This document shows, piece by piece, positions 1 through 64,000 of a stretch of 64,000 bases of DNA; the stretch's first letter is position 1, and each line of letters starts with the position of its first letter. The notes under the pieces are model-generated. The model was not told the DNA's origin, made no database searches, and was given only the letters and a program-made list of their open reading frames with translations. Source of the stretch: Bacteroidales bacterium (GTDB lineage Bacteria > Bacteroidota > Bacteroidia > Bacteroidales > UBA3663). The stretch spans positions 4,301-68,300 of the forward strand of contig JAFSKF010000055.1 in the NCBI GenBank assembly GCA_017449065.1, in the 5' to 3' direction. The position numbers and the translations under genes were made by a program.

Positions 1-131
1 TCGACTTTCTCGACTTCCTCATCGCCCATGCGCATGATAGAACCCTTACCGAAGGTCTTGTCAATTTTTTCCATAGCGGCCTGAAGCGCTTTCAAGCGGT
101 CGGCCGATGGTTGCTGATGTTCGTTTTTCAT
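1..131 (-). CDS. recA: RecA recombinase, first 43 codons only (gene runs off the left edge)
   Basis: Hand translation of the reverse strand from the ATG at 129-131 gives [43 protein letters not shown]. This is the conserved RecA N-terminus (FGKGSIM.MG). Confidence 0.8.
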
Positions 132-149
132 TTGTAAGAATATATAAAA

Positions 150-701
150 TTATTTGTTTTTAACCTTGTAACTGCAGCTTACCTTTCCCTTGACGATGGC
201 GTTGAGCTTGTTTTTGATGAGCTGTTTACGCAACGCAGAGACATGATCGATAAACATCGTTCCGTCGAGATGATCATACTCGTGCAACGTCATGCGGGCA
301 GCAAAACCGGTCACACGTTCTTCGTGCTCCCCGCCATCGACATCCCGATAGCGGATCACAATCCAATCCGGACGCTTCACGGCCTCGTAGATGCCCGGAA
401 TAGACAAGCAGCCTTCGTCTTTCGTGTTGGTTTCCTTGCTTTCCTCGATCACCTCCGGATTGATCATGCAACGACGGTAATCCTTGCACTCCGGATAATC
501 TTCTGCCAAACCTGTACCATCGACCACAAACATACGCAACGCCAAGCCCACCTGTGGAGCCGCCAAACCTACGCCATTGGCTTTTTCCATGGTCTGAAAC
601 ATGTTTTCAGCCAGGGTCTTCAAATCCGGATAATCGGCAGGCACCTCTTCGGCTTCTTTCCGAAGCACGCCCTGTCCGTATAGATAAATAGGAAGTAGCA
701 T
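150..701 (-). CDS. def: Peptide deformylase
   Basis: 183 aa with the three deformylase motifs: GVGLAAPQVG, EGCLSIPG and HEYDHLDG. Confidence 0.95.
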   Translation of the reverse strand: MLLPIYLYGQGVLRKEAEEVPADYPDLKTLAENMFQTMEKANGVGLAAPQVGLALRMFVVDGTGLAEDYPECKDYRRCMINPEVIEESKETNTKDEGCLSIPGIYEAVKRPDWIVIRYRDVDGGEHEERVTGFAARMTLHEYDHLDGTMFIDHVSALRKQLIKNKLNAIVKGKVSCSYKVKNK

Positions 702-722
702 ACTAATACCTTTATATTATTG

Positions 723-1178
723 TTATTTCTGCAAAGGGAAATGCTGGGGATTGAAACCCGGCATATTCCGGTTCTCGAGATACGACTGCAAGATGATGGT
801 TGCCGAGATGGTATCGACCATTCCCTTGTCCTCCCGCCGGCGCTGTTTGCCGACACCGCTTTCGAGGATCGCCTGATGTGCCAGCACCGACGTGAAACGT
901 TCATCCACCAGATCGATGGGCAACTGCGGGCAGAGCTTGTGCAAACGGTTCAGGAACGGCTCAATGTATTGCCAAGACTCGCTCATCTGTCCGTTCATCT
1001 GCTTCGGCAGACCCATCACGATGCGCTCCACTTGCTCTTTCTGCAAATAATCGAGCAAGAACTTCTCCAATTCGTGTGTCGGAACCGTTGTCAGGCTATT
1101 GGCTATAATCTGCAAAGGATCGGTGACCGCCAGTCCTGTGCGTTTCCGTCCGTAATCGATGGATAAAATTCTTGACAT
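723..1178 (-). CDS. ruvX: Holliday junction resolvase-like RuvX/YqgF
   Basis: 151 aa. The N-terminus ILSIDYGRKRTGLAVTD is typical of YqgF. A -7 box (TATCTTTG on the minus strand, 1197-1204) lies just upstream. Confidence 0.9.
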   Translation of the reverse strand: MSRILSIDYGRKRTGLAVTDPLQIIANSLTTVPTHELEKFLLDYLQKEQVERIVMGLPKQMNGQMSESWQYIEPFLNRLHKLCPQLPIDLVDERFTSVLAHQAILESGVGKQRRREDKGMVDTISATIILQSYLENRNMPGFNPQHFPLQK

Positions 1179-1294
1179 ATCTGATTATTTAGCTCGCAAA
1201 GATAGATACTTTTATCAAATATTCCAAACTTTTCATGGAAATTCGGTGATTTTTTTTTAATCTGAGTAATCGGAGTACTCTGAGTACCCAGATT

Positions 1295-1337
1295 TTTAAA
1301 AAAGCAAGCATCGTTGCTCTCCCGAGCTACGATGCTT
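1295..1337 (-). terminator. Intrinsic terminator after tRNA-Thr
   Basis: Stem aagcatcgt (1306-1314) pairs with acgatgctt (1329-1337), with an inner gctc/gagc extension. On the minus strand it is followed by GCTTTTTT. Confidence 0.7.
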
Positions 1338-1373
1338 TACAAAAATCCCTTTGTAAATTGAGAAGCTTATGAG

Positions 1374-1446
<73 letters not shown>

Positions 1447-1582
1447 AAGCGCAAACCTCTGTGTTTTCCGAAATTTGCGGGTGCAAAGATACGAAAAAAA
1501 TTCGCACTTTCCAACTTTTTTGATAAAAATCTTTTATTTTTCCTTGTTTTTCCTATAAATTTCAGGCATCAGCAGGCTTTTC

Positions 1583-2446
1583 TTACGGTTTTTTGCTGTC
1601 GCCATCCCGGAAAATCCATAAAAGTACGACCGTCAGCACGAGACTGAGTACGGTAATCAGCGGACCGAATGTAAAATCCTTGCTGAACGTCATATCGGGT
1701 GCATCTTGCGACTTATAGACAATCAGCGCCACCAGATTGTTGGTGAAATGCATGACGATGGAAGGCCAAAGCGAACGGGTCCAATAGACGGCATAGACAA
1801 ACAGGGTGCCCAACAACCACCGGGGAATGAGGCCGAACAGCTCGAAGTGAATCAGCGAAAACACCAATCCGACCAATATCGCCACAATATGCCTGTTCAA
1901 ACGGGTATATTCGCGGAAGCAACGCAACAGCGCACCGCGGAAAAGCATCTCCTCGCCGATAGCAGTAGATACGCACATCAGCAGCACCAGTTCCAGCCAT
2001 CCTCCGAAACCGGAAGGTTGCAGCACGATACCCAATACGGCCTGATTGTTCAGATACTCGTGTTCGCAATAGGCCCGCAGCCCGTCCGGCATCGGACAGC
2101 GGAAAGCAATCACTTCAAGGGCATCGAACACAGGCACCGCACAGATCATGATGCAGAAAGCCAGAAGCAGGGACCACCAGTTGGCCCTCAGCAGACCTAA
2201 GTCGCGCAACGACTTCCGCCAGGAAGGTTGCCATTCCGGCTGGTCAGAGGCATAGACCAGTCGCGTCCACAACAAAGGCACCAGCATCATGACGACCAGA
2301 TTCTGCGCCCATTGAATCAGGTGCATCGACAAAACGAGCTGACCCGATTGCTGCAACGAAAACGCAGGAATACCCACCACCATACATACCGCAAAACCCA
2401 AGAATGCGAGTATCATGAGCAAAAGAAGCCGTTTCCAGAATTTCAT
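1583..2446 (-). CDS. CPBP-family intramembrane glutamic protease (CAAX protease-like)
   Basis: 287 aa and multi-pass hydrophobic. It carries the CPBP motifs EEMLFRG, FSLIHF and HFTNN. Confidence 0.85.
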   Translation of the reverse strand: MKFWKRLLLLMILAFLGFAVCMVVGIPAFSLQQSGQLVLSMHLIQWAQNLVVMMLVPLLWTRLVYASDQPEWQPSWRKSLRDLGLLRANWWSLLLAFCIMICAVPVFDALEVIAFRCPMPDGLRAYCEHEYLNNQAVLGIVLQPSGFGGWLELVLLMCVSTAIGEEMLFRGALLRCFREYTRLNRHIVAILVGLVFSLIHFELFGLIPRWLLGTLFVYAVYWTRSLWPSIVMHFTNNLVALIVYKSQDAPDMTFSKDFTFGPLITVLSLVLTVVLLWIFRDGDSKKP

Positions 2447-2543
2447 TTTATCCGATTTTGATTGTTACAGGGTGCAAATATAGGTAGTTTTTGCGACAAA
2501 AGAAGCGAAAAATAAGATTTTTTCGAAAAAAGTCGCAAAAAAA

Positions 2544-2575
2544 TTTGGAAACTCCCAAAATAAGCACTATCTTTG
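2544..2575 (+). promoter_or_regulatory. Bacteroidetes sigma-AB type promoter for tRNA-Leu
   Basis: TTTG (2544-2547), a 20-nt spacer, then TATCTTTG (2568-2575). Confidence 0.6.
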
Positions 2576-2636
2576 CACCCGCAAACAAGAAAACGGCAAA
2601 AGTTTTTCAAGTTTCACGTTCGAAAGAACAAGCCCT

Positions 2637-2718
2637 GCCCGGGTGGTGAAATTGGTAGACACGTACGTTTCAGGTGCGTATGGTTTGCGCCATGCGGGTT
2701 CGAGTCCCGCCTCGGGCA
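2637..2718 (+). tRNA. tRNA-Leu (anticodon CAG), long variable arm
   Basis: Acceptor GCCCGGG/CTCGGGC, anticodon stem TACGT/GCGTA with loop TTCAGGT, a long variable arm, and T arm GGGTTCGAGTCCC. Confidence 0.9.
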
Positions 2719-2722
2719 CAGA

Positions 2723-2757
2723 GAAGTTTCCGACATCGGTCGGGAACTTCTTTTTTT
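2723..2757 (+). terminator. Intrinsic terminator after tRNA-Leu
   Basis: 12-bp stem gaagtttccgac / gtcgggaacttc with loop atcg, followed by a T7 run. Confidence 0.85.
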
Positions 2758-2845
2758 GTATGGTATTTTTTATCGAAAATATGGCATTTTTGTCGGATAA
2801 CTGAAAAAATGTACAAAATTCCATAGCCTCCTTATTTATAATATT

Positions 2846-2994
2846 TACCTTTGCACCGAAGAATAACAGATTCCCGCTGTTTCTTCGTTACTTTGTTGTT
2901 TTGAGTTAGGCAAAATATGGTAAAATTTAGATTTTAAGTAAGGTTAAATGATTGTAAATTGAGAAGAGTTGCACGGGAGTGTGGCTCTTTTTTT
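2846..2994 (+). ncRNA. Candidate small RNA, from a -7 box to an intrinsic terminator, with no ORF
   Basis: TACCTTTG -7 box at 2846-2853, but no clear -33 element. The terminator has a 10-bp stem agagttgcac (2965-2974) / gtgtggctct (2979-2988) with three G-U pairs and a T6 run. Only 4-6 codon ORFs lie between them. A separate canonical promoter for the receptor gene follows. Confidence 0.3.
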
Positions 2995-3002
2995 ATGTAA
3001 TA

Positions 3003-3034
3003 TTTGGTATTGTCAGGATTTTTCTGTACCTTTG
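3003..3034 (+). promoter_or_regulatory. Promoter of the TonB-dependent receptor gene
   Basis: TTTG (3003-3006), a 20-nt spacer, then TACCTTTG (3027-3034). The ATG is at 3059. Confidence 0.6.
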
Positions 3035-3058
3035 CGCCGTTATTTAAGGCAATTTACA

Positions 3059-5194
3059 ATGAAGATGTTCAAACCGCTGTCCATTCTGTTCTGTTTCCTG
3101 GCAGGCTTCAACCTGCTTCTTGCCGAAGGGCAGCACAATCACCAACACTCCTCGTGCGTTAACGACAGTCTGGATCCTATCAAGGAAGCCATTCTGCACG
3201 AAATCGTCGTGAGCGGCCTGACCGGCACCCAGCGTATGCAGGATGCGTCCGCTCCTTTCTCAGTTATCACCCCCAACGCCCTGCACCAGAGTTTCGGCTC
3301 GAACTTTGTCGATGCCATCGGCAAGCTGCCGGGGCTCTCGCAGATCAGCACCGGTTCGGGCATCAGCAAGCCCGTCATCCGCGGTTTGGGATACAATCGC
3401 GTGGTGGTGGTCGATAACGGTATCCGGCAGGAAGGCCAGCAATGGGGCGACGAACACGGACTGGAAGTGGCAGCAGAAGGCATACATTCCGTAGAGGTTC
3501 TGAAGGGGCCCGCTTCGCTGATGTATGGCAGCGACGCCTTAGCGGGAGTTCTGATCCTGCATCCGGAACCCGCCTTGGAAGAAGGAATCCGTCACATTCG
3601 CGTGGGCGGAGAATACCAATCGAACCAAGACCTCTATGCCTATCATGCCACCTTGGCGGGCAATCAGAACGGCTGGCTCTGGAACTGGACCTTTGCTGAC
3701 AAAGCGGCTCATTGCTATAAGAACGACAGGGACGGCTATGTGCCGGGATCGTGGTTCCGCCAATGGGACGTGCAAGGAATGTTCGGCATCAACCGCTCGT
3801 GGGGTCACTCCTGGCTTCGTTTCTCGCACGTTGATTTCACCCCCGGTATCGCGGAAGGCGAACGAGATGCCGTCACCGGCGAATTGGAATTCGAAGAGGG
3901 TGCATCGGCCAAGAGCTACCACAGGCAACTCCCCTTCCAACGCGTTCTACACACCAAGGCGGTGAGCGATAATGCCTGGAAGTTAGGGAACGGACAACTG
4001 AAAGCCATTGTGGGATACCAGCGCAACTACCGCCGCGAGTTCGAGGACAGCAAACACGATGCTGAGCTGGCGCTGAAACTGCATACGGTCAACTACGACG
4101 TGAAATATCAGACCACCCTGGAGTCCGACTGGAAACTGGCTGGAGGCGTGAACGGTATGTTCCAGAAAAACGAAAACGAAGGGGAAGAATATCTGATTCC
4201 CGACTACCGGCTTTTCGATGTCGGACTCTTTGCCACCGCCAGCCGGCAGTGGAACGACTGGCACGTGTCGGGCGGCATCCGTGCTGACAAACGGTTTCTT
4301 TCGTCCGACGAGCTTATTGACGATGGCACGGTCCGCTTCTCCGACTTCGACAAGGACTTTACGGGCATTACAGGAAGTGTGGGCACTGTATGGAACATCA
4401 CCGATGCCGCCAACCTGCGCTTGAACTGGGCGCGCGGATTCCGGGCTCCGACCATCAGCGAATTGGCCTCAAATGGCGTTCATGAAGGCAGCATCCAGTA
4501 TGAAACGGGCAACCAGACCCTGAAGCCGGAATACAGCCAGCAAGTGGATCTCGGCTTCGACTACACGTCCCGTCACATCAGCATCCAAGCAGCTGTGTTT
4601 GTAAACAGAATCGACAACTATATTTACCTGAATAAGCTGGCCGGTATGCTGACCGACGGCTATCAGACCTACCAATACAGACAAGGGGATGCCCGCCTTC
4701 TGGGTGGAGAACTAACCATAGATGTGCATCCGTTGGATGCCCTGCATATCTCGAACAGCCTGAGCTGGGTGGAAAGCCGGCAGCTGCACCGTCACGACGA
4801 CGGCAAGTACCTGCCCATGATTCCGGCTCCACGATGGAATACCGATGTCCGATACAGTTTCAAGGACTTTGCTCACGGACACTGTACTCGTCCGTTTGCG
4901 GCAGTCGGCTGGGAATACAACTTCCGGCAGGATCATTATTACGGCACCGACGACACGGAAACCGCTACCCCCGACTACGGACTGCTGAATGTTTCCTGCG
5001 GCATCGACCTGCACCTCTGGGGACACAACTGCATCGAACTCACCCTATCGTGCCAGAACCTGCTCGACAAGGTCTATCAGCCGCACACCAGCAGGCTGAA
5101 GTATGCCGACACCAACATCCTGACCGGAAGACAAGGCGTCTTTGCGATGGGACGCAACTTCTGTCTGAAAGCCAACATCCCGATCGAATTCTAA
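3059..5194 (+). CDS. TonB-dependent outer-membrane receptor (not SusC-like), His-rich mature N-terminus
   Basis: The ORF-track start at 2969 is a TTG that lies upstream of the promoter. The ATG at 3059 gives the signal peptide MKMFKPLSILFCFLAGFNLLLA. Plug-domain motifs are present (VVSG..TGT, IRGLGYNRVVVVDNG, EVLKGPASLMYGSDA), and the C-terminus is a beta-barrel ending in F. Confidence 0.9.
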   Translation: MKMFKPLSILFCFLAGFNLLLAEGQHNHQHSSCVNDSLDPIKEAILHEIVVSGLTGTQRMQDASAPFSVITPNALHQSFGSNFVDAIGKLPGLSQISTGSGISKPVIRGLGYNRVVVVDNGIRQEGQQWGDEHGLEVAAEGIHSVEVLKGPASLMYGSDALAGVLILHPEPALEEGIRHIRVGGEYQSNQDLYAYHATLAGNQNGWLWNWTFADKAAHCYKNDRDGYVPGSWFRQWDVQGMFGINRSWGHSWLRFSHVDFTPGIAEGERDAVTGELEFEEGASAKSYHRQLPFQRVLHTKAVSDNAWKLGNGQLKAIVGYQRNYRREFEDSKHDAELALKLHTVNYDVKYQTTLESDWKLAGGVNGMFQKNENEGEEYLIPDYRLFDVGLFATASRQWNDWHVSGGIRADKRFLSSDELIDDGTVRFSDFDKDFTGITGSVGTVWNITDAANLRLNWARGFRAPTISELASNGVHEGSIQYETGNQTLKPEYSQQVDLGFDYTSRHISIQAAVFVNRIDNYIYLNKLAGMLTDGYQTYQYRQGDARLLGGELTIDVHPLDALHISNSLSWVESRQLHRHDDGKYLPMIPAPRWNTDVRYSFKDFAHGHCTRPFAAVGWEYNFRQDHYYGTDDTETATPDYGLLNVSCGIDLHLWGHNCIELTLSCQNLLDKVYQPHTSRLKYADTNILTGRQGVFAMGRNFCLKANIPIEF

Positions 5195-5200
5195 CACAGA

Positions 5201-8200
5201 TCAGTTGCTTGGCAACTCTTCCTCTGCAGGTATTTCGCCGGTCTGCACCTTCTTCTTATATTGCGAAGGAGGAACGCCGAACTGTTTGCGGAAACATTTC
5301 GAGAAGTATAAGGCATCGTTGAAGCCGACATGGTACGATATCTCCGAAATATTCCTTTCATCTTCGGCCGACAGCAGCAACTCGGCAGCCCGCTTCAAGC
5401 GATAAACCCGCAAATACTCCACAGGAGCATAGCCCAGCACGCCACGCACCTTATTATAAAAGACGGTACGGGACATTCCCATCTCGGAGGCGAACAGTTC
5501 CACATTGAAATCTGCCTCGCTCATGTGTTCGTCAAGAACGCGGTTCAAATGTTCTACGAACTGCTTATCCCGCGAATTGGTGCAAACAGGCGTCTGTTGT
5601 GCCCCCGGTTGGGTGGCGTATTTCTCGCGCAAACGCTGTCGCTGCTCAATCAGGCGCACAATCCGGGCCAAAAGGAACTTGAAGCTGAACGGCTTCGAGA
5701 TATAAGCATCGGCACCCGATTCGATTCCCTCCACCTGCTTTTCGGCAGAGCCTAAAGCGGTGAGCAGAATAATCGGAATATGACACGTCTGGAAATCTTT
5801 GCGCAACCGTCGTGTCACCTCGAAGCCGTCGATACCGGGCATCATCACGTCGCAGACAATCAGGTCGGGCATCAGTTCGTGAGCCCGGTTCAGACCCGTG
5901 GTTCCGTCCTCGGCATCATATACCTCAAAGTAAGCACACAACTCTTCTTTCAGCAGATTGCGGATATCGTTGTCGTCTTCGATGATCAGAATCTTCTGGT
6001 TGTTCAGCGGTTCGGGCAGATCCGGCATCCGGATGTCGGAAGCGGCAGGTGCCGAAATGTGCATCTCTTCTGCTGAAGCCGATACCACCGAAGCCGAATC
6101 GGGCCGTTCCACAGTGGAATTTTCCGGCGTTACGAAATCCTCTCCGGCATAGAGATTGGTATCGAGCGGCAAGGTGACCGTAAAGATAGAACCGCCTTCG
6201 GGATTCTCGCTGAACACCAATGTGCCCCGATGCTTGATCACCAGCTGCTGACTGAGATGCAGGCCGATGCCGATGCTGTCGCTATGCTGATTGGTGTGCA
6301 TGTAAGGCGTGAACAGTTCCTTCTGCTTGTCTTTCGGAACTCCCACCCCGGTATCGGTCACTTTGAAGACGAATTTGCGGGTGCGTTCGTCAACAATCAC
6401 ATCCACGTCTATCTTGCCACCCGACAATGTGTATTTGAAGGCATTCGAAATGATGTTATAGGTCACCTTGTCGAGATGTCCATGATCGAAGAACATCCGA
6501 TAGGACGTATGGCTGAAATGCATCTGGTAATCGATGCTCTTCTGTTGCGCCATGACAAAGAACGACGAGGCGATATCGCGCACAAAGGCAATCACATCGC
6601 TTTCTTCAAGCGACAGAGTGAGCTTATTGCTCTGCAGTTTGCGGAACTCCATAATCTGGTTGGCCAGGCGGCTCATACGACGCACGCCGCTCCGCATGGT
6701 CAGCAACGGGCTGCGTGCCTCGGCGGGAATACCCGGACACTCCGACAAGCGCTCCTCCGCACTCTGGATCAGACTGAGCGGCGTACGGAATTCGTGGCTG
6801 ATGCCGGCAAAGAAAGCCATCTTGAACTCATTCAGTTCTTCGGTGATCTTCAGCTGCTGACGCATTCGGAATGCCTGCATTATCAGGTGCCAGATAAAGA
6901 ATCCGAGTGCCAGGAACGCAACCAGATAGAGGACATAAGCCCACCACGTCTGCCACAACGGAGGACGAATCGACACCTTCAACGTCGTCTCGGCACGATC
7001 ATCCCACACACCGCGATCGTTGGTGGCACGCACCTTAAAGAAGTAAGTGCCGGGCTTCAGATATTTGTAATCGACATCCTGCCGGGTGGTAGGTTCACTC
7101 CAATTGCGATCGTAGCCCTGTAGCATATATTTGTACATGTGACGCTTGGAATTGCCCGGACAGAACACCTCGAAATGCAAGGTGTTCTGCTGGTAATCAA
7201 GCTCTACGGATTCGGCATACGAGATCGACTGGCGGAGCTTAGGATTGTGCGGATCGGCCAGATCGACTTTCTGTCCGTTGACACGGAAGTCAGACAAGAT
7301 GGGTTTCCGGCTCTCCGGGCTGTCAAGGAACTGGGAAGGATCGACCAGCGTCAACCCATAAAAAGTGCCGCTGACAAAGCGCCCGTCGGGCAAAACCGAC
7401 ACGGTACGCGAATCATAGACGTTGCCCAAAGGCTGGCGGGAGAAATAATACGGCTCGAAGGTTTGCGTCTGCGTATTGAAATGAGACATTCCAGACATCG
7501 TTCCAATCCATAACGTACCCGTCGTATTACTGATATAAATGCTTGAAACCTCATTGCTGTTCAGTCCGCGACTCGTATCGAAGACCTCGTAGCTGAGTTG
7601 TCGGGTGGACGGTTCTATCTGGCAGCCTACCAATCCGACACCCATCGAGCCTACCCAGATCTTTCCCGTGGGAGAAGCCTGCACACAGTTCATTTCGTTG
7701 GTACAGAAGTTCCCGTCTTGCAAACTGTAGCGAATCAGGTTTTTCGGGTTCGAAAGAACAGAATCCGGATGGAAGCGGTACAATCCGTTATTACCCGCCA
7801 TCCAGATCCAGCCACTACGGTCTTCTGCCATCTGTTTCAGCGTTGTGCTGCCCGATCCATCAAACTGCAAGGTCCGGAACTGCAGGTTCTCGCGAGTGAC
7901 GGCACCCGTGGGAATCTTCGCAACAGAAAGTCCACCGCCCATGGTAGCCACCCACATGCATCCTTTGTCATCTTCCAGCACATCGAAGATATTATCCGAC
8001 TTCATATCGGACTCCTTACGGCTTCCCCGGAAATGCACGCCATCCACGTATAAACCATCGCCTCGGGTACAAATCCATTCATGACCGTATTTATCGTTTT
8101 TCACCGAATAGACATTGGCCGGAAAGTGCCGGGTCTTTTCCACCTTCAAATCCGACGACAATGTCATCAGGTCTCCCTTACGGGTGGCAACCATGACCTT

Positions 8201-9613
8201 GTCTCCCACCGTGCCGACAAAACACATCGCATTAGTCACCCCAAAATCCGATTCGGCACCGACAAAGTAACGTGCCGTCTCCTTCAGATTGGGTTCGAAA
8301 TGCGTTACGCCCACTTGGGTGACCGCCAGCCAAAGATCTCCTTCCCTGTCAAGGTACATCGAGGCAAGCGATTCGCTGTCGATAACCGACTGTTCGTTGT
8401 TCTGGCCAGGCAGGAAATGTATCGGTTCTGTCTGGTTGACAGGATAGCAGAACAGACCGTTCGTGCTGGTCGATATCCATCGGTTGCCCCTGGCATCTAC
8501 TACAACATGATAGAGTTCCCTGTTATAGGTGGTAGAAGTGCGTCCCGGCTCCAAAGGCAATACCACCAATGGCTCGTCAAGTGTCTTGCCGAACTGATAG
8601 AGATTACCGGTATTGTTGCAGAAATACGGATTCCCCAAATTATCTTTAATAATCTTGACATTGGGCGCTACACCGAGGTGGCTGCTTGTCAGTTTGCGAC
8701 TCGTGAAATCGAACTCATAATTGCGATTCCGCCCGGAAAGGAACCACCGGTTGCCGACCAATACGGTATCGTTGATCTGATAAGGCTGGCTGGTCTTGTC
8801 GGAAAATGTCAGCTGCACCACCGGCTGATTCACGCTGGTCGGTAGGAAAGCCGATACTTTTCCACTGCGGAACATCACCCACACTGTATCTTGGTGAATG
8901 AGGCAGGCTTCGCAATAGGAGACCGTATCATAGACCAAGGTCTGTGAGGCTTCAGACAAATCGGCAGACCGGTTCTTTTCGCCCGGAAGAATGGACATAC
9001 CACGTTTGGTTCCCATCCATACATTGCCTCTGGGATCTCCCACCAAGAACTTAATCTGGTTATCGGGCAGATTCCCATCGGTTTTGGCATAATAGACAGC
9101 TTCCAGTTCCCGGTCTTCGTTCAATCGGAACCGGGCGATGCCGTTATTCCGGCTGCTTGCCCAAACGTGTTCATCATCGAAGAAATAGAGATTATTGTAT
9201 TTGTTGGGATGCAAGGAGTCGGCAGGAATGGTGAGAAAACGATCCTGGCGCAAGTCGTAGCAGCAAACGCTCTCTCCCATCGTCTTCATCCAAAGCAGAT
9301 GGTTCTTGTCCTCGCACAAACGCATAATCCGGTTATCGCCATACACCAATGGATCGTGTTGGACAATGGTCCGTTCGATGTTTGTGATATGGTTGCCGTC
9401 GTAGCGCGACAATCCGTTGTACGATGCCATCCAGATGAAGCCCTGCGAATCTTGCAGGATATCGCGAACCCGGTTGCTGCTCAGGCCCGAAGCGGTGCTC
9501 AGCGTTTCCGACTGCACAACGATACCGGCATGAAGGTGGCATACACCCGCAAAACTCAGACCAAAGAACACGAACACCGATATAAGATGTTTTGTCATGG
9601 ATTTTCCGAACAT
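5201..9613 (-). CDS. Hybrid two-component system protein (periplasmic sensor, histidine kinase, receiver, AraC HTH)
   Basis: 1470 aa. Order of parts: signal peptide, long beta-propeller-like sensor, TM segment, HisKA (ISHEFRTPLS), HATPase (DTGVGVP, GIGLHL), receiver (ILIIEDD..DVMMPGIDG), then AraC-type HTH (GFNDALYFSKCFRKQFGVPPSQY). Confidence 0.9.
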   Translation of the reverse strand: MFGKSMTKHLISVFVFFGLSFAGVCHLHAGIVVQSETLSTASGLSSNRVRDILQDSQGFIWMASYNGLSRYDGNHITNIERTIVQHDPLVYGDNRIMRLCEDKNHLLWMKTMGESVCCYDLRQDRFLTIPADSLHPNKYNNLYFFDDEHVWASSRNNGIARFRLNEDRELEAVYYAKTDGNLPDNQIKFLVGDPRGNVWMGTKRGMSILPGEKNRSADLSEASQTLVYDTVSYCEACLIHQDTVWVMFRSGKVSAFLPTSVNQPVVQLTFSDKTSQPYQINDTVLVGNRWFLSGRNRNYEFDFTSRKLTSSHLGVAPNVKIIKDNLGNPYFCNNTGNLYQFGKTLDEPLVVLPLEPGRTSTTYNRELYHVVVDARGNRWISTSTNGLFCYPVNQTEPIHFLPGQNNEQSVIDSESLASMYLDREGDLWLAVTQVGVTHFEPNLKETARYFVGAESDFGVTNAMCFVGTVGDKVMVATRKGDLMTLSSDLKVEKTRHFPANVYSVKNDKYGHEWICTRGDGLYVDGVHFRGSRKESDMKSDNIFDVLEDDKGCMWVATMGGGLSVAKIPTGAVTRENLQFRTLQFDGSGSTTLKQMAEDRSGWIWMAGNNGLYRFHPDSVLSNPKNLIRYSLQDGNFCTNEMNCVQASPTGKIWVGSMGVGLVGCQIEPSTRQLSYEVFDTSRGLNSNEVSSIYISNTTGTLWIGTMSGMSHFNTQTQTFEPYYFSRQPLGNVYDSRTVSVLPDGRFVSGTFYGLTLVDPSQFLDSPESRKPILSDFRVNGQKVDLADPHNPKLRQSISYAESVELDYQQNTLHFEVFCPGNSKRHMYKYMLQGYDRNWSEPTTRQDVDYKYLKPGTYFFKVRATNDRGVWDDRAETTLKVSIRPPLWQTWWAYVLYLVAFLALGFFIWHLIMQAFRMRQQLKITEELNEFKMAFFAGISHEFRTPLSLIQSAEERLSECPGIPAEARSPLLTMRSGVRRMSRLANQIMEFRKLQSNKLTLSLEESDVIAFVRDIASSFFVMAQQKSIDYQMHFSHTSYRMFFDHGHLDKVTYNIISNAFKYTLSGGKIDVDVIVDERTRKFVFKVTDTGVGVPKDKQKELFTPYMHTNQHSDSIGIGLHLSQQLVIKHRGTLVFSENPEGGSIFTVTLPLDTNLYAGEDFVTPENSTVERPDSASVVSASAEEMHISAPAASDIRMPDLPEPLNNQKILIIEDDNDIRNLLKEELCAYFEVYDAEDGTTGLNRAHELMPDLIVCDVMMPGIDGFEVTRRLRKDFQTCHIPIILLTALGSAEKQVEGIESGADAYISKPFSFKFLLARIVRLIEQRQRLREKYATQPGAQQTPVCTNSRDKQFVEHLNRVLDEHMSEADFNVELFASEMGMSRTVFYNKVRGVLGYAPVEYLRVYRLKRAAELLLSAEDERNISEISYHVGFNDALYFSKCFRKQFGVPPSQYKKKVQTGEIPAEEELPSN

Positions 9614-9789
9614 AGTTTTTTGTTTAAGGAAGTGTTTTGATTGTGCAAAGATAGCAGATTACAACGAATGTAGCAAATATTCGCTTCACATTTTTAAATA
9701 TATTATATGGAATTTGGACAATTTTTCTTGGATTTGCTAAAATAAATGCCTAACTTTGCGGCTGAATATTTGAAATATTTCTGTTACGA

Positions 9790-11088
9790 ATGAACTTACG
9801 CTTGTTTTTCTTCTGGCTATTTGTTGCGTTTTGTTTTTCTGAAGTTAGGGCACAACACCGGGTTATCCTGATTTCCATTGACGGACTACAACCAGCTGCC
9901 GTTGCCGACGACCGTTGGCCCCTGCCCTTTCTGCACCAGTTCCGCGATGAAGGCTTCTTTGTGCCTGAAGTGCAGAGCACGCATCCTTCCATGACGTATC
10001 CTGCCCATACTACAATCATTACAGGGGTTCCGCCTCGCGAACACGGCATCCATTGCAATCGCGTTTTTCAGTTTAACCGAAAGGAATCGCAGCTCTACCA
10101 TTGGTATGCCGACAGCATCCGCGCCAAGACCCTTTGGCAAGCAGTCAAAGAAAAAGGCGGCACCACGGCTTCTTTGCAATGGCCTGTTTCGACGGGTTGC
10201 CCCTACATCGACTACAATGTGCCCGAATATTTTTCAGCCGTCAAAACAGAGGTAGGTGCTTTCAATTACCTTCGTCCTTACTGCACTCCGTCCGGCTTCC
10301 TGAAAGAACTGGAAGAAGAAGCCACAGGCAGGCTGTCGGACACTACCATGCGTGCCGACAGCTACGAGTATGATGCCAAAACAGCCTACATGGTGAATTA
10401 TATTGAAAACAGATACAAACCCGACCTGCTGACCGTTCATTTCATTACTACCGACTATAAGCAGCATCAGACAGGCCCTCATTCCCGGGAAACCCAACAG
10501 GCATTTGCCTCGGTTGACAATGCCATCGGACTTATCGTCGAAAACCTAACCTACACCCGTCAGCTCGACAGCGTGACGCTGGTGATTACCGGCGATCACG
10601 GCTTTGTGGAAGCACAACGGAAAATCTACCCGAATGTCTGGCTGGTGCAGGCCGGCATGCTCTCCGACACTCTGGGCGGCAACTGGCAGGCTTGCTTCCA
10701 TGCTTTGGGAGCAGCTTCCTATTTGTATGTGAATCCGACGCTGAAACTGAAACAACGTAAAAAGTGCATCGAAAAGGTTATCCGCTTGCTGGAACAACAG
10801 CCGGATTCCATCCGCCAATGGTACGATATCCTAACTCCAGACTCCATCGCCCTTCTGGGAGGTGATCCGCAAGCCGACTTGTGTCTTTCGACAAAGCCGG
10901 GCGCCGGATGTGGCAACAATCGGACAGGAAACGCGTTTCTGGCAGTCAAAGGCGGGATGCACGGCTATATGACTAACTGCACTCCAACCTGTCTGATACT
11001 CTACGGAGCAAAAGCCAGACAAAACGATCTTCCCGAAGTACATTCTTTGAACGACGTCTTCCCTTTGGTGGAAAAACTTCTCAAATAG
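9790..11088 (+). CDS. Alkaline-phosphatase superfamily nucleotide pyrophosphatase/phosphodiesterase-like protein
   Basis: 432 aa with a signal peptide. Motifs: ISIDGL, the nucleophile-region TYPAHTTIITG, and GDHGF. Confidence 0.8.
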   Translation: MNLRLFFFWLFVAFCFSEVRAQHRVILISIDGLQPAAVADDRWPLPFLHQFRDEGFFVPEVQSTHPSMTYPAHTTIITGVPPREHGIHCNRVFQFNRKESQLYHWYADSIRAKTLWQAVKEKGGTTASLQWPVSTGCPYIDYNVPEYFSAVKTEVGAFNYLRPYCTPSGFLKELEEEATGRLSDTTMRADSYEYDAKTAYMVNYIENRYKPDLLTVHFITTDYKQHQTGPHSRETQQAFASVDNAIGLIVENLTYTRQLDSVTLVITGDHGFVEAQRKIYPNVWLVQAGMLSDTLGGNWQACFHALGAASYLYVNPTLKLKQRKKCIEKVIRLLEQQPDSIRQWYDILTPDSIALLGGDPQADLCLSTKPGAGCGNNRTGNAFLAVKGGMHGYMTNCTPTCLILYGAKARQNDLPEVHSLNDVFPLVEKLLK

Positions 11089-11231
11089 ACAGAAATATCT
11101 TGTGGATTTATTTCTTTTAGCTTGAATTTCCTAAAATTTCAACCATTTTGCTATTTTTATCAAACAAATCGAACATTTTTCAATTAAAAAATAAGTTTTT
11201 CGAACTTTTTTGAAAAATATTTTCGAATTTG

Positions 11232-11263
11232 TTTGGCAAAATTACAACCGATACGTATATTTG
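11232..11263 (+). promoter_or_regulatory. Promoter of gltB
   Basis: TTTG (11232-11235), a 20-nt spacer, then TATATTTG (11256-11263). Confidence 0.55.
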
Positions 11264-11353
11264 CATCGTCAAACGAAAGAAAATACGGTAAAACATTTTC
11301 TTTTTGTTTAACAATTTAGAAAAATGATTGCAAATTACTAAATAGTATCGGTT

Positions 11354-14300
11354 ATGTTTAAGAAGCAAGGTTTGTACGATCCCGCCTACGAGCACGATGC
11401 CTGCGGTGTTGGTTTGTTGGCCAACATCAATGGTAGCAAGACACATGAAATCGTAGAACGCGGTCTTCAGGTTTTGGAGAACATGGAACATCGTGGTGCC
11501 GAGGGTGCCGACGAACGTACCGGAGATGGCGCCGGCATCATGGTGCAGATTCCTCACGAGTTTATTTTGTTACAAGGTATTCCAGTTCCTGAAAAGGGAC
11601 ATTACGGAGTGGCTATGACCTTCTTTCCCAAGGACGAGGAAGAGGGTTATCGCTGTCTGGATGCATTCAAACAGGAAATCAGTAAAGCGGGGCTGAATCT
11701 GATCAGCGTGCGCGACGTTCCGGTTAACAGCGATGTGTTGGGTACGTTGAGTGCAGCTGCCGAACCGGACATCAAGCAGCTGTTCATCAAAAGCGAGCAT
11801 TATATGTCGCAGGAGGATCTCAACAAAGCGCTCTATCTGGTGCGCCGACGCGTGGAACTCCGCATCGCACAAAGTGACCTGACCGGAAAAGACGATTTCT
11901 ATGTCTGCTCGCTATCCACGCGCGTTATAGTATATAAAGGTATGCTGATCTCCCGTCAGCTCCGCCAGTATTATCCTGACTTGCTCTCGCCTTGGTTCAC
12001 GTCGGGCATGGCGTTAGTGCATTCACGTTTCTCGACCAACACTTCTCCCCGATGGCCTTTAGCACAGCCTTTCCGCTTCTTAGGACACAATGGCGAGATC
12101 AATACCATCCGTGGCAATCGCAGCTGGATGCATGCCCGCGAAACGGTACTCAATCCCGGCGAACTGGGCGGCATGAAAGAGATTACGCCTCTGATCCAGC
12201 CGGGTATGTCCGATTCCGCCTCCTTCGACAACGTGCTGGAATTCTTCGTGGAGAGCGGTATGTCGCTGCCCCATGCTTTGGCGATGATGGTTCCCGAATC
12301 GTTTAACGAGAAGAACCCTATTCCGCAGGACCTAAAGGATTTCTACGAATATCACAGCATCATGATGGAGGCCTGGGACGGCCCTGCTGCCCTGCTGTTC
12401 TCCGACGGACGCTACGTGGGAGGTATGCTCGATCGTAACGGCTTGCGTCCTTGCCGATACGTCATCACCAAAGACGGTATGCTGCAAATGGCCTCCGAAA
12501 TCGGTGTGCTGCAATACGACGGCAGCGAAATAGCAGAAAAGGGACGTCTGCGTCCCGGCAAGATCCTGCTCGTCGATCTGGAAACCGGCAAAATCAGCCG
12601 CGATCAGGAAGTGAAGCACGAGCTCGCCTCAGAGCATCCATACGGAGAATGGCTGAACAAGAACCGCATCTATCTCGACAAGCTGAGCAGCGGACGCAAA
12701 GCCCCGGTAACTGTCGAGAACTACAACACCGTCAGCACAGCTTTCGGATACAGTCAGGAAGACATCAGCCGCATCATTGTGCCGATGGCACAGAATGCCC
12801 AGGAACCGACCTGGAGCATGGGCAACGACACGCCACTGGCTGCCTTCTCCAACCAGCCGCAGCGTCTGTTCGCCTATTTCCGGCAGCAGTTTGCCCAAGT
12901 CACCAACCCACCTATCGATCCTATCCGCGAAAAGGCGGTCATGAGCCTGGGCGGCTACGTGGGCAGCATTGACGGCAACCTGCTTGAGTTCAACCCCGAA
13001 CTCTGTAAGATGGTTTCGCTGAGCAATCCGATTCTTACCAACCGCGAACTCGACCTGCTCTGCAACATCGCCTACAAAGGCTTCAAGGCGGTTAAGGCCG
13101 ATATGCTTTTCAAAGTGAAAGACGGTGCCTTAGGCTTGCAGCAGGCTGTGGCCGATCTGTGCACAGCAGCTGAGAAAGCTGTCGATGAAGGATACGATTA
13201 CATTGTGCTGACCGACCGGAAAATGGATGCCGAAATGGCTCCGGTTCCTTCGCTTTTAGCCACATCGGCCGTGCATAGCCATCTCATTGAGAAGCACAAA
13301 CGCTGCCAGATTGGCGTGATTGTCGAGTCGGGAGAGCCTCGCGAAGTGATGCACTTTGCACTCCTGATGGGTTTCGGTGCTTCTGCCATCAACCCCTATC
13401 TGGCTTTTGCCACCATTCAGGAACAGATCAACCAGCACGAACTCGCCCTCGACTACGACACGGCCTGCAAGAACTATATCACCGCCATCTCGAAAGGCTT
13501 GCTGAAGATCATGTCGAAGATGGGTATTTCCACCCTCGGTTCCTACAAGGGAGCACGTCTGTTCGAGGTTGCCGGTTTGGACCAGGACATCATGGACAAA
13601 TATTTCGGCGGTGCCGACAGCAAGATTACGGGTGTGGGCATGAACGAAATCTGCGAGGAGGTGCTGAAACCTCACCAGCAGGCGTTTGCCCAGTTCGCCG
13701 ATAACTCGCTGCTGCCAAACTTCGGCAACTACGCCTATCGCAAGGATGGTGAGAAACATGCCTGGAATCCGGAAACCATCTCAACCCTGCAAATTGCTAC
13801 GCGTCTGAACAGCTACAAGAAATACAAGGAATTTGCCAAGTTGGTGAACGAACGCGAGCAGCCGATGTTCATCCGCGACTTCCTCAGCTTCAAAAAAGCG
13901 GAAGTGCCTACCCCGATGGAGGAAGTGGAACCGGCAGAAAGCATCATGCACCGGTTTGCCACTGGCGCCATGTCGTTCGGTGCCATTTCGAAGGAAGCCC
14001 ACGAAGCGTTAGCCATCGCCATGAATACCATTGGCGGACGCAGCAATACAGGCGAAGGCGGCGAACCTTCGGAGCGTTTCTATGTAGCCGACGGCGAACC
14101 CAATGTGCGTTCTGCCATCAAGCAGGTGGCTTCCGGCCGATTCGGCGTCACTACCGAATATCTGGTGAATGCCGATGAAATCCAGATCAAGATTGCCCAG
14201 GGAGCCAAGCCCGGTGAAGGCGGACAGCTGCCAGGTTTCAAGGTGAACGAGGTGATTGCCAAAGCCCGCCATGCGATGCCCGGCATTACGCTGGTTTCTC

Positions 14301-15862
14301 CTCCGCCGCATCACGACATCTATTCCATCGAGGATCTGGCACAGCTGATCTTCGACCTGAAGAATGTAAATCCGAAAGCCGACATCTCGGTAAAACTGGT
14401 ATCCGAATCCGGCATCGGCACCATTGCCGCAGGTGTAGCCAAAGCCAAAGCCGACCGTATCATTATTTCGGGTGCCGACGGCGGAACCGGAGCTTCTCCG
14501 GCCTCCTCGACGAAACACGCCGGCATGAGTCCGGAAATCGGTTTGGCTGAAACGCAGCAGACGCTGATTATCAACTTGCTGCGCGGACAGGTGAAACTGC
14601 AAACCGACGGACAGATGAAGACCGGTCGGGACTGCATGATCATGGCACTGTTAGGTGCCGAGGAATATGCTTTTGCAACAGCCGCCCTGATTGTGCTGGG
14701 TTGCGTGATGATGCGCAAATGCCACCTGAACACCTGTCCGGTGGGTGTGGCTACCCAAGACCCGAAACTCCGTGCCCGCTTCCGCGGACGCAGCCAGTAT
14801 ATCATCAACTACATGCGTTTTGTGGCCGAAGAGATGCGCGAATATCTGTCGGAGATGGGTATGAAGTCGATGGATGATGTCATCGGCCGCACCGACCTGA
14901 TTGAAACCCGCACCTTCGACACGAACTCGAAGACACGCAAGATCAATCTCTCGAAATTGCTCTATGTGCCCGAAGAGGCGAAAACGACTGCCATCCGCAA
15001 CGTGAAACCGCAGCAGCATCGTATCGACTCCGTGCTCGACCAAAGCATCATCAAAGTCGCCAATCCTGCCATTTCTGCCAAGATGCCGATCCAGCTGTCC
15101 TATCCTATCAAGAACACGGATCGTGCGGTGGGTGCGATGCTGAGTGGTGCCATTGCCAGAAAATACCGGGCTGAAGGCCTGCCTGCCGACACGATCACCA
15201 TCAACTTCAAGGGTTCTGCCGGACAGTCGTTCGGTGCCTTCCTGGTGCCAGGTGTACACTTCAAACTGCAAGGCGATGCCAACGACTATTTAGGCAAAGG
15301 ACTTTCCGGCGGCAAGATCTCGGTGGTTCCGGCTGCCGGTACAACTTTCGCTGCCGAAGACAACATCATTTGCGGCAATACGCTGATGTATGGTGCAACC
15401 AGTGGCGAAGTCTATATTAACGGACGCGTCGGCGAACGTTTTGCTGTGCGCAACTCCGGAGCTACTGCCGTGATTGAGGGTGCCGGAGACCACTGCTGCG
15501 AATATATGACAGGCGGTGTGGTTGTGGTGCTGGGCACCGTGGGCCGCAACTTCGGTGCAGGCATGAGCGCCGGTGTGGCATACGTCTATGACGAGGAGCA
15601 TAATTTCGACTATTTCTGCAACATGGAAATGGTGGAACTCACGCTGGTGGAAGATGTCTATGACATGAAGGAACTGCGCACCTTAGTGGAACGCCACTAT
15701 GCCGAAACCGGTTCAGCCAAGGCCAAACGTCTGCTCGACAACTGGTACGAAAGCATCAACAACTTCATCAAAGTGACGCCTATCGAATATAAGAAGGTTT
15801 TGATGGAGAAGCGTCTGCGCGAACTCGAAGCCAAGCAGAAGCATGTCACTCATCAGGAATAA
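11354..15862 (+). CDS. gltB: Glutamate synthase large subunit
   Basis: 1502 aa. It has the Ntn amidotransferase start (..HDACGVG), the FMN/3Fe-4S central region, and the C-terminal GXGXG beta-helix. Confidence 0.97.
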   Translation: MFKKQGLYDPAYEHDACGVGLLANINGSKTHEIVERGLQVLENMEHRGAEGADERTGDGAGIMVQIPHEFILLQGIPVPEKGHYGVAMTFFPKDEEEGYRCLDAFKQEISKAGLNLISVRDVPVNSDVLGTLSAAAEPDIKQLFIKSEHYMSQEDLNKALYLVRRRVELRIAQSDLTGKDDFYVCSLSTRVIVYKGMLISRQLRQYYPDLLSPWFTSGMALVHSRFSTNTSPRWPLAQPFRFLGHNGEINTIRGNRSWMHARETVLNPGELGGMKEITPLIQPGMSDSASFDNVLEFFVESGMSLPHALAMMVPESFNEKNPIPQDLKDFYEYHSIMMEAWDGPAALLFSDGRYVGGMLDRNGLRPCRYVITKDGMLQMASEIGVLQYDGSEIAEKGRLRPGKILLVDLETGKISRDQEVKHELASEHPYGEWLNKNRIYLDKLSSGRKAPVTVENYNTVSTAFGYSQEDISRIIVPMAQNAQEPTWSMGNDTPLAAFSNQPQRLFAYFRQQFAQVTNPPIDPIREKAVMSLGGYVGSIDGNLLEFNPELCKMVSLSNPILTNRELDLLCNIAYKGFKAVKADMLFKVKDGALGLQQAVADLCTAAEKAVDEGYDYIVLTDRKMDAEMAPVPSLLATSAVHSHLIEKHKRCQIGVIVESGEPREVMHFALLMGFGASAINPYLAFATIQEQINQHELALDYDTACKNYITAISKGLLKIMSKMGISTLGSYKGARLFEVAGLDQDIMDKYFGGADSKITGVGMNEICEEVLKPHQQAFAQFADNSLLPNFGNYAYRKDGEKHAWNPETISTLQIATRLNSYKKYKEFAKLVNEREQPMFIRDFLSFKKAEVPTPMEEVEPAESIMHRFATGAMSFGAISKEAHEALAIAMNTIGGRSNTGEGGEPSERFYVADGEPNVRSAIKQVASGRFGVTTEYLVNADEIQIKIAQGAKPGEGGQLPGFKVNEVIAKARHAMPGITLVSPPPHHDIYSIEDLAQLIFDLKNVNPKADISVKLVSESGIGTIAAGVAKAKADRIIISGADGGTGASPASSTKHAGMSPEIGLAETQQTLIINLLRGQVKLQTDGQMKTGRDCMIMALLGAEEYAFATAALIVLGCVMMRKCHLNTCPVGVATQDPKLRARFRGRSQYIINYMRFVAEEMREYLSEMGMKSMDDVIGRTDLIETRTFDTNSKTRKINLSKLLYVPEEAKTTAIRNVKPQQHRIDSVLDQSIIKVANPAISAKMPIQLSYPIKNTDRAVGAMLSGAIARKYRAEGLPADTITINFKGSAGQSFGAFLVPGVHFKLQGDANDYLGKGLSGGKISVVPAAGTTFAAEDNIICGNTLMYGATSGEVYINGRVGERFAVRNSGATAVIEGAGDHCCEYMTGGVVVVLGTVGRNFGAGMSAGVAYVYDEEHNFDYFCNMEMVELTLVEDVYDMKELRTLVERHYAETGSAKAKRLLDNWYESINNFIKVTPIEYKKVLMEKRLRELEAKQKHVTHQE

Positions 15863-15895
15863 TATTACTTCACCAATAATTTATATTTGATCATT

Positions 15896-17335
15896 ATGGG
15901 AAATCCTAAAGCATTTCTGACCATCGATAGAAAAGAAGCCGGATACCGTCCGAAGGAAGAGCGTATCCGCGATTATGGTGAGGTAGAACAAACCCTCGCC
16001 ATCGAAGACCGTATGCAGCAGGCAAGCCGCTGCATGGATTGTGGCGTACCATTCTGCCATTGGGCCTGTCCGTTGGGCAACCGCATGCCGGAATATCAGG
16101 ATCTGGTTTATAAAGGCAAGTGGAAAGAAGCCTATCAGGTGCTGAACCAGACGCACCCCTTCCCCGAGTTTACGGGACGCATCTGTCCGGCTTTGTGCGA
16201 AAAAAGCTGCGTGCAGGCGCTGGAACATCAGGCCGTAACCATCCGCGAGAACGAATGTGCAACTGCCGAACGTGCCTACAACGAAGGTTTCGTCCTGCCC
16301 CGCATTCCGGCGTTCCGCAATGGCAGGAAAGTAGCCATCGTGGGCGGTGGACCTGCCGGATTAGCAGCTGCCGACCGCCTGAACCAAATGGGCTATACGG
16401 TAACCGTGTTCGAGAAGAACGAAGCCATCGGAGGCTTGCTCCGTTTCGGCATCCCCGATTTCAAGTTAAACAAGCACGTCATCGACCGCCGTCTGGAGAT
16501 TCTTGAAGCCGAAGGCATCACGTTCAAGACGGGTGTGAAGGTTGCCGAAGACGGCGACATGACGCCAAAGCAACTCGATAAGGAGTTCGATGCCATCGTG
16601 CTGACGATGGGTGCCGAGACGCCTCGCGACCTGAAAGTGGAGAATCGCGATGTGAAGGGCGTATATTTCGCCCTGCAACTGCTTCAACAGCAGAATCGCG
16701 TGAATGCCGGCGTCGAATTCGAGAAAGCAGATCGCATTACTGCCAAAGGCAAGAATGTGCTGATTATCGGCGGTGGCGACACCGGTTCGGACTGTGTGGG
16801 CACCAGCAACCGGCAAGGTGCCAAGAGTGTTACGCAAATCGAAGTGATGCCCAAACCGTTCGAGGACGAAGATCCTGTCAATCCTTGGCCTGCCTATCCG
16901 CGACTGTTGCTGAAAACCACCTCATCGCACAAAGAAGGCTGCACACGTGAATGGAGCCTGAACACCTTGCGTTTCGTGCTCGACGACAACGGCAACCTGT
17001 GCGGTGCCGAGGTAGAGAAAGTGGATTGGGTTACACCTGCCGACGGCGGACGTCCCAATATGGTTCCTACCGGCGAGAAGAAAATCATTCCTTGCGAACT
17101 GGCGTTGCTGGCAATGGGCTTCACACAGCCGAACGCACAGTTTGTCGACGCCTTTAAGCTGGAGAAAGACCAGCGCGGAAACATCGCCACCTCTGCCCTC
17201 GGACAGACCTCCAATCCGAAGATCTTTGCTGCCGGCGATTGCCGCACGGGTGCTTCGCTGGTGGTTCGTGCCATTGCTTCCGGCCGATGTGCCGCACAGG
17301 GTGTCGAGGAATATTTCTCTACTTTGAAAAAATAA
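15896..17335 (+). CDS. gltD: Glutamate synthase small subunit (NADPH)
   Basis: Fe-S cysteine clusters (CMDCGVPFCH, CPALCE) and the dinucleotide fold VAIVGGGPAGLAAA. I prefer the ATG at 15896 over the TTG at 15887 used in the ORF track. Confidence 0.95.
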   Translation: MGNPKAFLTIDRKEAGYRPKEERIRDYGEVEQTLAIEDRMQQASRCMDCGVPFCHWACPLGNRMPEYQDLVYKGKWKEAYQVLNQTHPFPEFTGRICPALCEKSCVQALEHQAVTIRENECATAERAYNEGFVLPRIPAFRNGRKVAIVGGGPAGLAAADRLNQMGYTVTVFEKNEAIGGLLRFGIPDFKLNKHVIDRRLEILEAEGITFKTGVKVAEDGDMTPKQLDKEFDAIVLTMGAETPRDLKVENRDVKGVYFALQLLQQQNRVNAGVEFEKADRITAKGKNVLIIGGGDTGSDCVGTSNRQGAKSVTQIEVMPKPFEDEDPVNPWPAYPRLLLKTTSSHKEGCTREWSLNTLRFVLDDNGNLCGAEVEKVDWVTPADGGRPNMVPTGEKKIIPCELALLAMGFTQPNAQFVDAFKLEKDQRGNIATSALGQTSNPKIFAAGDCRTGASLVVRAIASGRCAAQGVEEYFSTLKK

Positions 17336-17371
17336 ATCTACGAATCATTGATCAAAAACTCAAGATAATAT

Positions 17372-19048
17372 ATGTGTGGAATAGTTGGGGTTTTCAACCT
17401 GAAACCCGGCGAGTCTGTCGAACTCCGTCCTCAAATGCTCCAGATGTCGAAACGCATCCGTCACCGCGGTCCCGACTGGAGCGGTATTTACAGCGGCGAG
17501 AAAACCATTCTCTGCCACGAACGTCTGTCTATTGTCGATCCGATTTCGGGCGGACAACCTTTATATAATAAGGAACACAGCCTGGTGCTGGCGGTGAATG
17601 GAGAGATTTACAACCACCAGAAGTTTCGCGATGAGCTGAAAGACGAATACGAGTTTCAGACCGGCTCCGACTGCGAGGTGATTCTGGCACTCTACCAGAA
17701 GTACGGCACGCAGTTCATCGACAAACTGAACGGCATCTTCGCTTTCGCTCTTTACGACATCGAAAAAGACGTCTATCTGATTGCTCGCGACCATATCGGA
17801 GTCATTCCGCTCTATTATGGATACGATGCCGATCATCACCTGTATGTGGCTTCGGAACTCAAAGCGCTGGAAGGCTACTGCCCGGTCATCAAGTGCTTCC
17901 CTCCCGGCAAATACGTCTATAGTCCCAAGGGTGACACCTTGCAGACCTGGTACGAACGCGATTGGATGGATTACGAAAATGTGAAGAACAACTCATCGAG
18001 CATTCAGGAACTGCATGATGCCCTGGTGGCAGCCGTCGATCGGCAGCTGATGTCGGATGTCCCTTATGGTGTTCTGCTGTCCGGCGGACTCGATTCGAGC
18101 ATCATCTCAGCGTTGGCTCAAGGTATCAACAAAACCAAATTCGAGAATCAGGATCATGTGGGTTGGACGCCCCGTCTGCACTCGTTTGCCGTCGGACTGA
18201 AAGGCGCTCCCGACCTGATTGCAGCCAAGAAAGTGGCCGACTATATCGGAACGATTCATCACGAAATCAACTATACCGTACAGGAAGGACTCGATGCGGT
18301 GCGCGATGTGATCTACTACCTCGAAACCTACGACGTCACCACCGTGCGTGCCTCTACGCCGATGTACCTGTTGGCGCGTGTCATCAAGAGCATGGGCATT
18401 AAGATGGTGTTGAGCGGCGAAGGTGCCGACGAGATTTTCGGCGGATACCTGTATTTCCACAAGGCACCCTCGGCCGAAGAGTTCCACAAGGAGACGGTCC
18501 GCAAACTCTCGAAGCTGTATCTGTACGATTGCCTGCGTGCCAACAAAGCGTTGTCGGCCTGGGGCGTGGAAGGACGTGTTCCGTTTCTCGACAAAGAGTT
18601 TCTGGATGTGGCAATGCGCCTGAATCCTGCCGACAAGATGTGCGGCAAGGGAGCCGACGGACGCATGGAGAAATACATCCTACGCAAGGCGTTCGAAGAC
18701 GTGATTCCTCAGGAGATTGCCTGGCGCCAGAAGGAACAGTTCAGCGACGGTGTGGGCTACTCGTGGATCGACACACTGAAGCGCATCACCTCCGAACGGG
18801 TTTCCAACCAGATGATGCTGGAGGCTGCCGACCGCTTCCCGGTCAACACGCCTATGAACAAAGAGGAGTATTACTACCGTTCCATCTTCGAACAGCATTT
18901 CGGTTCGAACACGTCTGCCAGAACGGTTCCTCATGAGGCTTCGGTAGCTTGTTCCACCGCTATCGCCCTCGAATGGGATGCCGCCTGGAAGAACCTCAAC
19001 GACCCATCAGGACGTGCTGTAGAAGGAGTACACGAAAAAGCATATTGA
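17372..19048 (+). CDS. asnB: Asparagine synthase (glutamine-hydrolysing)
   Basis: 558 aa. N-terminal MCGI nucleophile and PP-loop SGGLDSS. Confidence 0.95.
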   Translation: MCGIVGVFNLKPGESVELRPQMLQMSKRIRHRGPDWSGIYSGEKTILCHERLSIVDPISGGQPLYNKEHSLVLAVNGEIYNHQKFRDELKDEYEFQTGSDCEVILALYQKYGTQFIDKLNGIFAFALYDIEKDVYLIARDHIGVIPLYYGYDADHHLYVASELKALEGYCPVIKCFPPGKYVYSPKGDTLQTWYERDWMDYENVKNNSSSIQELHDALVAAVDRQLMSDVPYGVLLSGGLDSSIISALAQGINKTKFENQDHVGWTPRLHSFAVGLKGAPDLIAAKKVADYIGTIHHEINYTVQEGLDAVRDVIYYLETYDVTTVRASTPMYLLARVIKSMGIKMVLSGEGADEIFGGYLYFHKAPSAEEFHKETVRKLSKLYLYDCLRANKALSAWGVEGRVPFLDKEFLDVAMRLNPADKMCGKGADGRMEKYILRKAFEDVIPQEIAWRQKEQFSDGVGYSWIDTLKRITSERVSNQMMLEAADRFPVNTPMNKEEYYYRSIFEQHFGSNTSARTVPHEASVACSTAIALEWDAAWKNLNDPSGRAVEGVHEKAY

Positions 19049-19049
19049 T

Positions 19050-20645
19050 ATGGTTACCAAATATATTTTTGTGACGGGAGGCGTCGTCAGTTCCTTGGGC
19101 AAAGGCATCATTTCGGCCAGCATCGGCAAACTGCTGCAGGCTCGCGGCTACAAGATCACCATCCAGAAATTCGATCCCTACATCAACATCGACCCTGGCA
19201 CGCTGAATCCGTACGAACACGGCGAATGTTACGTCACCGTCGATGGCATGGAAACAGACCTCGACCTGGGACATTACGAACGATTCACGGGAATCCGCAC
19301 CACTCGCGAAAACTCGGTCACTACGGGACGCATCTATCAGGCGGTGATCGATAAGGAACGCCACGGCGACTATTTAGGCCGCACCATCCAGGTAGTGCCA
19401 CACATCACCGACGAGATCAAGGCTCGCATCAAGGCCAATGCGGCTCGCGAGCACTTCGATTTTGTCATCACCGAGATCGGTGGCACCATCGGCGATATCG
19501 AGTCGGCTCCTTTCATGGAGGCCATCCGTCAGCTGCGCTGGGAAATGGGACGCAATGCCATCAATGTGCACCTCACCTACGTGCCCTACCTGCGGGCTGC
19601 CGGCGAAACCAAGACGAAGCCTACGCAACACAGCGTCAAGGAACTGCAGAGCATGGGCATCCAGCCGGACATCCTCATTCTGCGTACGGAAAAGCATCTG
19701 GAACCTGCCATTCTGAACAAGGTGGCAAGTTTCTGCAACGTCGAGCCATCGTGCGTGGTGCAGAGCGAGGATCTGCCCAGCATCTACGAGGTGCCCATCA
19801 ACATGCAGAATCAGGACCTCGATGCCAGCATCATCCGCAAGTTGGGCGAAGAAGTTGGTCCTAAGCCGGAAATGAAACCCTGGCGCACGTTCCTGAAACT
19901 GCAAAAGGAATCGACCGAGGAGGTTCATATCGGCTTAGTGGGCAAATACGACTTGCAGGATGCCTACAAAAGCATCCGCGAGAGCCTGAATCTGGCTGCC
20001 ATCTACAATCATCGGCAGGCCCGGCTGCATTTCATCAACAGCGAGAACATCACCGCAGCGAATGTGGAAGAGCAACTTCAGGGATTGGAAGGCGTGGTGA
20101 TCTGTCCCGGCTTCGGACAGCGAGGCATCGACGGAAAGATTGAAGCCATACACTATACCCGCACCCATAACATCCCGACTTTCGGCATCTGCTTAGGCAT
20201 GCAGATGATTGTAATCGAATTTGCCCGCAATGTGCTGGGCTATGCCGATGCCCATTCGATGGAAATGGACCCGAACACCCGACACAATGTCATCGACATC
20301 ATGGAGGATCAGAAGTCCGTCACCGACATGGGCGGCACGATGCGACTGGGAGCCTATCGCTGCGATTTGCGCGAAGGAAGCCGTGTGCGCGCCATCTACG
20401 GACAGGAACGCATCGAGGAACGCCATCGTCACCGCTACGAGTTCAACAATGCCTATCGCGCCGAATACGAAAAGAACGGCATGCAGTGTGTCGGTCTGAA
20501 TCCGGAAAGCGATCTGGTGGAGATTGTAGAGATTCCGGAACTCCGCTGGTTTGTCGGCACCCAGTTCCATCCCGAATACAGCAGCAGCGTGCTGAATCCG
20601 CACCCGCTGTTCCTCGACTTCGTCAGGACCATCATCGGAAAATAA
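19050..20645 (+). CDS. pyrG: CTP synthase
   Basis: 531 aa with KYIFVTGGVVSSLGKG and the GATase cysteine GICLGMQ. The ATG begins 1 nt after the asnB stop codon. Confidence 0.97.
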   Translation: MVTKYIFVTGGVVSSLGKGIISASIGKLLQARGYKITIQKFDPYINIDPGTLNPYEHGECYVTVDGMETDLDLGHYERFTGIRTTRENSVTTGRIYQAVIDKERHGDYLGRTIQVVPHITDEIKARIKANAAREHFDFVITEIGGTIGDIESAPFMEAIRQLRWEMGRNAINVHLTYVPYLRAAGETKTKPTQHSVKELQSMGIQPDILILRTEKHLEPAILNKVASFCNVEPSCVVQSEDLPSIYEVPINMQNQDLDASIIRKLGEEVGPKPEMKPWRTFLKLQKESTEEVHIGLVGKYDLQDAYKSIRESLNLAAIYNHRQARLHFINSENITAANVEEQLQGLEGVVICPGFGQRGIDGKIEAIHYTRTHNIPTFGICLGMQMIVIEFARNVLGYADAHSMEMDPNTRHNVIDIMEDQKSVTDMGGTMRLGAYRCDLREGSRVRAIYGQERIEERHRHRYEFNNAYRAEYEKNGMQCVGLNPESDLVEIVEIPELRWFVGTQFHPEYSSSVLNPHPLFLDFVRTIIGK

Positions 20646-20693
20646 CACCACAATACAACAGACTCATTATACGCAATCTTTTTCTAAAGTAGC

Positions 20694-20736
20694 AATAGCC
20701 GGAAAGTCGTGAGACTCCCGGCTATTTTCCGTTTTC
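20694..20736 (+). terminator. Intrinsic terminator after pyrG
   Basis: Stem aatagccgg (20694-20702) pairs with ccggctatt (20718-20726), followed by TTTCCGTTTT. Confidence 0.7.
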
Positions 20737-20761
20737 GAAGAACAGGTTTTCATCTCTACAT

Positions 20762-21007
20762 AAAAAAGAAGCCTGCGAGTTCAACTCGCAGGCCCTTGTT
20801 CGATTTAAGGCAATGGTTCTTAATAGGGATTTCGCTGTCTTTATAACCAAATAGTTTAAAATCTACTTCAATTTACAAAAGGGATATACTTAAATTTACA
20901 AAGGAATTCTATATTTGAACTCTAATAGTCTCTACTTTGTAAGATTGCTTTAAGCATGGCGCTTTGGCAACCTGTCAGAACTCAAAAGCATATATCTTTC
21001 TGTTTTG
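20762..21007 (-). ncRNA. Candidate ~245-nt small RNA bounded by a canonical promoter and an intrinsic terminator
   Basis: The promoter is listed as the next feature. The terminator is a perfect 9-bp GC-rich stem gcctgcgag/ctcgcaggc (20771-20793), followed on the minus strand by TTCTTTTTTA. The longest ATG ORFs inside are 13 and 11 codons. Confidence 0.4.
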
Positions 21008-21013
21008 ACGCTG

Positions 21014-21044
21014 CAAAGATACAGCATTATTTTTAATTTGCAAA
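21014..21044 (-). promoter_or_regulatory. Canonical Bacteroidetes promoter facing left, into the pyrG-distal gap
   Basis: On the minus strand: TTTG (21044-21041), a 19-nt spacer, then TATCTTTG (21021-21014). Confidence 0.6.
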
Positions 21045-21631
21045 TATATTTTTGTACAAATTCCGTACAAAGTGAACAATTTTGACGAAAAATACGTATT
21101 TTTGCTAATTCGTAAAACGATTTTTCCATGTTTCGGACATTTTTTACATACCTGTTATCATCCAGCCCCCGAACAAACCAGAGGAGTCTCTGCTTTCACA
21201 AAGACCCCTCCTCACCGAGAAACTGTTTCAGTTTCTCCTTTTCATCATAAAATGACCCACCTTTAAAATCTTAAATTAACATCTCACACGGAAGGGTTAT
21301 TAGCCCCTTCTAAAGAACTTAACTTATAAACAAAACACATTCATCAGGGATTTTCTTTTTAAAAAAAATAAAGCTTCTCAATCTGCAAAGAGTATTTTAA
21401 TAATAGGTACTGTGATATGAAAAACAATTCATGTATTTTTAACACTGCAAAGATATAGATGTTTTGCGAAAGTAAGGCGGTAAATTCGTACAATAATCAT
21501 ACATTGCCCCATTTCTCCTATAAAAATCCGCAAAATTCACATTTTTTTGCGATTTTGATTAACAAATCGGAGAATTATTGTTATTTTTGCACTCGATTTG
21601 AAACAAAATATAATCTCGATATAAGAATCTC

Positions 21632-22774
21632 ATGGCAGAATTTACCAAATGGGTTGCCTGCTGGGGCAATGCCACCTCTATCACCGACCGGAAGGAATGT
21701 GTCTATGCCAAGGACCTGACCTTACGCTATCCGGTCTTCATCCCCTTTTCCGGAAACAAGTTGCGGTTCCGTTTTTCGAATCTGACGGGAACCGAACCTG
21801 TAACGCTGACCCGCGTCTTCGTCGCCTCGCTGTCTGAGGTCTATTCGCCCGTACCTGTCACCTTCAGCGGCAATCCGAGTGTCACCATCGCTCCCGGATC
21901 GGAGATTACCAGCGATGCAATCCCCCTGGAGATTCAAACCGGCGGGAAAGTCGAAGTGAGCATCTACTTAGGCGAATATACACAGATGAACGCGGGCACG
22001 TTGATTACCGGTCCTTTGTCGAAAGGCAAATACGCCTACGGCAACTTCGCCGACCAGCAGCAGCTCCCGCCCGATCTGACCCGCAACACCAACTGGTTCT
22101 ATTTTCTGAACACCATCGACATCCTCACGGAAGAAAGGAATCGCGCATTTGTGTGCTATGGCGATTCGATTACTGCCCAAAGCTGGCCGGATTATCTTTC
22201 GCTCAGGGCATGGGAACTGGGGCACCGCCATGTTTCAATCATCCGTCGGGCAGTGAGTGGCACACGCATTCTGCGGCAATACGATTGCATCACCTATCAG
22301 GCTTACGGCCTGAAGGGAGCCACCCGTTTCCCCATCGAGATGAACGTGGCAGGTGCCGATGCTGTCATTTTGCAGCATGGCATCAACGACATCATCCATC
22401 CCGTGGGCGTTGAGGTCAATCCGTTCCGTCCGTGGAGCGACCTGCCCACCGTTGCCGAAATGATTCAAGGCGTGCAGGACATCTATGTCAAACCCGCCCG
22501 CAACCTCGGACTGAAAGTCTGGAGCGGAACCCTCCTCCCTATCTACCTGTGGCGCACCTATGCCGATTTCCGCGAACAGATGAGAAACGAGTTCAACGAA
22601 TGGCTACGCACCTCCAGTCTCTTCGACGGCTGCGTCGATTTCGATCAGGCTGTCTGCAACCCGCAACAGCCCGAAGCCTTTGCCCCCGGTTTCGACTCCG
22701 GCGATCACCTTCACCCCAGCGAAGCCGCCTACAAAGCCATGGCCGACTGCGTGCCCGAGGAATTGCTGAAATGA
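21632..22774 (+). CDS. SGNH/GDSL-family hydrolase (esterase) with N-terminal beta-sandwich region
   Basis: 380 aa with the SGNH blocks CYGDSIT, GINDI and DHLHPS. No signal peptide is visible. Confidence 0.8.
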   Translation: MAEFTKWVACWGNATSITDRKECVYAKDLTLRYPVFIPFSGNKLRFRFSNLTGTEPVTLTRVFVASLSEVYSPVPVTFSGNPSVTIAPGSEITSDAIPLEIQTGGKVEVSIYLGEYTQMNAGTLITGPLSKGKYAYGNFADQQQLPPDLTRNTNWFYFLNTIDILTEERNRAFVCYGDSITAQSWPDYLSLRAWELGHRHVSIIRRAVSGTRILRQYDCITYQAYGLKGATRFPIEMNVAGADAVILQHGINDIIHPVGVEVNPFRPWSDLPTVAEMIQGVQDIYVKPARNLGLKVWSGTLLPIYLWRTYADFREQMRNEFNEWLRTSSLFDGCVDFDQAVCNPQQPEAFAPGFDSGDHLHPSEAAYKAMADCVPEELLK

Positions 22775-23052
22775 TAAAAATATACCTAACAATTGCAGAT
22801 ATGCAGCCACCCGATTAGAAGCAGAAACACATCATACGTAGGATATAATACATATCCGTGGACGTCACATTTGTCTTGTCTCTTGGTGTAATATACACCA
22901 CAAATCTGAGCAAATCTGACTTTTATAAACTTTTTGTTCATCTTCTCATCTTAAAATATATACTGTCCGAAATTTTCAGGCAAAATTTTTGCATATCTCC
23001 GAAAATATTGCGAACTTTGCGGCAAAATCTAATCTAAACTCAACAGATATTT

Positions 23053-24711
23053 ATGTATAACAATGGTAATCTCTACATCGCACATAGCGAAAACGGCCCG
23101 ATCTGTCTGACAGGCAGAATGTGCAATCGCCACGGACTCATTGCCGGCGCTACCGGTACCGGAAAAACAGTCACCCTGCAAGTATTGGCAGAAACGTTCA
23201 GTCAGGCAGGCGTGCCTTGCTTCATGGCCGACATGAAGGGCGACCTCTCCGGCATCAGCCAAGTGGGCAAGATGAATGGGTTCATCGAGAAACGCTGCGC
23301 CGAATTCGGCTTGCAGAATCCGGAGTTTCAAGCCTGTCCGGTGCGTTTCTACGACGTGTTCGGCGAACAGGGCTTCCCGATGCGAACCACCGTATCGACC
23401 ATGGGCCCGCAACTCCTGTCGCGACTGATGGGACTGAACGACACACAGAGCGGTGTGCTGAACATCGTGTTCCGCATCGCCGACGACAAGCAGCTGCTGC
23501 TCATCGACCTGAAAGACCTGCGTCTGATGCTCGACTTCGTGGGCAAGAACTCCAGCAAGTTCACCACCGAATACGGTAACGTCTCTGCCGCTTCCATCGG
23601 AGCCATCCAGCGTGCCGTGATCGAACTCGAAACGCAAGGCGGCGACAAGTTCTTCGGCGAACCTGCATTCAATGTGACGGACCTGCTCGACCAGGAGAAC
23701 GGTAAAGGCGTGATGTCGGTGCTGGCAGCCGACAAACTGATGCTGCAGCCTAAACTCTACTCCACCTTCCTGCTCTGGCTCCTCACCGAGCTCTATGCCA
23801 CCCTGCCCGAAGTGGGCGATGCCGACCTGCCGAAGCTGGTGTTCTTCTTCGATGAGGCACACATGCTGTTCGACGATACCTCGAAAGCCATGCAGGACAA
23901 GATGGAACAGGTGATCCGTCTGATCCGCTCCAAAGGTGTGGGCATCTATTTCATCACACAATCGCCTACCGACGTCCCCGTTGACATCCTGGGCCAGCTC
24001 GGCAATCGCGTGCAGCATGCCTTGCGTGCTTATACCCCGAAGGACCAGAAAGCGGTGCGTACGGCAGCACAGACTTTCCGCACGAACCCGGCTTTCAACA
24101 CCGAAGAAGCCATTTCGCAACTCGGAACCGGTGAAGCCCTCGTTTCGGTGCTCGACGAAAAAGGCATTCCTACGGTGGTGGAAAAAGCGAAGATTCTCTT
24201 CCCGCTCAGCCAAATCGGTGCCATCACCGCCGGACAGCGCCTGGATATCCAGAATGCCGCTCCCGCCCGGATTCAGGAATACAAAACCTTCTTCGACCGC
24301 GAGTCGGCCTACGAGGTTCTGACGGAACAAAACCAGCAGGCTGAGGCTGCCGAAGAAAAGCGCAAGGCAGAGAAAGAAGCGGAGAAGGAAGCCAAGGAGG
24401 CTGAGAAAGCCAGAGCCAAAGCCGAAAAAGAAGCCGAGAAAGCCCGCAAAGAGGCAGAAAAAGCCGAGAAGGAGGCCGCCAAGAGCAAATCGAAATCGAG
24501 CGGTTGGACACGCACCATCTTCGGCACCCTGATCGGTGCTGTCACCGGTGTGCTTGCCCGTCAGGTGGGCACTGCGGTATCGGACAGCATCACCGGCAAA
24601 AAGCGCAAGCCTGTCACCGCTAAGGAAGTGGCTGGCAAGGCTGCCAAGAGTGCATCGACCACCGTCACCCGCAAGGTAACAAACGAAGTACTAAAGAATA
24701 TTTTTAAATAA
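23053..24711 (+). CDS. DUF853/YjgR-like (HerA-fold) P-loop ATPase with charged repeat tail
   Basis: 552 aa. Walker A is GATGTGKT and Walker B-like is VFFFDEAH. The C-terminal ~120 aa is a KAE-rich low-complexity stretch followed by a hydrophobic segment. Confidence 0.85.
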   Translation: MYNNGNLYIAHSENGPICLTGRMCNRHGLIAGATGTGKTVTLQVLAETFSQAGVPCFMADMKGDLSGISQVGKMNGFIEKRCAEFGLQNPEFQACPVRFYDVFGEQGFPMRTTVSTMGPQLLSRLMGLNDTQSGVLNIVFRIADDKQLLLIDLKDLRLMLDFVGKNSSKFTTEYGNVSAASIGAIQRAVIELETQGGDKFFGEPAFNVTDLLDQENGKGVMSVLAADKLMLQPKLYSTFLLWLLTELYATLPEVGDADLPKLVFFFDEAHMLFDDTSKAMQDKMEQVIRLIRSKGVGIYFITQSPTDVPVDILGQLGNRVQHALRAYTPKDQKAVRTAAQTFRTNPAFNTEEAISQLGTGEALVSVLDEKGIPTVVEKAKILFPLSQIGAITAGQRLDIQNAAPARIQEYKTFFDRESAYEVLTEQNQQAEAAEEKRKAEKEAEKEAKEAEKARAKAEKEAEKARKEAEKAEKEAAKSKSKSSGWTRTIFGTLIGAVTGVLARQVGTAVSDSITGKKRKPVTAKEVAGKAAKSASTTVTRKVTNEVLKNIFK

Positions 24712-24737
24712 AAGGAGAAAAAAGGAGTTATAAAATT

Positions 24738-25424
24738 ATGAAGAATCAAATCTGGGCCGTTATTCTGAGCATTGGAGTGGCTCTGAGCGGCTATTTTATC
24801 TATTGTGGCATCGATGCCTTGGCAAACAAAGACCGTCACGTGACGGTGAAAGGTCTCTCGGAACGGGAGGTGATGGCCGATAAGGCAACCTGGTATTTGT
24901 CGGTCAAGGTTTCGGGCAATCAGATTGAGCGCCTGTACGACCAACTGGAACCGAAACTGCAAACCGTCAGGAAGTTCCTGAAGCGAAACGGCGTGAGCGA
25001 CGAGGAAATGGTGGCAAGTGCTCCCGACCTGAACGACCGCTCCGACTGGTACAACTGGGCAGAACAGAGAGGGAAAATCGACCAGTACGAACTGACGGGG
25101 CATATCACGGTGGTTTCGCGCGATGTCGATAAGATCCGTGCCATCGAACTGAACCAGCAGGAACTGCTGAAATTAGGCGTAATGCTGAACGGCAGCGCGC
25201 CGAACTACGAATATTCGGGCTTGAACGACCTGAAACCCGAGATGGTGCAGGAAGCCACACAGAATGCCCGCGTGGTGGCCGACAAGTTTGCGCAAGATGC
25301 TAACTGCGAACTGGGTTCCATCCGCACCGCCCGCCAGGGACAGTTCGAGGTGACCAGCCACGAAGTCTTCCCCTATAAACGTCAGGTGCGCGTAGTGGTG
25401 AACATCGATTATTATCTGAAGTAA
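24738..25424 (+). CDS. SIMPL/DUF541-like membrane-anchored protein
   Basis: 228 aa with an N-terminal TM helix. The overall pattern resembles the SIMPL (YggE-like) family. This call rests on recollection, not on a search. Confidence 0.6.
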   Translation: MKNQIWAVILSIGVALSGYFIYCGIDALANKDRHVTVKGLSEREVMADKATWYLSVKVSGNQIERLYDQLEPKLQTVRKFLKRNGVSDEEMVASAPDLNDRSDWYNWAEQRGKIDQYELTGHITVVSRDVDKIRAIELNQQELLKLGVMLNGSAPNYEYSGLNDLKPEMVQEATQNARVVADKFAQDANCELGSIRTARQGQFEVTSHEVFPYKRQVRVVVNIDYYLK

Positions 25425-25470
25425 GGTGAGAGAGTAAAAATTTCCCTTTTTATTCCCTTAATAATTCTTT

Positions 25471-26196
25471 TCAGAGGGTGAAGCGATCTGCTTCACCCTT
25501 GTTTTTCAAACGGGTGATGGCGGCTGTCCAATCGTTTTCCATGATGCCGGCTGCCATTCCGTCGGCAGTTTGCACAAGGGTCAGCAGCGCCGAGTTCTCT
25601 TTGGCGGCATTCAGGCTCGATTTCTCTTCCGCACTCTGGAAAGGCAAATCCCATGCCGACATGTGCCAGCGGATGGCAAGCATCTCATCTTCGGTCATCT
25701 TCAGACCCCAGTTCTGCAGCATGATGACCGACTTCTCACCGTGTCCGAAAGGTGCCCACGAATAATCGAGGTTATAGCCTAAGACATCGGTCCACACGCC
25801 GTTGGGCAGTTTCTGCCGCTTGGTGGCCTGCACGTAAATAGCAGTCTTGCAGACATCGTGAAGCAAGGTGGCGATAACGATGCTGTCGTCGGGCAACAGC
25901 GTGTCGATTTCCGGCATCAGCGTTTCGCCCGTAATCATATTACTTCCGCCTTTCAGCGTCGCCTTCAGCAACTTTGCCATCTGAAACACGTGCATGGAGT
26001 GCAGCACCAGTCCGCCGGGCTCGTTCAGATGATGTCCGGCAGAAGCGGGAGCCGTATAGAATCCGCGCTCGTCCAGCTGCCAAAGCACGTTATCTATTCC
26101 TTCTCTCTGCGTATTCCTCAACGATTTTTCGAACCACAACTTCAATTGTGCTACCTGTGCCTCCTGCTCGGGAGTGATGATGATATTTGTTGCCAT
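25471..26196 (-). CDS. HD-domain phosphohydrolase
   Basis: 241 aa. A His pair (GHHLN) and the HD motif LLHDVCK are present. Confidence 0.75.
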   Translation of the reverse strand: MATNIIITPEQEAQVAQLKLWFEKSLRNTQREGIDNVLWQLDERGFYTAPASAGHHLNEPGGLVLHSMHVFQMAKLLKATLKGGSNMITGETLMPEIDTLLPDDSIVIATLLHDVCKTAIYVQATKRQKLPNGVWTDVLGYNLDYSWAPFGHGEKSVIMLQNWGLKMTEDEMLAIRWHMSAWDLPFQSAEEKSSLNAAKENSALLTLVQTADGMAAGIMENDWTAAITRLKNKGEADRFTL

Positions 26197-26329
26197 AGAT
26201 GCTTTTTGTACGGTTTGTTTTGCGAAAAAATCCTTATGCCCATAGAAAATTTGCGCGATGCCTATAAAAAAAGTGCGCGATAGTTATGCCGCAAATTTTC
26301 CTCTCCTTTGTCCCCTCTGAATCACGATG

Positions 26330-26361
26330 CAAAGTTACGCATTTTTTCCGAGACTACCAAA
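26330..26361 (-). promoter_or_regulatory. Promoter of the HD-domain gene
   Basis: On the minus strand: TTTG (26361-26358), a 20-nt spacer, then TAACTTTG (26337-26330). Confidence 0.5.
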
Positions 26362-26386
26362 TTTTTCAGCCACTTTTTCGGGGGAA

Positions 26387-26434
26387 CTTATAAAGTTATA
26401 ACTTATAACTCCGACAGTTATAAAAGTTATAACT
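26387..26434. repeat. Five clustered copies of (A/C)(G/T)TTATAA, including two perfect 10-bp palindromes AGTTATAACT
   Basis: The sequence reads cttataa-agttataa-cttataa-ct-ccgac-agttataa-aagttataa-ct. The palindromes are at 26394-26403 and 26425-26434. Confidence 0.6.
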
Positions 26435-26555
26435 CCTGACACCTGACATTTAAATTTTCCAGATTGTCTTGTACTGAAATAGGTTGACTTCTGAAAACAT
26501 GAGAAACACTCGGGGCAGCCATGCGGCAAAAAAACATCACATTTCCGGCAAAATA

Positions 26556-26587
26556 TTTGGAAGTGTCGTAAAAAATGCGTATATTTG
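26556..26587 (+). promoter_or_regulatory. Promoter of the MmeI-like RM gene
   Basis: TTTG (26556-26559), a 20-nt spacer, then TATATTTG (26580-26587). The ATG is at 26659. Confidence 0.6.
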
Positions 26588-26658
26588 CATCATGAAACAA
26601 CTCCCTCTGAATCACTGTTTCATACGAATGCAAACAACAGAATCACGGCACCGATAAG

Positions 26659-29589
26659 ATGAAGACCGATAAACAGATGGCTGCAGCTGCAGCGAAATTC
26701 GCCCAGAGATGGAAAGGCAAAGGCTATGAGCGCGGACAGAGCCAGCTGTTCTGGGCCGACCTGCTCACCAGCGTCTATGGCGTGGAGAACCTTCCGGAGT
26801 TCGTCCGCTACGAGGAGCAGGTCACTTCGATGGTGGATAGCACCAACTTCATCGATGTGCACATCCCATCAACAAAAGTGCTTATCGAGCAGAAATCCAT
26901 CCATGTGGATTTGCGCAAGCCCATCAAGAAAGGCGACGGCTATATCACTCCCTTCCTGCAAGCCAAGCAATACATCGTGAACATGCCGCAGAAGGAGCAT
27001 CCCAAATGGGTGGTGACCTGCAATTTCAAGTCGTTTCTGGTTTACGATATGAACCAGCCTAACAAAGAGCCGGATGAAATTCTTTTGGAAGACTTGGGGA
27101 CGGAATACTACCGACTGAAGTTTCTGGTCGATGCACAGAGCGAACATATCAGCAAGGAGATGGAGGTGTCGATGCAGGCCGGCGAGATTGTGGGCAGAAT
27201 CTACGACGCCTTGCTGAAGCAGTATGACGACAATTCGCCCGAAGCCCTGCGCTGGCTCAACATCCTCTGTGTGCGCATCGTGTTCTGTCTGTATGCCGAA
27301 GATGCGGGCGTGTTCGCCAGAGACCAGTTCCACGACTACCTGATCCGCTACGATGCCGACGACCTGCGCAATGCCCTGATCCGGCTGTTCGACGTGCTGA
27401 AGACCCCGACCGAGAAACGCAGCAAATACCTCAAGGACGACCTCAAAGCCTTCCCCTACACCAACGGCGGCCTGTTCGAAGAGGAGATAGAGATTCCGCA
27501 GTTCACCGACGAACTCAGGCAGACGCTGCTGCACAATGCGAGCCTCGACTTCGACTGGAGCAAGATCTCGCCTACCATCTTCGGAGCCATGTTCGAGAGC
27601 ACGCTCAATCCGGAAACGAGACGTTCCGGCGGTATGCACTACACCTCGATCGAGAACATCCACAAGGTCATCGACACGCTGTTTCTGAACGATCTGTGCA
27701 GGGAATTCGACATCATTCTGGAAGAGAAAGTCGAACGGCAGCGCGTAAAGCGGCTCGATGCCTTTCAGGACAAACTTGCCTCGCTCACCTTCCTCGATCC
27801 GGCTTGCGGCAGCGGCAACTTCCTCACCGAAACCTATCTTTCGCTGCGACGTCTGGAGAACGACGTTATCCGTGCCAAATATCACGGTCAGTCCATGCTG
27901 GGCGCCTTTGTGAATCCCATCAAGGTCAGCATCCAGCAGTTCTATGGCATCGAAATCAACGACTTTGCCGTCACCGTTGCCACCACAGCCCTATGGATCA
28001 GCGAGGCCCAGATGCTGGCAGAAACGGAGCGCATCGTGCATCAGGACATCGACTTCCTGCCGCTGAAGCCCTACCATAATATCCGCGAGGGGAATGCGCT
28101 CCGAATGGAGTGGGATGTGATTGAAGAAAAGTCGGATATTCCTACGATTCATGCAGAAAAAGTACACCTGATTGTTGAATCGGAGCCGAAAATGGTCAAA
28201 GATTCTTCTGTTGTCGAATACGGAGAGCTGAATGTAATAACGAAGCATTTTGAAAGCGCCAACGAACCGGAGAGTAAGTTCCGACGGGTACATTACGACT
28301 ACATCATCGGAAATCCGCCGTTTGTAGGTGCCAACATGATGAGCAAAGAGCAACGTGCAGACCTTCGCCACGTTTTCGGTTCAAAGTGGAAGAACATTGG
28401 TGAAATGGATTATGTGACAGCATGGTATATGCAAGCGGCCCGCGTAATGAAAGGAAGGGATACCCGTGCTGCGCTTGTTTCTACCAACAGTGTATCGCAA
28501 GGAGAACAGGTCGCTAATTTGTGGCAACCTCTCTTCGAACAGCTTGAAATGCATATTGATTTTGCACACAGAACTTTCCGATGGGATAGCGAAACGACAC
28601 AAAAAGCACATGTACATTGTGTGATTATTGGTTTCAGTAATGCAAAAAACAAGGCTCCCAAGATAATATATAATGGAGAGAATGTGCGAGAGGCAGCGAA
28701 TATTAACGCCTATCTTATGGATGCTCCCAATGTGTTTGTCGGAAGTCGAAGTAAACCATTGTGTGACGTTCCCGAGATTCGCAAGGGAAACCAGCCGACC
28801 GATGGCGGACACCTAATTATAGAATCGGAAGATCTTGAAGCGTTCCTTGCACGTGAACCGAAGGCAGAAAAATTCATCAAACGGCTGATTGGTGCTAAGG
28901 AATTTATCAATAATAAGTTACGATATTGTCTGTGGTTGAAGAATGTATCCCCTGCTGAATTAAGGCAGATGCCTGTGGTTATGCAACGTATAGAGGGCGT
29001 TCGTCAAATGCGCAAAACAAGTAGCGATCCTGCAACGAGAAAACTAGCTGATACTCCTTGGCTCTTCCGAGAGACTAATAATCCTGAGACGTATATAATT
29101 ATCCCGTCTGTATCGTCGGAAAAACGGAAATTTATTCCGATGGGCTTTTTAAAGTCCGATACAATACCGACCAACCTCGTTCTTATCATTCCCGATGCAA
29201 CGCTCTATCACTTTGGCATCCTTGAGAGCAATGTTCATATGGCGTGGATGCGAGCTGTATGCGGAAGATTGGAAATGCGCTATCGTTACTCAAAAGATGT
29301 AGTTTATAACAACTTCCCTTGGCCTAAGCCCTCCGAGGAACAAAAGATGAAGATTGAACAGACGGCACAAGCCATTCTTGACGCACGTGCTCTCTATCCG
29401 GATTCTTCTCTGGCAGACCTCTACGACGAACTGACAATGCCCGTAGAGCTTCGTAAGGCTCATCAGGAGAACGATCTGGCGGTGATGCAAGCCTACGGCT
29501 TCCCGGTCAGAAATACGTTTACGGAAAGCCAATGCGTGGCAGAACTGTTTAAGCTCTATCAGGAAATGACTGAAAAGAAAGGGAAATAA
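26659..29589 (+). CDS. Type IIL (MmeI-family) single-polypeptide restriction endonuclease / N6-adenine DNA methyltransferase
   Basis: 976 aa. The N-terminal PD-ExK-type motif D66-X10-E77-Q-K79 (FIDVHIPSTKVLIEQKS) matches the MmeI D-X9-EXK arrangement. The SAM motif is FLDPACGSGNFL, the catalytic motif is YIIGNPPFVG, and a long C-terminal target-recognition region follows. Confidence 0.85.
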   Translation: MKTDKQMAAAAAKFAQRWKGKGYERGQSQLFWADLLTSVYGVENLPEFVRYEEQVTSMVDSTNFIDVHIPSTKVLIEQKSIHVDLRKPIKKGDGYITPFLQAKQYIVNMPQKEHPKWVVTCNFKSFLVYDMNQPNKEPDEILLEDLGTEYYRLKFLVDAQSEHISKEMEVSMQAGEIVGRIYDALLKQYDDNSPEALRWLNILCVRIVFCLYAEDAGVFARDQFHDYLIRYDADDLRNALIRLFDVLKTPTEKRSKYLKDDLKAFPYTNGGLFEEEIEIPQFTDELRQTLLHNASLDFDWSKISPTIFGAMFESTLNPETRRSGGMHYTSIENIHKVIDTLFLNDLCREFDIILEEKVERQRVKRLDAFQDKLASLTFLDPACGSGNFLTETYLSLRRLENDVIRAKYHGQSMLGAFVNPIKVSIQQFYGIEINDFAVTVATTALWISEAQMLAETERIVHQDIDFLPLKPYHNIREGNALRMEWDVIEEKSDIPTIHAEKVHLIVESEPKMVKDSSVVEYGELNVITKHFESANEPESKFRRVHYDYIIGNPPFVGANMMSKEQRADLRHVFGSKWKNIGEMDYVTAWYMQAARVMKGRDTRAALVSTNSVSQGEQVANLWQPLFEQLEMHIDFAHRTFRWDSETTQKAHVHCVIIGFSNAKNKAPKIIYNGENVREAANINAYLMDAPNVFVGSRSKPLCDVPEIRKGNQPTDGGHLIIESEDLEAFLAREPKAEKFIKRLIGAKEFINNKLRYCLWLKNVSPAELRQMPVVMQRIEGVRQMRKTSSDPATRKLADTPWLFRETNNPETYIIIPSVSSEKRKFIPMGFLKSDTIPTNLVLIIPDATLYHFGILESNVHMAWMRAVCGRLEMRYRYSKDVVYNNFPWPKPSEEQKMKIEQTAQAILDARALYPDSSLADLYDELTMPVELRKAHQENDLAVMQAYGFPVRNTFTESQCVAELFKLYQEMTEKKGK

Positions 29590-29763
29590 AGGGTCTCTCC
29601 TTCAGCCAGTCGAACCGGCCTTTATCGGCTTCATGCTGATGCCACGAAGTCCAATAGACGGATGCGGGAAGGCTGTTTCTGCATAAAAGGACGCCCATTT
29701 TCGGGAGTCCTTTCTGAAAAATATGCTTAGAAACACAAAAACAGCTACGAAAACATATAAGCA

Positions 29764-31209
29764 TTAGTTAGAAATCGTCAAAGTTGTCTTATCGCAGATC
29801 AATCGGAAACCGACATAAGCGGCTTTATCTTCCGTGAATGCCAAAGAGAAATTAACTCGATTATTAATTAAAAGAGCGTTAGATACAGGTGTAATTGCAT
29901 TTTCTGCACTATTAAAATAGCCGCCCATATATTTATAGGCGTAATACACATTATACGTATGGGTACTTCCTGTATTTGTCCATTCTCCCACATTTCCACT
30001 CATATCATAAAGGCCCAACTCATTAGGAAGTTTCTGTTTAACCCCATGAGGCGTTCCATTACTGTTTAATGAGAACCACGCGACATCTGCAGCTATATTT
30101 CCTCCACAATAGGTTGTACTCTTCGATAAATTCCCTCCTTTGGCTGCAAAAGACCATTCAGCTTCGCTTGGTATAGAAAAAACACTCCCTGTTTCTAAAT
30201 TTAACCTGCTAATAAATGCATTGCATTCGCTTAACGAAACGTTTGTCACTGGCATACTTGGATCCTTTATCGTTGACGGATTCGTCTGCATAACAGCTTC
30301 CCAAAGTTCCTGAGTAACCTCAGTTTCTCCCACATAATAGCAATTTCCATTTAGGCCCGAAACGCCATTATAGACTTTCATCATGCGGAAACTAACTCCA
30401 GCAACAGTAAAATCCTTAAAACGGACTGCTTTCCAGCCATTCATATTTTCAGAGGTCGGGATATTCAGATAACCGCTTTTTCCTTGTGCCAGGACTTTCG
30501 AACTAACTGTTTTTTCAAACGCCAGGTTGTTTGCCCTATCGTGTATGGTTATTTTGCGATTATCCTCTTCTTCAAAAAAGCCGTAGTAATAATCTGAAAA
30601 TCCGTCTTTCAGAACGCTGCCATCAAAAACAGAATCTCCCTTAACAAACTCATTATCTTCCAGACTGTAACTTCGATAAAAGGATATTCCTTCTGCTATA
30701 AAAGATTGCTTGGATGTACCTTTTAGCCTGATTCGTCCTGTCATAGGCTTTAAAATCGCATCCACTTTAACTACTTTGTCGTTGAACGAATAAGTGGCAC
30801 TATTATCTGCAAAAATAGCCGTTGTCTTGTTCAATGTAACTGCACTGTAGGAACTTTCTGCGGCATTTTCAAAATAATAACATTCGCATACGGCGTTATC
30901 GACCTCAGTCAATGAACCATAAATCTCCAAATCCCACTTTGATGCTGCGGAACTATATTTTGCCATTCCGCTGATTCTATCGTTTCCTGACGAAAACTGA
31001 AAATATACCTTTGAACCATCTTCCCAAGTTTCGGCTAAAACAGACCGAGTAGTACCCTCACTGTCGAAGTCTTCCTTATCTGTATTCAGTTCAATCTCCG
31101 CATAAGTTACGACTCTATCTTCTTTAGGCTGAACCAAATCTTCTGCATCATTAGAACATGACGCTATCAGAAAAGCCAAAGGAGTAAATAAGACAAGTAA
31201 TTTCTTCAT
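29764..31209 (-). CDS. Surface lipoprotein: paralogous N-terminal ~230-aa domain plus C-terminal FGE-sulfatase-fold domain lacking the catalytic Cys pair (operon gene 7)
   Basis: The lipobox is LIASC, followed by the acidic stretch SNDAED. FGE-fold motifs are present: GETEVTQELWEAVM, ECNAFISRLN, PSEAEWSFAAKGG and LGLYDMSGNVGEWT. No CxxxxC occurs where FGE has its active site. Confidence 0.8.
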   Translation of the reverse strand: MKKLLVLFTPLAFLIASCSNDAEDLVQPKEDRVVTYAEIELNTDKEDFDSEGTTRSVLAETWEDGSKVYFQFSSGNDRISGMAKYSSAASKWDLEIYGSLTEVDNAVCECYYFENAAESSYSAVTLNKTTAIFADNSATYSFNDKVVKVDAILKPMTGRIRLKGTSKQSFIAEGISFYRSYSLEDNEFVKGDSVFDGSVLKDGFSDYYYGFFEEEDNRKITIHDRANNLAFEKTVSSKVLAQGKSGYLNIPTSENMNGWKAVRFKDFTVAGVSFRMMKVYNGVSGLNGNCYYVGETEVTQELWEAVMQTNPSTIKDPSMPVTNVSLSECNAFISRLNLETGSVFSIPSEAEWSFAAKGGNLSKSTTYCGGNIAADVAWFSLNSNGTPHGVKQKLPNELGLYDMSGNVGEWTNTGSTHTYNVYYAYKYMGGYFNSAENAITPVSNALLINNRVNFSLAFTEDKAAYVGFRLICDKTTLTISN

Positions 31210-31278
31210 AGTATGCTTTGTTTAGATTTATCATTATGACATTTATTAGCCACTTTATTTTCGTTATCAAATAGAATC

Positions 31279-32778
31279 CTACAACGGAATAACGACAGGT
31301 TGTTTCCCACGATATGCGGGTTGAGTCATACCAATGCGTGCACCTGTATAGGTGGGATCACATATCACATATTTCCTGTTATCAACCATTACATAATCCC
31401 CAGAAACCTCCTGATGGAAATTCACTGCGCTCCAAAGATGTCCTGGCGAATAGAGCAAAACTACATCCAAACCCACTAATTTACGGACCAGAAGAGATAA
31501 TAATATAGACCGGTCCTCACAATCGTTATTCGGGTAATAGAAATTCTCCTCAAAAAAGAACGGTTTCTCATAACCGAACTGTTCGTTGTCGGTTGCATAG
31601 CTAAAACCATATTGGAGGAAATCCATCAGCATTGAGACTTTTTCATACTCTGTCTTTCCGTCAAGTGCCTTCCGAAGAGGTGGCATCAACTGTCTGCCGA
31701 CATCTTCCGACAAGGGCTGCCGTGCATAAAATCCCCAAGGATAGCCACAGAAATAAGGTTCTGATTCATAGTAGTCCATCAGATTCTTATTGACACTAAC
31801 AGAGACTTTAACTTCTGGATAACGTTGGGAATAAACCGTTCTCTTTTCACTTTCAATATTACTTAACACCATTTCAGAAGGGCACTCAAAGTCAATTGGA
31901 CGTATGGCGTCTTTCATATTCAGACGATAAGTGTAGATCTGTTCGTTTTTTATGTTTGTGTCAAGAATATAATATGTCTTACCGTCAATTGTCAAGAAAG
32001 CGAAGGTGTATGCTTCCATCGTAAATGGACAAAGAATCAGCAACCGGTTGCTTGCGGATCTTGCCATACGCACATCATAACCCAACTGATTCATTAACCA
32101 TGCCTGCAACAGAACCGCTTCATTTCCTTGTGTGTCTTCCACTTTCCGTGAAACGGATTCACAAAGTTTGAAAGTTGCCCATCCATTCAATTTCATATTC
32201 CGCTGCAAATTCGAACAGTCAGCAACGAACGAACCCGTATTTACAGACGCCAATTTATACAAGCAATCAGCCACGTCTTTTTCCGTGCAGGATGCAAGTC
32301 GGAATTTTAATTCATCGGTAACCGAAATACTGCAACCCGTTCCAAAAAAAATCACATTAATCTTCTTTGGTTCGCCCTTATCCCCCTTGGGAACTTCTGG
32401 AACCACTATCGGAACTGGTTTGACAGGCTTCTTATCTGGTAAAATCTCACCATGAGGAAGTGGAGAAGGTTCCACTGGAGCCACATCTTCTTTCGGAAGG
32501 ACTACAGGTGGAACAACAGGTTTGGGTTCCGTGTGTTTCTTCCTGCCAGGCAAAACTTCGAATAAATCCCATTTTTGCCGAGCATAGGCTGCAAACTCCT
32601 CATTCTTTTGTTTCCGATACTGTTCAAACTTCCGATATTGTTCCGTGCGATAGTCCGAAAATTCCGCCCTCTTCTGATTCCTGAAAGCCTCAAATTCAGA
32701 CTTTTTGTCAAATTGGGCCAGCACTGTCACAGATAACAGTGCACCAAATAGTGATAAAACAATTCTTAGTTTGAACAT
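31279..32778 (-). CDS. Secreted transglutaminase-like (Cys-His-Asp papain-fold) protein (operon gene 6)
   Basis: 499 aa. Order of parts: signal peptide, charged helical segment, Pro-rich linker, then a C-terminal core of DCEDRS..GHLWSAV..ICDPT that matches the transglutaminase-core pattern. Confidence 0.7.
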   Translation of the reverse strand: MFKLRIVLSLFGALLSVTVLAQFDKKSEFEAFRNQKRAEFSDYRTEQYRKFEQYRKQKNEEFAAYARQKWDLFEVLPGRKKHTEPKPVVPPVVLPKEDVAPVEPSPLPHGEILPDKKPVKPVPIVVPEVPKGDKGEPKKINVIFFGTGCSISVTDELKFRLASCTEKDVADCLYKLASVNTGSFVADCSNLQRNMKLNGWATFKLCESVSRKVEDTQGNEAVLLQAWLMNQLGYDVRMARSASNRLLILCPFTMEAYTFAFLTIDGKTYYILDTNIKNEQIYTYRLNMKDAIRPIDFECPSEMVLSNIESEKRTVYSQRYPEVKVSVSVNKNLMDYYESEPYFCGYPWGFYARQPLSEDVGRQLMPPLRKALDGKTEYEKVSMLMDFLQYGFSYATDNEQFGYEKPFFFEENFYYPNNDCEDRSILLSLLVRKLVGLDVVLLYSPGHLWSAVNFHQEVSGDYVMVDNRKYVICDPTYTGARIGMTQPAYRGKQPVVIPL

Positions 32779-32784
32779 ACCAAC

Positions 32785-33636
32785 TTAGAAATTATAAGTC
32801 AATGAAAGTCCGGCATAATCAGGCCCTACGGTCGGCACCATACCGAAACGGTTCTCTCCGGCAGGTTTCACCTTTACTTGCCTTGCGCCCTTTGCCACAG
32901 CAGCATCTAAGACATTATAGACCCAGACAGCAATTCCGGCACCAATGCATACATTACGTCCCGTTTCCCAGTTAGATTTTTTATCCTCATACTGTTTTGC
33001 AAATTTGGGAGTTTCTTTAATTTTACGCTCATAAGAACTACATTTGTTTTCGCAAAACAACATTCCGGATACCGCAGCAGCCTCAGCTGCAAAAAAACAA
33101 ATACCCTTCACCCGGCTACCTTTATACCACTGCCCCGCTCCAGGGACAACTGACATCAGCACAGGAGCCACTCCATAAGAAGTCGTTAGATAGGTCCGGT
33201 CGAATACGGGATGATCCTCAACTGCAACCATAAACAATGTATGCATCTTGACCAATCCTTGTTCTTGGGTAACATATTCATCAACTGGATAAGCCTGCAG
33301 TTCAAACTGTTTACCCGACACCTGCATCCTAACATCCACCTGATCACGAATGGTCTCATTCATCTGTCCGTTGACGACTGTCTGTTCTATGTTGCGAAGC
33401 TTACCACTTTCAACATTCACCTGAACGGCACGGGTCAGTTGTTCGTTTGAAGCCAGTTTTTTCTTGGCTTCTTCGCGGGCACTTGCTATATCAGTTGCAT
33501 ACGAAACCACTTCCACAAACTTGTAGGTGTGGTTCATTTCCTGTGGGGTATTGCCGACCCACCTGGGCTTTTGTGCCACCAATGTGGTGGACAAAAGTCC
33601 AAGTAAGACAAAACAGATATCACGGAGTTTTATCAT
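32785..33636 (-). CDS. Secreted protein with LPP20-like N-domain and hydrophobic C-terminal region, PGAGQWYKG motif (operon gene 5)
   Basis: 283 aa with a signal peptide. The C-terminal half has 2-3 hydrophobic segments resembling Bacteroidetes DUF5683 and ends in ..LSLTYNF. The family assignment is tentative. Confidence 0.5.
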   Translation of the reverse strand: MIKLRDICFVLLGLLSTTLVAQKPRWVGNTPQEMNHTYKFVEVVSYATDIASAREEAKKKLASNEQLTRAVQVNVESGKLRNIEQTVVNGQMNETIRDQVDVRMQVSGKQFELQAYPVDEYVTQEQGLVKMHTLFMVAVEDHPVFDRTYLTTSYGVAPVLMSVVPGAGQWYKGSRVKGICFFAAEAAAVSGMLFCENKCSSYERKIKETPKFAKQYEDKKSNWETGRNVCIGAGIAVWVYNVLDAAVAKGARQVKVKPAGENRFGMVPTVGPDYAGLSLTYNF

Positions 33637-34214
33637 AATCCTAACTTACCTTGTAGTTTCTTAAGCTCTTCTTTGTTCTCTTCAATGAACTTCTGCCTGT
33701 CAAAATCGGTCTGAAGAATTTCATCCTGGGTCAACCGATTATAGGCATCATCTAACAGTTTATCGGTTGTCTGGGTTAACTCGATACAAACATACGCCGT
33801 AATTGTCTTATCCGGATTATCGTATATCGACGGCTCACCTATCACTTTGTAGCTCAGCACTTGAGAAATGTAGGTTTTTACGTGATTCTGCACTTCCTGT
33901 TCCGTGAGTCCACGGTTATCAATCTGATTGGTTTTATTGTAGCGGTCGCGCACACCGATGATAGCCGACTGGATGCGACCTGCAAGTAGCGCGACAGCTG
34001 CATTTTCTGCATTCTCCAATGCCACATCTTCAAGACTCGATGTTGCAGAAGAAGCTGCCCTTAGGTTTTTACCTTCCTTTTGTGCTAACTGGTATGTCGG
34101 ATCTACCGTGCGTCGAACCCTACCCGCTGTATCAACAGCAGCTTTCTTGGAACCACAAGAAACAAACACCGTGGCAGTCATCATCATTGCTGCCAATAAC
34201 ATTAACTTTTTCAT
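33633..34214 (-). CDS. Small lipoprotein, LPP20/FlgP-like (operon gene 4)
   Basis: 193 aa. The lipobox is VFVSC, followed by basic residues GSKK. It overlaps the next gene by 4 nt (ATGA). The fold assignment is tentative. Confidence 0.5.
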   Translation of the reverse strand: MKKLMLLAAMMMTATVFVSCGSKKAAVDTAGRVRRTVDPTYQLAQKEGKNLRAASSATSSLEDVALENAENAAVALLAGRIQSAIIGVRDRYNKTNQIDNRGLTEQEVQNHVKTYISQVLSYKVIGEPSIYDNPDKTITAYVCIELTQTTDKLLDDAYNRLTQDEILQTDFDRQKFIEENKEELKKLQGKLGL

Positions 34215-34242
34215 AGAGGTTATTTTAGTTTATTGTTACTAA

Positions 34243-35607
34243 TTAATAAGATAATAATCTCAAACCTATAGCATATGAAGCCGAAGTAAATGAAGAATTA
34301 GAACTATATGATGAACATTTGACATAATTCTGACTATCACTATAGTATCCTCCATAATAAGAAAATGAATTACCTGATGCCAAAGTCATTTCTGATACAT
34401 TGCCGCTCATGTCATAAATTTCCAGTTCGTTCGGCTTCAAGGTCTTCACATCATGTCTCGAAGAATTACTATTGCCAGAATACCAAGCAACCTCAGCAAC
34501 AGAATTGCTCCCAGAGTAAGTATATCCCTGGGTTAAATTTCCGCCTTGAGCGGCAAAGAACCACTCAGAAGCAGTAGGCAAACGGAAGTTTTCTCCGGTT
34601 TTGGCATTCAGTTTCGCAATGAAAGTAAGACAATCATTGTAAGATACATTGGCTACCGGTAAATTATCTCCTGAAAGATTCGTGTTCATCACCGCATTCC
34701 ACAATGCCTGGGTAACCTCAGTCTCCCCAATGAAGAAACTATAATAGGAAGCGTTGCCTACCACACGAATCATTCGGAAAGACACCTTTCCTATCGAATA
34801 GTCCTTAAACTTAACAGTTGTCCACCCGCTACGTTTGTCAAGCGTCGGGATATCGAGATATCCACTTTTGCCGACTCCCAGCGCATTACTTCCGAAAGTA
34901 CGTACAAACGAGACATTGTTCTCCTTATCGTTGAAAATCAACTCTCGGTTATCTTCGTCTGCAAAGAAACCGTAGATATAGTTTGAATAACCGTCTTTTT
35001 CTGTTGTTGAGATTATACTCGGGGCAGCAGATTCGAAGGTATTGCTTTCCAAATTATAGTTAGTATAGCAAGTTACACCATCCAGAAAAAACTCCTGAAG
35101 AGCAGATCCTTTCATGCGGATTCGGCCAGTCATGGGTTTCAGGTTTGCTGTCACTTTCACCGTATTATCTTCAACTGAATACGAAGAAGATTTATCGATA
35201 AAAATCGCTGTTGCGTTTGTTAAAGAAACCGATCTGTATGTTGCTTCTCCTGCATTTTCGAAATAATATGCCTCACACTGACCATCATTGGTGATCGGAA
35301 GGGAACCATAATACTCGATGGTCCAGGATGAAGAAGATTTGCTATACTCTGCCACTCCGTCAACAAGAGAATTACCCACCGAAAACTGAAGGTAAACCTT
35401 GGAGCCATCGTCCCAGGCATCAGCAGCAACTGCGCGAGTTGTCCCTTCGGAGTCGAAGCTCGGCTTGGCGCTGTTGAACTCCATCGTAGCATAATGAACT
35501 TCACGCTCTTTGGTTGGAGGTTCCAAATTATCGATATCGTCACTAGTGCACGACACCGAAATCAAAGTCATTACAACGAATGACACTAAATAATGTAATT
35601 TTTTCAT
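34243..35607 (-). CDS. Surface lipoprotein, paralog of 29764-31209 (N-domain plus cysteine-pair-less FGE fold) (operon gene 3)
   Basis: I prefer the start at M15 (MKKLHYLVSFVVMTLISVSC, ATG at 35605-35607). The lipobox is followed by the acidic stretch TSDDID. By eye, roughly half of the aligned residues are identical to gene 7. Confidence 0.8.
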   Translation of the reverse strand: MKKLHYLVSFVVMTLISVSCTSDDIDNLEPPTKEREVHYATMEFNSAKPSFDSEGTTRAVAADAWDDGSKVYLQFSVGNSLVDGVAEYSKSSSSWTIEYYGSLPITNDGQCEAYYFENAGEATYRSVSLTNATAIFIDKSSSYSVEDNTVKVTANLKPMTGRIRMKGSALQEFFLDGVTCYTNYNLESNTFESAAPSIISTTEKDGYSNYIYGFFADEDNRELIFNDKENNVSFVRTFGSNALGVGKSGYLDIPTLDKRSGWTTVKFKDYSIGKVSFRMIRVVGNASYYSFFIGETEVTQALWNAVMNTNLSGDNLPVANVSYNDCLTFIAKLNAKTGENFRLPTASEWFFAAQGGNLTQGYTYSGSNSVAEVAWYSGNSNSSRHDVKTLKPNELEIYDMSGNVSEMTLASGNSFSYYGGYYSDSQNYVKCSSYSSNSSFTSASYAIGLRLLSY

Positions 35608-35639
35608 AGCTTTTAAATAAGTGTTATACATTAATATTT

Positions 35640-37307
35640 TTAATTCCAATCTTCATCATTGTCGAATTCTTTCTTATCAATATTTCCGATACCCGTAGGA
35701 TTCTCGTTCATATCTTCATCCGAACCATAGCCTTCTTTGCCCAGAGAACCTTCTGTAGATGGATTCCCGTTCAAATCTTCATCCGAACCATAGCCCTCTT
35801 TACTAAAAGTGCCTTCGGCAGATTGATTCTCGTTCAAATCTTCATCCGAACCATGTCCTTCTTTGCCGATTGTTCCCTCTGTATTAGATCCGACATTAAG
35901 ATCTTCGTCTTCCCCAAAGCCTTCCTTACCGATAATACTTTCAGAAGATGATTTTCCATTTAAGTCTTCATCCTGTCCATAGCCTTCTTTATTAATCGTA
36001 CCCTCAGATGAAGTCTCATTCGTTAAGCTATCATCATCTCCGTAACCATCCTTACCAATGGTTCCTTCAGAAGACGTATTTCCTGTCAAATCTTCCTCTG
36101 TGCCATATCCGTTCTTTTCGAAAGAACCCTCTCCATCCGCTGAAGGATTCAAGTCCTCATCCTCTCCATAGTGTTGAACACCGAACTCCGTTCCATCCTC
36201 TTCTTCTGACAAAGTGGTAAACTGAACGACTTCGCCATAAGAAGAGCCTCTTTCGTTAGTCGCGAAAGAACGAATGAAATAAGATGTCTTTGCTGTCAAC
36301 ATTGCCAACCGGGTCTCTAACATAGAAGACTTGCCACAAACCACTTTTGTTCCGTTATCAAAGGATGGCTTATTTGATACTGAATAGATAAATCCTGCTT
36401 CTGAAAGCGTTCCGTTCCCCAAATCAGACACGGATGCTATCGCCGTTGCGAAATGACTGCGAATTTTGCTGACTTCAACAGCAGAAACCGTTGGCAAGAC
36501 AATTTCTTTTTGATTTTCAATATTTACAAGAGTCCAACCTTGCAATACATTGTCAGTGCTTGGAAGAGAAATAAAACCGCTCTGCCCGGCAGCAAGGACA
36601 GCATCGTCAAAACTGCGAATAAAAACGCCTTGTCCAGTTGCATCGACAACCAGTTGACGCTGAGAAACATTAGAAAAACCAACATAGAAATAATCGGTAT
36701 CTCCAGACTTGTCGAATGAAGAAGATATTTTATTTTTGCTGATTTCAAAAGTATTAGTGGTAATGTTATATTCAGTATGATACTGCAATCCAGAAACACC
36801 AAATTTTGCTGATGCCTGCCCTTTGAAACGGACGCGTCCGGTACGGGGGGAAAGCAATAACTTGACAAACATTTCCGAATCCTCGGTGAATGTGAAACTA
36901 CCCTCAACATCCTGATAGATGGCAGAACGTGCATTTAAAGAAACTGATTGTGATGAAGTTCCTGCATCATTTCTGAAAAAATAAGCCTCACAATCTCCAT
37001 CCGTATCCGGTTCTATCTGTCGGGAAGTAGTTATGGTCCACTGTCCGTCTGTCTGACTATAGTTGGCAACACCGGGAATCCGATTGTCTCCAATCTTCAA
37101 CTGCAAGTATAACCGAGCACCTTCCTCCCAAGCATAAGAAGAACGTGTCGGCTGACCGAATCCTGTTAATTCGGCTTCGAGAAATAACCGGTATGAAAAA
37201 AGGGATTCCGGCTTCGAAGCTGGTCCTGAAATCTCCGATTCCCGATAACAGGATTCTGTCAACAGTGACAATAATAGGGCTATGCTATATATGCATATTC
37301 TTTTCAT
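35640..37307 (-). CDS. Lipoprotein: shared N-domain, one Fn3-like module, then nine 21-aa acidic repeats (operon gene 2)
   Basis: 555 aa with the lipobox-like LLTESC. The N-domain aligns with genes 3 and 7 (..LSPRTGRVRFKG.. versus ..LKPMTGRIRLKG..). The C-terminus is ..DNDEDWN. Confidence 0.75.
   Translation of the reverse strand: MKRICIYSIALLLSLLTESCYRESEISGPASKPESLFSYRLFLEAELTGFGQPTRSSYAWEEGARLYLQLKIGDNRIPGVANYSQTDGQWTITTSRQIEPDTDGDCEAYFFRNDAGTSSQSVSLNARSAIYQDVEGSFTFTEDSEMFVKLLLSPRTGRVRFKGQASAKFGVSGLQYHTEYNITTNTFEISKNKISSSFDKSGDTDYFYVGFSNVSQRQLVVDATGQGVFIRSFDDAVLAAGQSGFISLPSTDNVLQGWTLVNIENQKEIVLPTVSAVEVSKIRSHFATAIASVSDLGNGTLSEAGFIYSVSNKPSFDNGTKVVCGKSSMLETRLAMLTAKTSYFIRSFATNERGSSYGEVVQFTTLSEEEDGTEFGVQHYGEDEDLNPSADGEGSFEKNGYGTEEDLTGNTSSEGTIGKDGYGDDDSLTNETSSEGTINKEGYGQDEDLNGKSSSESIIGKEGFGEDEDLNVGSNTEGTIGKEGHGSDEDLNENQSAEGTFSKEGYGSDEDLNGNPSTEGSLGKEGYGSDEDMNENPTGIGNIDKKEFDNDEDWN
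35643..36209 (-). repeat. Coding tandem repeat, 9 x 63 nt (21 aa), consensus xNxSxEGTIGKEGYGxDEDLN
   Basis: The YG/FG/HG-acidic-(L/M/W)N motif recurs at residues 380, 401, 422, 443, 464, 485, 506, 527 and 548. The period is exactly 21 aa, and the protein ends at the end of unit 9. Confidence 0.85.
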
Positions 37308-37331
37308 AATGTCAATTTGCTGTTATAAACG

Positions 37332-40300
37332 TTAGTTCCAATCTTTGTCTTCACCATAATCGTCAAAATCCACGTCATTCCCAGCGGGCTCTGCTGCTGT
37401 GGTAAATGTCACTTGTTCGCCCAAGGTCGTACCTTTTTCATTAGTAGCATAAGCTCTGACGTAGTATGTTGTCTCAGGCAAAAGTGTAGATATTTTAACT
37501 GATAAGTCGCTTGTTTTTCCACAAGACACCTTATGGTTGGACATTACAGGATTAGAAGAAGTAGAATAAACGAATCCTGCATCACTGACCGACCCGTTTC
37601 CTGCAGAAATAACGGATGCAGAGAGCGAAACTGATTTGTAAGTCACTCGACCAACGCTGACATTAGTCACAGAAGGCGGCACAATTTCGAGTGTCGCAAA
37701 ATCTGTCTCCTCTCCGTAACTTATACCAGCTTCATTGATCACATATGCCCGCACGTAATAAGTCGTATTATCCGACAATCCAGTCACGGTTTTCGAGAAA
37801 TAGCCGGTTTGTACACCCCCACAACTGATTCTCGTTGCATTGTTCACTATCGGTTCTGGAGACTTGGAATATACGAATCCGCAATCTACTATCGTCCCAT
37901 CTCCGTCACTGACAATCGAGCTACGGAAGGTGGCAGAACCGGTTCCGATACTCGATACTGCAACTTTAGCCGATTGAGGCAATTTGATTTCGTGAGTGGT
38001 TTTGAATCCGACATTGTTTCCATAAAAAGTTTCTCCGTCTTCGGTCTGAACATAAGCACGGACATAGTAATCTGTTAATTCAGACAAACCCGTAATGGTC
38101 AATAAAAATCGGTCTGTATATGCTGTCGAATACATATGATCATCGGAAATTGTCGGATAAGGAGACTTACTCCAACAAACACCCCGTTCCGCAATAGAAT
38201 GTCCACCTTTGTCAGATATCGATCCTCCTGTTGTTGCCTTATCATGAATGACATCGCTAACAGCAATGGTTGTCAAACTTACAACATCGTAAGCCGTCGT
38301 AAAAGAAACATCTTCGCCATAGGCTGTTCCGACAGAATTCGTTGCATAGGCCCTGATGTGATAAGTCGTATGCGGCAGAAGGTCTGTCAACTTAGAGGTA
38401 TAAGCTCCGACCACTGTTGCAGAACCCAGAGTTGTCTTATGATCCAATAACGTTGGATTAGAAGTCGTATTCCACACATGTCCATGTTGAGTAATACCAG
38501 TTTCATCACCGATTCTAAGAATGTTACCGGAAGCTGTAGCTTCTCGAGCCTGAACGCTCATAATCGCATCAGTTTCTACTAATGGAACCTTATTCTCATA
38601 AGCCGTTTCAAAAGTTACATCATTGCCGTAGTACGTTTCTCCGTCTGCGGTAAGTACGTATGCCCTCACATGATAGACCGTTTGTTCGTTTAATCCAGAA
38701 ATGCGAATACTGTATCGGTCTGTCGTTTCCTGTGAGCTGAGTTTATCGTCTGACGTTGTCGGATTATTAAAGGTGCTCCAGCATATTCCCCTTTCTCGAA
38801 CCACATGTCCTCCTTTATCCGAAATGATTCCTCCAGTAACGGCAGAGTTGTAGGTTATACCGGAAACTTCCAACGTTGCCAAAGTGACATCATCGTAAGC
38901 CGTAGTAAACATCACATTTTCACCATACGCTGTGCCGGTAGAATTGGTTGCGTAAGCGCGCACATAATAGGTTGTGTGAGGTTGAAGCTCTGACAGTATC
39001 GAAGTGTACGTTCCAATCGTGGAAGTGTAGCCCAACGACGTCTTGTTGTTTGCTGTTGTCGGATTGGTTGAAGTGCTCCATACATGTCCGTATTGTGAGA
39101 CGCTTGTCTCGTTGCCCATTGTCACTATATTTCCTGATACCGTTGCCTGTTTAGGGCGGATATCAGCGATCGATCCTGTTTCAACAGAAGGTACCTGAGG
39201 CTGGACTTTGGTTTCAAAAACCTGTTGTTCAGAATAGTTAATTCCTTCTGCATTTTCAGCGTATGCACACACATAGTATCTTGTCCCAGGTTGCAATTGA
39301 GAAGCTGAATATTCGAAATCCTTTGCCAACTCGCTATCTCCCAAATTGCACGACTGCCCCTTACCCAGCATCGGATGTTCTTCTGTACTCCAGCAAAAGC
39401 CGTGCTTTGTTACTTTTGCACTACCTAACGACACGATTCCGCCTTTGAATTTTGCTGAAACATAACCTATACTGTCAACAGTATAGAAAGTAACCGTCGG
39501 CTTGTCTTTCGATGGCACATTCATTCGGACTGGGATGTCTATATTGTCTTCACCAACTGTAAGCTTTAAGGCACCAGAATAGTCTCCAGCATTTAATCCT
39601 GTTCGGTCAACAACAACATTTAGCGCATCATTTCCAGATGTTATTGTACCACTCGTCTTCGAAGGAATAATCCAAGTATTCGACGGCGTCAGTGCATAGC
39701 TAACAGTCTGACTACCTGTATTTGTAAGCGTAAGTGTGATAGAAGTTGTAATGGAGCCAAAATCCAGTTCCTCCGGAGAAATTTTAACCGTCAGACCTTG
39801 AACACTGATATTAACTTTTACAACTGCACTACCCCCGTTACTTGAAATAGCAATAGTTTGCGAATATGTTCCTTTGGAAAGGCCTGTCCTATCTGCATTC
39901 AGAATTACAGACGAAGATTTCCCTATGACTGTAGTCCCTGAAGTCGGAATACATTGCAACCAGGAGATATCTTCGCTAATCTGCCAATTCAAGGCTGCTG
40001 CCCCGACATTTTTTATATCTAAGGTTAACGAAGTGTTTTCGTTGCCGAAATCAAAAGTTTCCTGACTGAGAGAGAGAACCGCCGTAGCTGGAGTCAAGTG
40101 GAAATCAAGTGTGGCTGTAACTCCTGTCTTAACAGCAACGCTCTTAACGTCTTCTTGGTATCCGCTTTTGGTGGCCTGAACACGATAGGAATCGGCATCT
40201 ATATCCTCAAAAGAATACATGCCATTCTGTCCTGTGGTTGTTGTTTTCCCAAGAGGAGACAAAGTCATTGCTACACCTTGGAGGGGTCTGTCCTGGGTAT

Positions 40301-40439
40301 CATAAACCGTACCGGAAATATTACCTGTAATGTCCACCGGATCTGAACTGCCACAAGACATCACGATAAGTGCTGGAAGCACCTCTAGTACATATCTGAT
40401 TATTTTTTTCTTCCGATGATTCATAAATAAAAAGTGCAT
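37332..40439 (-). CDS. Large surface lipoprotein: CarboxypepD_reg-like domain, two BACON-like domains, seven Fn3-like modules, acidic C-terminal tail (operon gene 1)
   Basis: 1035 aa (or a start at M6). The lipobox is IVMSC. The N-terminal domain carries GNISGTVYD..GVAMTL..TTTGQNGMYSF. The BACON-like pattern is L.LS...FDFG......L.I.N.G...L.W......W. The repeated modules carry G(F/I/V)CWS / HGHVWS ... YYVRAY. The C-terminus is DDYGEDKDWN. Confidence 0.8.
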   Translation of the reverse strand: MHFLFMNHRKKKIIRYVLEVLPALIVMSCGSSDPVDITGNISGTVYDTQDRPLQGVAMTLSPLGKTTTTGQNGMYSFEDIDADSYRVQATKSGYQEDVKSVAVKTGVTATLDFHLTPATAVLSLSQETFDFGNENTSLTLDIKNVGAAALNWQISEDISWLQCIPTSGTTVIGKSSSVILNADRTGLSKGTYSQTIAISSNGGSAVVKVNISVQGLTVKISPEELDFGSITTSITLTLTNTGSQTVSYALTPSNTWIIPSKTSGTITSGNDALNVVVDRTGLNAGDYSGALKLTVGEDNIDIPVRMNVPSKDKPTVTFYTVDSIGYVSAKFKGGIVSLGSAKVTKHGFCWSTEEHPMLGKGQSCNLGDSELAKDFEYSASQLQPGTRYYVCAYAENAEGINYSEQQVFETKVQPQVPSVETGSIADIRPKQATVSGNIVTMGNETSVSQYGHVWSTSTNPTTANNKTSLGYTSTIGTYTSILSELQPHTTYYVRAYATNSTGTAYGENVMFTTAYDDVTLATLEVSGITYNSAVTGGIISDKGGHVVRERGICWSTFNNPTTSDDKLSSQETTDRYSIRISGLNEQTVYHVRAYVLTADGETYYGNDVTFETAYENKVPLVETDAIMSVQAREATASGNILRIGDETGITQHGHVWNTTSNPTLLDHKTTLGSATVVGAYTSKLTDLLPHTTYHIRAYATNSVGTAYGEDVSFTTAYDVVSLTTIAVSDVIHDKATTGGSISDKGGHSIAERGVCWSKSPYPTISDDHMYSTAYTDRFLLTITGLSELTDYYVRAYVQTEDGETFYGNNVGFKTTHEIKLPQSAKVAVSSIGTGSATFRSSIVSDGDGTIVDCGFVYSKSPEPIVNNATRISCGGVQTGYFSKTVTGLSDNTTYYVRAYVINEAGISYGEETDFATLEIVPPSVTNVSVGRVTYKSVSLSASVISAGNGSVSDAGFVYSTSSNPVMSNHKVSCGKTSDLSVKISTLLPETTYYVRAYATNEKGTTLGEQVTFTTAAEPAGNDVDFDDYGEDKDWN
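37980..39191 (-). repeat. Tandem duplication of a two-module (~202 aa, ~606 nt) unit inside the Fn3-like array
   Basis: Residues 417-618 (PSVETGSIADIRPKQATVSGN..) and 619-820 (PLVETDAIMSVQAREATASGN..) align colinearly with many identical blocks, for example TAYGE(N/D)V.FTTAYD and DKGGH...ERG.CWS. Confidence 0.6.
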
Positions 40440-40513
40440 TCGTAATTTGTAATAAACTCTGCTATGACGACTATTAAAGTGTTACAATAAAAATAAAAGC
40501 AGGCAAACAGTTT

Positions 40514-40663
40514 CTACTCAAGATGGTAAAAACTGTTGTCTGTCTTAAAGAGAAGATATGAGAAAACCCTGAAATTAAAAATCAAATGAGAAATACCCCC
40601 CCCAATTAAATTCGGGAGAAGAGAATATACTTTGATCTCAGTTATATGGGTTCTTGGTTTCAT
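40514..40663 (-). other. 49-codon upstream ORF in the operon leader, containing a G8 tract
   Basis: Hand translation gives MKPRTHITEIKVYSLLPNLIGGGISHLIFNFRVFSYLLFKTDNSFYHLE*. It is below the 60-aa cutoff of the ORF track. Whether it is translated is unknown. Confidence 0.25.
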
Positions 40664-40703
40664 GGAGTGTTTTTATTAAGCTTCAGATAATTATCTTGCG
40701 CGG

Positions 40704-40731
40704 CAAAGATAAAAAAAAAATTTAGGACAAA
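40704..40731 (-). promoter_or_regulatory. Likely promoter of the seven-gene operon, with an A10/T10 tract in the spacer
   Basis: On the minus strand: TTTG (40731-40728), a 16-nt spacer that includes a T run, then TATCTTTG (40711-40704). I found no other TAnnTTTG between here and the start codon. Confidence 0.45.
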
Positions 40732-40838
40732 CAACTTATTTATAAAAAAAAGACCAAAATTGTGTGCATTTAATGAAAAAATATGTTATACAACACATTA
40801 TTAGGACCATTCTCTTTCTGGAAAGCCCACCAATCTAT

Positions 40839-40891
40839 ACGGAAAGCCAATGCGTAACCAAGTTGTTGAGTTATATCTGGGAATGACTGAA
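40839..40891 (+). pseudogene. Degenerate second copy of the 3' end of an MmeI-family gene
   Basis: The first 17 nt are identical to 29521-29537 (acggaaagccaatgcgt). Overall 42 of 54 hand-aligned positions are identical, with one 1-nt gap. It encodes ..YTESQCV.. compared with ..FTESQCV.. in the intact gene. Confidence 0.5.
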
Positions 40892-40909
40892 TATTTAAAC
40901 TATACAAAA

Positions 40910-40929
40910 GTGCAAGCAATTGCCTGCAC
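40910..40929. terminator. Palindromic hairpin downstream of the gene remnant
   Basis: The sequence gtgcaagcaattgcctgcac pairs at 9 of 10 positions around a central aatt. AT-rich sequence lies on both sides. Confidence 0.35.
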
Positions 40930-41060
40930 TTAATATTTATGAATCCCAATGACTCTTAATTCGTTATTTCCACGCTTGAATCGCTTAAATTATGCTATTA
41001 GATAGAATAGCAGACAACCTGATATCGCGAAATAGTGGACTTAAAAACAACTGTCCCTGA

Positions 41061-41738
41061 TCACTTTTCATGCACAGCGCGAACTGCACAACAAAAATAC
41101 AGGTCGCATATCATAAACTGTTTTTTAGAAGTATCGGTGTTAAAATTCAGATGATTGCAACCATACTCGTATCCATTAACGATATAAACCTCATCGGCAT
41201 CAGGTGTACCACACCAATAATTACCTTCATAGCTGATATTGGTATTATCCGTAAACTCAAAATCCATTGAAGAAAAAGACTCGCTCAAATAGTTACTTCC
41301 CGAATTAGGCAAAAAGATAGAATTGCCATTTTTTCCTGTGACACGAAAACCATTGTGTCCATTAACAGTTTCAACATTCCATTCACATTCGTCAACCAAT
41401 TCCCTCATTTCTTTACCTGCTGGCATTCTCCAACCATCTCCCATCATCACCTTAGCTATATCTTTGTCCGTTCCACTAACGTTCATACTTTCTAGCTTAG
41501 GAGATTTGACGGTTCCGGTAACATTCCCCAATGGAACTCTGACACCGACCTCCTCTGGATTCTCGGCACCTACATTGCAAACTGCCCAGTTTACACTTAA
41601 GCCCAAATCTACTCCATAGGATGCGGACTCCTGAATGGAAGCCAATTCTTGTGTATTTTCCGTTTTACTGCTTTGGGAACCGCATCCTGCAAATACAACA
41701 AATGCCAAGATGTTAGCAACAATTAAAAACTTTTTCAT
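41061..41738 (-). CDS. Lipoprotein with FISUMP/DUF1566-like domain
   Basis: I prefer the start at M24 (MKKFLIVANILAFVVFAGC), which lies downstream of the minus-strand -7 box TATATTTG (41779-41786). Motifs NWAVCNVGA and GDGWRMPAGKEMRELV resemble the Fibrobacter-paralogous/DUF1566 pattern (W+.P...E...L). Confidence 0.6.
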   Translation of the reverse strand: MKKFLIVANILAFVVFAGCGSQSSKTENTQELASIQESASYGVDLGLSVNWAVCNVGAENPEEVGVRVPLGNVTGTVKSPKLESMNVSGTDKDIAKVMMGDGWRMPAGKEMRELVDECEWNVETVNGHNGFRVTGKNGNSIFLPNSGSNYLSESFSSMDFEFTDNTNISYEGNYWCGTPDADEVYIVNGYEYGCNHLNFNTDTSKKQFMICDLYFCCAVRAVHEK

Positions 41739-41952
41739 GATGTTAAAAATTAGTATTAATGAGATATGTTTACGGGTGCAAATATAAAGGAAAAAGCTTT
41801 TCGACAATCAAAACGCTTGCAGTTTTTTTGAAAAATCCGCTACATTTTCGCATCATGCTAAAAAAATGATAGGATTGGAATGTCCGAATTATTATATCAG
41901 GACTCATGCCATCTCAATGCTATCCTTTTTTGTCGGCCTTATCACAACGCCC

Positions 41953-43107
41953 CTACTTCCGTTTCCCTGCCAGAACGAAGCCTACGTTCACCTCAATGTT
42001 TTCAGCATAAAAGCCACCGTTGCCTTTCACGAAATAACCTATGTAGGGCGAAGATTTGCTGTCCGGCTTAAAATACCAGCGCATTCCGATCTGTTCGTAA
42101 AGACGTGTGCGCTTGCGGCTTTTTTCCGATTTGTAATGACTCTCGTTCGCATAGTATCCCAGACAGACATCCACACCCAGATGATTGTAGATTGATTCGT
42201 GCTTTATGGATACACCCAGATAGTTCTGTCGTCCGTCAACGGCTCCTGTAGGGTTATAGAAGTAATCGGCACCGAGACCTAAGCCGTGCCGTTCGTTCAA
42301 CTTATACATCAGCGCCAGCGACGTATTGACGGATGCATGGATGGAATTGACAATGGTATCCGGATCGGCTGACTTATTACGGGCATTGATGCCACATCCG
42401 ACCCTGCCATCCAGATATATGAACTGGTTATTCATCCGATTTGCCTTACGTGCAGCATGGTCACTATTCTTAGTTTCCGGTTCACCCATATAATAGTGGT
42501 ATCGCAAGCTCCAGGTCAGACTGTTCAGACCATTATTCGGCAAATGTGTACCCGAATTGCTCACGTGGGTGAACTGCGGACCTGTCGAAAGGTCGTGATG
42601 CTCGTTGATGGTATAAGTGAAATGAAAACCCGCATTGAAATAGATCTGGAAATAGCCACTCTGCGTCTGACGGACATCTTTTGTGGCATGCGGATCGAAC
42701 TGATAGCCGTAACCATTCTCGATGACACCCGAAATGCTGTACCACTTGTTCTGCCAATAATGATGCCGTATAGAAACGCCCAGCGACAGGTATCTGCCCA
42801 AGCCGCGATTGTTCATCAGGTGTGAATATTCGTCCTTGACCTGCGGATGCGAATAATCCTGATAGGTCAGAATGCCGCTGATATAGGAATCGTACGGATA
42901 GTTTTGACCGGCAAACTGCCGCCCAATTCCTAACTGGAATCCGTTCATATATTGTTCCTTCACCGATGCTGGTGCCGACATCAGATAGCCGGAGTTGTGC
43001 GCCAGTTCGAGAACATAGCGATGCTTGAGGTTCGTTTTATACTGAGCTGCAGCCGGAAAGAACAAAGCCACTACCAGCATCACCAATATCAGTCGTTTTG
43101 TTAGCAT
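41953..43107 (-). CDS. Outer-membrane beta-barrel protein, PagL/acyloxyacyl-hydrolase-like
   Basis: I prefer the start at M22 (MLTKRLILVMLVVALFFPAAAQ). An HxSN motif (FTHVSNSG) is present, and alternating aromatic/glycine-rich strands suggest a barrel. The family call is tentative. Confidence 0.45.
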   Translation of the reverse strand: MLTKRLILVMLVVALFFPAAAQYKTNLKHRYVLELAHNSGYLMSAPASVKEQYMNGFQLGIGRQFAGQNYPYDSYISGILTYQDYSHPQVKDEYSHLMNNRGLGRYLSLGVSIRHHYWQNKWYSISGVIENGYGYQFDPHATKDVRQTQSGYFQIYFNAGFHFTYTINEHHDLSTGPQFTHVSNSGTHLPNNGLNSLTWSLRYHYYMGEPETKNSDHAARKANRMNNQFIYLDGRVGCGINARNKSADPDTIVNSIHASVNTSLALMYKLNERHGLGLGADYFYNPTGAVDGRQNYLGVSIKHESIYNHLGVDVCLGYYANESHYKSEKSRKRTRLYEQIGMRWYFKPDSKSSPYIGYFVKGNGGFYAENIEVNVGFVLAGKRK

Positions 43108-43443
43108 AGGATATTTCTTTGCCTGCAAAAATACGGAAAATCCGGAAGAATCCCTATATCGGCTGCTCAATTATTAAAAAAAATGTCATTTTTGCCTACC
43201 TATAGGACAGCAATTGATAACACAACATATAAATTCTAAAAGACAAAACAGCTCTTACGAAACCGAACAATCGGGAAGCCGTTCCCCGCGAGATTTCCCG
43301 CTTTTTCAGCATTCCGAATGTTACTTTTCCGCCAAAGAAGCGTTACATTGGGGGATGATGTTTCAAAATTGAAAGGATTTGGTATATTTCAGAAGCGGAA
43401 ATAGGAATAAAATCCTCAACTTTGCGCCATAAAATATTGAAAT

Positions 43444-45243
43444 ATGAGAAAACTACTGATTTTATGCATGCTTTTGGGCGCTATGGTGCAAAGCCAGGCA
43501 CAGAAAATGTCGCCCCTGCATGTGGAAGGACGATGGCTGTGCGACACCCTGGGCAACCATGTCAATCTGCACGGATTCGGACAGACCTACAGTCCGTGGT
43601 TTAACGAGCAAGGTTCGAAGTGGAACAACTACGATGTGAACGCTTGCCTGACCTACAACAAGAACCTGATCAACAACATCATGCTGAAAGGTTGGAAGAT
43701 GAACTGGCTGCGTCTGCACATGGACCCCTATTGGAGCAACACCCCGGGCAAACAGACAACAGGAGAAAACGACATCTCGGCATTCAGCGTTTCGCGCTTC
43801 AAGACCTACTTAGACAAGGTCTTTATTCCCATGGCAGAATACGCCAATGCGAAAGGCCTCTATGTCGTGATGCGTCCACCGGGAGTATGCCCTAAAGAAA
43901 TTGCCATCGGCGACGCCTACCACAAATACCTGCTGCAAGTGTGGGGCATCGTGGCCAGCCACGAGAAACTGAAAAACAATCCCTACATCATGTTCGAACT
44001 GGCCAACGAGCCTGTCAACATCTTAGGCACGGACGGACAATACACTTCGTGGAGCGACGGCAGCAACCGGAACATGACGAAATTCTTCCAGGCCATTGTC
44101 GATAGTATCCGCAGCTGCGGTGCCGAAAACATCCTATGGGTGCCGGGGTTGGGCTACCAGTCGCAATATGCCGGGTTCGCCAAATATCCGATTAAAGGCG
44201 AGAATATCGGCTATGCCGTGCATTGCTATCCGGGCTGGTACGGCTCAGACAGCGAGGCGGAAGGCGGTAGCGTGGAACAAGGCGTAGTTACCAAAGGAGC
44301 AGGATATGCAGAATTTCAGGCCGGATGGAACAATCAGGTAGGCCCGATTGCGAAGCTGGCTCCGATTCTGGTGACCGAAATGGACTGGGCGCCACAATCG
44401 TATAACTGCTCTTGGGGCAAGGCAACTACCGGCGTGGCTGGTGGCGTAGGCTTCGGCGCCAACTTTAAGTATATTATGGATAAGACAGGAAACGTCTCAT
44501 GGATGCTCTTTACGGGGCCGGAACACTTGGCCAAATATAACGATGCCGCCAAAGACGGAAAAACATTCCTCACCGATCCGGAGGCCTGTCCACGTCCGAT
44601 TTACCGCTGGTTCAAAGAGTATGCCGATCCGAATTGGACTTTCGACGATACGCTGGCATTGAAAACAATGTACTTCCCGAGCACCGAAACCGGCATGAAC
44701 CCGAACATTTGGGAGACCGGAACCTTCGATGCCGGATCAGGCTGCCTCATTACCGGACAATGGGGATTCGGCGGCTGGCAGTTCGGCAGCGGCTTAGATC
44801 TGTCGGAATGGAAATATCTGGTCATCAAACTGAAAAAAGCACCGGAATCGGACAGCTGGTCGTTCCGTATGTTCGACGAGAACAACTACTGGACCTCCTG
44901 CTATCAGAACGACTTCCATAGGCAGACAACGGTCATTGTGCGCCTGCAAAGCATGTACCGCACCATCAACGGCTCCGTATCAAGCACCCGACTCGACCCC
45001 TCACATATTTATATAGCCGGCTTCTGGAGTCCGGGCAATACGCCTCTCTACATCGACAAGATGTATCTGACCAACAGAAGCGACTATGCAGAAGAAGAGG
45101 ATGAAACCGGCATCGAACTGATTAACGAGGAAAGCGCCCCGAACCAGGATGTTTTCGACCTGACAGGACGCCGAATTGCCCCATCGCACTTCCGTCCGAA
45201 CCAGATTTACGTGAAAGGCGGCAAAAAAATAATCATCAGATAA
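43444..45243 (+). CDS. Secreted glycoside hydrolase family 5 enzyme with C-terminal accessory domain
   Basis: 599 aa with a signal peptide. The GH5 acid/base motif is FELANEP and the nucleophile motif is LVTEMDW. Confidence 0.8.
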   Translation: MRKLLILCMLLGAMVQSQAQKMSPLHVEGRWLCDTLGNHVNLHGFGQTYSPWFNEQGSKWNNYDVNACLTYNKNLINNIMLKGWKMNWLRLHMDPYWSNTPGKQTTGENDISAFSVSRFKTYLDKVFIPMAEYANAKGLYVVMRPPGVCPKEIAIGDAYHKYLLQVWGIVASHEKLKNNPYIMFELANEPVNILGTDGQYTSWSDGSNRNMTKFFQAIVDSIRSCGAENILWVPGLGYQSQYAGFAKYPIKGENIGYAVHCYPGWYGSDSEAEGGSVEQGVVTKGAGYAEFQAGWNNQVGPIAKLAPILVTEMDWAPQSYNCSWGKATTGVAGGVGFGANFKYIMDKTGNVSWMLFTGPEHLAKYNDAAKDGKTFLTDPEACPRPIYRWFKEYADPNWTFDDTLALKTMYFPSTETGMNPNIWETGTFDAGSGCLITGQWGFGGWQFGSGLDLSEWKYLVIKLKKAPESDSWSFRMFDENNYWTSCYQNDFHRQTTVIVRLQSMYRTINGSVSSTRLDPSHIYIAGFWSPGNTPLYIDKMYLTNRSDYAEEEDETGIELINEESAPNQDVFDLTGRRIAPSHFRPNQIYVKGGKKIIIR

Positions 45244-45266
45244 GGGCTCGACCTTATCTGATGATT
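45223..45266 (-). terminator. Strong intrinsic terminator for the COG0523 gene (hairpin shared with the GH5 3' end)
   Basis: A perfect 15-bp inverted repeat, aatcatcagataagg (45231-45245) / ccttatctgatgatt (45252-45266), followed on the minus strand by ATTTTTTT. Confidence 0.75.
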
Positions 45267-45276
45267 CAGATTCAAA

Positions 45277-46527
45277 TCAATATACTTCCAGACATTCGTC
45301 CAAGGCCTGACAGATGGCTTTCTTATCCATCTTCTGACCGATGAAGACAATCTTCTGCATGCGGTCGCCGTAGGTCTCATCCCAATCTCGTTGTAGCTGC
45401 TGGTCGAAGGCCAACTGGCGTTGCAATTCTGCCTCTGGCATCGTGGCGTACCATTTACCGGCATTGCGAAGGTTCACCTGACGTCCGGCCTGTTCGAACA
45501 CGTAGCAGGTATCGCGTTCGTCGCTGAAATAGCACATACCCTTGCATCGGATTACGCTCTTCGGCCAATGACGGGCCACAAATTCGTCGAAGCGACCCAG
45601 GTTGAGCGGCTGACGGCGCTGATAGACGAAAGTACCGATGCCGTATTCCTCTGCCTCACCTTCCTCCTCATTCTCGTGATCATGATGGTGGTGGTGATGA
45701 TGCTCATGATGATGTTCGTGCTCGTCTTCGTCATGATGATGGTGATGCTCGTGTTCGTCTTCATCGTCATCATCGTCCTCGTCCTCATCGTGATGTCCCT
45801 CCACTTCCTGAATCCAGGTGGCAGAAGTTGCCACTTTATCGAAATCGAACATACCGGTGTTGATAATCTTATCGAGATCCACCTCGCAGTAATCGGTTTC
45901 GATGATCTGAGCCTGAGGCTGGATGGCTTCGATAATCTTCTTGATGCGGCCCAGCTCCTGCTTACTCACTTCGCTTGCCTTGTTCAGGAGGATGATGTTG
46001 CAGAACTCAATCTGCTGAATGACAAGATTCTCCAGATCATCTTCGTCCAGATTCTGTTTCATTAGGTTGTTGCCGCAGCCGAACTCATCCTTGAGACGCA
46101 AAGCATCCACTACAGTGACAATGCAATCCAGATCGGGCACACCGCCTTCGGTCACCTTCTCGGGCACAATCTGAGGAATGGAATAGATGGTTTGTGCAAT
46201 CGGACCGGGTTCGCAGATACCGCTGGCTTCAATCACAATATAATCGAACTTCTTCTGGCTGGTGATGTCAGTCAGCTGCTGCACCAGATCCATTTTCAGT
46301 GTACAGCAGATGCAACCGTTCTGCAACGCAACCAGGCTATCGTCCTGCTGTCCCACAATACCGCCCGCCTGAATCAGGCTTGCATCGATATTCACTTCGC
46401 CGATATCGTTCACAATGACTGCAAACTTGATACCGCGCTTGTTATTCAGAATCTTGTTGACTAACGTTGTCTTGCCGCTTCCTAAATAACCGGTCAGCAG
46501 CAGAACCGGAACTCTCTCGTGACTCAT
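45277..46527 (-). CDS. COG0523/CobW-family GTPase metallochaperone with His/Asp/Glu-rich insert (ZigA/YeiR-like)
   Basis: 416 aa with P-loop GYLGSGKTT and metal motif GCICC. A 50-residue stretch (aa 245-294) consists almost entirely of H, D and E. Confidence 0.9.
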   Translation of the reverse strand: MSHERVPVLLLTGYLGSGKTTLVNKILNNKRGIKFAVIVNDIGEVNIDASLIQAGGIVGQQDDSLVALQNGCICCTLKMDLVQQLTDITSQKKFDYIVIEASGICEPGPIAQTIYSIPQIVPEKVTEGGVPDLDCIVTVVDALRLKDEFGCGNNLMKQNLDEDDLENLVIQQIEFCNIILLNKASEVSKQELGRIKKIIEAIQPQAQIIETDYCEVDLDKIINTGMFDFDKVATSATWIQEVEGHHDEDEDDDDDEDEHEHHHHHDEDEHEHHHEHHHHHHHDHENEEEGEAEEYGIGTFVYQRRQPLNLGRFDEFVARHWPKSVIRCKGMCYFSDERDTCYVFEQAGRQVNLRNAGKWYATMPEAELQRQLAFDQQLQRDWDETYGDRMQKIVFIGQKMDKKAICQALDECLEVY

Positions 46528-46545
46528 ATTTATATAAATTAAGTA

Positions 46546-46589
46546 TTTCTTAAATAATTGAGCACAAAGATAGACAATTATTTAAGAAA
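46546..46589. promoter_or_regulatory. Perfect 15-bp inverted repeat bracketing the -7 box of the COG0523 gene (candidate metalloregulator operator)
   Basis: The arms are tttcttaaataattg (46546-46560) and caattatttaagaaa (46575-46589). The 14-nt spacer contains the minus-strand TATCTTTG (46565-46572). Confidence 0.5.
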
Positions 46590-46750
46590 GTACAAGTGTA
46601 CCTGCTTTTTTTTGATCTTTTTGTGGAAAATTACCCAAAATTGACAAATTCTCTTTGAAAAATTTGGAAAAACCTTCCAAAAAAACTATCTTTGCAGCCG
46701 AAATTGCGGAAACCAACTAACACAAGGTGAGATTTCAGATTATTTTTTCT

Positions 46751-46824
46751 GGTTCGATAGCTCAGTTGGATAGAGCAACAGCCTTCTAAGCTGTGGGTCT
46801 TGGGTTCGAATCCCAATCGAATCA
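46751..46824 (+). tRNA. tRNA-Arg (anticodon TCT)
   Basis: Acceptor GGTTCGA/TCGAATC, D arm GCTC..GAGC, anticodon stem ACAGC/GCTGT with loop CTTCTAA, and T arm TTGGG-TTCGAAT-CCCAA. A canonical promoter lies upstream: TTTG (46663-46666), 20-nt spacer, TATCTTTG (46687-46694). Confidence 0.9.
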
Positions 46825-46838
46825 CTATAACAAACAAA

Positions 46839-46888
46839 AATATGCTTTCATATACCTATCTCGGGCATTTGAAAGCATATTCTGTTTT
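46839..46888 (+). terminator. Intrinsic terminator after tRNA-Arg
   Basis: A perfect 12-bp stem, aatatgctttca (46839-46850) / tgaaagcatatt (46870-46881), followed by CTGTTTT. Confidence 0.7.
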
Positions 46889-46893
46889 AATGA

Positions 46894-47643
46894 TCATCCT
46901 TCAATCACCTCGACGGAAAGCATCTTAACGTCTTCGGCAGGGCGATCGCCGGCAACAGTTTTCACCTGCTGGATTTTATCTGTTACTTCGATGCCGGATT
47001 CCACTTCACCGAAAACGGTGTAATTGTTGTCGAGGAAAGGAGTTCCGCCAATGGAAGTATAGGCTTCGCGCTGTTCGTCGGTGAACTTCGGATCACCCAT
47101 CTCCTTCGCTTTGGCATAGGTTTGTTTCTCCAACTCCTCCTGCAACTTCATCAAACCGGCATTGTCGCGATTCTTGCGCATATCCAGGATCTTGCTCCGG
47201 TTCTCGACCACCAGATTATTGAAGGTATTCTGCAACTGCTGCTGTGCCATCTGCTTCTCCAACTGGGTCAGCTTACCGGCACTATACACTTCGCCTGTAA
47301 CAATATAGAACTGACAACCCGAAGAACGACGTTCCGGATTCACCTCATCGCCGGTACGGGCTGCAGCCAAAGCACCTTTCTTATGGAAGAACTTCGGATA
47401 AACGAACTCAGCCGGAATGGTGTAGCCCACATCGCCGGCACCCAGTTGCTTGTCCATAGGAGCATCCTTACTACCCGGATCGCCGCCCTGAATCATGAAG
47501 TTCTTAATCACGCGATGGAAAATTGTACCGTTATAGAAACCTTCGCGAGCCAATTTCAGGAAATTGTCGCGATGCTGGGGAGTCTCATCATAAAGGCGAA
47601 CCGTAATATCGCCCAAAGTGGTTTTAATCAATACTTTTGCCAT
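46894..47643 (-). CDS. Cyclophilin-type peptidyl-prolyl cis-trans isomerase
   Basis: 249 aa with FHRVIKNFMIQGGDP and downstream cyclophilin blocks. An internal helical insert is present. Confidence 0.9.
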   Translation of the reverse strand: MAKVLIKTTLGDITVRLYDETPQHRDNFLKLAREGFYNGTIFHRVIKNFMIQGGDPGSKDAPMDKQLGAGDVGYTIPAEFVYPKFFHKKGALAAARTGDEVNPERRSSGCQFYIVTGEVYSAGKLTQLEKQMAQQQLQNTFNNLVVENRSKILDMRKNRDNAGLMKLQEELEKQTYAKAKEMGDPKFTDEQREAYTSIGGTPFLDNNYTVFGEVESGIEVTDKIQQVKTVAGDRPAEDVKMLSVEVIEG

Positions 47644-47819
47644 TGTAGTTTTGTAATGTAAAGTTATATTAGCGGCGCAAAGGTAGGCAATTTCCTCGAG
47701 ATGGACAACAGTTGGCTACACATAAAATTCTTAAAATACGTTAAATTGGACGATACAGATTTGGACAAGTGAAATATTTAACGTAACTTTGCACCACTAA
47801 TGACATAGTTCAGACATTC

Positions 47820-47894
47820 GGCGCTTTCATCTAGTGGTTAGGATACCGGCCTCTCACGCCGGGTACACGAGTTCGAGTCTCGTAGGCGCTACCA
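47820..47894 (+). tRNA. tRNA-Glu (anticodon CTC), CCA encoded
   Basis: D arm TC-ATCT-AGTGGTTAGGAT, anticodon stem CCGGC/GCCGG with loop CTCTCAC, and T arm ACGAG-TTCGAGT-CTCGT. The acceptor GGCGCTT/AGGCGCT needs a G1-U72 wobble. The promoter is TTTG (47760-47763), 20-nt spacer, TAACTTTG (47784-47791). Confidence 0.85.
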
Positions 47895-47897
47895 GCA

Positions 47898-47932
47898 GAG
47901 GAGTATCAACAAAATGTTTGATACTCTTTTTT
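47898..47932 (+). terminator. Intrinsic terminator after tRNA-Glu
   Basis: Stem gagtatcaa (47901-47909) pairs with ttgatactc (47918-47926), followed by a T6 run. Confidence 0.7.
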
Positions 47933-47951
47933 GTTGAAAGGGAATTAAATT

Positions 47952-49019
47952 ATGAATATTCAAGACACTATTGAACGCATCATTGATCCGAAACAAATCG
48001 ATGCTGCCAGACAAATTATCAATCGTTGCAACAAGTTTGTAGTTTGCACTCACATGTCGCCTGACGGCGATGCAGTGGGTTCTTCGCTTGCCATTGCCAG
48101 CTATCTCCGGAAAAAGGGCAAGGAAGCCCGGGTGGTCTATAGCGACACGCCCGGCGACAATCTGAACTTCATTCCCGGACTCCGCGAAGAAATGGTTTTC
48201 GACAGCCAAAGTCAGACCAGCGTAAAGAATACCCGCGACGAGGCCATGCAAGCCATCCGCGAGGCAGACTGTTTCGTTATCACCGACCTGAATACGCCAT
48301 CGCGTATGGGCGATATGAACAAGGAGGTAATGGCCAATCCGGCACCAAAGATTCTCATTGACCATCATCTGGACCCTGCCACCGACAGCTTCGATGTGAT
48401 TATTTCCCATCCGGAAGCATCGGCTGCCTGCGAACTGATCTATACTTTCATCCTGCAAATGGGCGACGATGCACTGATTGACAAACAGATAGCCACACAA
48501 ATCTATTGCGGCATGATGACCGATACCGGACAGTTCATTTTCAGTTCAAGCCGTCCGCAGGTTTATCTGATTGTGGCTCGTCTGCTACAAGAAGGTTTCG
48601 ATAAAGAGAAACTGCATCGCGACCTGGCCCTCGAACCCGAACGCAGAACCCGGCTGAAGGGATACGTCCTGCTGCAAAAGATGCAGTTGGTTACACAATA
48701 CAAAGCAGCCTATTTCAGCCTGAACAAGACGGAACTGAAGCGTTTCAACCACCAGAAAGGCGACAGCGAAGGCTTCGTCAACATGCCGCTCGACATCTAC
48801 AGCATTCAGGTTTCCGCTTTCTTCCGCGAAGAAAAGAATTTCGTCAAAGTGTCCCTTCGCTCTAAAGGCGATTTCCCCGTCAATCTGCTTGCCCAGAAAT
48901 TCTATAACGGTGGCGGACACAAGAATGCTGCAGGAGGCGAATTTTTAGGCACTTTGCAACAAGCAGAACAACTTTTTGTTAAAGCATTGCCCCTTTTTGC
49001 TAAATATCTTGAAAAATAA
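47952..49019 (+). CDS. nrnA: DHH-family phosphoesterase (NrnA-like oligoribonuclease / pAp phosphatase)
   Basis: 355 aa with HMSPDGDAVGS, the DHH motif (IDHHLD), and the DHHA1 C-terminal GGGH. Confidence 0.8.
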   Translation: MNIQDTIERIIDPKQIDAARQIINRCNKFVVCTHMSPDGDAVGSSLAIASYLRKKGKEARVVYSDTPGDNLNFIPGLREEMVFDSQSQTSVKNTRDEAMQAIREADCFVITDLNTPSRMGDMNKEVMANPAPKILIDHHLDPATDSFDVIISHPEASAACELIYTFILQMGDDALIDKQIATQIYCGMMTDTGQFIFSSSRPQVYLIVARLLQEGFDKEKLHRDLALEPERRTRLKGYVLLQKMQLVTQYKAAYFSLNKTELKRFNHQKGDSEGFVNMPLDIYSIQVSAFFREEKNFVKVSLRSKGDFPVNLLAQKFYNGGGHKNAAGGEFLGTLQQAEQLFVKALPLFAKYLEK

Positions 49020-49107
49020 GTTCGGTTTTTTTCAAAATAATTGCACATTTCAGAGATTTTATGTATCTTTGCGCCCGTAATAATTATAGAGTAGAGAGTA
49101 TTGTGTA

Positions 49108-49866
49108 ATGAAAAAAATACTTTTATTGGCAAGCAGCCTATTATTTATAAGCCTATGGGTAGCATCGTGCAGCGACACGGAAACCTACGCAGAACTGGTT
49201 GACCACGAGAAAAGTTCCATCACGAAGTGGATCAACAAAAGTCCATACGTCGATTTCGGCCATATCGCTGCACGCGATGAAGACTGGGTAGATTGGACAG
49301 CCGATTCGGTGCTGACCGACAGCCTGCATCCCAGCCAGATCGGCATCCAGCTCGGACAATGGTACCGCATTTCGGAGGGCGACTTCAAACGACTTTATTT
49401 CTGCATCCGGAGTTTCGGCAATGACGGACTCGATTCATTGCGCGAGAATGGCATCGAACCTACCGCAGAACAGTATCGGGAGGCGATGCGCAACCAGAAG
49501 AAGTTCTATGCTGGAAAGAATGTACTGGTCCGCTACGACAGTCTGTTCCTTTTGTCCGATTTCGATTACAACGACCTTGACGAGAACTCGAAAGGCGACA
49601 ACCTTGACCCGAACAGTTTCCTGATCTGCTACAACTGGAACAAATCGTACTACTCTTCCTCTTACTATAGCTACTACTACGGCACCGGATCTAATTACGA
49701 GTGCACATCCGGAGGCTTGGCTTTCCCTATCCGCTTTCTGTGGGAAGGAGGACAGGCATCCATCATCTGCCCGTTCTCGTTGGCAGAAAGTTCTTTTGCG
49801 AGCTATTATTACACGCTATATTACGGCTTGATTACTTATAAAAAGCCGACGTATTTGCCACAATAA
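49108..49866 (+). CDS. Hypothetical lipoprotein
   Basis: 252 aa with lipobox VASC. I recognise no catalytic motif. Confidence 0.6.
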   Translation: MKKILLLASSLLFISLWVASCSDTETYAELVDHEKSSITKWINKSPYVDFGHIAARDEDWVDWTADSVLTDSLHPSQIGIQLGQWYRISEGDFKRLYFCIRSFGNDGLDSLRENGIEPTAEQYREAMRNQKKFYAGKNVLVRYDSLFLLSDFDYNDLDENSKGDNLDPNSFLICYNWNKSYYSSSYYSYYYGTGSNYECTSGGLAFPIRFLWEGGQASIICPFSLAESSFASYYYTLYYGLITYKKPTYLPQ

Positions 49867-49885
49867 ACAATAAAAATTCTGATAT

Positions 49886-51295
49886 ATGTCTCTGATCAAA
49901 TCTATTTCAGGCATCCGAGGAACTATCGGAGGCCAGCAGGGAGAAGGACTGAATCCTCTCGACATTGTGAAGTTTACGGCAGCATTTGCCACTGTTATTC
50001 GTGAAAATATCGGTAACAAACAGGGACGCATCGTGGTGGGTCGCGATGCCCGTCTGTCGGGTGAAATGCTCTACCAGTGCGTTTCGGGCACCCTTATCGG
50101 ACTGGGCTTCGATGTAATCAATATCGGCTTGGCCACCACTCCTACCACCGAAATGGCAGTTACCGCCGAAAAGGCCGACGGTGGTCTGATTCTGACAGCA
50201 TCGCACAATCCGATTCAGTGGAATGCGCTGAAACTGCTGAATAACGAGGGAGAGTTCTTCGACAAAGCCACCGGCGAACGCGTTTTGGCCATTGCCGAAA
50301 AGGGTGATTTCCAGTTCGCCGAAGTGCACGATCTGGGTCACATCGTTGAAAAAGACTATACCGACTATCACATTCAGCAGGTGCTGAACCTAAAGCTGGT
50401 TAACAAGGAAGCCATTGAAAAGGCCAACTTCACTGTGATGTGCGACTGCATCAACTCGGTGGGAGGTATCGTGATTCCGCGTCTGTTGAAGGCTTTGGGC
50501 GTGAAGCAGGTTTACGAGTTGAACTGTACGCCCAACGGACAGTTTGCCCACACGCCGGAACCAATTCCCCAGAACCTCACACAGATTTCCGGCGAGATGA
50601 AGCAGAAGAAAGCCGACATCGGGTTCGTGGTTGACCCGGATGTGGATCGTCTGGCGCTGATCTGCGAAAACGGAGAGATGTTTGGCGAGGAATATACCCT
50701 GGTCAGCGTGGCAGACTACGTGCTTCAGCATACTCCCGGCAACACGGTTTCCAATCTTTCGTCAAGCCGTGCCCTGCGCGACGTGACGCGTGCACGCGGA
50801 GGTGTTTATAATGCCGCAGCAGTAGGAGAAGTGAATGTGGTTGCCAAGATGAAGGAAACGAATGCCGTCATCGGCGGCGAAGGTAACGGAGGTGTCATCT
50901 ATCCTGAAATCCATTACGGACGAGATGCTTTGGTAGGTGTAGCGCTTTTCCTTACCCAATTGGCATTGCTTCGCCAAGAGAACCCGACGCTGACAGTCAG
51001 CCAGTTGCGCGCCACCTATCCACCTTACTGCATTGCCAAACAGCGCATCGACCTCACGCCGGACATTGACATCGACCGGTTGCTGAACAACGTGAAAACG
51101 GAATACGGCAAGTTGCCCGATACAGAGATTTCGGACATTGACGGTGTGAAGATCGACTTCCCCGACCGCTGGGTGCATCTGCGCAAATCTAATACGGAAC
51201 CGATCATCCGCGTCTACGCCGAAGCAGCCACAGAAGAACTGGCACAGCAGACGGCAGACAGCGTGATGCAAGAAGTTCTCAAAATGAAACAATGA
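49886..51295 (+). CDS. glmM: Phosphoglucosamine mutase
   Basis: 469 aa. It has the phosphoserine loop TASHNP, the metal loop DPDVDR and the sugar-binding GEGNGG. Confidence 0.9.
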   Translation: MSLIKSISGIRGTIGGQQGEGLNPLDIVKFTAAFATVIRENIGNKQGRIVVGRDARLSGEMLYQCVSGTLIGLGFDVINIGLATTPTTEMAVTAEKADGGLILTASHNPIQWNALKLLNNEGEFFDKATGERVLAIAEKGDFQFAEVHDLGHIVEKDYTDYHIQQVLNLKLVNKEAIEKANFTVMCDCINSVGGIVIPRLLKALGVKQVYELNCTPNGQFAHTPEPIPQNLTQISGEMKQKKADIGFVVDPDVDRLALICENGEMFGEEYTLVSVADYVLQHTPGNTVSNLSSSRALRDVTRARGGVYNAAAVGEVNVVAKMKETNAVIGGEGNGGVIYPEIHYGRDALVGVALFLTQLALLRQENPTLTVSQLRATYPPYCIAKQRIDLTPDIDIDRLLNNVKTEYGKLPDTEISDIDGVKIDFPDRWVHLRKSNTEPIIRVYAEAATEELAQQTADSVMQEVLKMKQ

Positions 51296-53070
51296 AAAAG
51301 ATCCTAATTCCGACCCTTATGGCAGCTCTTCTGTTTGCAGCCTGCCAACATGACACCAAGCCGGCTGACGCCGACTTGGTTGTTTTGTACACTACCGATG
51401 TGCACGGTGCCTGCTTAGGCTTCGACATCAAGCTCAATGCACCGGCCAAAACCAGTCTGGCGAATGTTTCCACCTACCTGAAACAGGTGCGGCAGGAATG
51501 TCCCGGGCAGATGCTGCTTTTCGATACGGGCGATTTCCTGCAAGGCCAGCCCTCAGTCTATTACTATAATTACATCGACACCGTTTCGACGCACGTGGTG
51601 GCAGCCACCTACAATTATTTAGGCTACGATGCCTTGGGCATGGGTAATCACGATATCGAAGCAGGAGAAGCCGTCTATCATGACCGCTTGCCCCTCCAAC
51701 TGCAAATGCCATTGCTCTGTGCCAATGCCATCGACACCCGCACCATCCGAACGGAAGGCGACCTGAACACAGGTGAACCGATGTTCCAACCCTACGCCAT
51801 CTTCGAGCGCAGTCACCTCAAGATTGCCGTCTTAGGCATGATTACGCCTCACATTCATGCCTGGCTTCCCAAAGCATTGTGGCCTCATCTGGAGTTTCAG
51901 GATATGGTGGAATGTGCCCAGCGCTGGGTACCATACATCCAGAAGAACGAAAAGCCGGACCTGATCATCGGCTTGTTCCATGCCGGTGGCGATTATACAG
52001 TCAACGGCAGCGATCTCGATTCCTATAAGAACGAAAACGGTTCCATACCTGCCATCACCAAGGTGCCCGGCTTCGACATCTGTCTGCTGGGACACGACCA
52101 TCAGGAACGAGATCTGCGGATTGTCAGCGTTGCCGGCGACACGGTTCCTGTCATCGATGCCGTCACTCAGGCTCGCAAAGTGGGACGTATTGACGTGCAT
52201 TTCTCCCGCCAAGCCGACGGTTCGTACAAGAAGCAGTTCTCCACCAGGCTGGTCGATATGCGCGACTATGCTCCCGATAGCGCCTACTTACAGACTTTTG
52301 AGCCGATTGTCGAGACGGTGAACAGCTACGTGGATGCGCCCATCTGCAAGCTCTCCTCCCCTTTGCAGGGATTGGACGGCCTGGTGGGTCCAAGTGCCTT
52401 CGTCGATCTGATTCACGACACGCAGTTGTGGGCAACGCATGCCGACATCTCGCTGGCTGCCATTCTTTCACCTTACGAAGTGGTCCCAGCCGGAACAGTC
52501 ACCATGCGTCACCTGTTCACATTATATAAATATGAGAACCAGCTGTTCACCATCAGCATGACAGCCGACGAAGTGCGCCGTTATTTGGAGTACGGTTACT
52601 CGATGCAGTACAACACCATGCATTCGGCTTCCGACCATCTGCTTCTTTTCTCAGATCTTACCCCTACTCATCCGCGACTGGCAACTCCGACCTTCAACTA
52701 CACCTCCGCAGCAGGTATCCGTTATGAGGTGGATGTTACCCAAGAGCCCGGGAACCGCGTGCGTCTCATTTCCATGAGCGACGGCGCTGCCATCGACCCT
52801 GACAAACTGTATCGCGTTGCCATCAACAGCTACCAGTATTCGGGTGGTGGTAATTTCATACCCGATGGCTTAGGCTGGGATTCCGAGACACTCGAATCGC
52901 GCACCCTCGACACCACTCCTATTGATGTGCGACGCTACCTTGCACGCTATCTTGCCACAATGCAAGAGGTTCAGCCCCATCTGCGCGGCGACTGGCAGGT
53001 GGTTCCGCAAACCTGGTGGAAAGCTGCAAAAGATCGTGACATCAAGTTCATGCACGCCAACCAGCGATAA
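51292..53070 (+). CDS. Lipoprotein bifunctional metallophosphatase / 5'-nucleotidase (UshA-like)
   Basis: 592 aa with lipobox-like FAAC. Calcineurin-fold motifs are TDVHG, GDFLQG, GNHD and GHDH. Its start overlaps the glmM stop (ATGA). Confidence 0.8.
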   Translation: MKKILIPTLMAALLFAACQHDTKPADADLVVLYTTDVHGACLGFDIKLNAPAKTSLANVSTYLKQVRQECPGQMLLFDTGDFLQGQPSVYYYNYIDTVSTHVVAATYNYLGYDALGMGNHDIEAGEAVYHDRLPLQLQMPLLCANAIDTRTIRTEGDLNTGEPMFQPYAIFERSHLKIAVLGMITPHIHAWLPKALWPHLEFQDMVECAQRWVPYIQKNEKPDLIIGLFHAGGDYTVNGSDLDSYKNENGSIPAITKVPGFDICLLGHDHQERDLRIVSVAGDTVPVIDAVTQARKVGRIDVHFSRQADGSYKKQFSTRLVDMRDYAPDSAYLQTFEPIVETVNSYVDAPICKLSSPLQGLDGLVGPSAFVDLIHDTQLWATHADISLAAILSPYEVVPAGTVTMRHLFTLYKYENQLFTISMTADEVRRYLEYGYSMQYNTMHSASDHLLLFSDLTPTHPRLATPTFNYTSAAGIRYEVDVTQEPGNRVRLISMSDGAAIDPDKLYRVAINSYQYSGGGNFIPDGLGWDSETLESRTLDTTPIDVRRYLARYLATMQEVQPHLRGDWQVVPQTWWKAAKDRDIKFMHANQR

Positions 53071-53082
53071 TCCTATTGTCCC

Positions 53083-53745
53083 GTGATACTGCACACATTG
53101 TCTGTTGGATACAAACGCCCGATTGTGGAGGCAATCGAGGGGACACTGAACCCCGGCGATTTTGTGTGCCTCACGGGACGCAACGGCTCTGGCAAATCCA
53201 CTCTGCTGAAAACGCTTGCCGGACTCTTGCCGCCCCTTCAGGGCAGTATCGGACTCGACGACAAGCGTCTTTCCGACTTCACGCCCTCGGAACTGGCACG
53301 TAGGGTCGGACTTGTGGTGACCCGGGTGCCCGATCTCCCTAACACCACCCTGCGAGAACTCGTCGCCTACGGACGTCTGCCGTATGCCTCCTGGTTCGGG
53401 AAGTTCTCTGCCTCCGATTACGAGGCAGCCGATCGAGCTATTGCTACCTTGGGAATTTCGCACCTGGCGTCGCGTCACGTTTCTGAACTCAGTGACGGTG
53501 AACGGCAGAAAGCCATGATTGCACGGGCCTTGGCACAAGGCACTGACTATCTCCTGCTTGACGAACCTTCCGCTTTTCTCGACTATGAAAGTAAGCAGGA
53601 ACTGATGCAAATGCTGAAAAATCTTGCCACAGAGCAAAAAAAAGCCATACTCCTCTCCTCCCACGATCAGGATCTTGTCCTCCGCTATGCTGACATCATC
53701 TGGAACATTACAGATGGAAAGTTAACGCTTAAAGACGTGAAATAG
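53083..53745 (+). CDS. ABC transporter ATP-binding protein (no permease gene adjacent)
   Basis: 220 aa with a GTG start. Walker A is GRNGSGKST, the signature is LSDGERQ, and Walker B is LLLDEP. Confidence 0.8.
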   Translation: MILHTLSVGYKRPIVEAIEGTLNPGDFVCLTGRNGSGKSTLLKTLAGLLPPLQGSIGLDDKRLSDFTPSELARRVGLVVTRVPDLPNTTLRELVAYGRLPYASWFGKFSASDYEAADRAIATLGISHLASRHVSELSDGERQKAMIARALAQGTDYLLLDEPSAFLDYESKQELMQMLKNLATEQKKAILLSSHDQDLVLRYADIIWNITDGKLTLKDVK

Positions 53746-53784
53746 AATTGCACTCATCCGAAATATATTGCGAAATTTTTAGCA

Positions 53785-56700
53785 ATGTTATACGTTTATA
53801 AAGCTTCTGCCGGATCGGGAAAGACTCATCTGCTGACCGGCTTTTATATCGAACTGCTGTTCCGCCGCGAGCTGACTCCTTCCCTGTCGGAAACCGACGG
53901 AGAGAATCGCGATATGCGCTTCAGCGAGATATTGGCTGTCACTTTCACCAACAAAGCGACGGCAGAAATGAAGCAACGTATCATCGACGAGATCTTCCTG
54001 CTTTCCACCCATCCGGCATCGTCACAATACTATCACCTTCTGACAGTTCCCGACCCAAAAGGACACGTTCCAACAGAGGAAGAGCTTCGCAAACGAGCTC
54101 AGGAGATTCTGAAAGGCATGCTAACCGATTACACGAGCGTGCATATCTCTACCATCGATTCATTCTTTCAGCAAGTGCTGCGCAGTTTCTCACACGAAAT
54201 GAACCTGCAAGGCAATTACGAAGTGGAGCTGGATGCCAATGCGGTGCTGGATCATGCTGTCTCGGAGTTCCTGCTGCAACTCGACCCCAAAAGCGACAAG
54301 GAAACCTTCTCTTGGTTGCTGGAATTTGCCAACAACCGGCTGAAAGAAGGCACAGGCTGGAATGTGCATCAGGAACTGTACAAACTGTCGAAACAGCTGG
54401 TTTCGGAAGCCTACCGGAAGTATGCCGAACAAATTCAGGCGTTCACCGACGATAAGCAACAGATGCGTGAATACATGCAGATGCTGAAAGAGATCGTCAA
54501 GACGTGGAGGAACGAACTGAAGCAACTGGGCAACGAAGGTCTGCAACTCCTGGACGCCATGCAGGTGCGAGCCGATGAGTTTGCGAACGGCGGCAAGGGT
54601 GCCACAGCCTACTTTGCCAAATATGCCTCCGGGGAAAGCGAAGAACTGAAGAACACACTCGTCAAATGGAGCGAAAATCCTGAGGCCTGGTTCCGGAAAA
54701 ACGACCCGCATCATTCTCTGCTCTCGCAAAGCCAGAAAGACGAACTCCTCTCGCTCATGCAACGGCTGGTGCAGCACCTCTCTCCTGCCGGTATGTGTCA
54801 CTACCTGTCCGCACGGTTCATCAGCAAGAACTTCTATCAGTTAGGACTCCTAAGCAAACTGAGGGAATCGGCCGACCGCTATTGCAAGGAACAAGGCATC
54901 AAACTCTTGAGCGACACTACACAGCTGCTGAATGAGCTGGTGATGGAACAGGATTCGCCCTTCATCTATGAAAAGACTGGCAATCGCATCCTGTCGTATA
55001 TGATTGATGAGTTCCAGGATACTTCGGGCGTACAGTGGAACAACTTCCAGCCGTTGCTCACCAATTCACTTGGCACTAATTGCCGGAACCTGATTGTGGG
55101 CGATGTGAAGCAAAGCATCTACAGGTGGCGAGGAAGCGACTGGGAACTGCTGGATTCCGTACTGCCTCGCTTCAAGCCGGAACTGCAAGCCAAAGACAAA
55201 AACAACAACGAACTACGCGACAACTGGCGTTCGGACAAACGCATCATCGCCTTCAATAATGCCTTCTTCACCCAAGCCAGTCGGATATTGTCGGCATTAG
55301 ATCCGGAGAATCCCGCCATGCAGAAGATTGCCCGCATTTACGGTGATGTCGAACAGACCATCTCTCCCGAACGGGAAAAGAAACAGCCTGTGGAGGACGG
55401 TCTGCTGCACTACGAACAGATTATTCCCGAAGAAGAGGAAACTTATCGGACAGCCGTTCAGCGCCGGTTGCCCGAACTGGTGATTGCCTTACAGCAAAGA
55501 GGATTCCAGCCCCGACAGATTCTGATTCTCTGCCGCAAGGGCGACCAATGCAAAGCCTGTGCCGAAGCGTTGCTATCCTACAAGAAACTGCATCCCGACA
55601 CTCCTTATGGTTTCGAGATTATCACCAGCGAGGCTTTGAAACTGAGTTCCCGACAGGTGATTCGTGCCTTAATCGCTTTCCTGCAATATATCCGCGAACC
55701 GAAATCGGAATATCGGAAAGCGCTGGCCGGATGCCATTATCTGGCGCTGGAAGGACGTCCCATGCAAGAGGCCATCAACGCCTGGTTCAGTGGCATTAAA
55801 ACGCCCTACGATGTACTGGAAGCACAGAACTTACCGCTCTACGAAATGGTGGAGCAGCTGATTTGCCACTTGCCCGTCGATGCACGGCAGGAAGCCGGCT
55901 ATTTGCAGGCCTTCCGCGACAACGTGCTGGAGTTCTGCGCCAAGCAAGGGCCGTCGTTGGATGCCTTCCTGCGCTGGTGGGACGAAAAAAGCGACCGGCT
56001 GAGCATCACCACACCTTCCGGACAGAACGCCATCCGTATCATGACCATCCACCAGTCGAAAGGACTGGGCGAAGATGCTGTCATCGTACCGTTTGCACAA
56101 GGCTCGATGGACATCGACACCTCGCATGGAGAACTGCTTTGGTGTTCGCCAAAAGTGGCGCCGTTCAATCGTCCCGGGCTGATGCTCCCCATCGCCCTCG
56201 ATCCCAAACTGAGCAACACCATCTTTGCCGACGATTTTGCCGAAGAGCGGTTGCGTGCCATCATCGATAATCTGAACACGGTGTATGTGGCTTTTACCCG
56301 AGCCAAACATGCTCTCTGCATCCTCTCTCCCAAGCCAGCCGAGAAAGCAACCAAAGTGACACAAGAAGGTTTACTTGCCGATTACTTCGGTGGCGACCAG
56401 TTGGAACTTGAAACGCAGGAAGAGAAGATTCCTGACACTCAACCGGCAGCGGCAGGCACACTCGAAGCCTCCCATCCGTTGGACTTATTCTCATTCGCAG
56501 AACAGAAGCCGAACAATCATCCGAAAATCAAGGTGTCGAACGATCCGCAGACGGAGGCTATCGCTAAGGGCAACACCTTGCACGATGCCCTATCGGCCAT
56601 ACACGACTGTAACGATATCGACGCACCCGTACGCCGTCTGTTTGCTTCGGGTCGCGCTGAAGCGGAAGGCATGTCAGTCGATGAGATTGTGCAGCACATT

Positions 56701-56991
56701 CACCGGCTTCTCGAAACACCGCAGGTGACCGGCTGGTTCGCTCCCGAAAACAAAGTATTGAACGAACGGAACATCATTACCTATACTACGCATACGCAAA
56801 GACCCGACCGTATGGTATTCACACCAGCAGGTCAGGTCATCATCATTGACTATAAAACAGGAGAAGAAATCCCGAGCAAACACCAACGGCAGGTAAGCTA
56901 CTACAAGCAACTGATGCTGCAAATGGGATTCAAAGACGTGTCGGCCTATTTATGGTATCTGGAAACAAACAAGATTGTTCCCGTTCATTGA
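53785..56991 (+). CDS. UvrD/AddA-like helicase with C-terminal PD-(D/E)XK nuclease domain
   Basis: 1068 aa. Walker A is ASAGSGKTH, the helicase motif is IDEFQDTS, and the C-terminal nuclease motif is ..PDRM..IIIDYKTG... Confidence 0.8.
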   Translation: MLYVYKASAGSGKTHLLTGFYIELLFRRELTPSLSETDGENRDMRFSEILAVTFTNKATAEMKQRIIDEIFLLSTHPASSQYYHLLTVPDPKGHVPTEEELRKRAQEILKGMLTDYTSVHISTIDSFFQQVLRSFSHEMNLQGNYEVELDANAVLDHAVSEFLLQLDPKSDKETFSWLLEFANNRLKEGTGWNVHQELYKLSKQLVSEAYRKYAEQIQAFTDDKQQMREYMQMLKEIVKTWRNELKQLGNEGLQLLDAMQVRADEFANGGKGATAYFAKYASGESEELKNTLVKWSENPEAWFRKNDPHHSLLSQSQKDELLSLMQRLVQHLSPAGMCHYLSARFISKNFYQLGLLSKLRESADRYCKEQGIKLLSDTTQLLNELVMEQDSPFIYEKTGNRILSYMIDEFQDTSGVQWNNFQPLLTNSLGTNCRNLIVGDVKQSIYRWRGSDWELLDSVLPRFKPELQAKDKNNNELRDNWRSDKRIIAFNNAFFTQASRILSALDPENPAMQKIARIYGDVEQTISPEREKKQPVEDGLLHYEQIIPEEEETYRTAVQRRLPELVIALQQRGFQPRQILILCRKGDQCKACAEALLSYKKLHPDTPYGFEIITSEALKLSSRQVIRALIAFLQYIREPKSEYRKALAGCHYLALEGRPMQEAINAWFSGIKTPYDVLEAQNLPLYEMVEQLICHLPVDARQEAGYLQAFRDNVLEFCAKQGPSLDAFLRWWDEKSDRLSITTPSGQNAIRIMTIHQSKGLGEDAVIVPFAQGSMDIDTSHGELLWCSPKVAPFNRPGLMLPIALDPKLSNTIFADDFAEERLRAIIDNLNTVYVAFTRAKHALCILSPKPAEKATKVTQEGLLADYFGGDQLELETQEEKIPDTQPAAAGTLEASHPLDLFSFAEQKPNNHPKIKVSNDPQTEAIAKGNTLHDALSAIHDCNDIDAPVRRLFASGRAEAEGMSVDEIVQHIHRLLETPQVTGWFAPENKVLNERNIITYTTHTQRPDRMVFTPAGQVIIIDYKTGEEIPSKHQRQVSYYKQLMLQMGFKDVSAYLWYLETNKIVPVH

Positions 56992-57017
56992 TTCTATTGC
57001 CTCAACAGTCCGACAGA

Positions 57018-58175
57018 TCAGAGCAAGCCCTTCGAACTGGGCAACTCGAAATGATGGATATCGCGATTCACAGCCATCTTCAGCGAACGGGCCAAAGCTT
57101 TGAAGATTCCTTCAATCTTATGGTGCTCGTTTTCGCCCTCAGCCTTGATGTTCAAGTTGATTTTTGCCGCATCGCTGAACGACTTGAAGAAATGCAGGAA
57201 CATCTCGGTCGGCATATCGCCCACTTTCTCACGATGGAACTCCGCATCCCATACCAGCCACGGACGACCGGAAAAGTCTAAGGCCACCTGACACAGACAA
57301 TCATCCATAGGAAGGCAGAAGCCATAGCGGCCGATGCCTCTTTTATTGCCCAAAGCCTTGGCAATACATTCGCCTAAAGCGATACCGGTATCTTCGATGG
57401 TATGATGCTCATCCACGTTCAGATCGCCCTTTACATGAATCGTCAGGTCGATGCCGCTGTGCTTGCCTATCTGCTCCAGCATGTGGTCGAAGAACCCCAA
57501 TCCGGTAGATATGTCCGTACGTCCGGAGCCGTCTAAGTCGATGGCGATATGAATGTCCGTTTCCTTGGTGATTCGCGTCACCTCCGCCTTACGTTCGCCG
57601 GCAAACAGGAAGGCTGCCACTTCATCCCAATGATCGGCAATCAGCGCACAATCATCCAACAGGTTCGTTTCCTGCAGCCACTCCCGACATTCATCCACAG
57701 AACCGTTCTGCGCCAACAGAATGCCTTTACAGCCCAAATTATGCGCCAGCTGAATATCCGTCACACGGTCACCGATCACAAAGCTATTCGCCAGGTCGTA
57801 GGTAGTTCCGTTACCCTCGATGAACTTGGTAAGCATTCCCGTTCCGGGTTTTCGGTTGGGATGGAACTCGTCCGAACGATGCGGATCAAAGAAAATGTCA
57901 TCGAAATCTACCCCTTCCGAATGGAATACGCGAAGCATCAGATCGTTAATGGCATTGAAACGCTCCAACGGATACTCCTCGCTGCCCAAACCGTCCTGAT
58001 TCGAAACGATAACGAAATCGTAGTCGAGCTTATGACGGATAAAAGACAGATTCTGAATCACACGCGGCAGGAAGTCAAGCTGTTCGAAACTATCGACCTG
58101 CTCCGTAATGGGCGGCTCAACAATTAGAGTCCCGTCGCGATCGATGAAAAGACATTTCTTCAAAGTATTTTCCAT
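57018..58175 (-). CDS. hisB: Bifunctional histidinol-phosphatase / imidazoleglycerol-phosphate dehydratase
   Basis: 385 aa. The N-terminal half has the HAD motif FIDRDGT. The C-terminal half is an IGPD domain (..HH..E.. repeats). Confidence 0.95.
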
Positions 58176-58178
58176 AGG

Positions 58179-59213
58179 TCAAAACTCTTTCAAAGCATTA
58201 TAAATCGTAACATTCTCGACAGGCGTACCCACAGTGATGCGCAAACAGTTGAAACAAAGTTGCACCTTATGACGACTGCGGGTGATGATGCCCTGACCGG
58301 CCAGATAGTTGTAGATGGCAGGAGCATCGCTTACCTTTACGAGCAGGAAATTGGCGTCCGAAGGATAAATTTTCTCCACACAGGGAAGCGTCAGCAACAG
58401 TTCGCGGAGAATGTCCCGCTGTTCCAGAATCTCTGCCACCTGCCGATTCTTCTTCTCAACATTGCCCAAAACCTTCACGGCCTCCTGCTGTGTGAGTTCA
58501 TTCACGTTGTAAGGATACTTCACATTGTTGAAATATCCGATAATTTCTTCCGAAGCCATAGCAATACCCAAACGCATGGCAGCATGACCCCAAGCCTTCG
58601 AGAATGTCTGCAACACGATGAGATTCGGATAGCGGTCTAACTTCGAAACCATCGACGGCACACTCGAAAAATCTATGTAAGCCTCATCCACCACAACAAT
58701 CTGCTGGCAGAAACGAGTCAGGAAGTTTTCAATTTCTTCTTCGTTGTAGGCATTGCCGGAAGGATTGTTTGGCGAACAGAGCCAGATTACTTTCGTATAG
58801 TCATCAACCTGTGCTGCCATTGCCTCGACATCGAGCGCGAAGGTTGCGTCTTGCAGTGGCACCGCACGATACTCGACATCGTTGATTTCTGCACAAACCT
58901 GATACATGCCATACGTAGGCACCGGAGCCACCACATTGTCGATACCCGGACGACAGAACACCCGATACACCAGATCGATGGCTTCGTCCGAGCCGTTGCC
59001 CAGAAAAATCTGTTCAGGTCGGACACCTTTGATGGGTGCCAATAGTTCCTTCACCTTCCACTGACGCGGATCCGGATAGCGGTTCAATCCGTTGTTATAG
59101 GGGTTTTCGTTGGCATCAACATATACGCTTGCTTCGCCTTTGAATTCATCGCGGGCACAGCTGTAGGGAGCCAAAGCCAGTATATTGGGACGTATCAATC
59201 GGGTTAAATCCAT
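58179..59213 (-). CDS. hisC: Histidinol-phosphate aminotransferase
   Basis: 344 aa with NENP, the PLP-lysine context TFSKAWG, and operon context. Confidence 0.93.
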
Positions 59214-59234
59214 AGTTCTTTTCGGTTAGGATAT

Positions 59235-60515
59235 TTACAGATTCTTCAAACGGACCGTTACGGCATTCTTGTGAGCATCGAGCTGTTCGGCCTGCGCCAT
59301 TTCCTCGATGACGGGTCCTAAAGAGCGAAGGCCTGCTGCTGTCAGTTCCTGGAAAGTAATCTTCCGCATATAACTGTCGAGATTCACCCCATTATATGCC
59401 TTTGCATATCCGTTTGTCGGCAAGGTATGATTGGTTCCGGAAGCATAATCGCCGGCACTTTCCGGGCTATAAGGCCCCAGGAAGACTGATCCTGCATTAC
59501 GTACTTGCTCTGCCAGATTCAAGTAGTTCCGCGTATTCAGGATCAGGTGTTCAGGAGCATATTCGTTCACCAGTTCCATCACCTCATCCTGTGTGTGCAA
59601 GACGATGACTTTCGAATGCTCGAGCGATTTCCGGGTCAGTTCCTGACGATGCAGTTTTTCCAACTGTTCCGCCATCACCTGCTCGAAGCGCTTTGCCAGA
59701 TCCTCGCTATCTGTAATCAGGATGGCCTGACTGTCAGCACCATGCTCCGCCTGGCTCAAGAAGTCTGATGCGACGTATGCAGGATTGGCCTCAGCATCAG
59801 CCACCACACAAACCTCCGATGGACCTGCCGGCATATCGATAGCGACATCGCGCAAAGACACAAGTTGCTTTGCCATCTGCACGAACTGGTTGCCAGGACC
59901 GAAAATCTTATAAACCTTCGGTACCGATTCCGAACCGTAGGCCATCGCACCGATAGCCTGCACCCCTCCCACTTTATACACTTTGGTGACGCCAGCCACC
60001 GTAGCGGCATAAAGGATAGCGGGATTGACCTTACCTTGCGCATTGGGCGGAGTACAGAGAACAATCTCTCCACAACCTGCAATCTTGGCAGGAATCGCCA
60101 GCATCAGCACGGTGCTGAACAAAGGCGCTGTTCCTCCAGGCACATACAGACCTACACGGTCGATGGGCACACTTTTCTGCCAGCAGACAACCCCAGGCTG
60201 CGTCTCAACCTTCACGCCCGAAAACGACTGGGCGGAATGAAAGCGGGAAATATTCCGGCTGGCATTGTCGATGGCATTGGCCAATTCGGCATCGATTTCC
60301 TTTCGAGCTTCCTCAAACTCAGCCTCCGAAACCTGCAAATCCTGCAACTCGCAATGATCGAACTTAGCTTCCAGTTCTTTCAACACCCGATCACCGCCTT
60401 CACGAATCTGTTGTAGAAGACCGCTGACTAAATCTCGCAACTGGCTATTATCAAAAGTGGGGCGTTTTACAATTTCACCCCACTCGCTTTTGTCAGGAAA
60501 TAAATATGTTGTCAT
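59235..60515 (-). CDS. hisD: Histidinol dehydrogenase
   Basis: 426 aa with typical HisD blocks (..GPGN.FV..AK.., SQAEHG..). Confidence 0.95.
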   Translation of the reverse strand: MTTYLFPDKSEWGEIVKRPTFDNSQLRDLVSGLLQQIREGGDRVLKELEAKFDHCELQDLQVSEAEFEEARKEIDAELANAIDNASRNISRFHSAQSFSGVKVETQPGVVCWQKSVPIDRVGLYVPGGTAPLFSTVLMLAIPAKIAGCGEIVLCTPPNAQGKVNPAILYAATVAGVTKVYKVGGVQAIGAMAYGSESVPKVYKIFGPGNQFVQMAKQLVSLRDVAIDMPAGPSEVCVVADAEANPAYVASDFLSQAEHGADSQAILITDSEDLAKRFEQVMAEQLEKLHRQELTRKSLEHSKVIVLHTQDEVMELVNEYAPEHLILNTRNYLNLAEQVRNAGSVFLGPYSPESAGDYASGTNHTLPTNGYAKAYNGVNLDSYMRKITFQELTAAGLRSLGPVIEEMAQAEQLDAHKNAVTVRLKNL

Positions 60516-60520
60516 CGTAG

Positions 60521-61372
60521 TTACAGTACCATCTTTTCGATGTTCAGGGCCAGAATACCCTCAGCACCGGCTGCCTTCAACTTGCCTACCAACTCCCAGA
60601 AAGTCTTTTCCTTGATTACGGTGTGGATGGAATGCCAGCCTTGGGATGCCAAAGGAATCACCGTCGGAGCCTTGGTGGCAGGCAACAGCGCCAGAACAGC
60701 TTCAATCGAAGCATCAGGCACATTCATCATCACGTATTTCTTGTCCTCTGCAGAACGGACTGCATCAAAACGGAACAGCAGTTCCTCCAGAATCTCCTGT
60801 TTTTCTGCGGACAAACTGTTGTTGGCAATCAACACGGCTTCGCTTTCAACCACAACCTCCACTTCCTTCAAACGGTTGCTCACCAAAGTAGATCCGCTGG
60901 AAACAATATCGAAGATGGCGTCACCAAGTCCGATATTCGGAGAAATCTCCACCGATCCGGTAATCACATGGATATCAGCTTTGATGTTGTTCTTGTCCAA
61001 CCATTCGCGCAAAATACCCGGATAACTGGTGGCAATCTTCTTGCCGTTGAACCACTCGATGCCAGGATATTCAATCAACTGCGGAATAGCCAGAGAAAGG
61101 CGGCATTTCGAGAAGCCCAGATTCTTCACGATTCGGGCATCTTTGTTCCGCTCCTTAAATTCGTTCAAACCGACGATACCGATATCGGCAACACCATTGG
61201 CGACGCATTCCGGAATATCGTCATCGCGCAAGTAAAGCACCTCCAAGGGGAAGTTGCTTGATGGGATAAGCAGAGTACGCTTGGCGTTACTCAATTTGAC
61301 TCCGGACTCTTTCAGCAAGTCCATGCAATCGTCGAACAGACGACCTTTACTTTGAATGGCAATACGCAACAT
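60521..61372 (-). CDS. hisG: ATP phosphoribosyltransferase (long form)
   Basis: 283 aa starting MLRIAIQSKGRL. It is the first gene of hisGDCB. Confidence 0.95.
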   Translation of the reverse strand: MLRIAIQSKGRLFDDCMDLLKESGVKLSNAKRTLLIPSSNFPLEVLYLRDDDIPECVANGVADIGIVGLNEFKERNKDARIVKNLGFSKCRLSLAIPQLIEYPGIEWFNGKKIATSYPGILREWLDKNNIKADIHVITGSVEISPNIGLGDAIFDIVSSGSTLVSNRLKEVEVVVESEAVLIANNSLSAEKQEILEELLFRFDAVRSAEDKKYVMMNVPDASIEAVLALLPATKAPTVIPLASQGWHSIHTVIKEKTFWELVGKLKAAGAEGILALNIEKMVL

Positions 61373-61413
61373 TTTAGTTGTAGCTGTTGTTTAGATATAT
61401 ATTCTATTTTCAA

Positions 61414-62937
61414 TTAAAAGCCCTTAGGCATCTTCATCGGTTTCTCCATGCCCTGAATGATGAGGGTACACAGATTGAACTTTGCTTGGCTCTCTGCTTC
61501 ACGAGGAGTAAATTTGAGTGCCTTATAATAGTTTTCACGTGCCACGATATAGTGATTCATTACCTCCTTGGTCTTCTTTTTCTTCGAATCCAAGTATTTT
61601 TTATAGGCAATTGCGAAGTGAGTATTGCCAATATACTTGTAACAGTAGGTCAAATTACTATTATGACGCTTTTCATCATGTTCCGTATCTTTCAGCACCA
61701 TATTCAATACTCGCGTGTTGTATTCAAGAGCCTTTTCAAGGTTACCCTGCTGGTAATACACAGAAGCGATGTTGAAGTTCAGGTTTTCATAAGCCTCCAA
61801 GTTCTTGCCAGGAGCCATTGTCTCCATCTTATTAAGTCTCTCTTCAGCCTGACGGAAATATTGGTGTGCTTCCACATGATTTCCGGCAAAATAGGCTGAC
61901 AATCCACGCAAACGTAAAGTGTTGAACATAAATTCCGTCTGCTGACTCTCGTTGCTTTCGAACAGCCATGCTGCCGTAGCATCCACTTCCCGATAAATGC
62001 TATCCGCCAAAAGATACTGACTCAAGTCGGCACAGAGTGGAGCCATATTGTAAAGAGAGCGGATACGCTCGGTAAAGTGCACGTTAGGCGACTGGCTTCC
62101 AAGGTACTCAAAGAGTTCGTAGCTCTTACGCAAATGAAATATTCCCTCCGGCTTTTCGGACAATTTGTACTGGATACGTCCCATCGTCAGGTGCAACCGG
62201 GCACGTTGGATGGCATCAAAATAAGGATCATTCTTGACTGTGGCTAAGCTATCATAGAGAATGACAGCACGGGTTCCCCAACGCAAAGCATCGTTCGGGC
62301 GGCTTCTGCGCAAAGCATTCGTAGCATGCAACGCCATCAGTTCAGTATAGGCACGTCTGTCCGAACCTAACCGGTCCTGGTAAGCATTCATATAGGCATC
62401 AGCCAGATTGCCCTGATGCAAATCAGATGCCAAGTTAACCAGCATGAACAAAGGACCAATACTGGTAGAATCGACCTTCACAACCTGCTGCATGATGTTC
62501 AGACCCAACGCTGTGTTCGAACGATCGCCTGAAAGTTCCAAAAGAATCACGTATCTCTCTAAGCTTCCATAAACGGGTTCTCCGTTCGAATAGCGTTTTA
62601 GCAGGTTCTGTTCCTGATATTTCTGAATAGCATTCTCAAAATTTCCTTCCTTAATCAGGTTAATCGCATTCTGCTCCCAATCAGGAACATTCTTATAATT
62701 CTGGTTGGCAAAGAAATCGACATAAGTCTGGACGGCATTCAAGCGTGCATATAACTGTTGTCCTTCCAGATTTCGGGTCTTGACATAATAAGTCTTAGTT
62801 CCTTCTGCAAAAGACGCATACTGGGAGCGTATGGTTTCAATAGAGATAACATGAGAGGTTCCTCCCACAAACTCCTGAGCCGTAAGGGTTCCGGCAGCCA
62901 CTATCATGGCACTGATAATTAAAAATAATTTTTTCAT
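61414..62937 (-). CDS. Secreted TPR-repeat protein
   Basis: 507 aa with a signal peptide and repeated A/Y/L helical-pair pattern. No catalytic motif is recognisable. Confidence 0.65.
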   Translation of the reverse strand: MKKLFLIISAMIVAAGTLTAQEFVGGTSHVISIETIRSQYASFAEGTKTYYVKTRNLEGQQLYARLNAVQTYVDFFANQNYKNVPDWEQNAINLIKEGNFENAIQKYQEQNLLKRYSNGEPVYGSLERYVILLELSGDRSNTALGLNIMQQVVKVDSTSIGPLFMLVNLASDLHQGNLADAYMNAYQDRLGSDRRAYTELMALHATNALRRSRPNDALRWGTRAVILYDSLATVKNDPYFDAIQRARLHLTMGRIQYKLSEKPEGIFHLRKSYELFEYLGSQSPNVHFTERIRSLYNMAPLCADLSQYLLADSIYREVDATAAWLFESNESQQTEFMFNTLRLRGLSAYFAGNHVEAHQYFRQAEERLNKMETMAPGKNLEAYENLNFNIASVYYQQGNLEKALEYNTRVLNMVLKDTEHDEKRHNSNLTYCYKYIGNTHFAIAYKKYLDSKKKKTKEVMNHYIVARENYYKALKFTPREAESQAKFNLCTLIIQGMEKPMKMPKGF

Positions 62938-63124
62938 TACTTGTGAATTTTATTACACTCGTACCTTAATAATTTATAATTAGCGCACAAAGATAAATAT
63001 TTTCTTTTGAAAAATGCACACGATTGTGCACAAAAATCATTTTTTTTATCATTTTTTACCTAAAAACACTAAATTATTAACGAAAACATTTCAAAAAACG
63101 GCAAAAAAAGCGTACCTTTGCCTC

Positions 63125-63991
63125 ATGAATAAAGCGAAATATACCCAACGGGCGAAACATAGCGATGAGGTTCATCTCAGCTTTACCGACAAGGTGAAAG
63201 CCAAAAAGAATCTGGGGCAGCACTTTCTTACCGACCTGTCGGTGGCAGAACGCATTGCCGACACCTTGCAGGATTTTCACGATCTGCCTTGTCTGGAAGT
63301 CGGACCCGGCATGGGGGTACTCACGCAATTCCTGATTGACAAGAAATATAACCTCAAGGTGGTGGAACTGGACGGCGAGTCGGTTTCCTATCTCCGCCTC
63401 CACTACCCTGCCACACTCGAACATCGCATTATTGAGGCAGACTTTCTAAAGCTCGACCTGAGCAGCCCGGAAGTGTTTGGCGATCAGCCTTTCTGCCTGA
63501 TTGGCAATTACCCGTACAATATCTCCAGCCAGATTTTCTTCAAGGTCATCGACTATCGCGATCAGATTCCCTGTTGCAGCGGCATGATTCAGAAAGAGGT
63601 GGCGGAACGCATGGCGGCCCAACCCGGATCGAAGGCCTACGGCATCCTGTCGGTACTGGTGCAGGTCTGGTATGACATCGAGTATTGCTTCACGGTTGGC
63701 AATCATGTTTTCAACCCGCCCCCGAAGGTGCAGAGTGCTGTGATACGGATGGTGCGCAACAACACGCGCCAATTGCCTTGTCAGGAAAAAGACCTGCGCA
63801 CAGTGGTGAAAAACGCCTTCGGTATGCGTCGTAAAACCTTACGTAACTGCCTGCGCCAGCTCGTTACAGAATGGTGCCCGTCGCAAGCTGCCGGGATTTT
63901 GTCCGAACCCTTCTTCGACAAGCGCGCTGAACAAGTTTCCGTACAGGAGTTCATCGATTTGACCGTCCGTCTGAAAGGATTACAAGCATGA
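63125..63991 (+). CDS. rsmA: 16S rRNA (adenine1518/1519-N6)-dimethyltransferase
   Basis: Motifs LGQHFL, EVGPGMG and GNYPYNISS. The ORF-track start at 63014 is unlikely. The ATG at 63125 sits 5 nt after the -7 box (63113-63120). The GTG at 63194 would give the typical MKAKKNLGQHFL N-terminus. Confidence 0.9.
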   Translation: MNKAKYTQRAKHSDEVHLSFTDKVKAKKNLGQHFLTDLSVAERIADTLQDFHDLPCLEVGPGMGVLTQFLIDKKYNLKVVELDGESVSYLRLHYPATLEHRIIEADFLKLDLSSPEVFGDQPFCLIGNYPYNISSQIFFKVIDYRDQIPCCSGMIQKEVAERMAAQPGSKAYGILSVLVQVWYDIEYCFTVGNHVFNPPPKVQSAVIRMVRNNTRQLPCQEKDLRTVVKNAFGMRRKTLRNCLRQLVTEWCPSQAAGILSEPFFDKRAEQVSVQEFIDLTVRLKGLQA

Positions 63992-64000
63992 TCGACCAAC

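Follow-up and report, generated by a model that had tools for sequence, protein, structure and literature searches.

A conserved acidic C-terminal repeat of Bacteroidales lipoproteins and its pairing with genes for lectin-headed lipoproteins

Bacteroidales are dominant in gut and rumen communities, and their surface lipoproteins control how the cells adhere, capture nutrients and are recognised by phages or the immune system. To our knowledge, little is known of how these lipoproteins are organised beyond SusCD-type complexes, type V pili and T9SS cargo. The T9SS C-terminal domain (CTD) is a β-sandwich of about 80–100 residues, and the dockerin is a C-terminal module of two Asp/Asn-rich segments of about 22 residues, each with an EF-hand-like loop and then a helix, that docks its protein onto a partner encoded nearby. 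Assembly of type V pili joins a C-terminal donor element of one subunit to the N-terminal acceptor domain of its neighbour, from which a strand has been removed by proteolysis at a conserved Arg/Lys. The type V pilus operons of Bacteroides include tip adhesins that carry C-type-lectin-fold heads and whose genes lie downstream of those for anchor and stalk (bioRxiv 10.1101/2024.11.15.621889), and the BT1927 S-layer locus of B. thetaiotaomicron pairs a lipoprotein with a β-barrel (PMC4611039). An S-layer locus of the latter kind was considered for the genes described here and rejected, since none of the features given in PMC4611039 matches them.

The stretch of DNA that was analysed, 64 kb in length and referred to as the window, contains an operon in which a 555-aa lipoprotein with an atypical lipobox (LLTESC) ends in a tail of acidic tandem repeats (Table 1). 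Counted back from its C-terminus, this protein carries nine 21-aa units in register and with zero indels. Units 3–8 match the consensus xNxSxEGTIGKEGYGxDEDLN and units 1, 2 and 9 are diverged; in unit 9, F replaces Y at position 14 and W replaces L at position 20, as they do in the terminal units of orthologues. A preliminary description of this DNA had reported nine such units ending in DEDWN and a stop codon, and its coordinates and terminal motif proved exact. The last 189 residues have a net charge of −45 with 29% Asp plus Glu, and are rich in Gly, Glu, Asp, Ser and Asn. At the DNA level the array is weak, TRF finding just 2.7 copies with a period of 63 and DNA repeat finding 6 copies with 62–100% identity to the reference copy. 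Compared pairwise, the units share on average 44% of their amino acids and 55% of their nucleotides, and different codons are used in 174 of the 335 identical-residue cells. The low DNA identity and the differing codons indicate that the units are old and have been kept at the protein level, rather than having arisen by recent slippage, units 7 and 8 (81% nucleotide identity) being the exception.

Table 1. Coordinates of the tail-bearing genes, their domains and the other genes of the operon within the window
Feature	Position	Strand	Basis or remark
481-aa paralogue, N-dom and FGE-sulfatase-like head, without tail	29764..31209	minus	last operon gene
499-aa secreted protein, Lys/Pro-rich N-terminal region, probable transglutaminase-like core	31279..32778	minus	invariant columns
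283-aa protein, signal peptide	32785..33636	minus	weak DUF5683 match (membrane helices), C-terminus ..LTYNF
193-aa lipoprotein, no acidic residues after the lipidated Cys	33633..34214	minus	window-type cassette only
468-aa lipoprotein (462-aa if ATG at 35631), N-dom and FGE-sulfatase-like head	34243..35649	minus	PF03781, E 1e-19
555-aa lipoprotein ORF	35640-37307	minus	repeat-bearing gene
Nine acidic units of 21 aa in tandem (residues 367-555)	35643..36209	minus	register, codons, charge
Terminal unit ENPTGIGNIDKKEFDNDEDWN (unit 9)	35643..35705	minus	stop codon 35640-35642 adjoins
Fn3-like domain directly before the tail of the 555-aa protein	36210..36521	minus	NCBIfam, model, Foldseek
N-dom of the 555-aa protein, about 230 aa, two Ig-like β-sandwiches	36522..37208	minus	phmmer, AlphaFold2
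1035-aa lipoprotein ORF	37332..40439	minus	Pfam; tail present, N-dom absent
Single tail unit (..AAEPAGNDVDFDDYGEDKDWN) of the 1035-aa lipoprotein	37335..37397	minus	directly after last Fn3-like domain

Orthologues of the 555-aa protein, at 33–61% identity, retain the exact 21-aa period with 2–9 units. The repeat anchors are seen in all 19 listed orthologues with a complete C-terminus (P0002–P0021 minus the truncated P0015). Seventeen of the 19 keep the exact period throughout (P0018 and P0020 have larger gaps in the anchor scan), 17 have the stop directly after the last unit (P0007 continues for 12 residues and P0019 for three) and 17 have W in the last unit (P0012 has R and P0021 has L). Over 82 internal units the positions kept are G7, I/F9, G10, K/R11, G13, Y/F14, G15, D17, E18, D19, L20 and N21; position 11 is Arg in 21 of the 82, and Gln is rare in the units. 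The terminal-unit profile (n = 25) is marked by the change to F14 and W20, with W in 22, N in 23 and D17/E18 in all 25. All carrier classes conserve D17, [DN]19 and [ND]21, spaced as i, i+2 and i+4, and the 21-aa period is also maintained in unrelated carrier proteins. The array is always C-terminal: of 84 carriers, 73 have 0–3 residues trailing the last unit. In 42 of the 84 the protein ends exactly with the motif, 31 have 1–3 extra residues and seven at least 10, and the free carboxylate behind W-N, noted in the preliminary description for the two large proteins of the operon, is not universal. Copy number is polymorphic between close relatives, with five units against three at 93% identity.

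In the AlphaFold2 model of the 555-aa protein, residues 386–555 have pLDDT 32–44 and no secondary structure, and the tails of both carrier classes have pLDDT 31–44 versus more than 90 for the flanking domains. In these models, whose input alignments of 15–21 sequences were shallow and so leave room for a metal-dependent fold, the tail looks intrinsically disordered, which is consistent with short linear motifs that adopt a fold once bound. A β-solenoid or hairpin repeat, suspected from the strand-like proximal units (TLTVKGF..) of multi-BACON proteins, is not supported by the same low values, obtained from these shallow alignments, for both tail classes. Predicted disorder, a composition rich in Gly, Glu, Asp, Ser and Asn, and a copy number that varies among close strains are all properties that a slippage-driven, low-complexity filler devoid of specific function would display. 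That reading, which we regard as scarcely credible, is strongly disfavoured by the sequence data: position-specific conservation holds at 33–61% identity and extends to unrelated carrier families, residues that are identical between units differ in codon in half of the cases, the period is fixed, and the always-terminal array has a specialised last unit. The possibility, raised in the preliminary description, that the repeats are filler without conservation is accordingly not borne out, since orthologues and unrelated carriers alike retain the period, the motif and the terminal Trp.

The tail of the 555-aa protein is preceded by an Fn3-like domain (a weak NCBIfam stretch at residues 265–371, a confident β-sandwich in the AlphaFold2 model, and Foldseek matches to tandem Fn3 proteins) and by an undescribed N-terminal domain of about 240 aa, here called N-dom, which is modelled with pLDDT above 90 and has paralogues, by phmmer, at the N-terminal ends of two further proteins of the operon, those of 468 and 481 aa. 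Among its invariant residues are the Arg that follows the first strand (..TR) and the PxTGRxR motif. N-dom matches no Pfam, NCBIfam or PDB family, a profile search against the PDB being empty; FimA/Mfa models of Pfam and NCBIfam produced a single noise-level match (Mfa_like_1, E 0.097) among 22 N-doms, and the best 50 Foldseek matches are generic Fn3/Ig tandems with no pilin fold.

The 468-aa lipoprotein, encoded immediately downstream of the 555-aa gene, lacks a tail and has a head of C-type-lectin fold, whose closest PDB relative is the variable protein TvpA of T. denticola (2y3c, E 6e-17). Catalytic formylglycine-generating enzyme (FGE) has an active-site pair of Cys residues five residues apart in a C-terminal GGS..C....C segment. 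When 20 N-dom+FGE proteins are aligned, no more than one Cys is conserved in the C-terminal segment, and the 481-aa protein has none in that catalytic segment, its sole late Cys lying after the G[LF]R motif; the heads are for this reason considered non-catalytic. A hypervariable Ser/Tyr/Asn-rich segment precedes the final G[LF]R motif, and this variability speaks against recognition of a conserved motif by the head. The lectin fold is one that is diversified by diversity-generating retroelements (DGRs) in related bacteria; despite the likeness to TvpA, the status of DGR variable protein was rejected for these heads, because no repeat of the 3′ end of either FGE gene, as expected of a DGR template, occurs in the 64-kb window. 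Simple charge complementarity between tail and FGE lipoproteins was likewise rejected, the latter being acidic too (pI 4.4–5.8).

On the other side of the 555-aa gene, the 1035-aa lipoprotein combines CarboxypepD_reg, two BACON_2 and about eight Fn3-like domains (Pfam), and its ORF ends in ..AEPAGNDVDFDDYGEDKDWN-stop, that is, in one tail unit. The preliminary description had recognised this single copy, but the interval that it gave, nt 37335–37364, holds the last 10 residues only, the 12 residues quoted spanning 37335–37370. Orthologues of the 1035-aa protein have C-terminal ends such as YGEDKNWD.., YGEDNNWDE, YGDDKNWD and WGEDENWN. Having a tail and no N-dom, this is a "donor-only" base protein. 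When all stop-to-stop frames of 50 aa or more in the window (n = 574) are compared, a terminal acidic-W-[ND] is seen in these two adjacent genes only, so that the pattern is not due to chance.

Searches with the tail returned 53 clusters at E ≤ 1e-3 among 1.84e9 representative proteins. A DNA pattern demanding two units at the 21-aa period, evaluated in loci of 8 kb each, matched 30 stretches in 185,579 species genomes, where about one match would be expected by our own base-frequency estimate, which is not tool-computed; about 19 of the stretches carry the element, all of them in Bacteroidales, and viral contigs gave none. One of the element-bearing loci (L022) has a carrier that is incomplete at the locus edge, and another match (L036) lacks an in-frame ORF. 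Seven matches in Poseidoniaceae archaea were rejected as one conserved site in one large conserved protein (about 1,600 aa in full copies), and those in Streptomyces, Parachlamydiaceae, Acidimicrobiia and Psychroflexus as chance. The carriers are of three types: the 555-aa family, with two Ig-like domains and Fn3, multi-BACON lipoproteins of about 750 aa, and a 119-aa mini-lipoprotein. They occur in Prevotella, Alloprevotella, Paraprevotella, Hallella and Muribaculaceae, many as unnamed entries or as "hypothetical protein", and include one from a cultured organism, Hallella absiana YH-C38 (locus L038). In the examined loci the tail occurs in one or two cassettes only, rather than on a wide range of cargo proteins. 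Neither whole proteins nor isolated tails gave a tail match in Pfam or NCBIfam, a tail profile obtained from the PDB two matches at E 0.6–0.9 that were judged to be noise, and no description of tail or cassette was found in the literature. The tail is, on these grounds, a conserved, cassette-specific C-terminal element, hitherto undescribed.

The genomic context of this element follows a strict rule. Of the 36 ORFs with a tail, distributed over 24 loci, 34 have downstream DNA, and in all 34 the next gene encodes an N-dom. Because many of the loci are orthologous, the number of independent events behind this count is far smaller: it comes down to roughly two cassette types, the mini-lipoprotein and a handful of genera. 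Multi-unit arrays with downstream DNA (n = 21) precede an N-dom with a detected FGE-like head in 16 cases; the other five are accounted for by the locus end (L009, L012), a split gene (L032), a Lcl_C/DUF1566-like head (L006) and a divergent head (L035). After single-unit tails, the next gene is an N-dom tail carrier in 11 of 13. As a control, 80 metagenome loci with 105 FGE-domain ORFs were inspected: 79 have neither an N-dom nor a tail ORF, and the sole locus with an N-dom (L039) has three tail-bearing ORFs directly upstream. The pair of tail carrier and N-dom lipoprotein is also all that the two cassette types have in common, their accessory proteins showing no homology (hhalign probabilities all ≤17%; Pfam). 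The 468-aa lipoprotein is a candidate docking partner of the tail; the gene pairing could also stem from a shared operon and function with no protein contact.

The accessory genes bear on two further readings. In the 499-aa protein, C420, H447 and D474 are invariant in five orthologues, four of which match Transglut_core weakly (best E 0.0028); the window copy gives no match to that model and none to PDB sequences. The presence in the operon of this probable Cys-His-Asp transglutaminase-like protein, together with conserved Lys/Arg and Asn in the units, would be compatible with the tail being a substrate that is cleaved, cross-linked or modified by this enzyme or by an enzymatic FGE-like protein. 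We consider this highly improbable: homologues of the transglutaminase-like gene occur only in the window-type cassette (L001, L006, L007, L027) and are absent from the examined DNA of the multi-BACON and mini-lipoprotein cassettes, which bear the same tail. Moreover, Gln is rare in the units, Arg at position 11 in a quarter of the internal units means that Lys is not needed as a nucleophile, the FGE-like heads lack the catalytic Cys pair, and the units contain no Cys. The preliminary description had proposed a tag read by another operon product, with the transglutaminase-like protein as the prime partner. A co-encoded partner is still the most economical reading, but the one that is always present is the lipoprotein with N-dom and FGE-like head (genes 3 and 7 of that description).

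A second possibility is a role of the tail in sorting or export, as a C-terminal signal read by a transport or anchoring machine such as the outer-membrane proteins of the cassettes, for placement or retention of the lipoprotein at the surface or in vesicles. Its position at the extreme C-terminus, the distinctive W-[ND] of the last unit and the stop right after it in half of the carriers are in line with such a role, and each cassette type encodes an outer-membrane-like protein: the DUF5683-like 283-aa accessory protein (..TYNF) in the window-type cassette, and a PEGA protein ending in ..HFYF in the other. However, these two candidates are non-homologous (nor is the 193-aa lipoprotein homologous to the ~220-aa protein of the other cassette), the tail is limited to few cargo proteins of one or two cassettes in the examined DNA, additional residues after W-N are common, and two to nine repeats of a signal would be unexpected. 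The carriers, as we read their N-termini, also already have a lipoprotein signal peptide and an acidic export-type motif. Known signals fit no better: the T9SS CTD models (TIGR04183, TIGR04131) match neither the two proteins nor their tails alone at E up to 10, and sortase or exosortase signals, in which a short motif precedes a hydrophobic transmembrane helix and basic residues, are contradicted by the charge of the last 189 residues, which have no hydrophobic stretch and no NCBIfam CTERM match. The tail is thus, as had been claimed, unlike the T9SS CTD, LPXTG and PEP-CTERM, being acidic, without a hydrophobic helix and without a match in NCBIfam or Pfam. Altogether, a sorting signal appears quite unlikely.

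Composition invites another interpretation, in which the tail is an acidic tether or spacer that binds Ca2+ (or Mg2+) and stiffens, extends or cross-links a surface layer, for example to LPS or capsule, with no specific protein partner, the gene pairing reflecting operon membership. The Asp and Glu content, the charge and the conserved i, i+2, i+4 residues D17/[DN]19/[ND]21 suit cation binding, and variable copy number suits a spacer; since all cassette proteins are acidic, cation bridging among them is plausible. The canonical EF-hand loop has 12 residues and begins with D; positions 3 and 5 hold D/N/S, position 6 holds G, position 8 a hydrophobic residue and position 12 E/D, while position 4 must not be hydrophobic. 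As we read the unit profile, tail residues D17, D19 and N21 fit positions 1, 3 and 5, but the tail has L/W at position 4, Ser at 8 and Gly at 12. By the same reading, the dockerin loop pattern also fails at hydrophobic position 8; a Pfam scan of the 555-aa protein returned no family whatsoever, dockerin included, at E ≤ 0.01, and the model contains no helix. The RTX consensus does not fit either, and no Pfam or NCBIfam model of a Ca2+-binding repeat and no PDB sequence matches the tail. A plain spacer would furthermore leave unexplained the conserved Gly, aromatic and Lys residues, the W-bearing last unit and the place of the array upstream of an N-dom gene, and we take a calcium tether to be unlikely.

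The reading that we favour, tentatively, is that the tail is a multivalent docking element that recruits the co-encoded lectin-headed lipoprotein. Each unit would present three hydrophobic or aromatic anchors (I/F at 9, Y/F at 14, L or W at 20) set among Gly residues and an acidic turn, D-x-[DN]-[LW]-[ND], placed at the very end of lipoproteins with a probable surface location. Acidic residues after the lipobox are a surface-export signal in Bacteroidota, and those behind the lipoboxes of the carriers and the FGE lipoproteins, as we read them, fit this signal. The lipoprotein bound by the tail would be the product of the next gene, with N-dom as the most probable site of contact rather than the hypervariable lectin-like head, and gene order would mirror the order of assembly. 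The base would be the BACON/Fn3-rich protein with a tail and no N-dom; an optional adaptor, such as the 555-aa protein, would combine N-dom, Fn3 and a multi-unit tail; and the tip would be a lipoprotein with N-dom and a non-catalytic FGE/C-type-lectin-like head, devoid of a tail. The number of units, 2–9 and variable between close strains, would set reach or valency, and Ca2+ may have a part in bridging these uniformly acidic proteins.

A broader version of the docking idea, drawn by analogy and in our opinion rather doubtful, holds that tail and N-dom are donor and acceptor of an unrecognised modular surface-assembly system of Bacteroidales, in which base, optional adaptors and lectin-headed tip would be chained in gene order by the repeated acidic and aromatic C-terminal element, maybe with cleavage at the Arg and insertion of a strand or motif as in type V pili, unit number setting the count of diversifiable heads displayed. 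The tail unit is only weakly similar to the first strand of N-dom, with an hhalign P of 0.04 and negative PSSM scores; the PSSM maximum lies within about 10 residues of the invariant Arg in 9 of 39 proteins, versus about two expected by our own estimate. There is in this no more than a hint that the tail unit might mimic the first strand of N-dom itself, following a donor-strand logic.

What is new here is the undescribed tail family, the undescribed N-dom of about 240 aa and the strict genomic rule tying both to lectin-fold heads. The pairing of tail and lectin lipoprotein may point to a new type of surface complex assembly in gut or rumen Bacteroidales. Should the tail indeed serve for docking, multivalent surface assemblies could be built with a compact, portable tag, and the annotation of many unnamed genes in the genera listed above and in Muribaculaceae would benefit; that Hallella absiana YH-C38 is cultured makes the docking idea directly testable.

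Compared with described systems, the DGR variable proteins exemplified by TvpA resemble the head of the downstream partner and not the tail. RTX proteins also have Gly/Asp-rich C-terminal tandem repeats on exported proteins, possibly disordered until they meet a cation, but the tail lacks the GGxGxDxUx nonapeptide, has a 21-aa period and conserved aromatics, matches no RTX model of Pfam or NCBIfam, and is carried by Sec/SPII lipoproteins rather than type I secretion substrates. With the cohesin–dockerin system the tail shares C-terminal repeated segments rich in Asp/Asn, of 21 residues here and about 22 in dockerin, and a putative partner encoded nearby; it differs in having 1–12 units, versus two in dockerin, and in its predicted disorder, and we know of no cohesin-like partner for it. 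Type V pili differ in their donor, a single hydrophobic β-strand, where the tail is a repeated, acidic and Gly-rich 21-aa unit. All type V pilus subunits are lipoproteins, and the carriers and N-dom proteins described here also bear lipoboxes; the invariant Arg after the first strand of N-dom sits where prepilins are cleaved. By analogy, the cassette would resemble type V pili and cohesin–dockerin pairs with homology to neither, and would share with the pili the logic of a tail-only base, an adaptor with N-dom and tail, and a lectin-headed tip with N-dom only.

The nine-unit array of the 555-aa lipoprotein and the single unit on the upstream 1035-aa protein, both claimed in the preliminary description, are confirmed by ORF translation and register; the sole slip concerns nt 37335-37364, which correctly locate the 1035-aa C-terminus but span 10 residues and not the 12 quoted. 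Units 3-8 of the array fit the consensus proposed there, units 1, 2 and 9 are diverged, and unit 9 ends in KKEFDNDEDWN with the stop codon immediately next. Of the window's 574 frames with 50 aa or more, these two adjacent genes alone have an acidic-W-[ND] end. Since the array is weak as a DNA repeat (2.7 copies in TRF; six copies in a repeat search, with 62-100% identity to the reference copy) and different codons are used at 174 of the 335 identical residues among units, i.e. about half, the units are old, and it is the protein sequence that has been maintained.

Features of the window, of the multi-BACON cassette and of loci L001 and L003 (positions refer to the sequence in the first column)
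Sequence	Feature	Position	Strand
Window	Operon gene 1: 1035-aa lipoprotein, CarboxypepD_reg + BACON_2 + Fn3, with tail; C-terminus AEPAGNDVDFDDYGEDKDWN, a single unit directly behind the last Fn3-like domain	37332-40439	minus
Window	Operon gene 2: 555-aa lipoprotein, N-dom + Fn3 + tail array	35640-37307	minus
Window	Nine in-register units of exactly 21 aa, last 189 residues of the 555-aa protein	35643-36209	minus
Window	Operon gene 3: 468-aa lipoprotein, N-dom + FGE-sulfatase-like domain
Window	Operon gene 4: 193-aa lipoprotein
Window	Operon gene 5: 283-aa DUF5683-like protein
Window	Operon gene 6: 499-aa probable transglutaminase-like protein
Window	Operon gene 7: 481-aa lipoprotein, N-dom + FGE-like domain
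Window	Hypervariable segments, 3' ends of two FGE-like genes	34246-34400, 29767-29950
Window	248-aa lipoprotein	41061-41807	minus
Window	976-aa ORF	26659-29589	plus
Window	416-aa GTPase-like protein	45277-46527	minus
Window	46-nt intergenic repeats	2539-2584, 26551-26596, 46658-46703, 49035-49080
Multi-BACON cassette	Gene 1: ~690-aa PEGA protein, outer-membrane-type C-terminus
Multi-BACON cassette	Gene 2: multi-BACON tail carrier
Multi-BACON cassette	Gene 3: N-dom + FGE-like lipoprotein
Multi-BACON cassette	Gene 4: ~220-aa protein
Multi-BACON cassette	Gene 5: ~610-aa protein, LPP20-like N-terminus
L001	DUF4468 protein	17786-18538	plus
L003	407-aa protein	152-1375	plus

A Bacteroidales MAG encodes a hypothetical protein identical to the 555-aa one, which has twenty relatives (33-61% identity) from Prevotella-like genomes and metagenomes. 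The repeat anchors, in 2-9 units, are found in all 19 of those with a complete C-terminus, and 17 of the 19 keep the exact 21-aa period throughout. Internal units (n=82) are strongly position-specific: G7, I/F9, G10, K/R11, G13, Y/F14 and G15 are kept, together with D17 (79/82), E18 (57/82), D19 (68/82), L20 (76/82) and N21 (72/82). Terminal units are regularly distinct, with F14, N19, W20 (22/25) and N21 (23/25), and P0022, a relative of the 1035-aa protein, ends in WGEDENWN. Close relatives can differ in unit number, as in a pair with 5 and 3 units that is 93% identical outside the tail. That the tail is filler is contradicted by the conservation data and hardly credible.

Among 1.84 billion representative proteins, a two-unit profile gave only 53 matches at E<=1e-3, two of them clear false positives on inspection and nearly all others located at the extreme C-terminus. 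The carriers thus added are mostly ~710-890-aa lipoproteins with 5-7 BACON domains, again with a 21-aa period and with ..G[YF]xxDx[DN]W[ND] in nearly every unit. A further carrier family (P0036, P0037, P0052, P0060, P0074) combines an unannotated N-terminal domain with W-type units (GYGDDSNWD..), and P0030, a 119-aa lipoprotein with little beyond three units, is encoded in a reduced version of the multi-BACON cassette. In 84 carriers, the stop follows the last unit at once (42), after 1-3 extra residues (31) or after 10 or more (7), and 66 have W in the last unit. A DNA pattern of two consecutive units, for which we estimate about one chance match, was scanned in one genome per species and found 30 stretches in 185,579 species. 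About 19 contain the true element, all from Bacteroidales (Prevotella, Alloprevotella, Paraprevotella, Hallella absiana YH-C38, Muribaculum/Muribaculaceae, Bacteroidaceae and Porphyromonadaceae MAGs); the others are one conserved Poseidoniaceae site, chance matches and an ambiguous locus with no ORF in frame (L036). Viral contigs gave no match to the pattern, Pfam, NCBIfam and PDB hold no entry covering the tail, and the literature searched contained no description of it. A role as a sorting signal is improbable, given that the tail is cassette-restricted and repeated.

The Poseidoniaceae (marine group II archaea) matches, L011, L015, L017, L021, L026, L033 and L037, were rejected as instances of the element. 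They represent one acidic site, ..HESLNDFDDE.DAPDEDPLSYNDHKW.., within a large protein (full copies about 1,600 aa), which is a recurrent false positive in motif scans.

In an AlphaFold2 model of the 555-aa protein, computed from a shallow alignment of 21 sequences, residues 34-381 form three beta-sandwich domains with pLDDT mostly above 90, and residues 386-555 have pLDDT 32-44 and no secondary structure; Foldseek matched the model to generic tandem Fn3/Ig proteins only. One multi-BACON C-terminus that was modelled behaves similarly (domain ~93, W-type tail 31-43). A solenoid-like repeat, suggested by strand-like proximal units, was not borne out, and these predictions best fit a tail of short linear motifs in a disordered array, although, the alignments being shallow, folding induced by a cation or a partner is possible. 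The D-x-[DN]-x-[ND] pattern hints at a Ca2+-binding tether with no specific partner, but the units do not match the patterns of EF-hands, dockerins or RTX repeats, and we consider this reading doubtful.

The synteny of the window operon is kept in related loci. By profile-profile comparison, the accessory proteins of the window-type cassette are not detectably homologous to those of the multi-BACON cassette; common to both is a tail-bearing gene followed by a gene encoding N-dom, a shared N-terminal domain, with an FGE-like head. Among 36 tail-bearing ORFs at 24 loci, all 34 with downstream DNA have N-dom in the next gene, many of these loci being orthologous and the independent observations far fewer than 34. 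For 16 of the 21 multi-unit arrays with downstream DNA, the next gene encodes N-dom together with a detected FGE-like head, and the other five involve sequence ends (L009, L012), a split (L032), a divergent head (L035) and an Lcl_C/DUF1566-like head in place of the FGE-like one (L006). For single-unit tails, the next gene is an N-dom tail carrier in 11 of 13. Of 80 loci with 105 FGE-domain ORFs retrieved as a control by a metagenome scan, 79 had neither N-dom nor a tail ORF, and the sole locus with N-dom (L039) carries three tail-bearing ORFs directly upstream. The rule that a tail is followed by N-dom in the next gene applies in both cassette types, in three carrier families and in several genera.

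Several neighbouring genes deserve mention. The DUF4468 protein of L001, adjoining the transglutaminase-like gene, ends in ..GIVGNEDEDW-stop, maybe a degenerate single tail on another protein type. The last gene of the multi-BACON cassette (L038, L025, L010, L016, L020, L022, L032, L003) encodes a conserved secreted protein of ~600-620 aa with the C-terminus ..KVRTWQPEKDPxFG[IL]YGPE.F and, in one copy, a weak SnoaL_4 match. The 407-aa protein of L003, ahead of the PEGA protein in the mini-lipoprotein cassette, contains Transporter_N, PCD-like and Transporter_C, which are recent Pfam families.

N-dom comprises ~240 aa in two Ig-like sandwiches, with no relatives found in Pfam, NCBIfam or PDB; its invariant residues include an Arg behind the first strand and the motif PxTGRxR. 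The nearest solved structure to the FGE-like head is the Treponema variable protein TvpA (2y3c). Because no FGE-type catalytic cysteine pair is seen in the aligned region and the alignment reveals a hypervariable Ser/Tyr/Asn-rich segment between GGxY and the final G[LF]R motif, the head has the look of a binding domain rather than of an enzyme. The segment resembles the variable region of DGR targets; no retroelement template repeat was found within the 64-kb window. The FGE lipoproteins are acidic (pI 4.4-5.8). Just upstream of the operon, the 248-aa lipoprotein weakly matches Lcl_C (DUF1566, lectin-like).

By gene context, it is the N-dom/FGE-like lipoprotein that is the conserved partner. 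A recognised C-terminal tag, the general idea put forward in the preliminary description, is reasonable, but the transglutaminase-like partner favoured there is unsupported, its gene being missing from the other cassette type in the DNA available. For the same reason, and as Lys is not invariant in the units and the FGE-like heads show no visible active-site Cys pair of the FGE type, the tail is very improbable as a substrate of either the transglutaminase-like or the FGE-like protein.

Elsewhere in the window, the translated 976-aa ORF adjoining the operon contains GNPPFVG, a motif typical of N6-adenine DNA methyltransferases and type IIG restriction enzymes. The 416-aa GTPase-like protein, with a long His/Asp/Glu-rich insert ..HHHHHDEDEHEHHHEHHHHHHHDHE.., is by its translation what we take to be a CobW/G3E-type metal chaperone. 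The 46-nt repeats, of the form ..TTTG..(about 19 nt)..TAxxTTTGC, resemble the Bacteroidota -33/-7 promoter consensus.

On the most economical reading, which we advance tentatively, the tail would serve to dock the protein encoded by the next gene. It would bind the constant N-dom more probably than the variable head; the tail unit weakly resembles the first strand of N-dom itself, a hint only. Proteins with the tail only would form a base, those with N-dom and tail an adaptor, and those with N-dom and a lectin-like head a tip, and these classes are encoded in that order. Neither the repeat family nor the domain coupled to it had been described, and both belong to a pair of surface-protein cassettes of restricted taxonomic range. 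Membership in the type V pilus or dockerin-cohesin families fails on sequence and fold tests. The tail/N-dom arrangement is reminiscent of dockerin-cohesin pairing, and the cassettes share the base/adaptor/tip logic of gene order with the type V pili of Bacteroides, in which the genes for anchor and stalk precede those for the lectin-fold tip adhesins (bioRxiv 10.1101/2024.11.15.621889).
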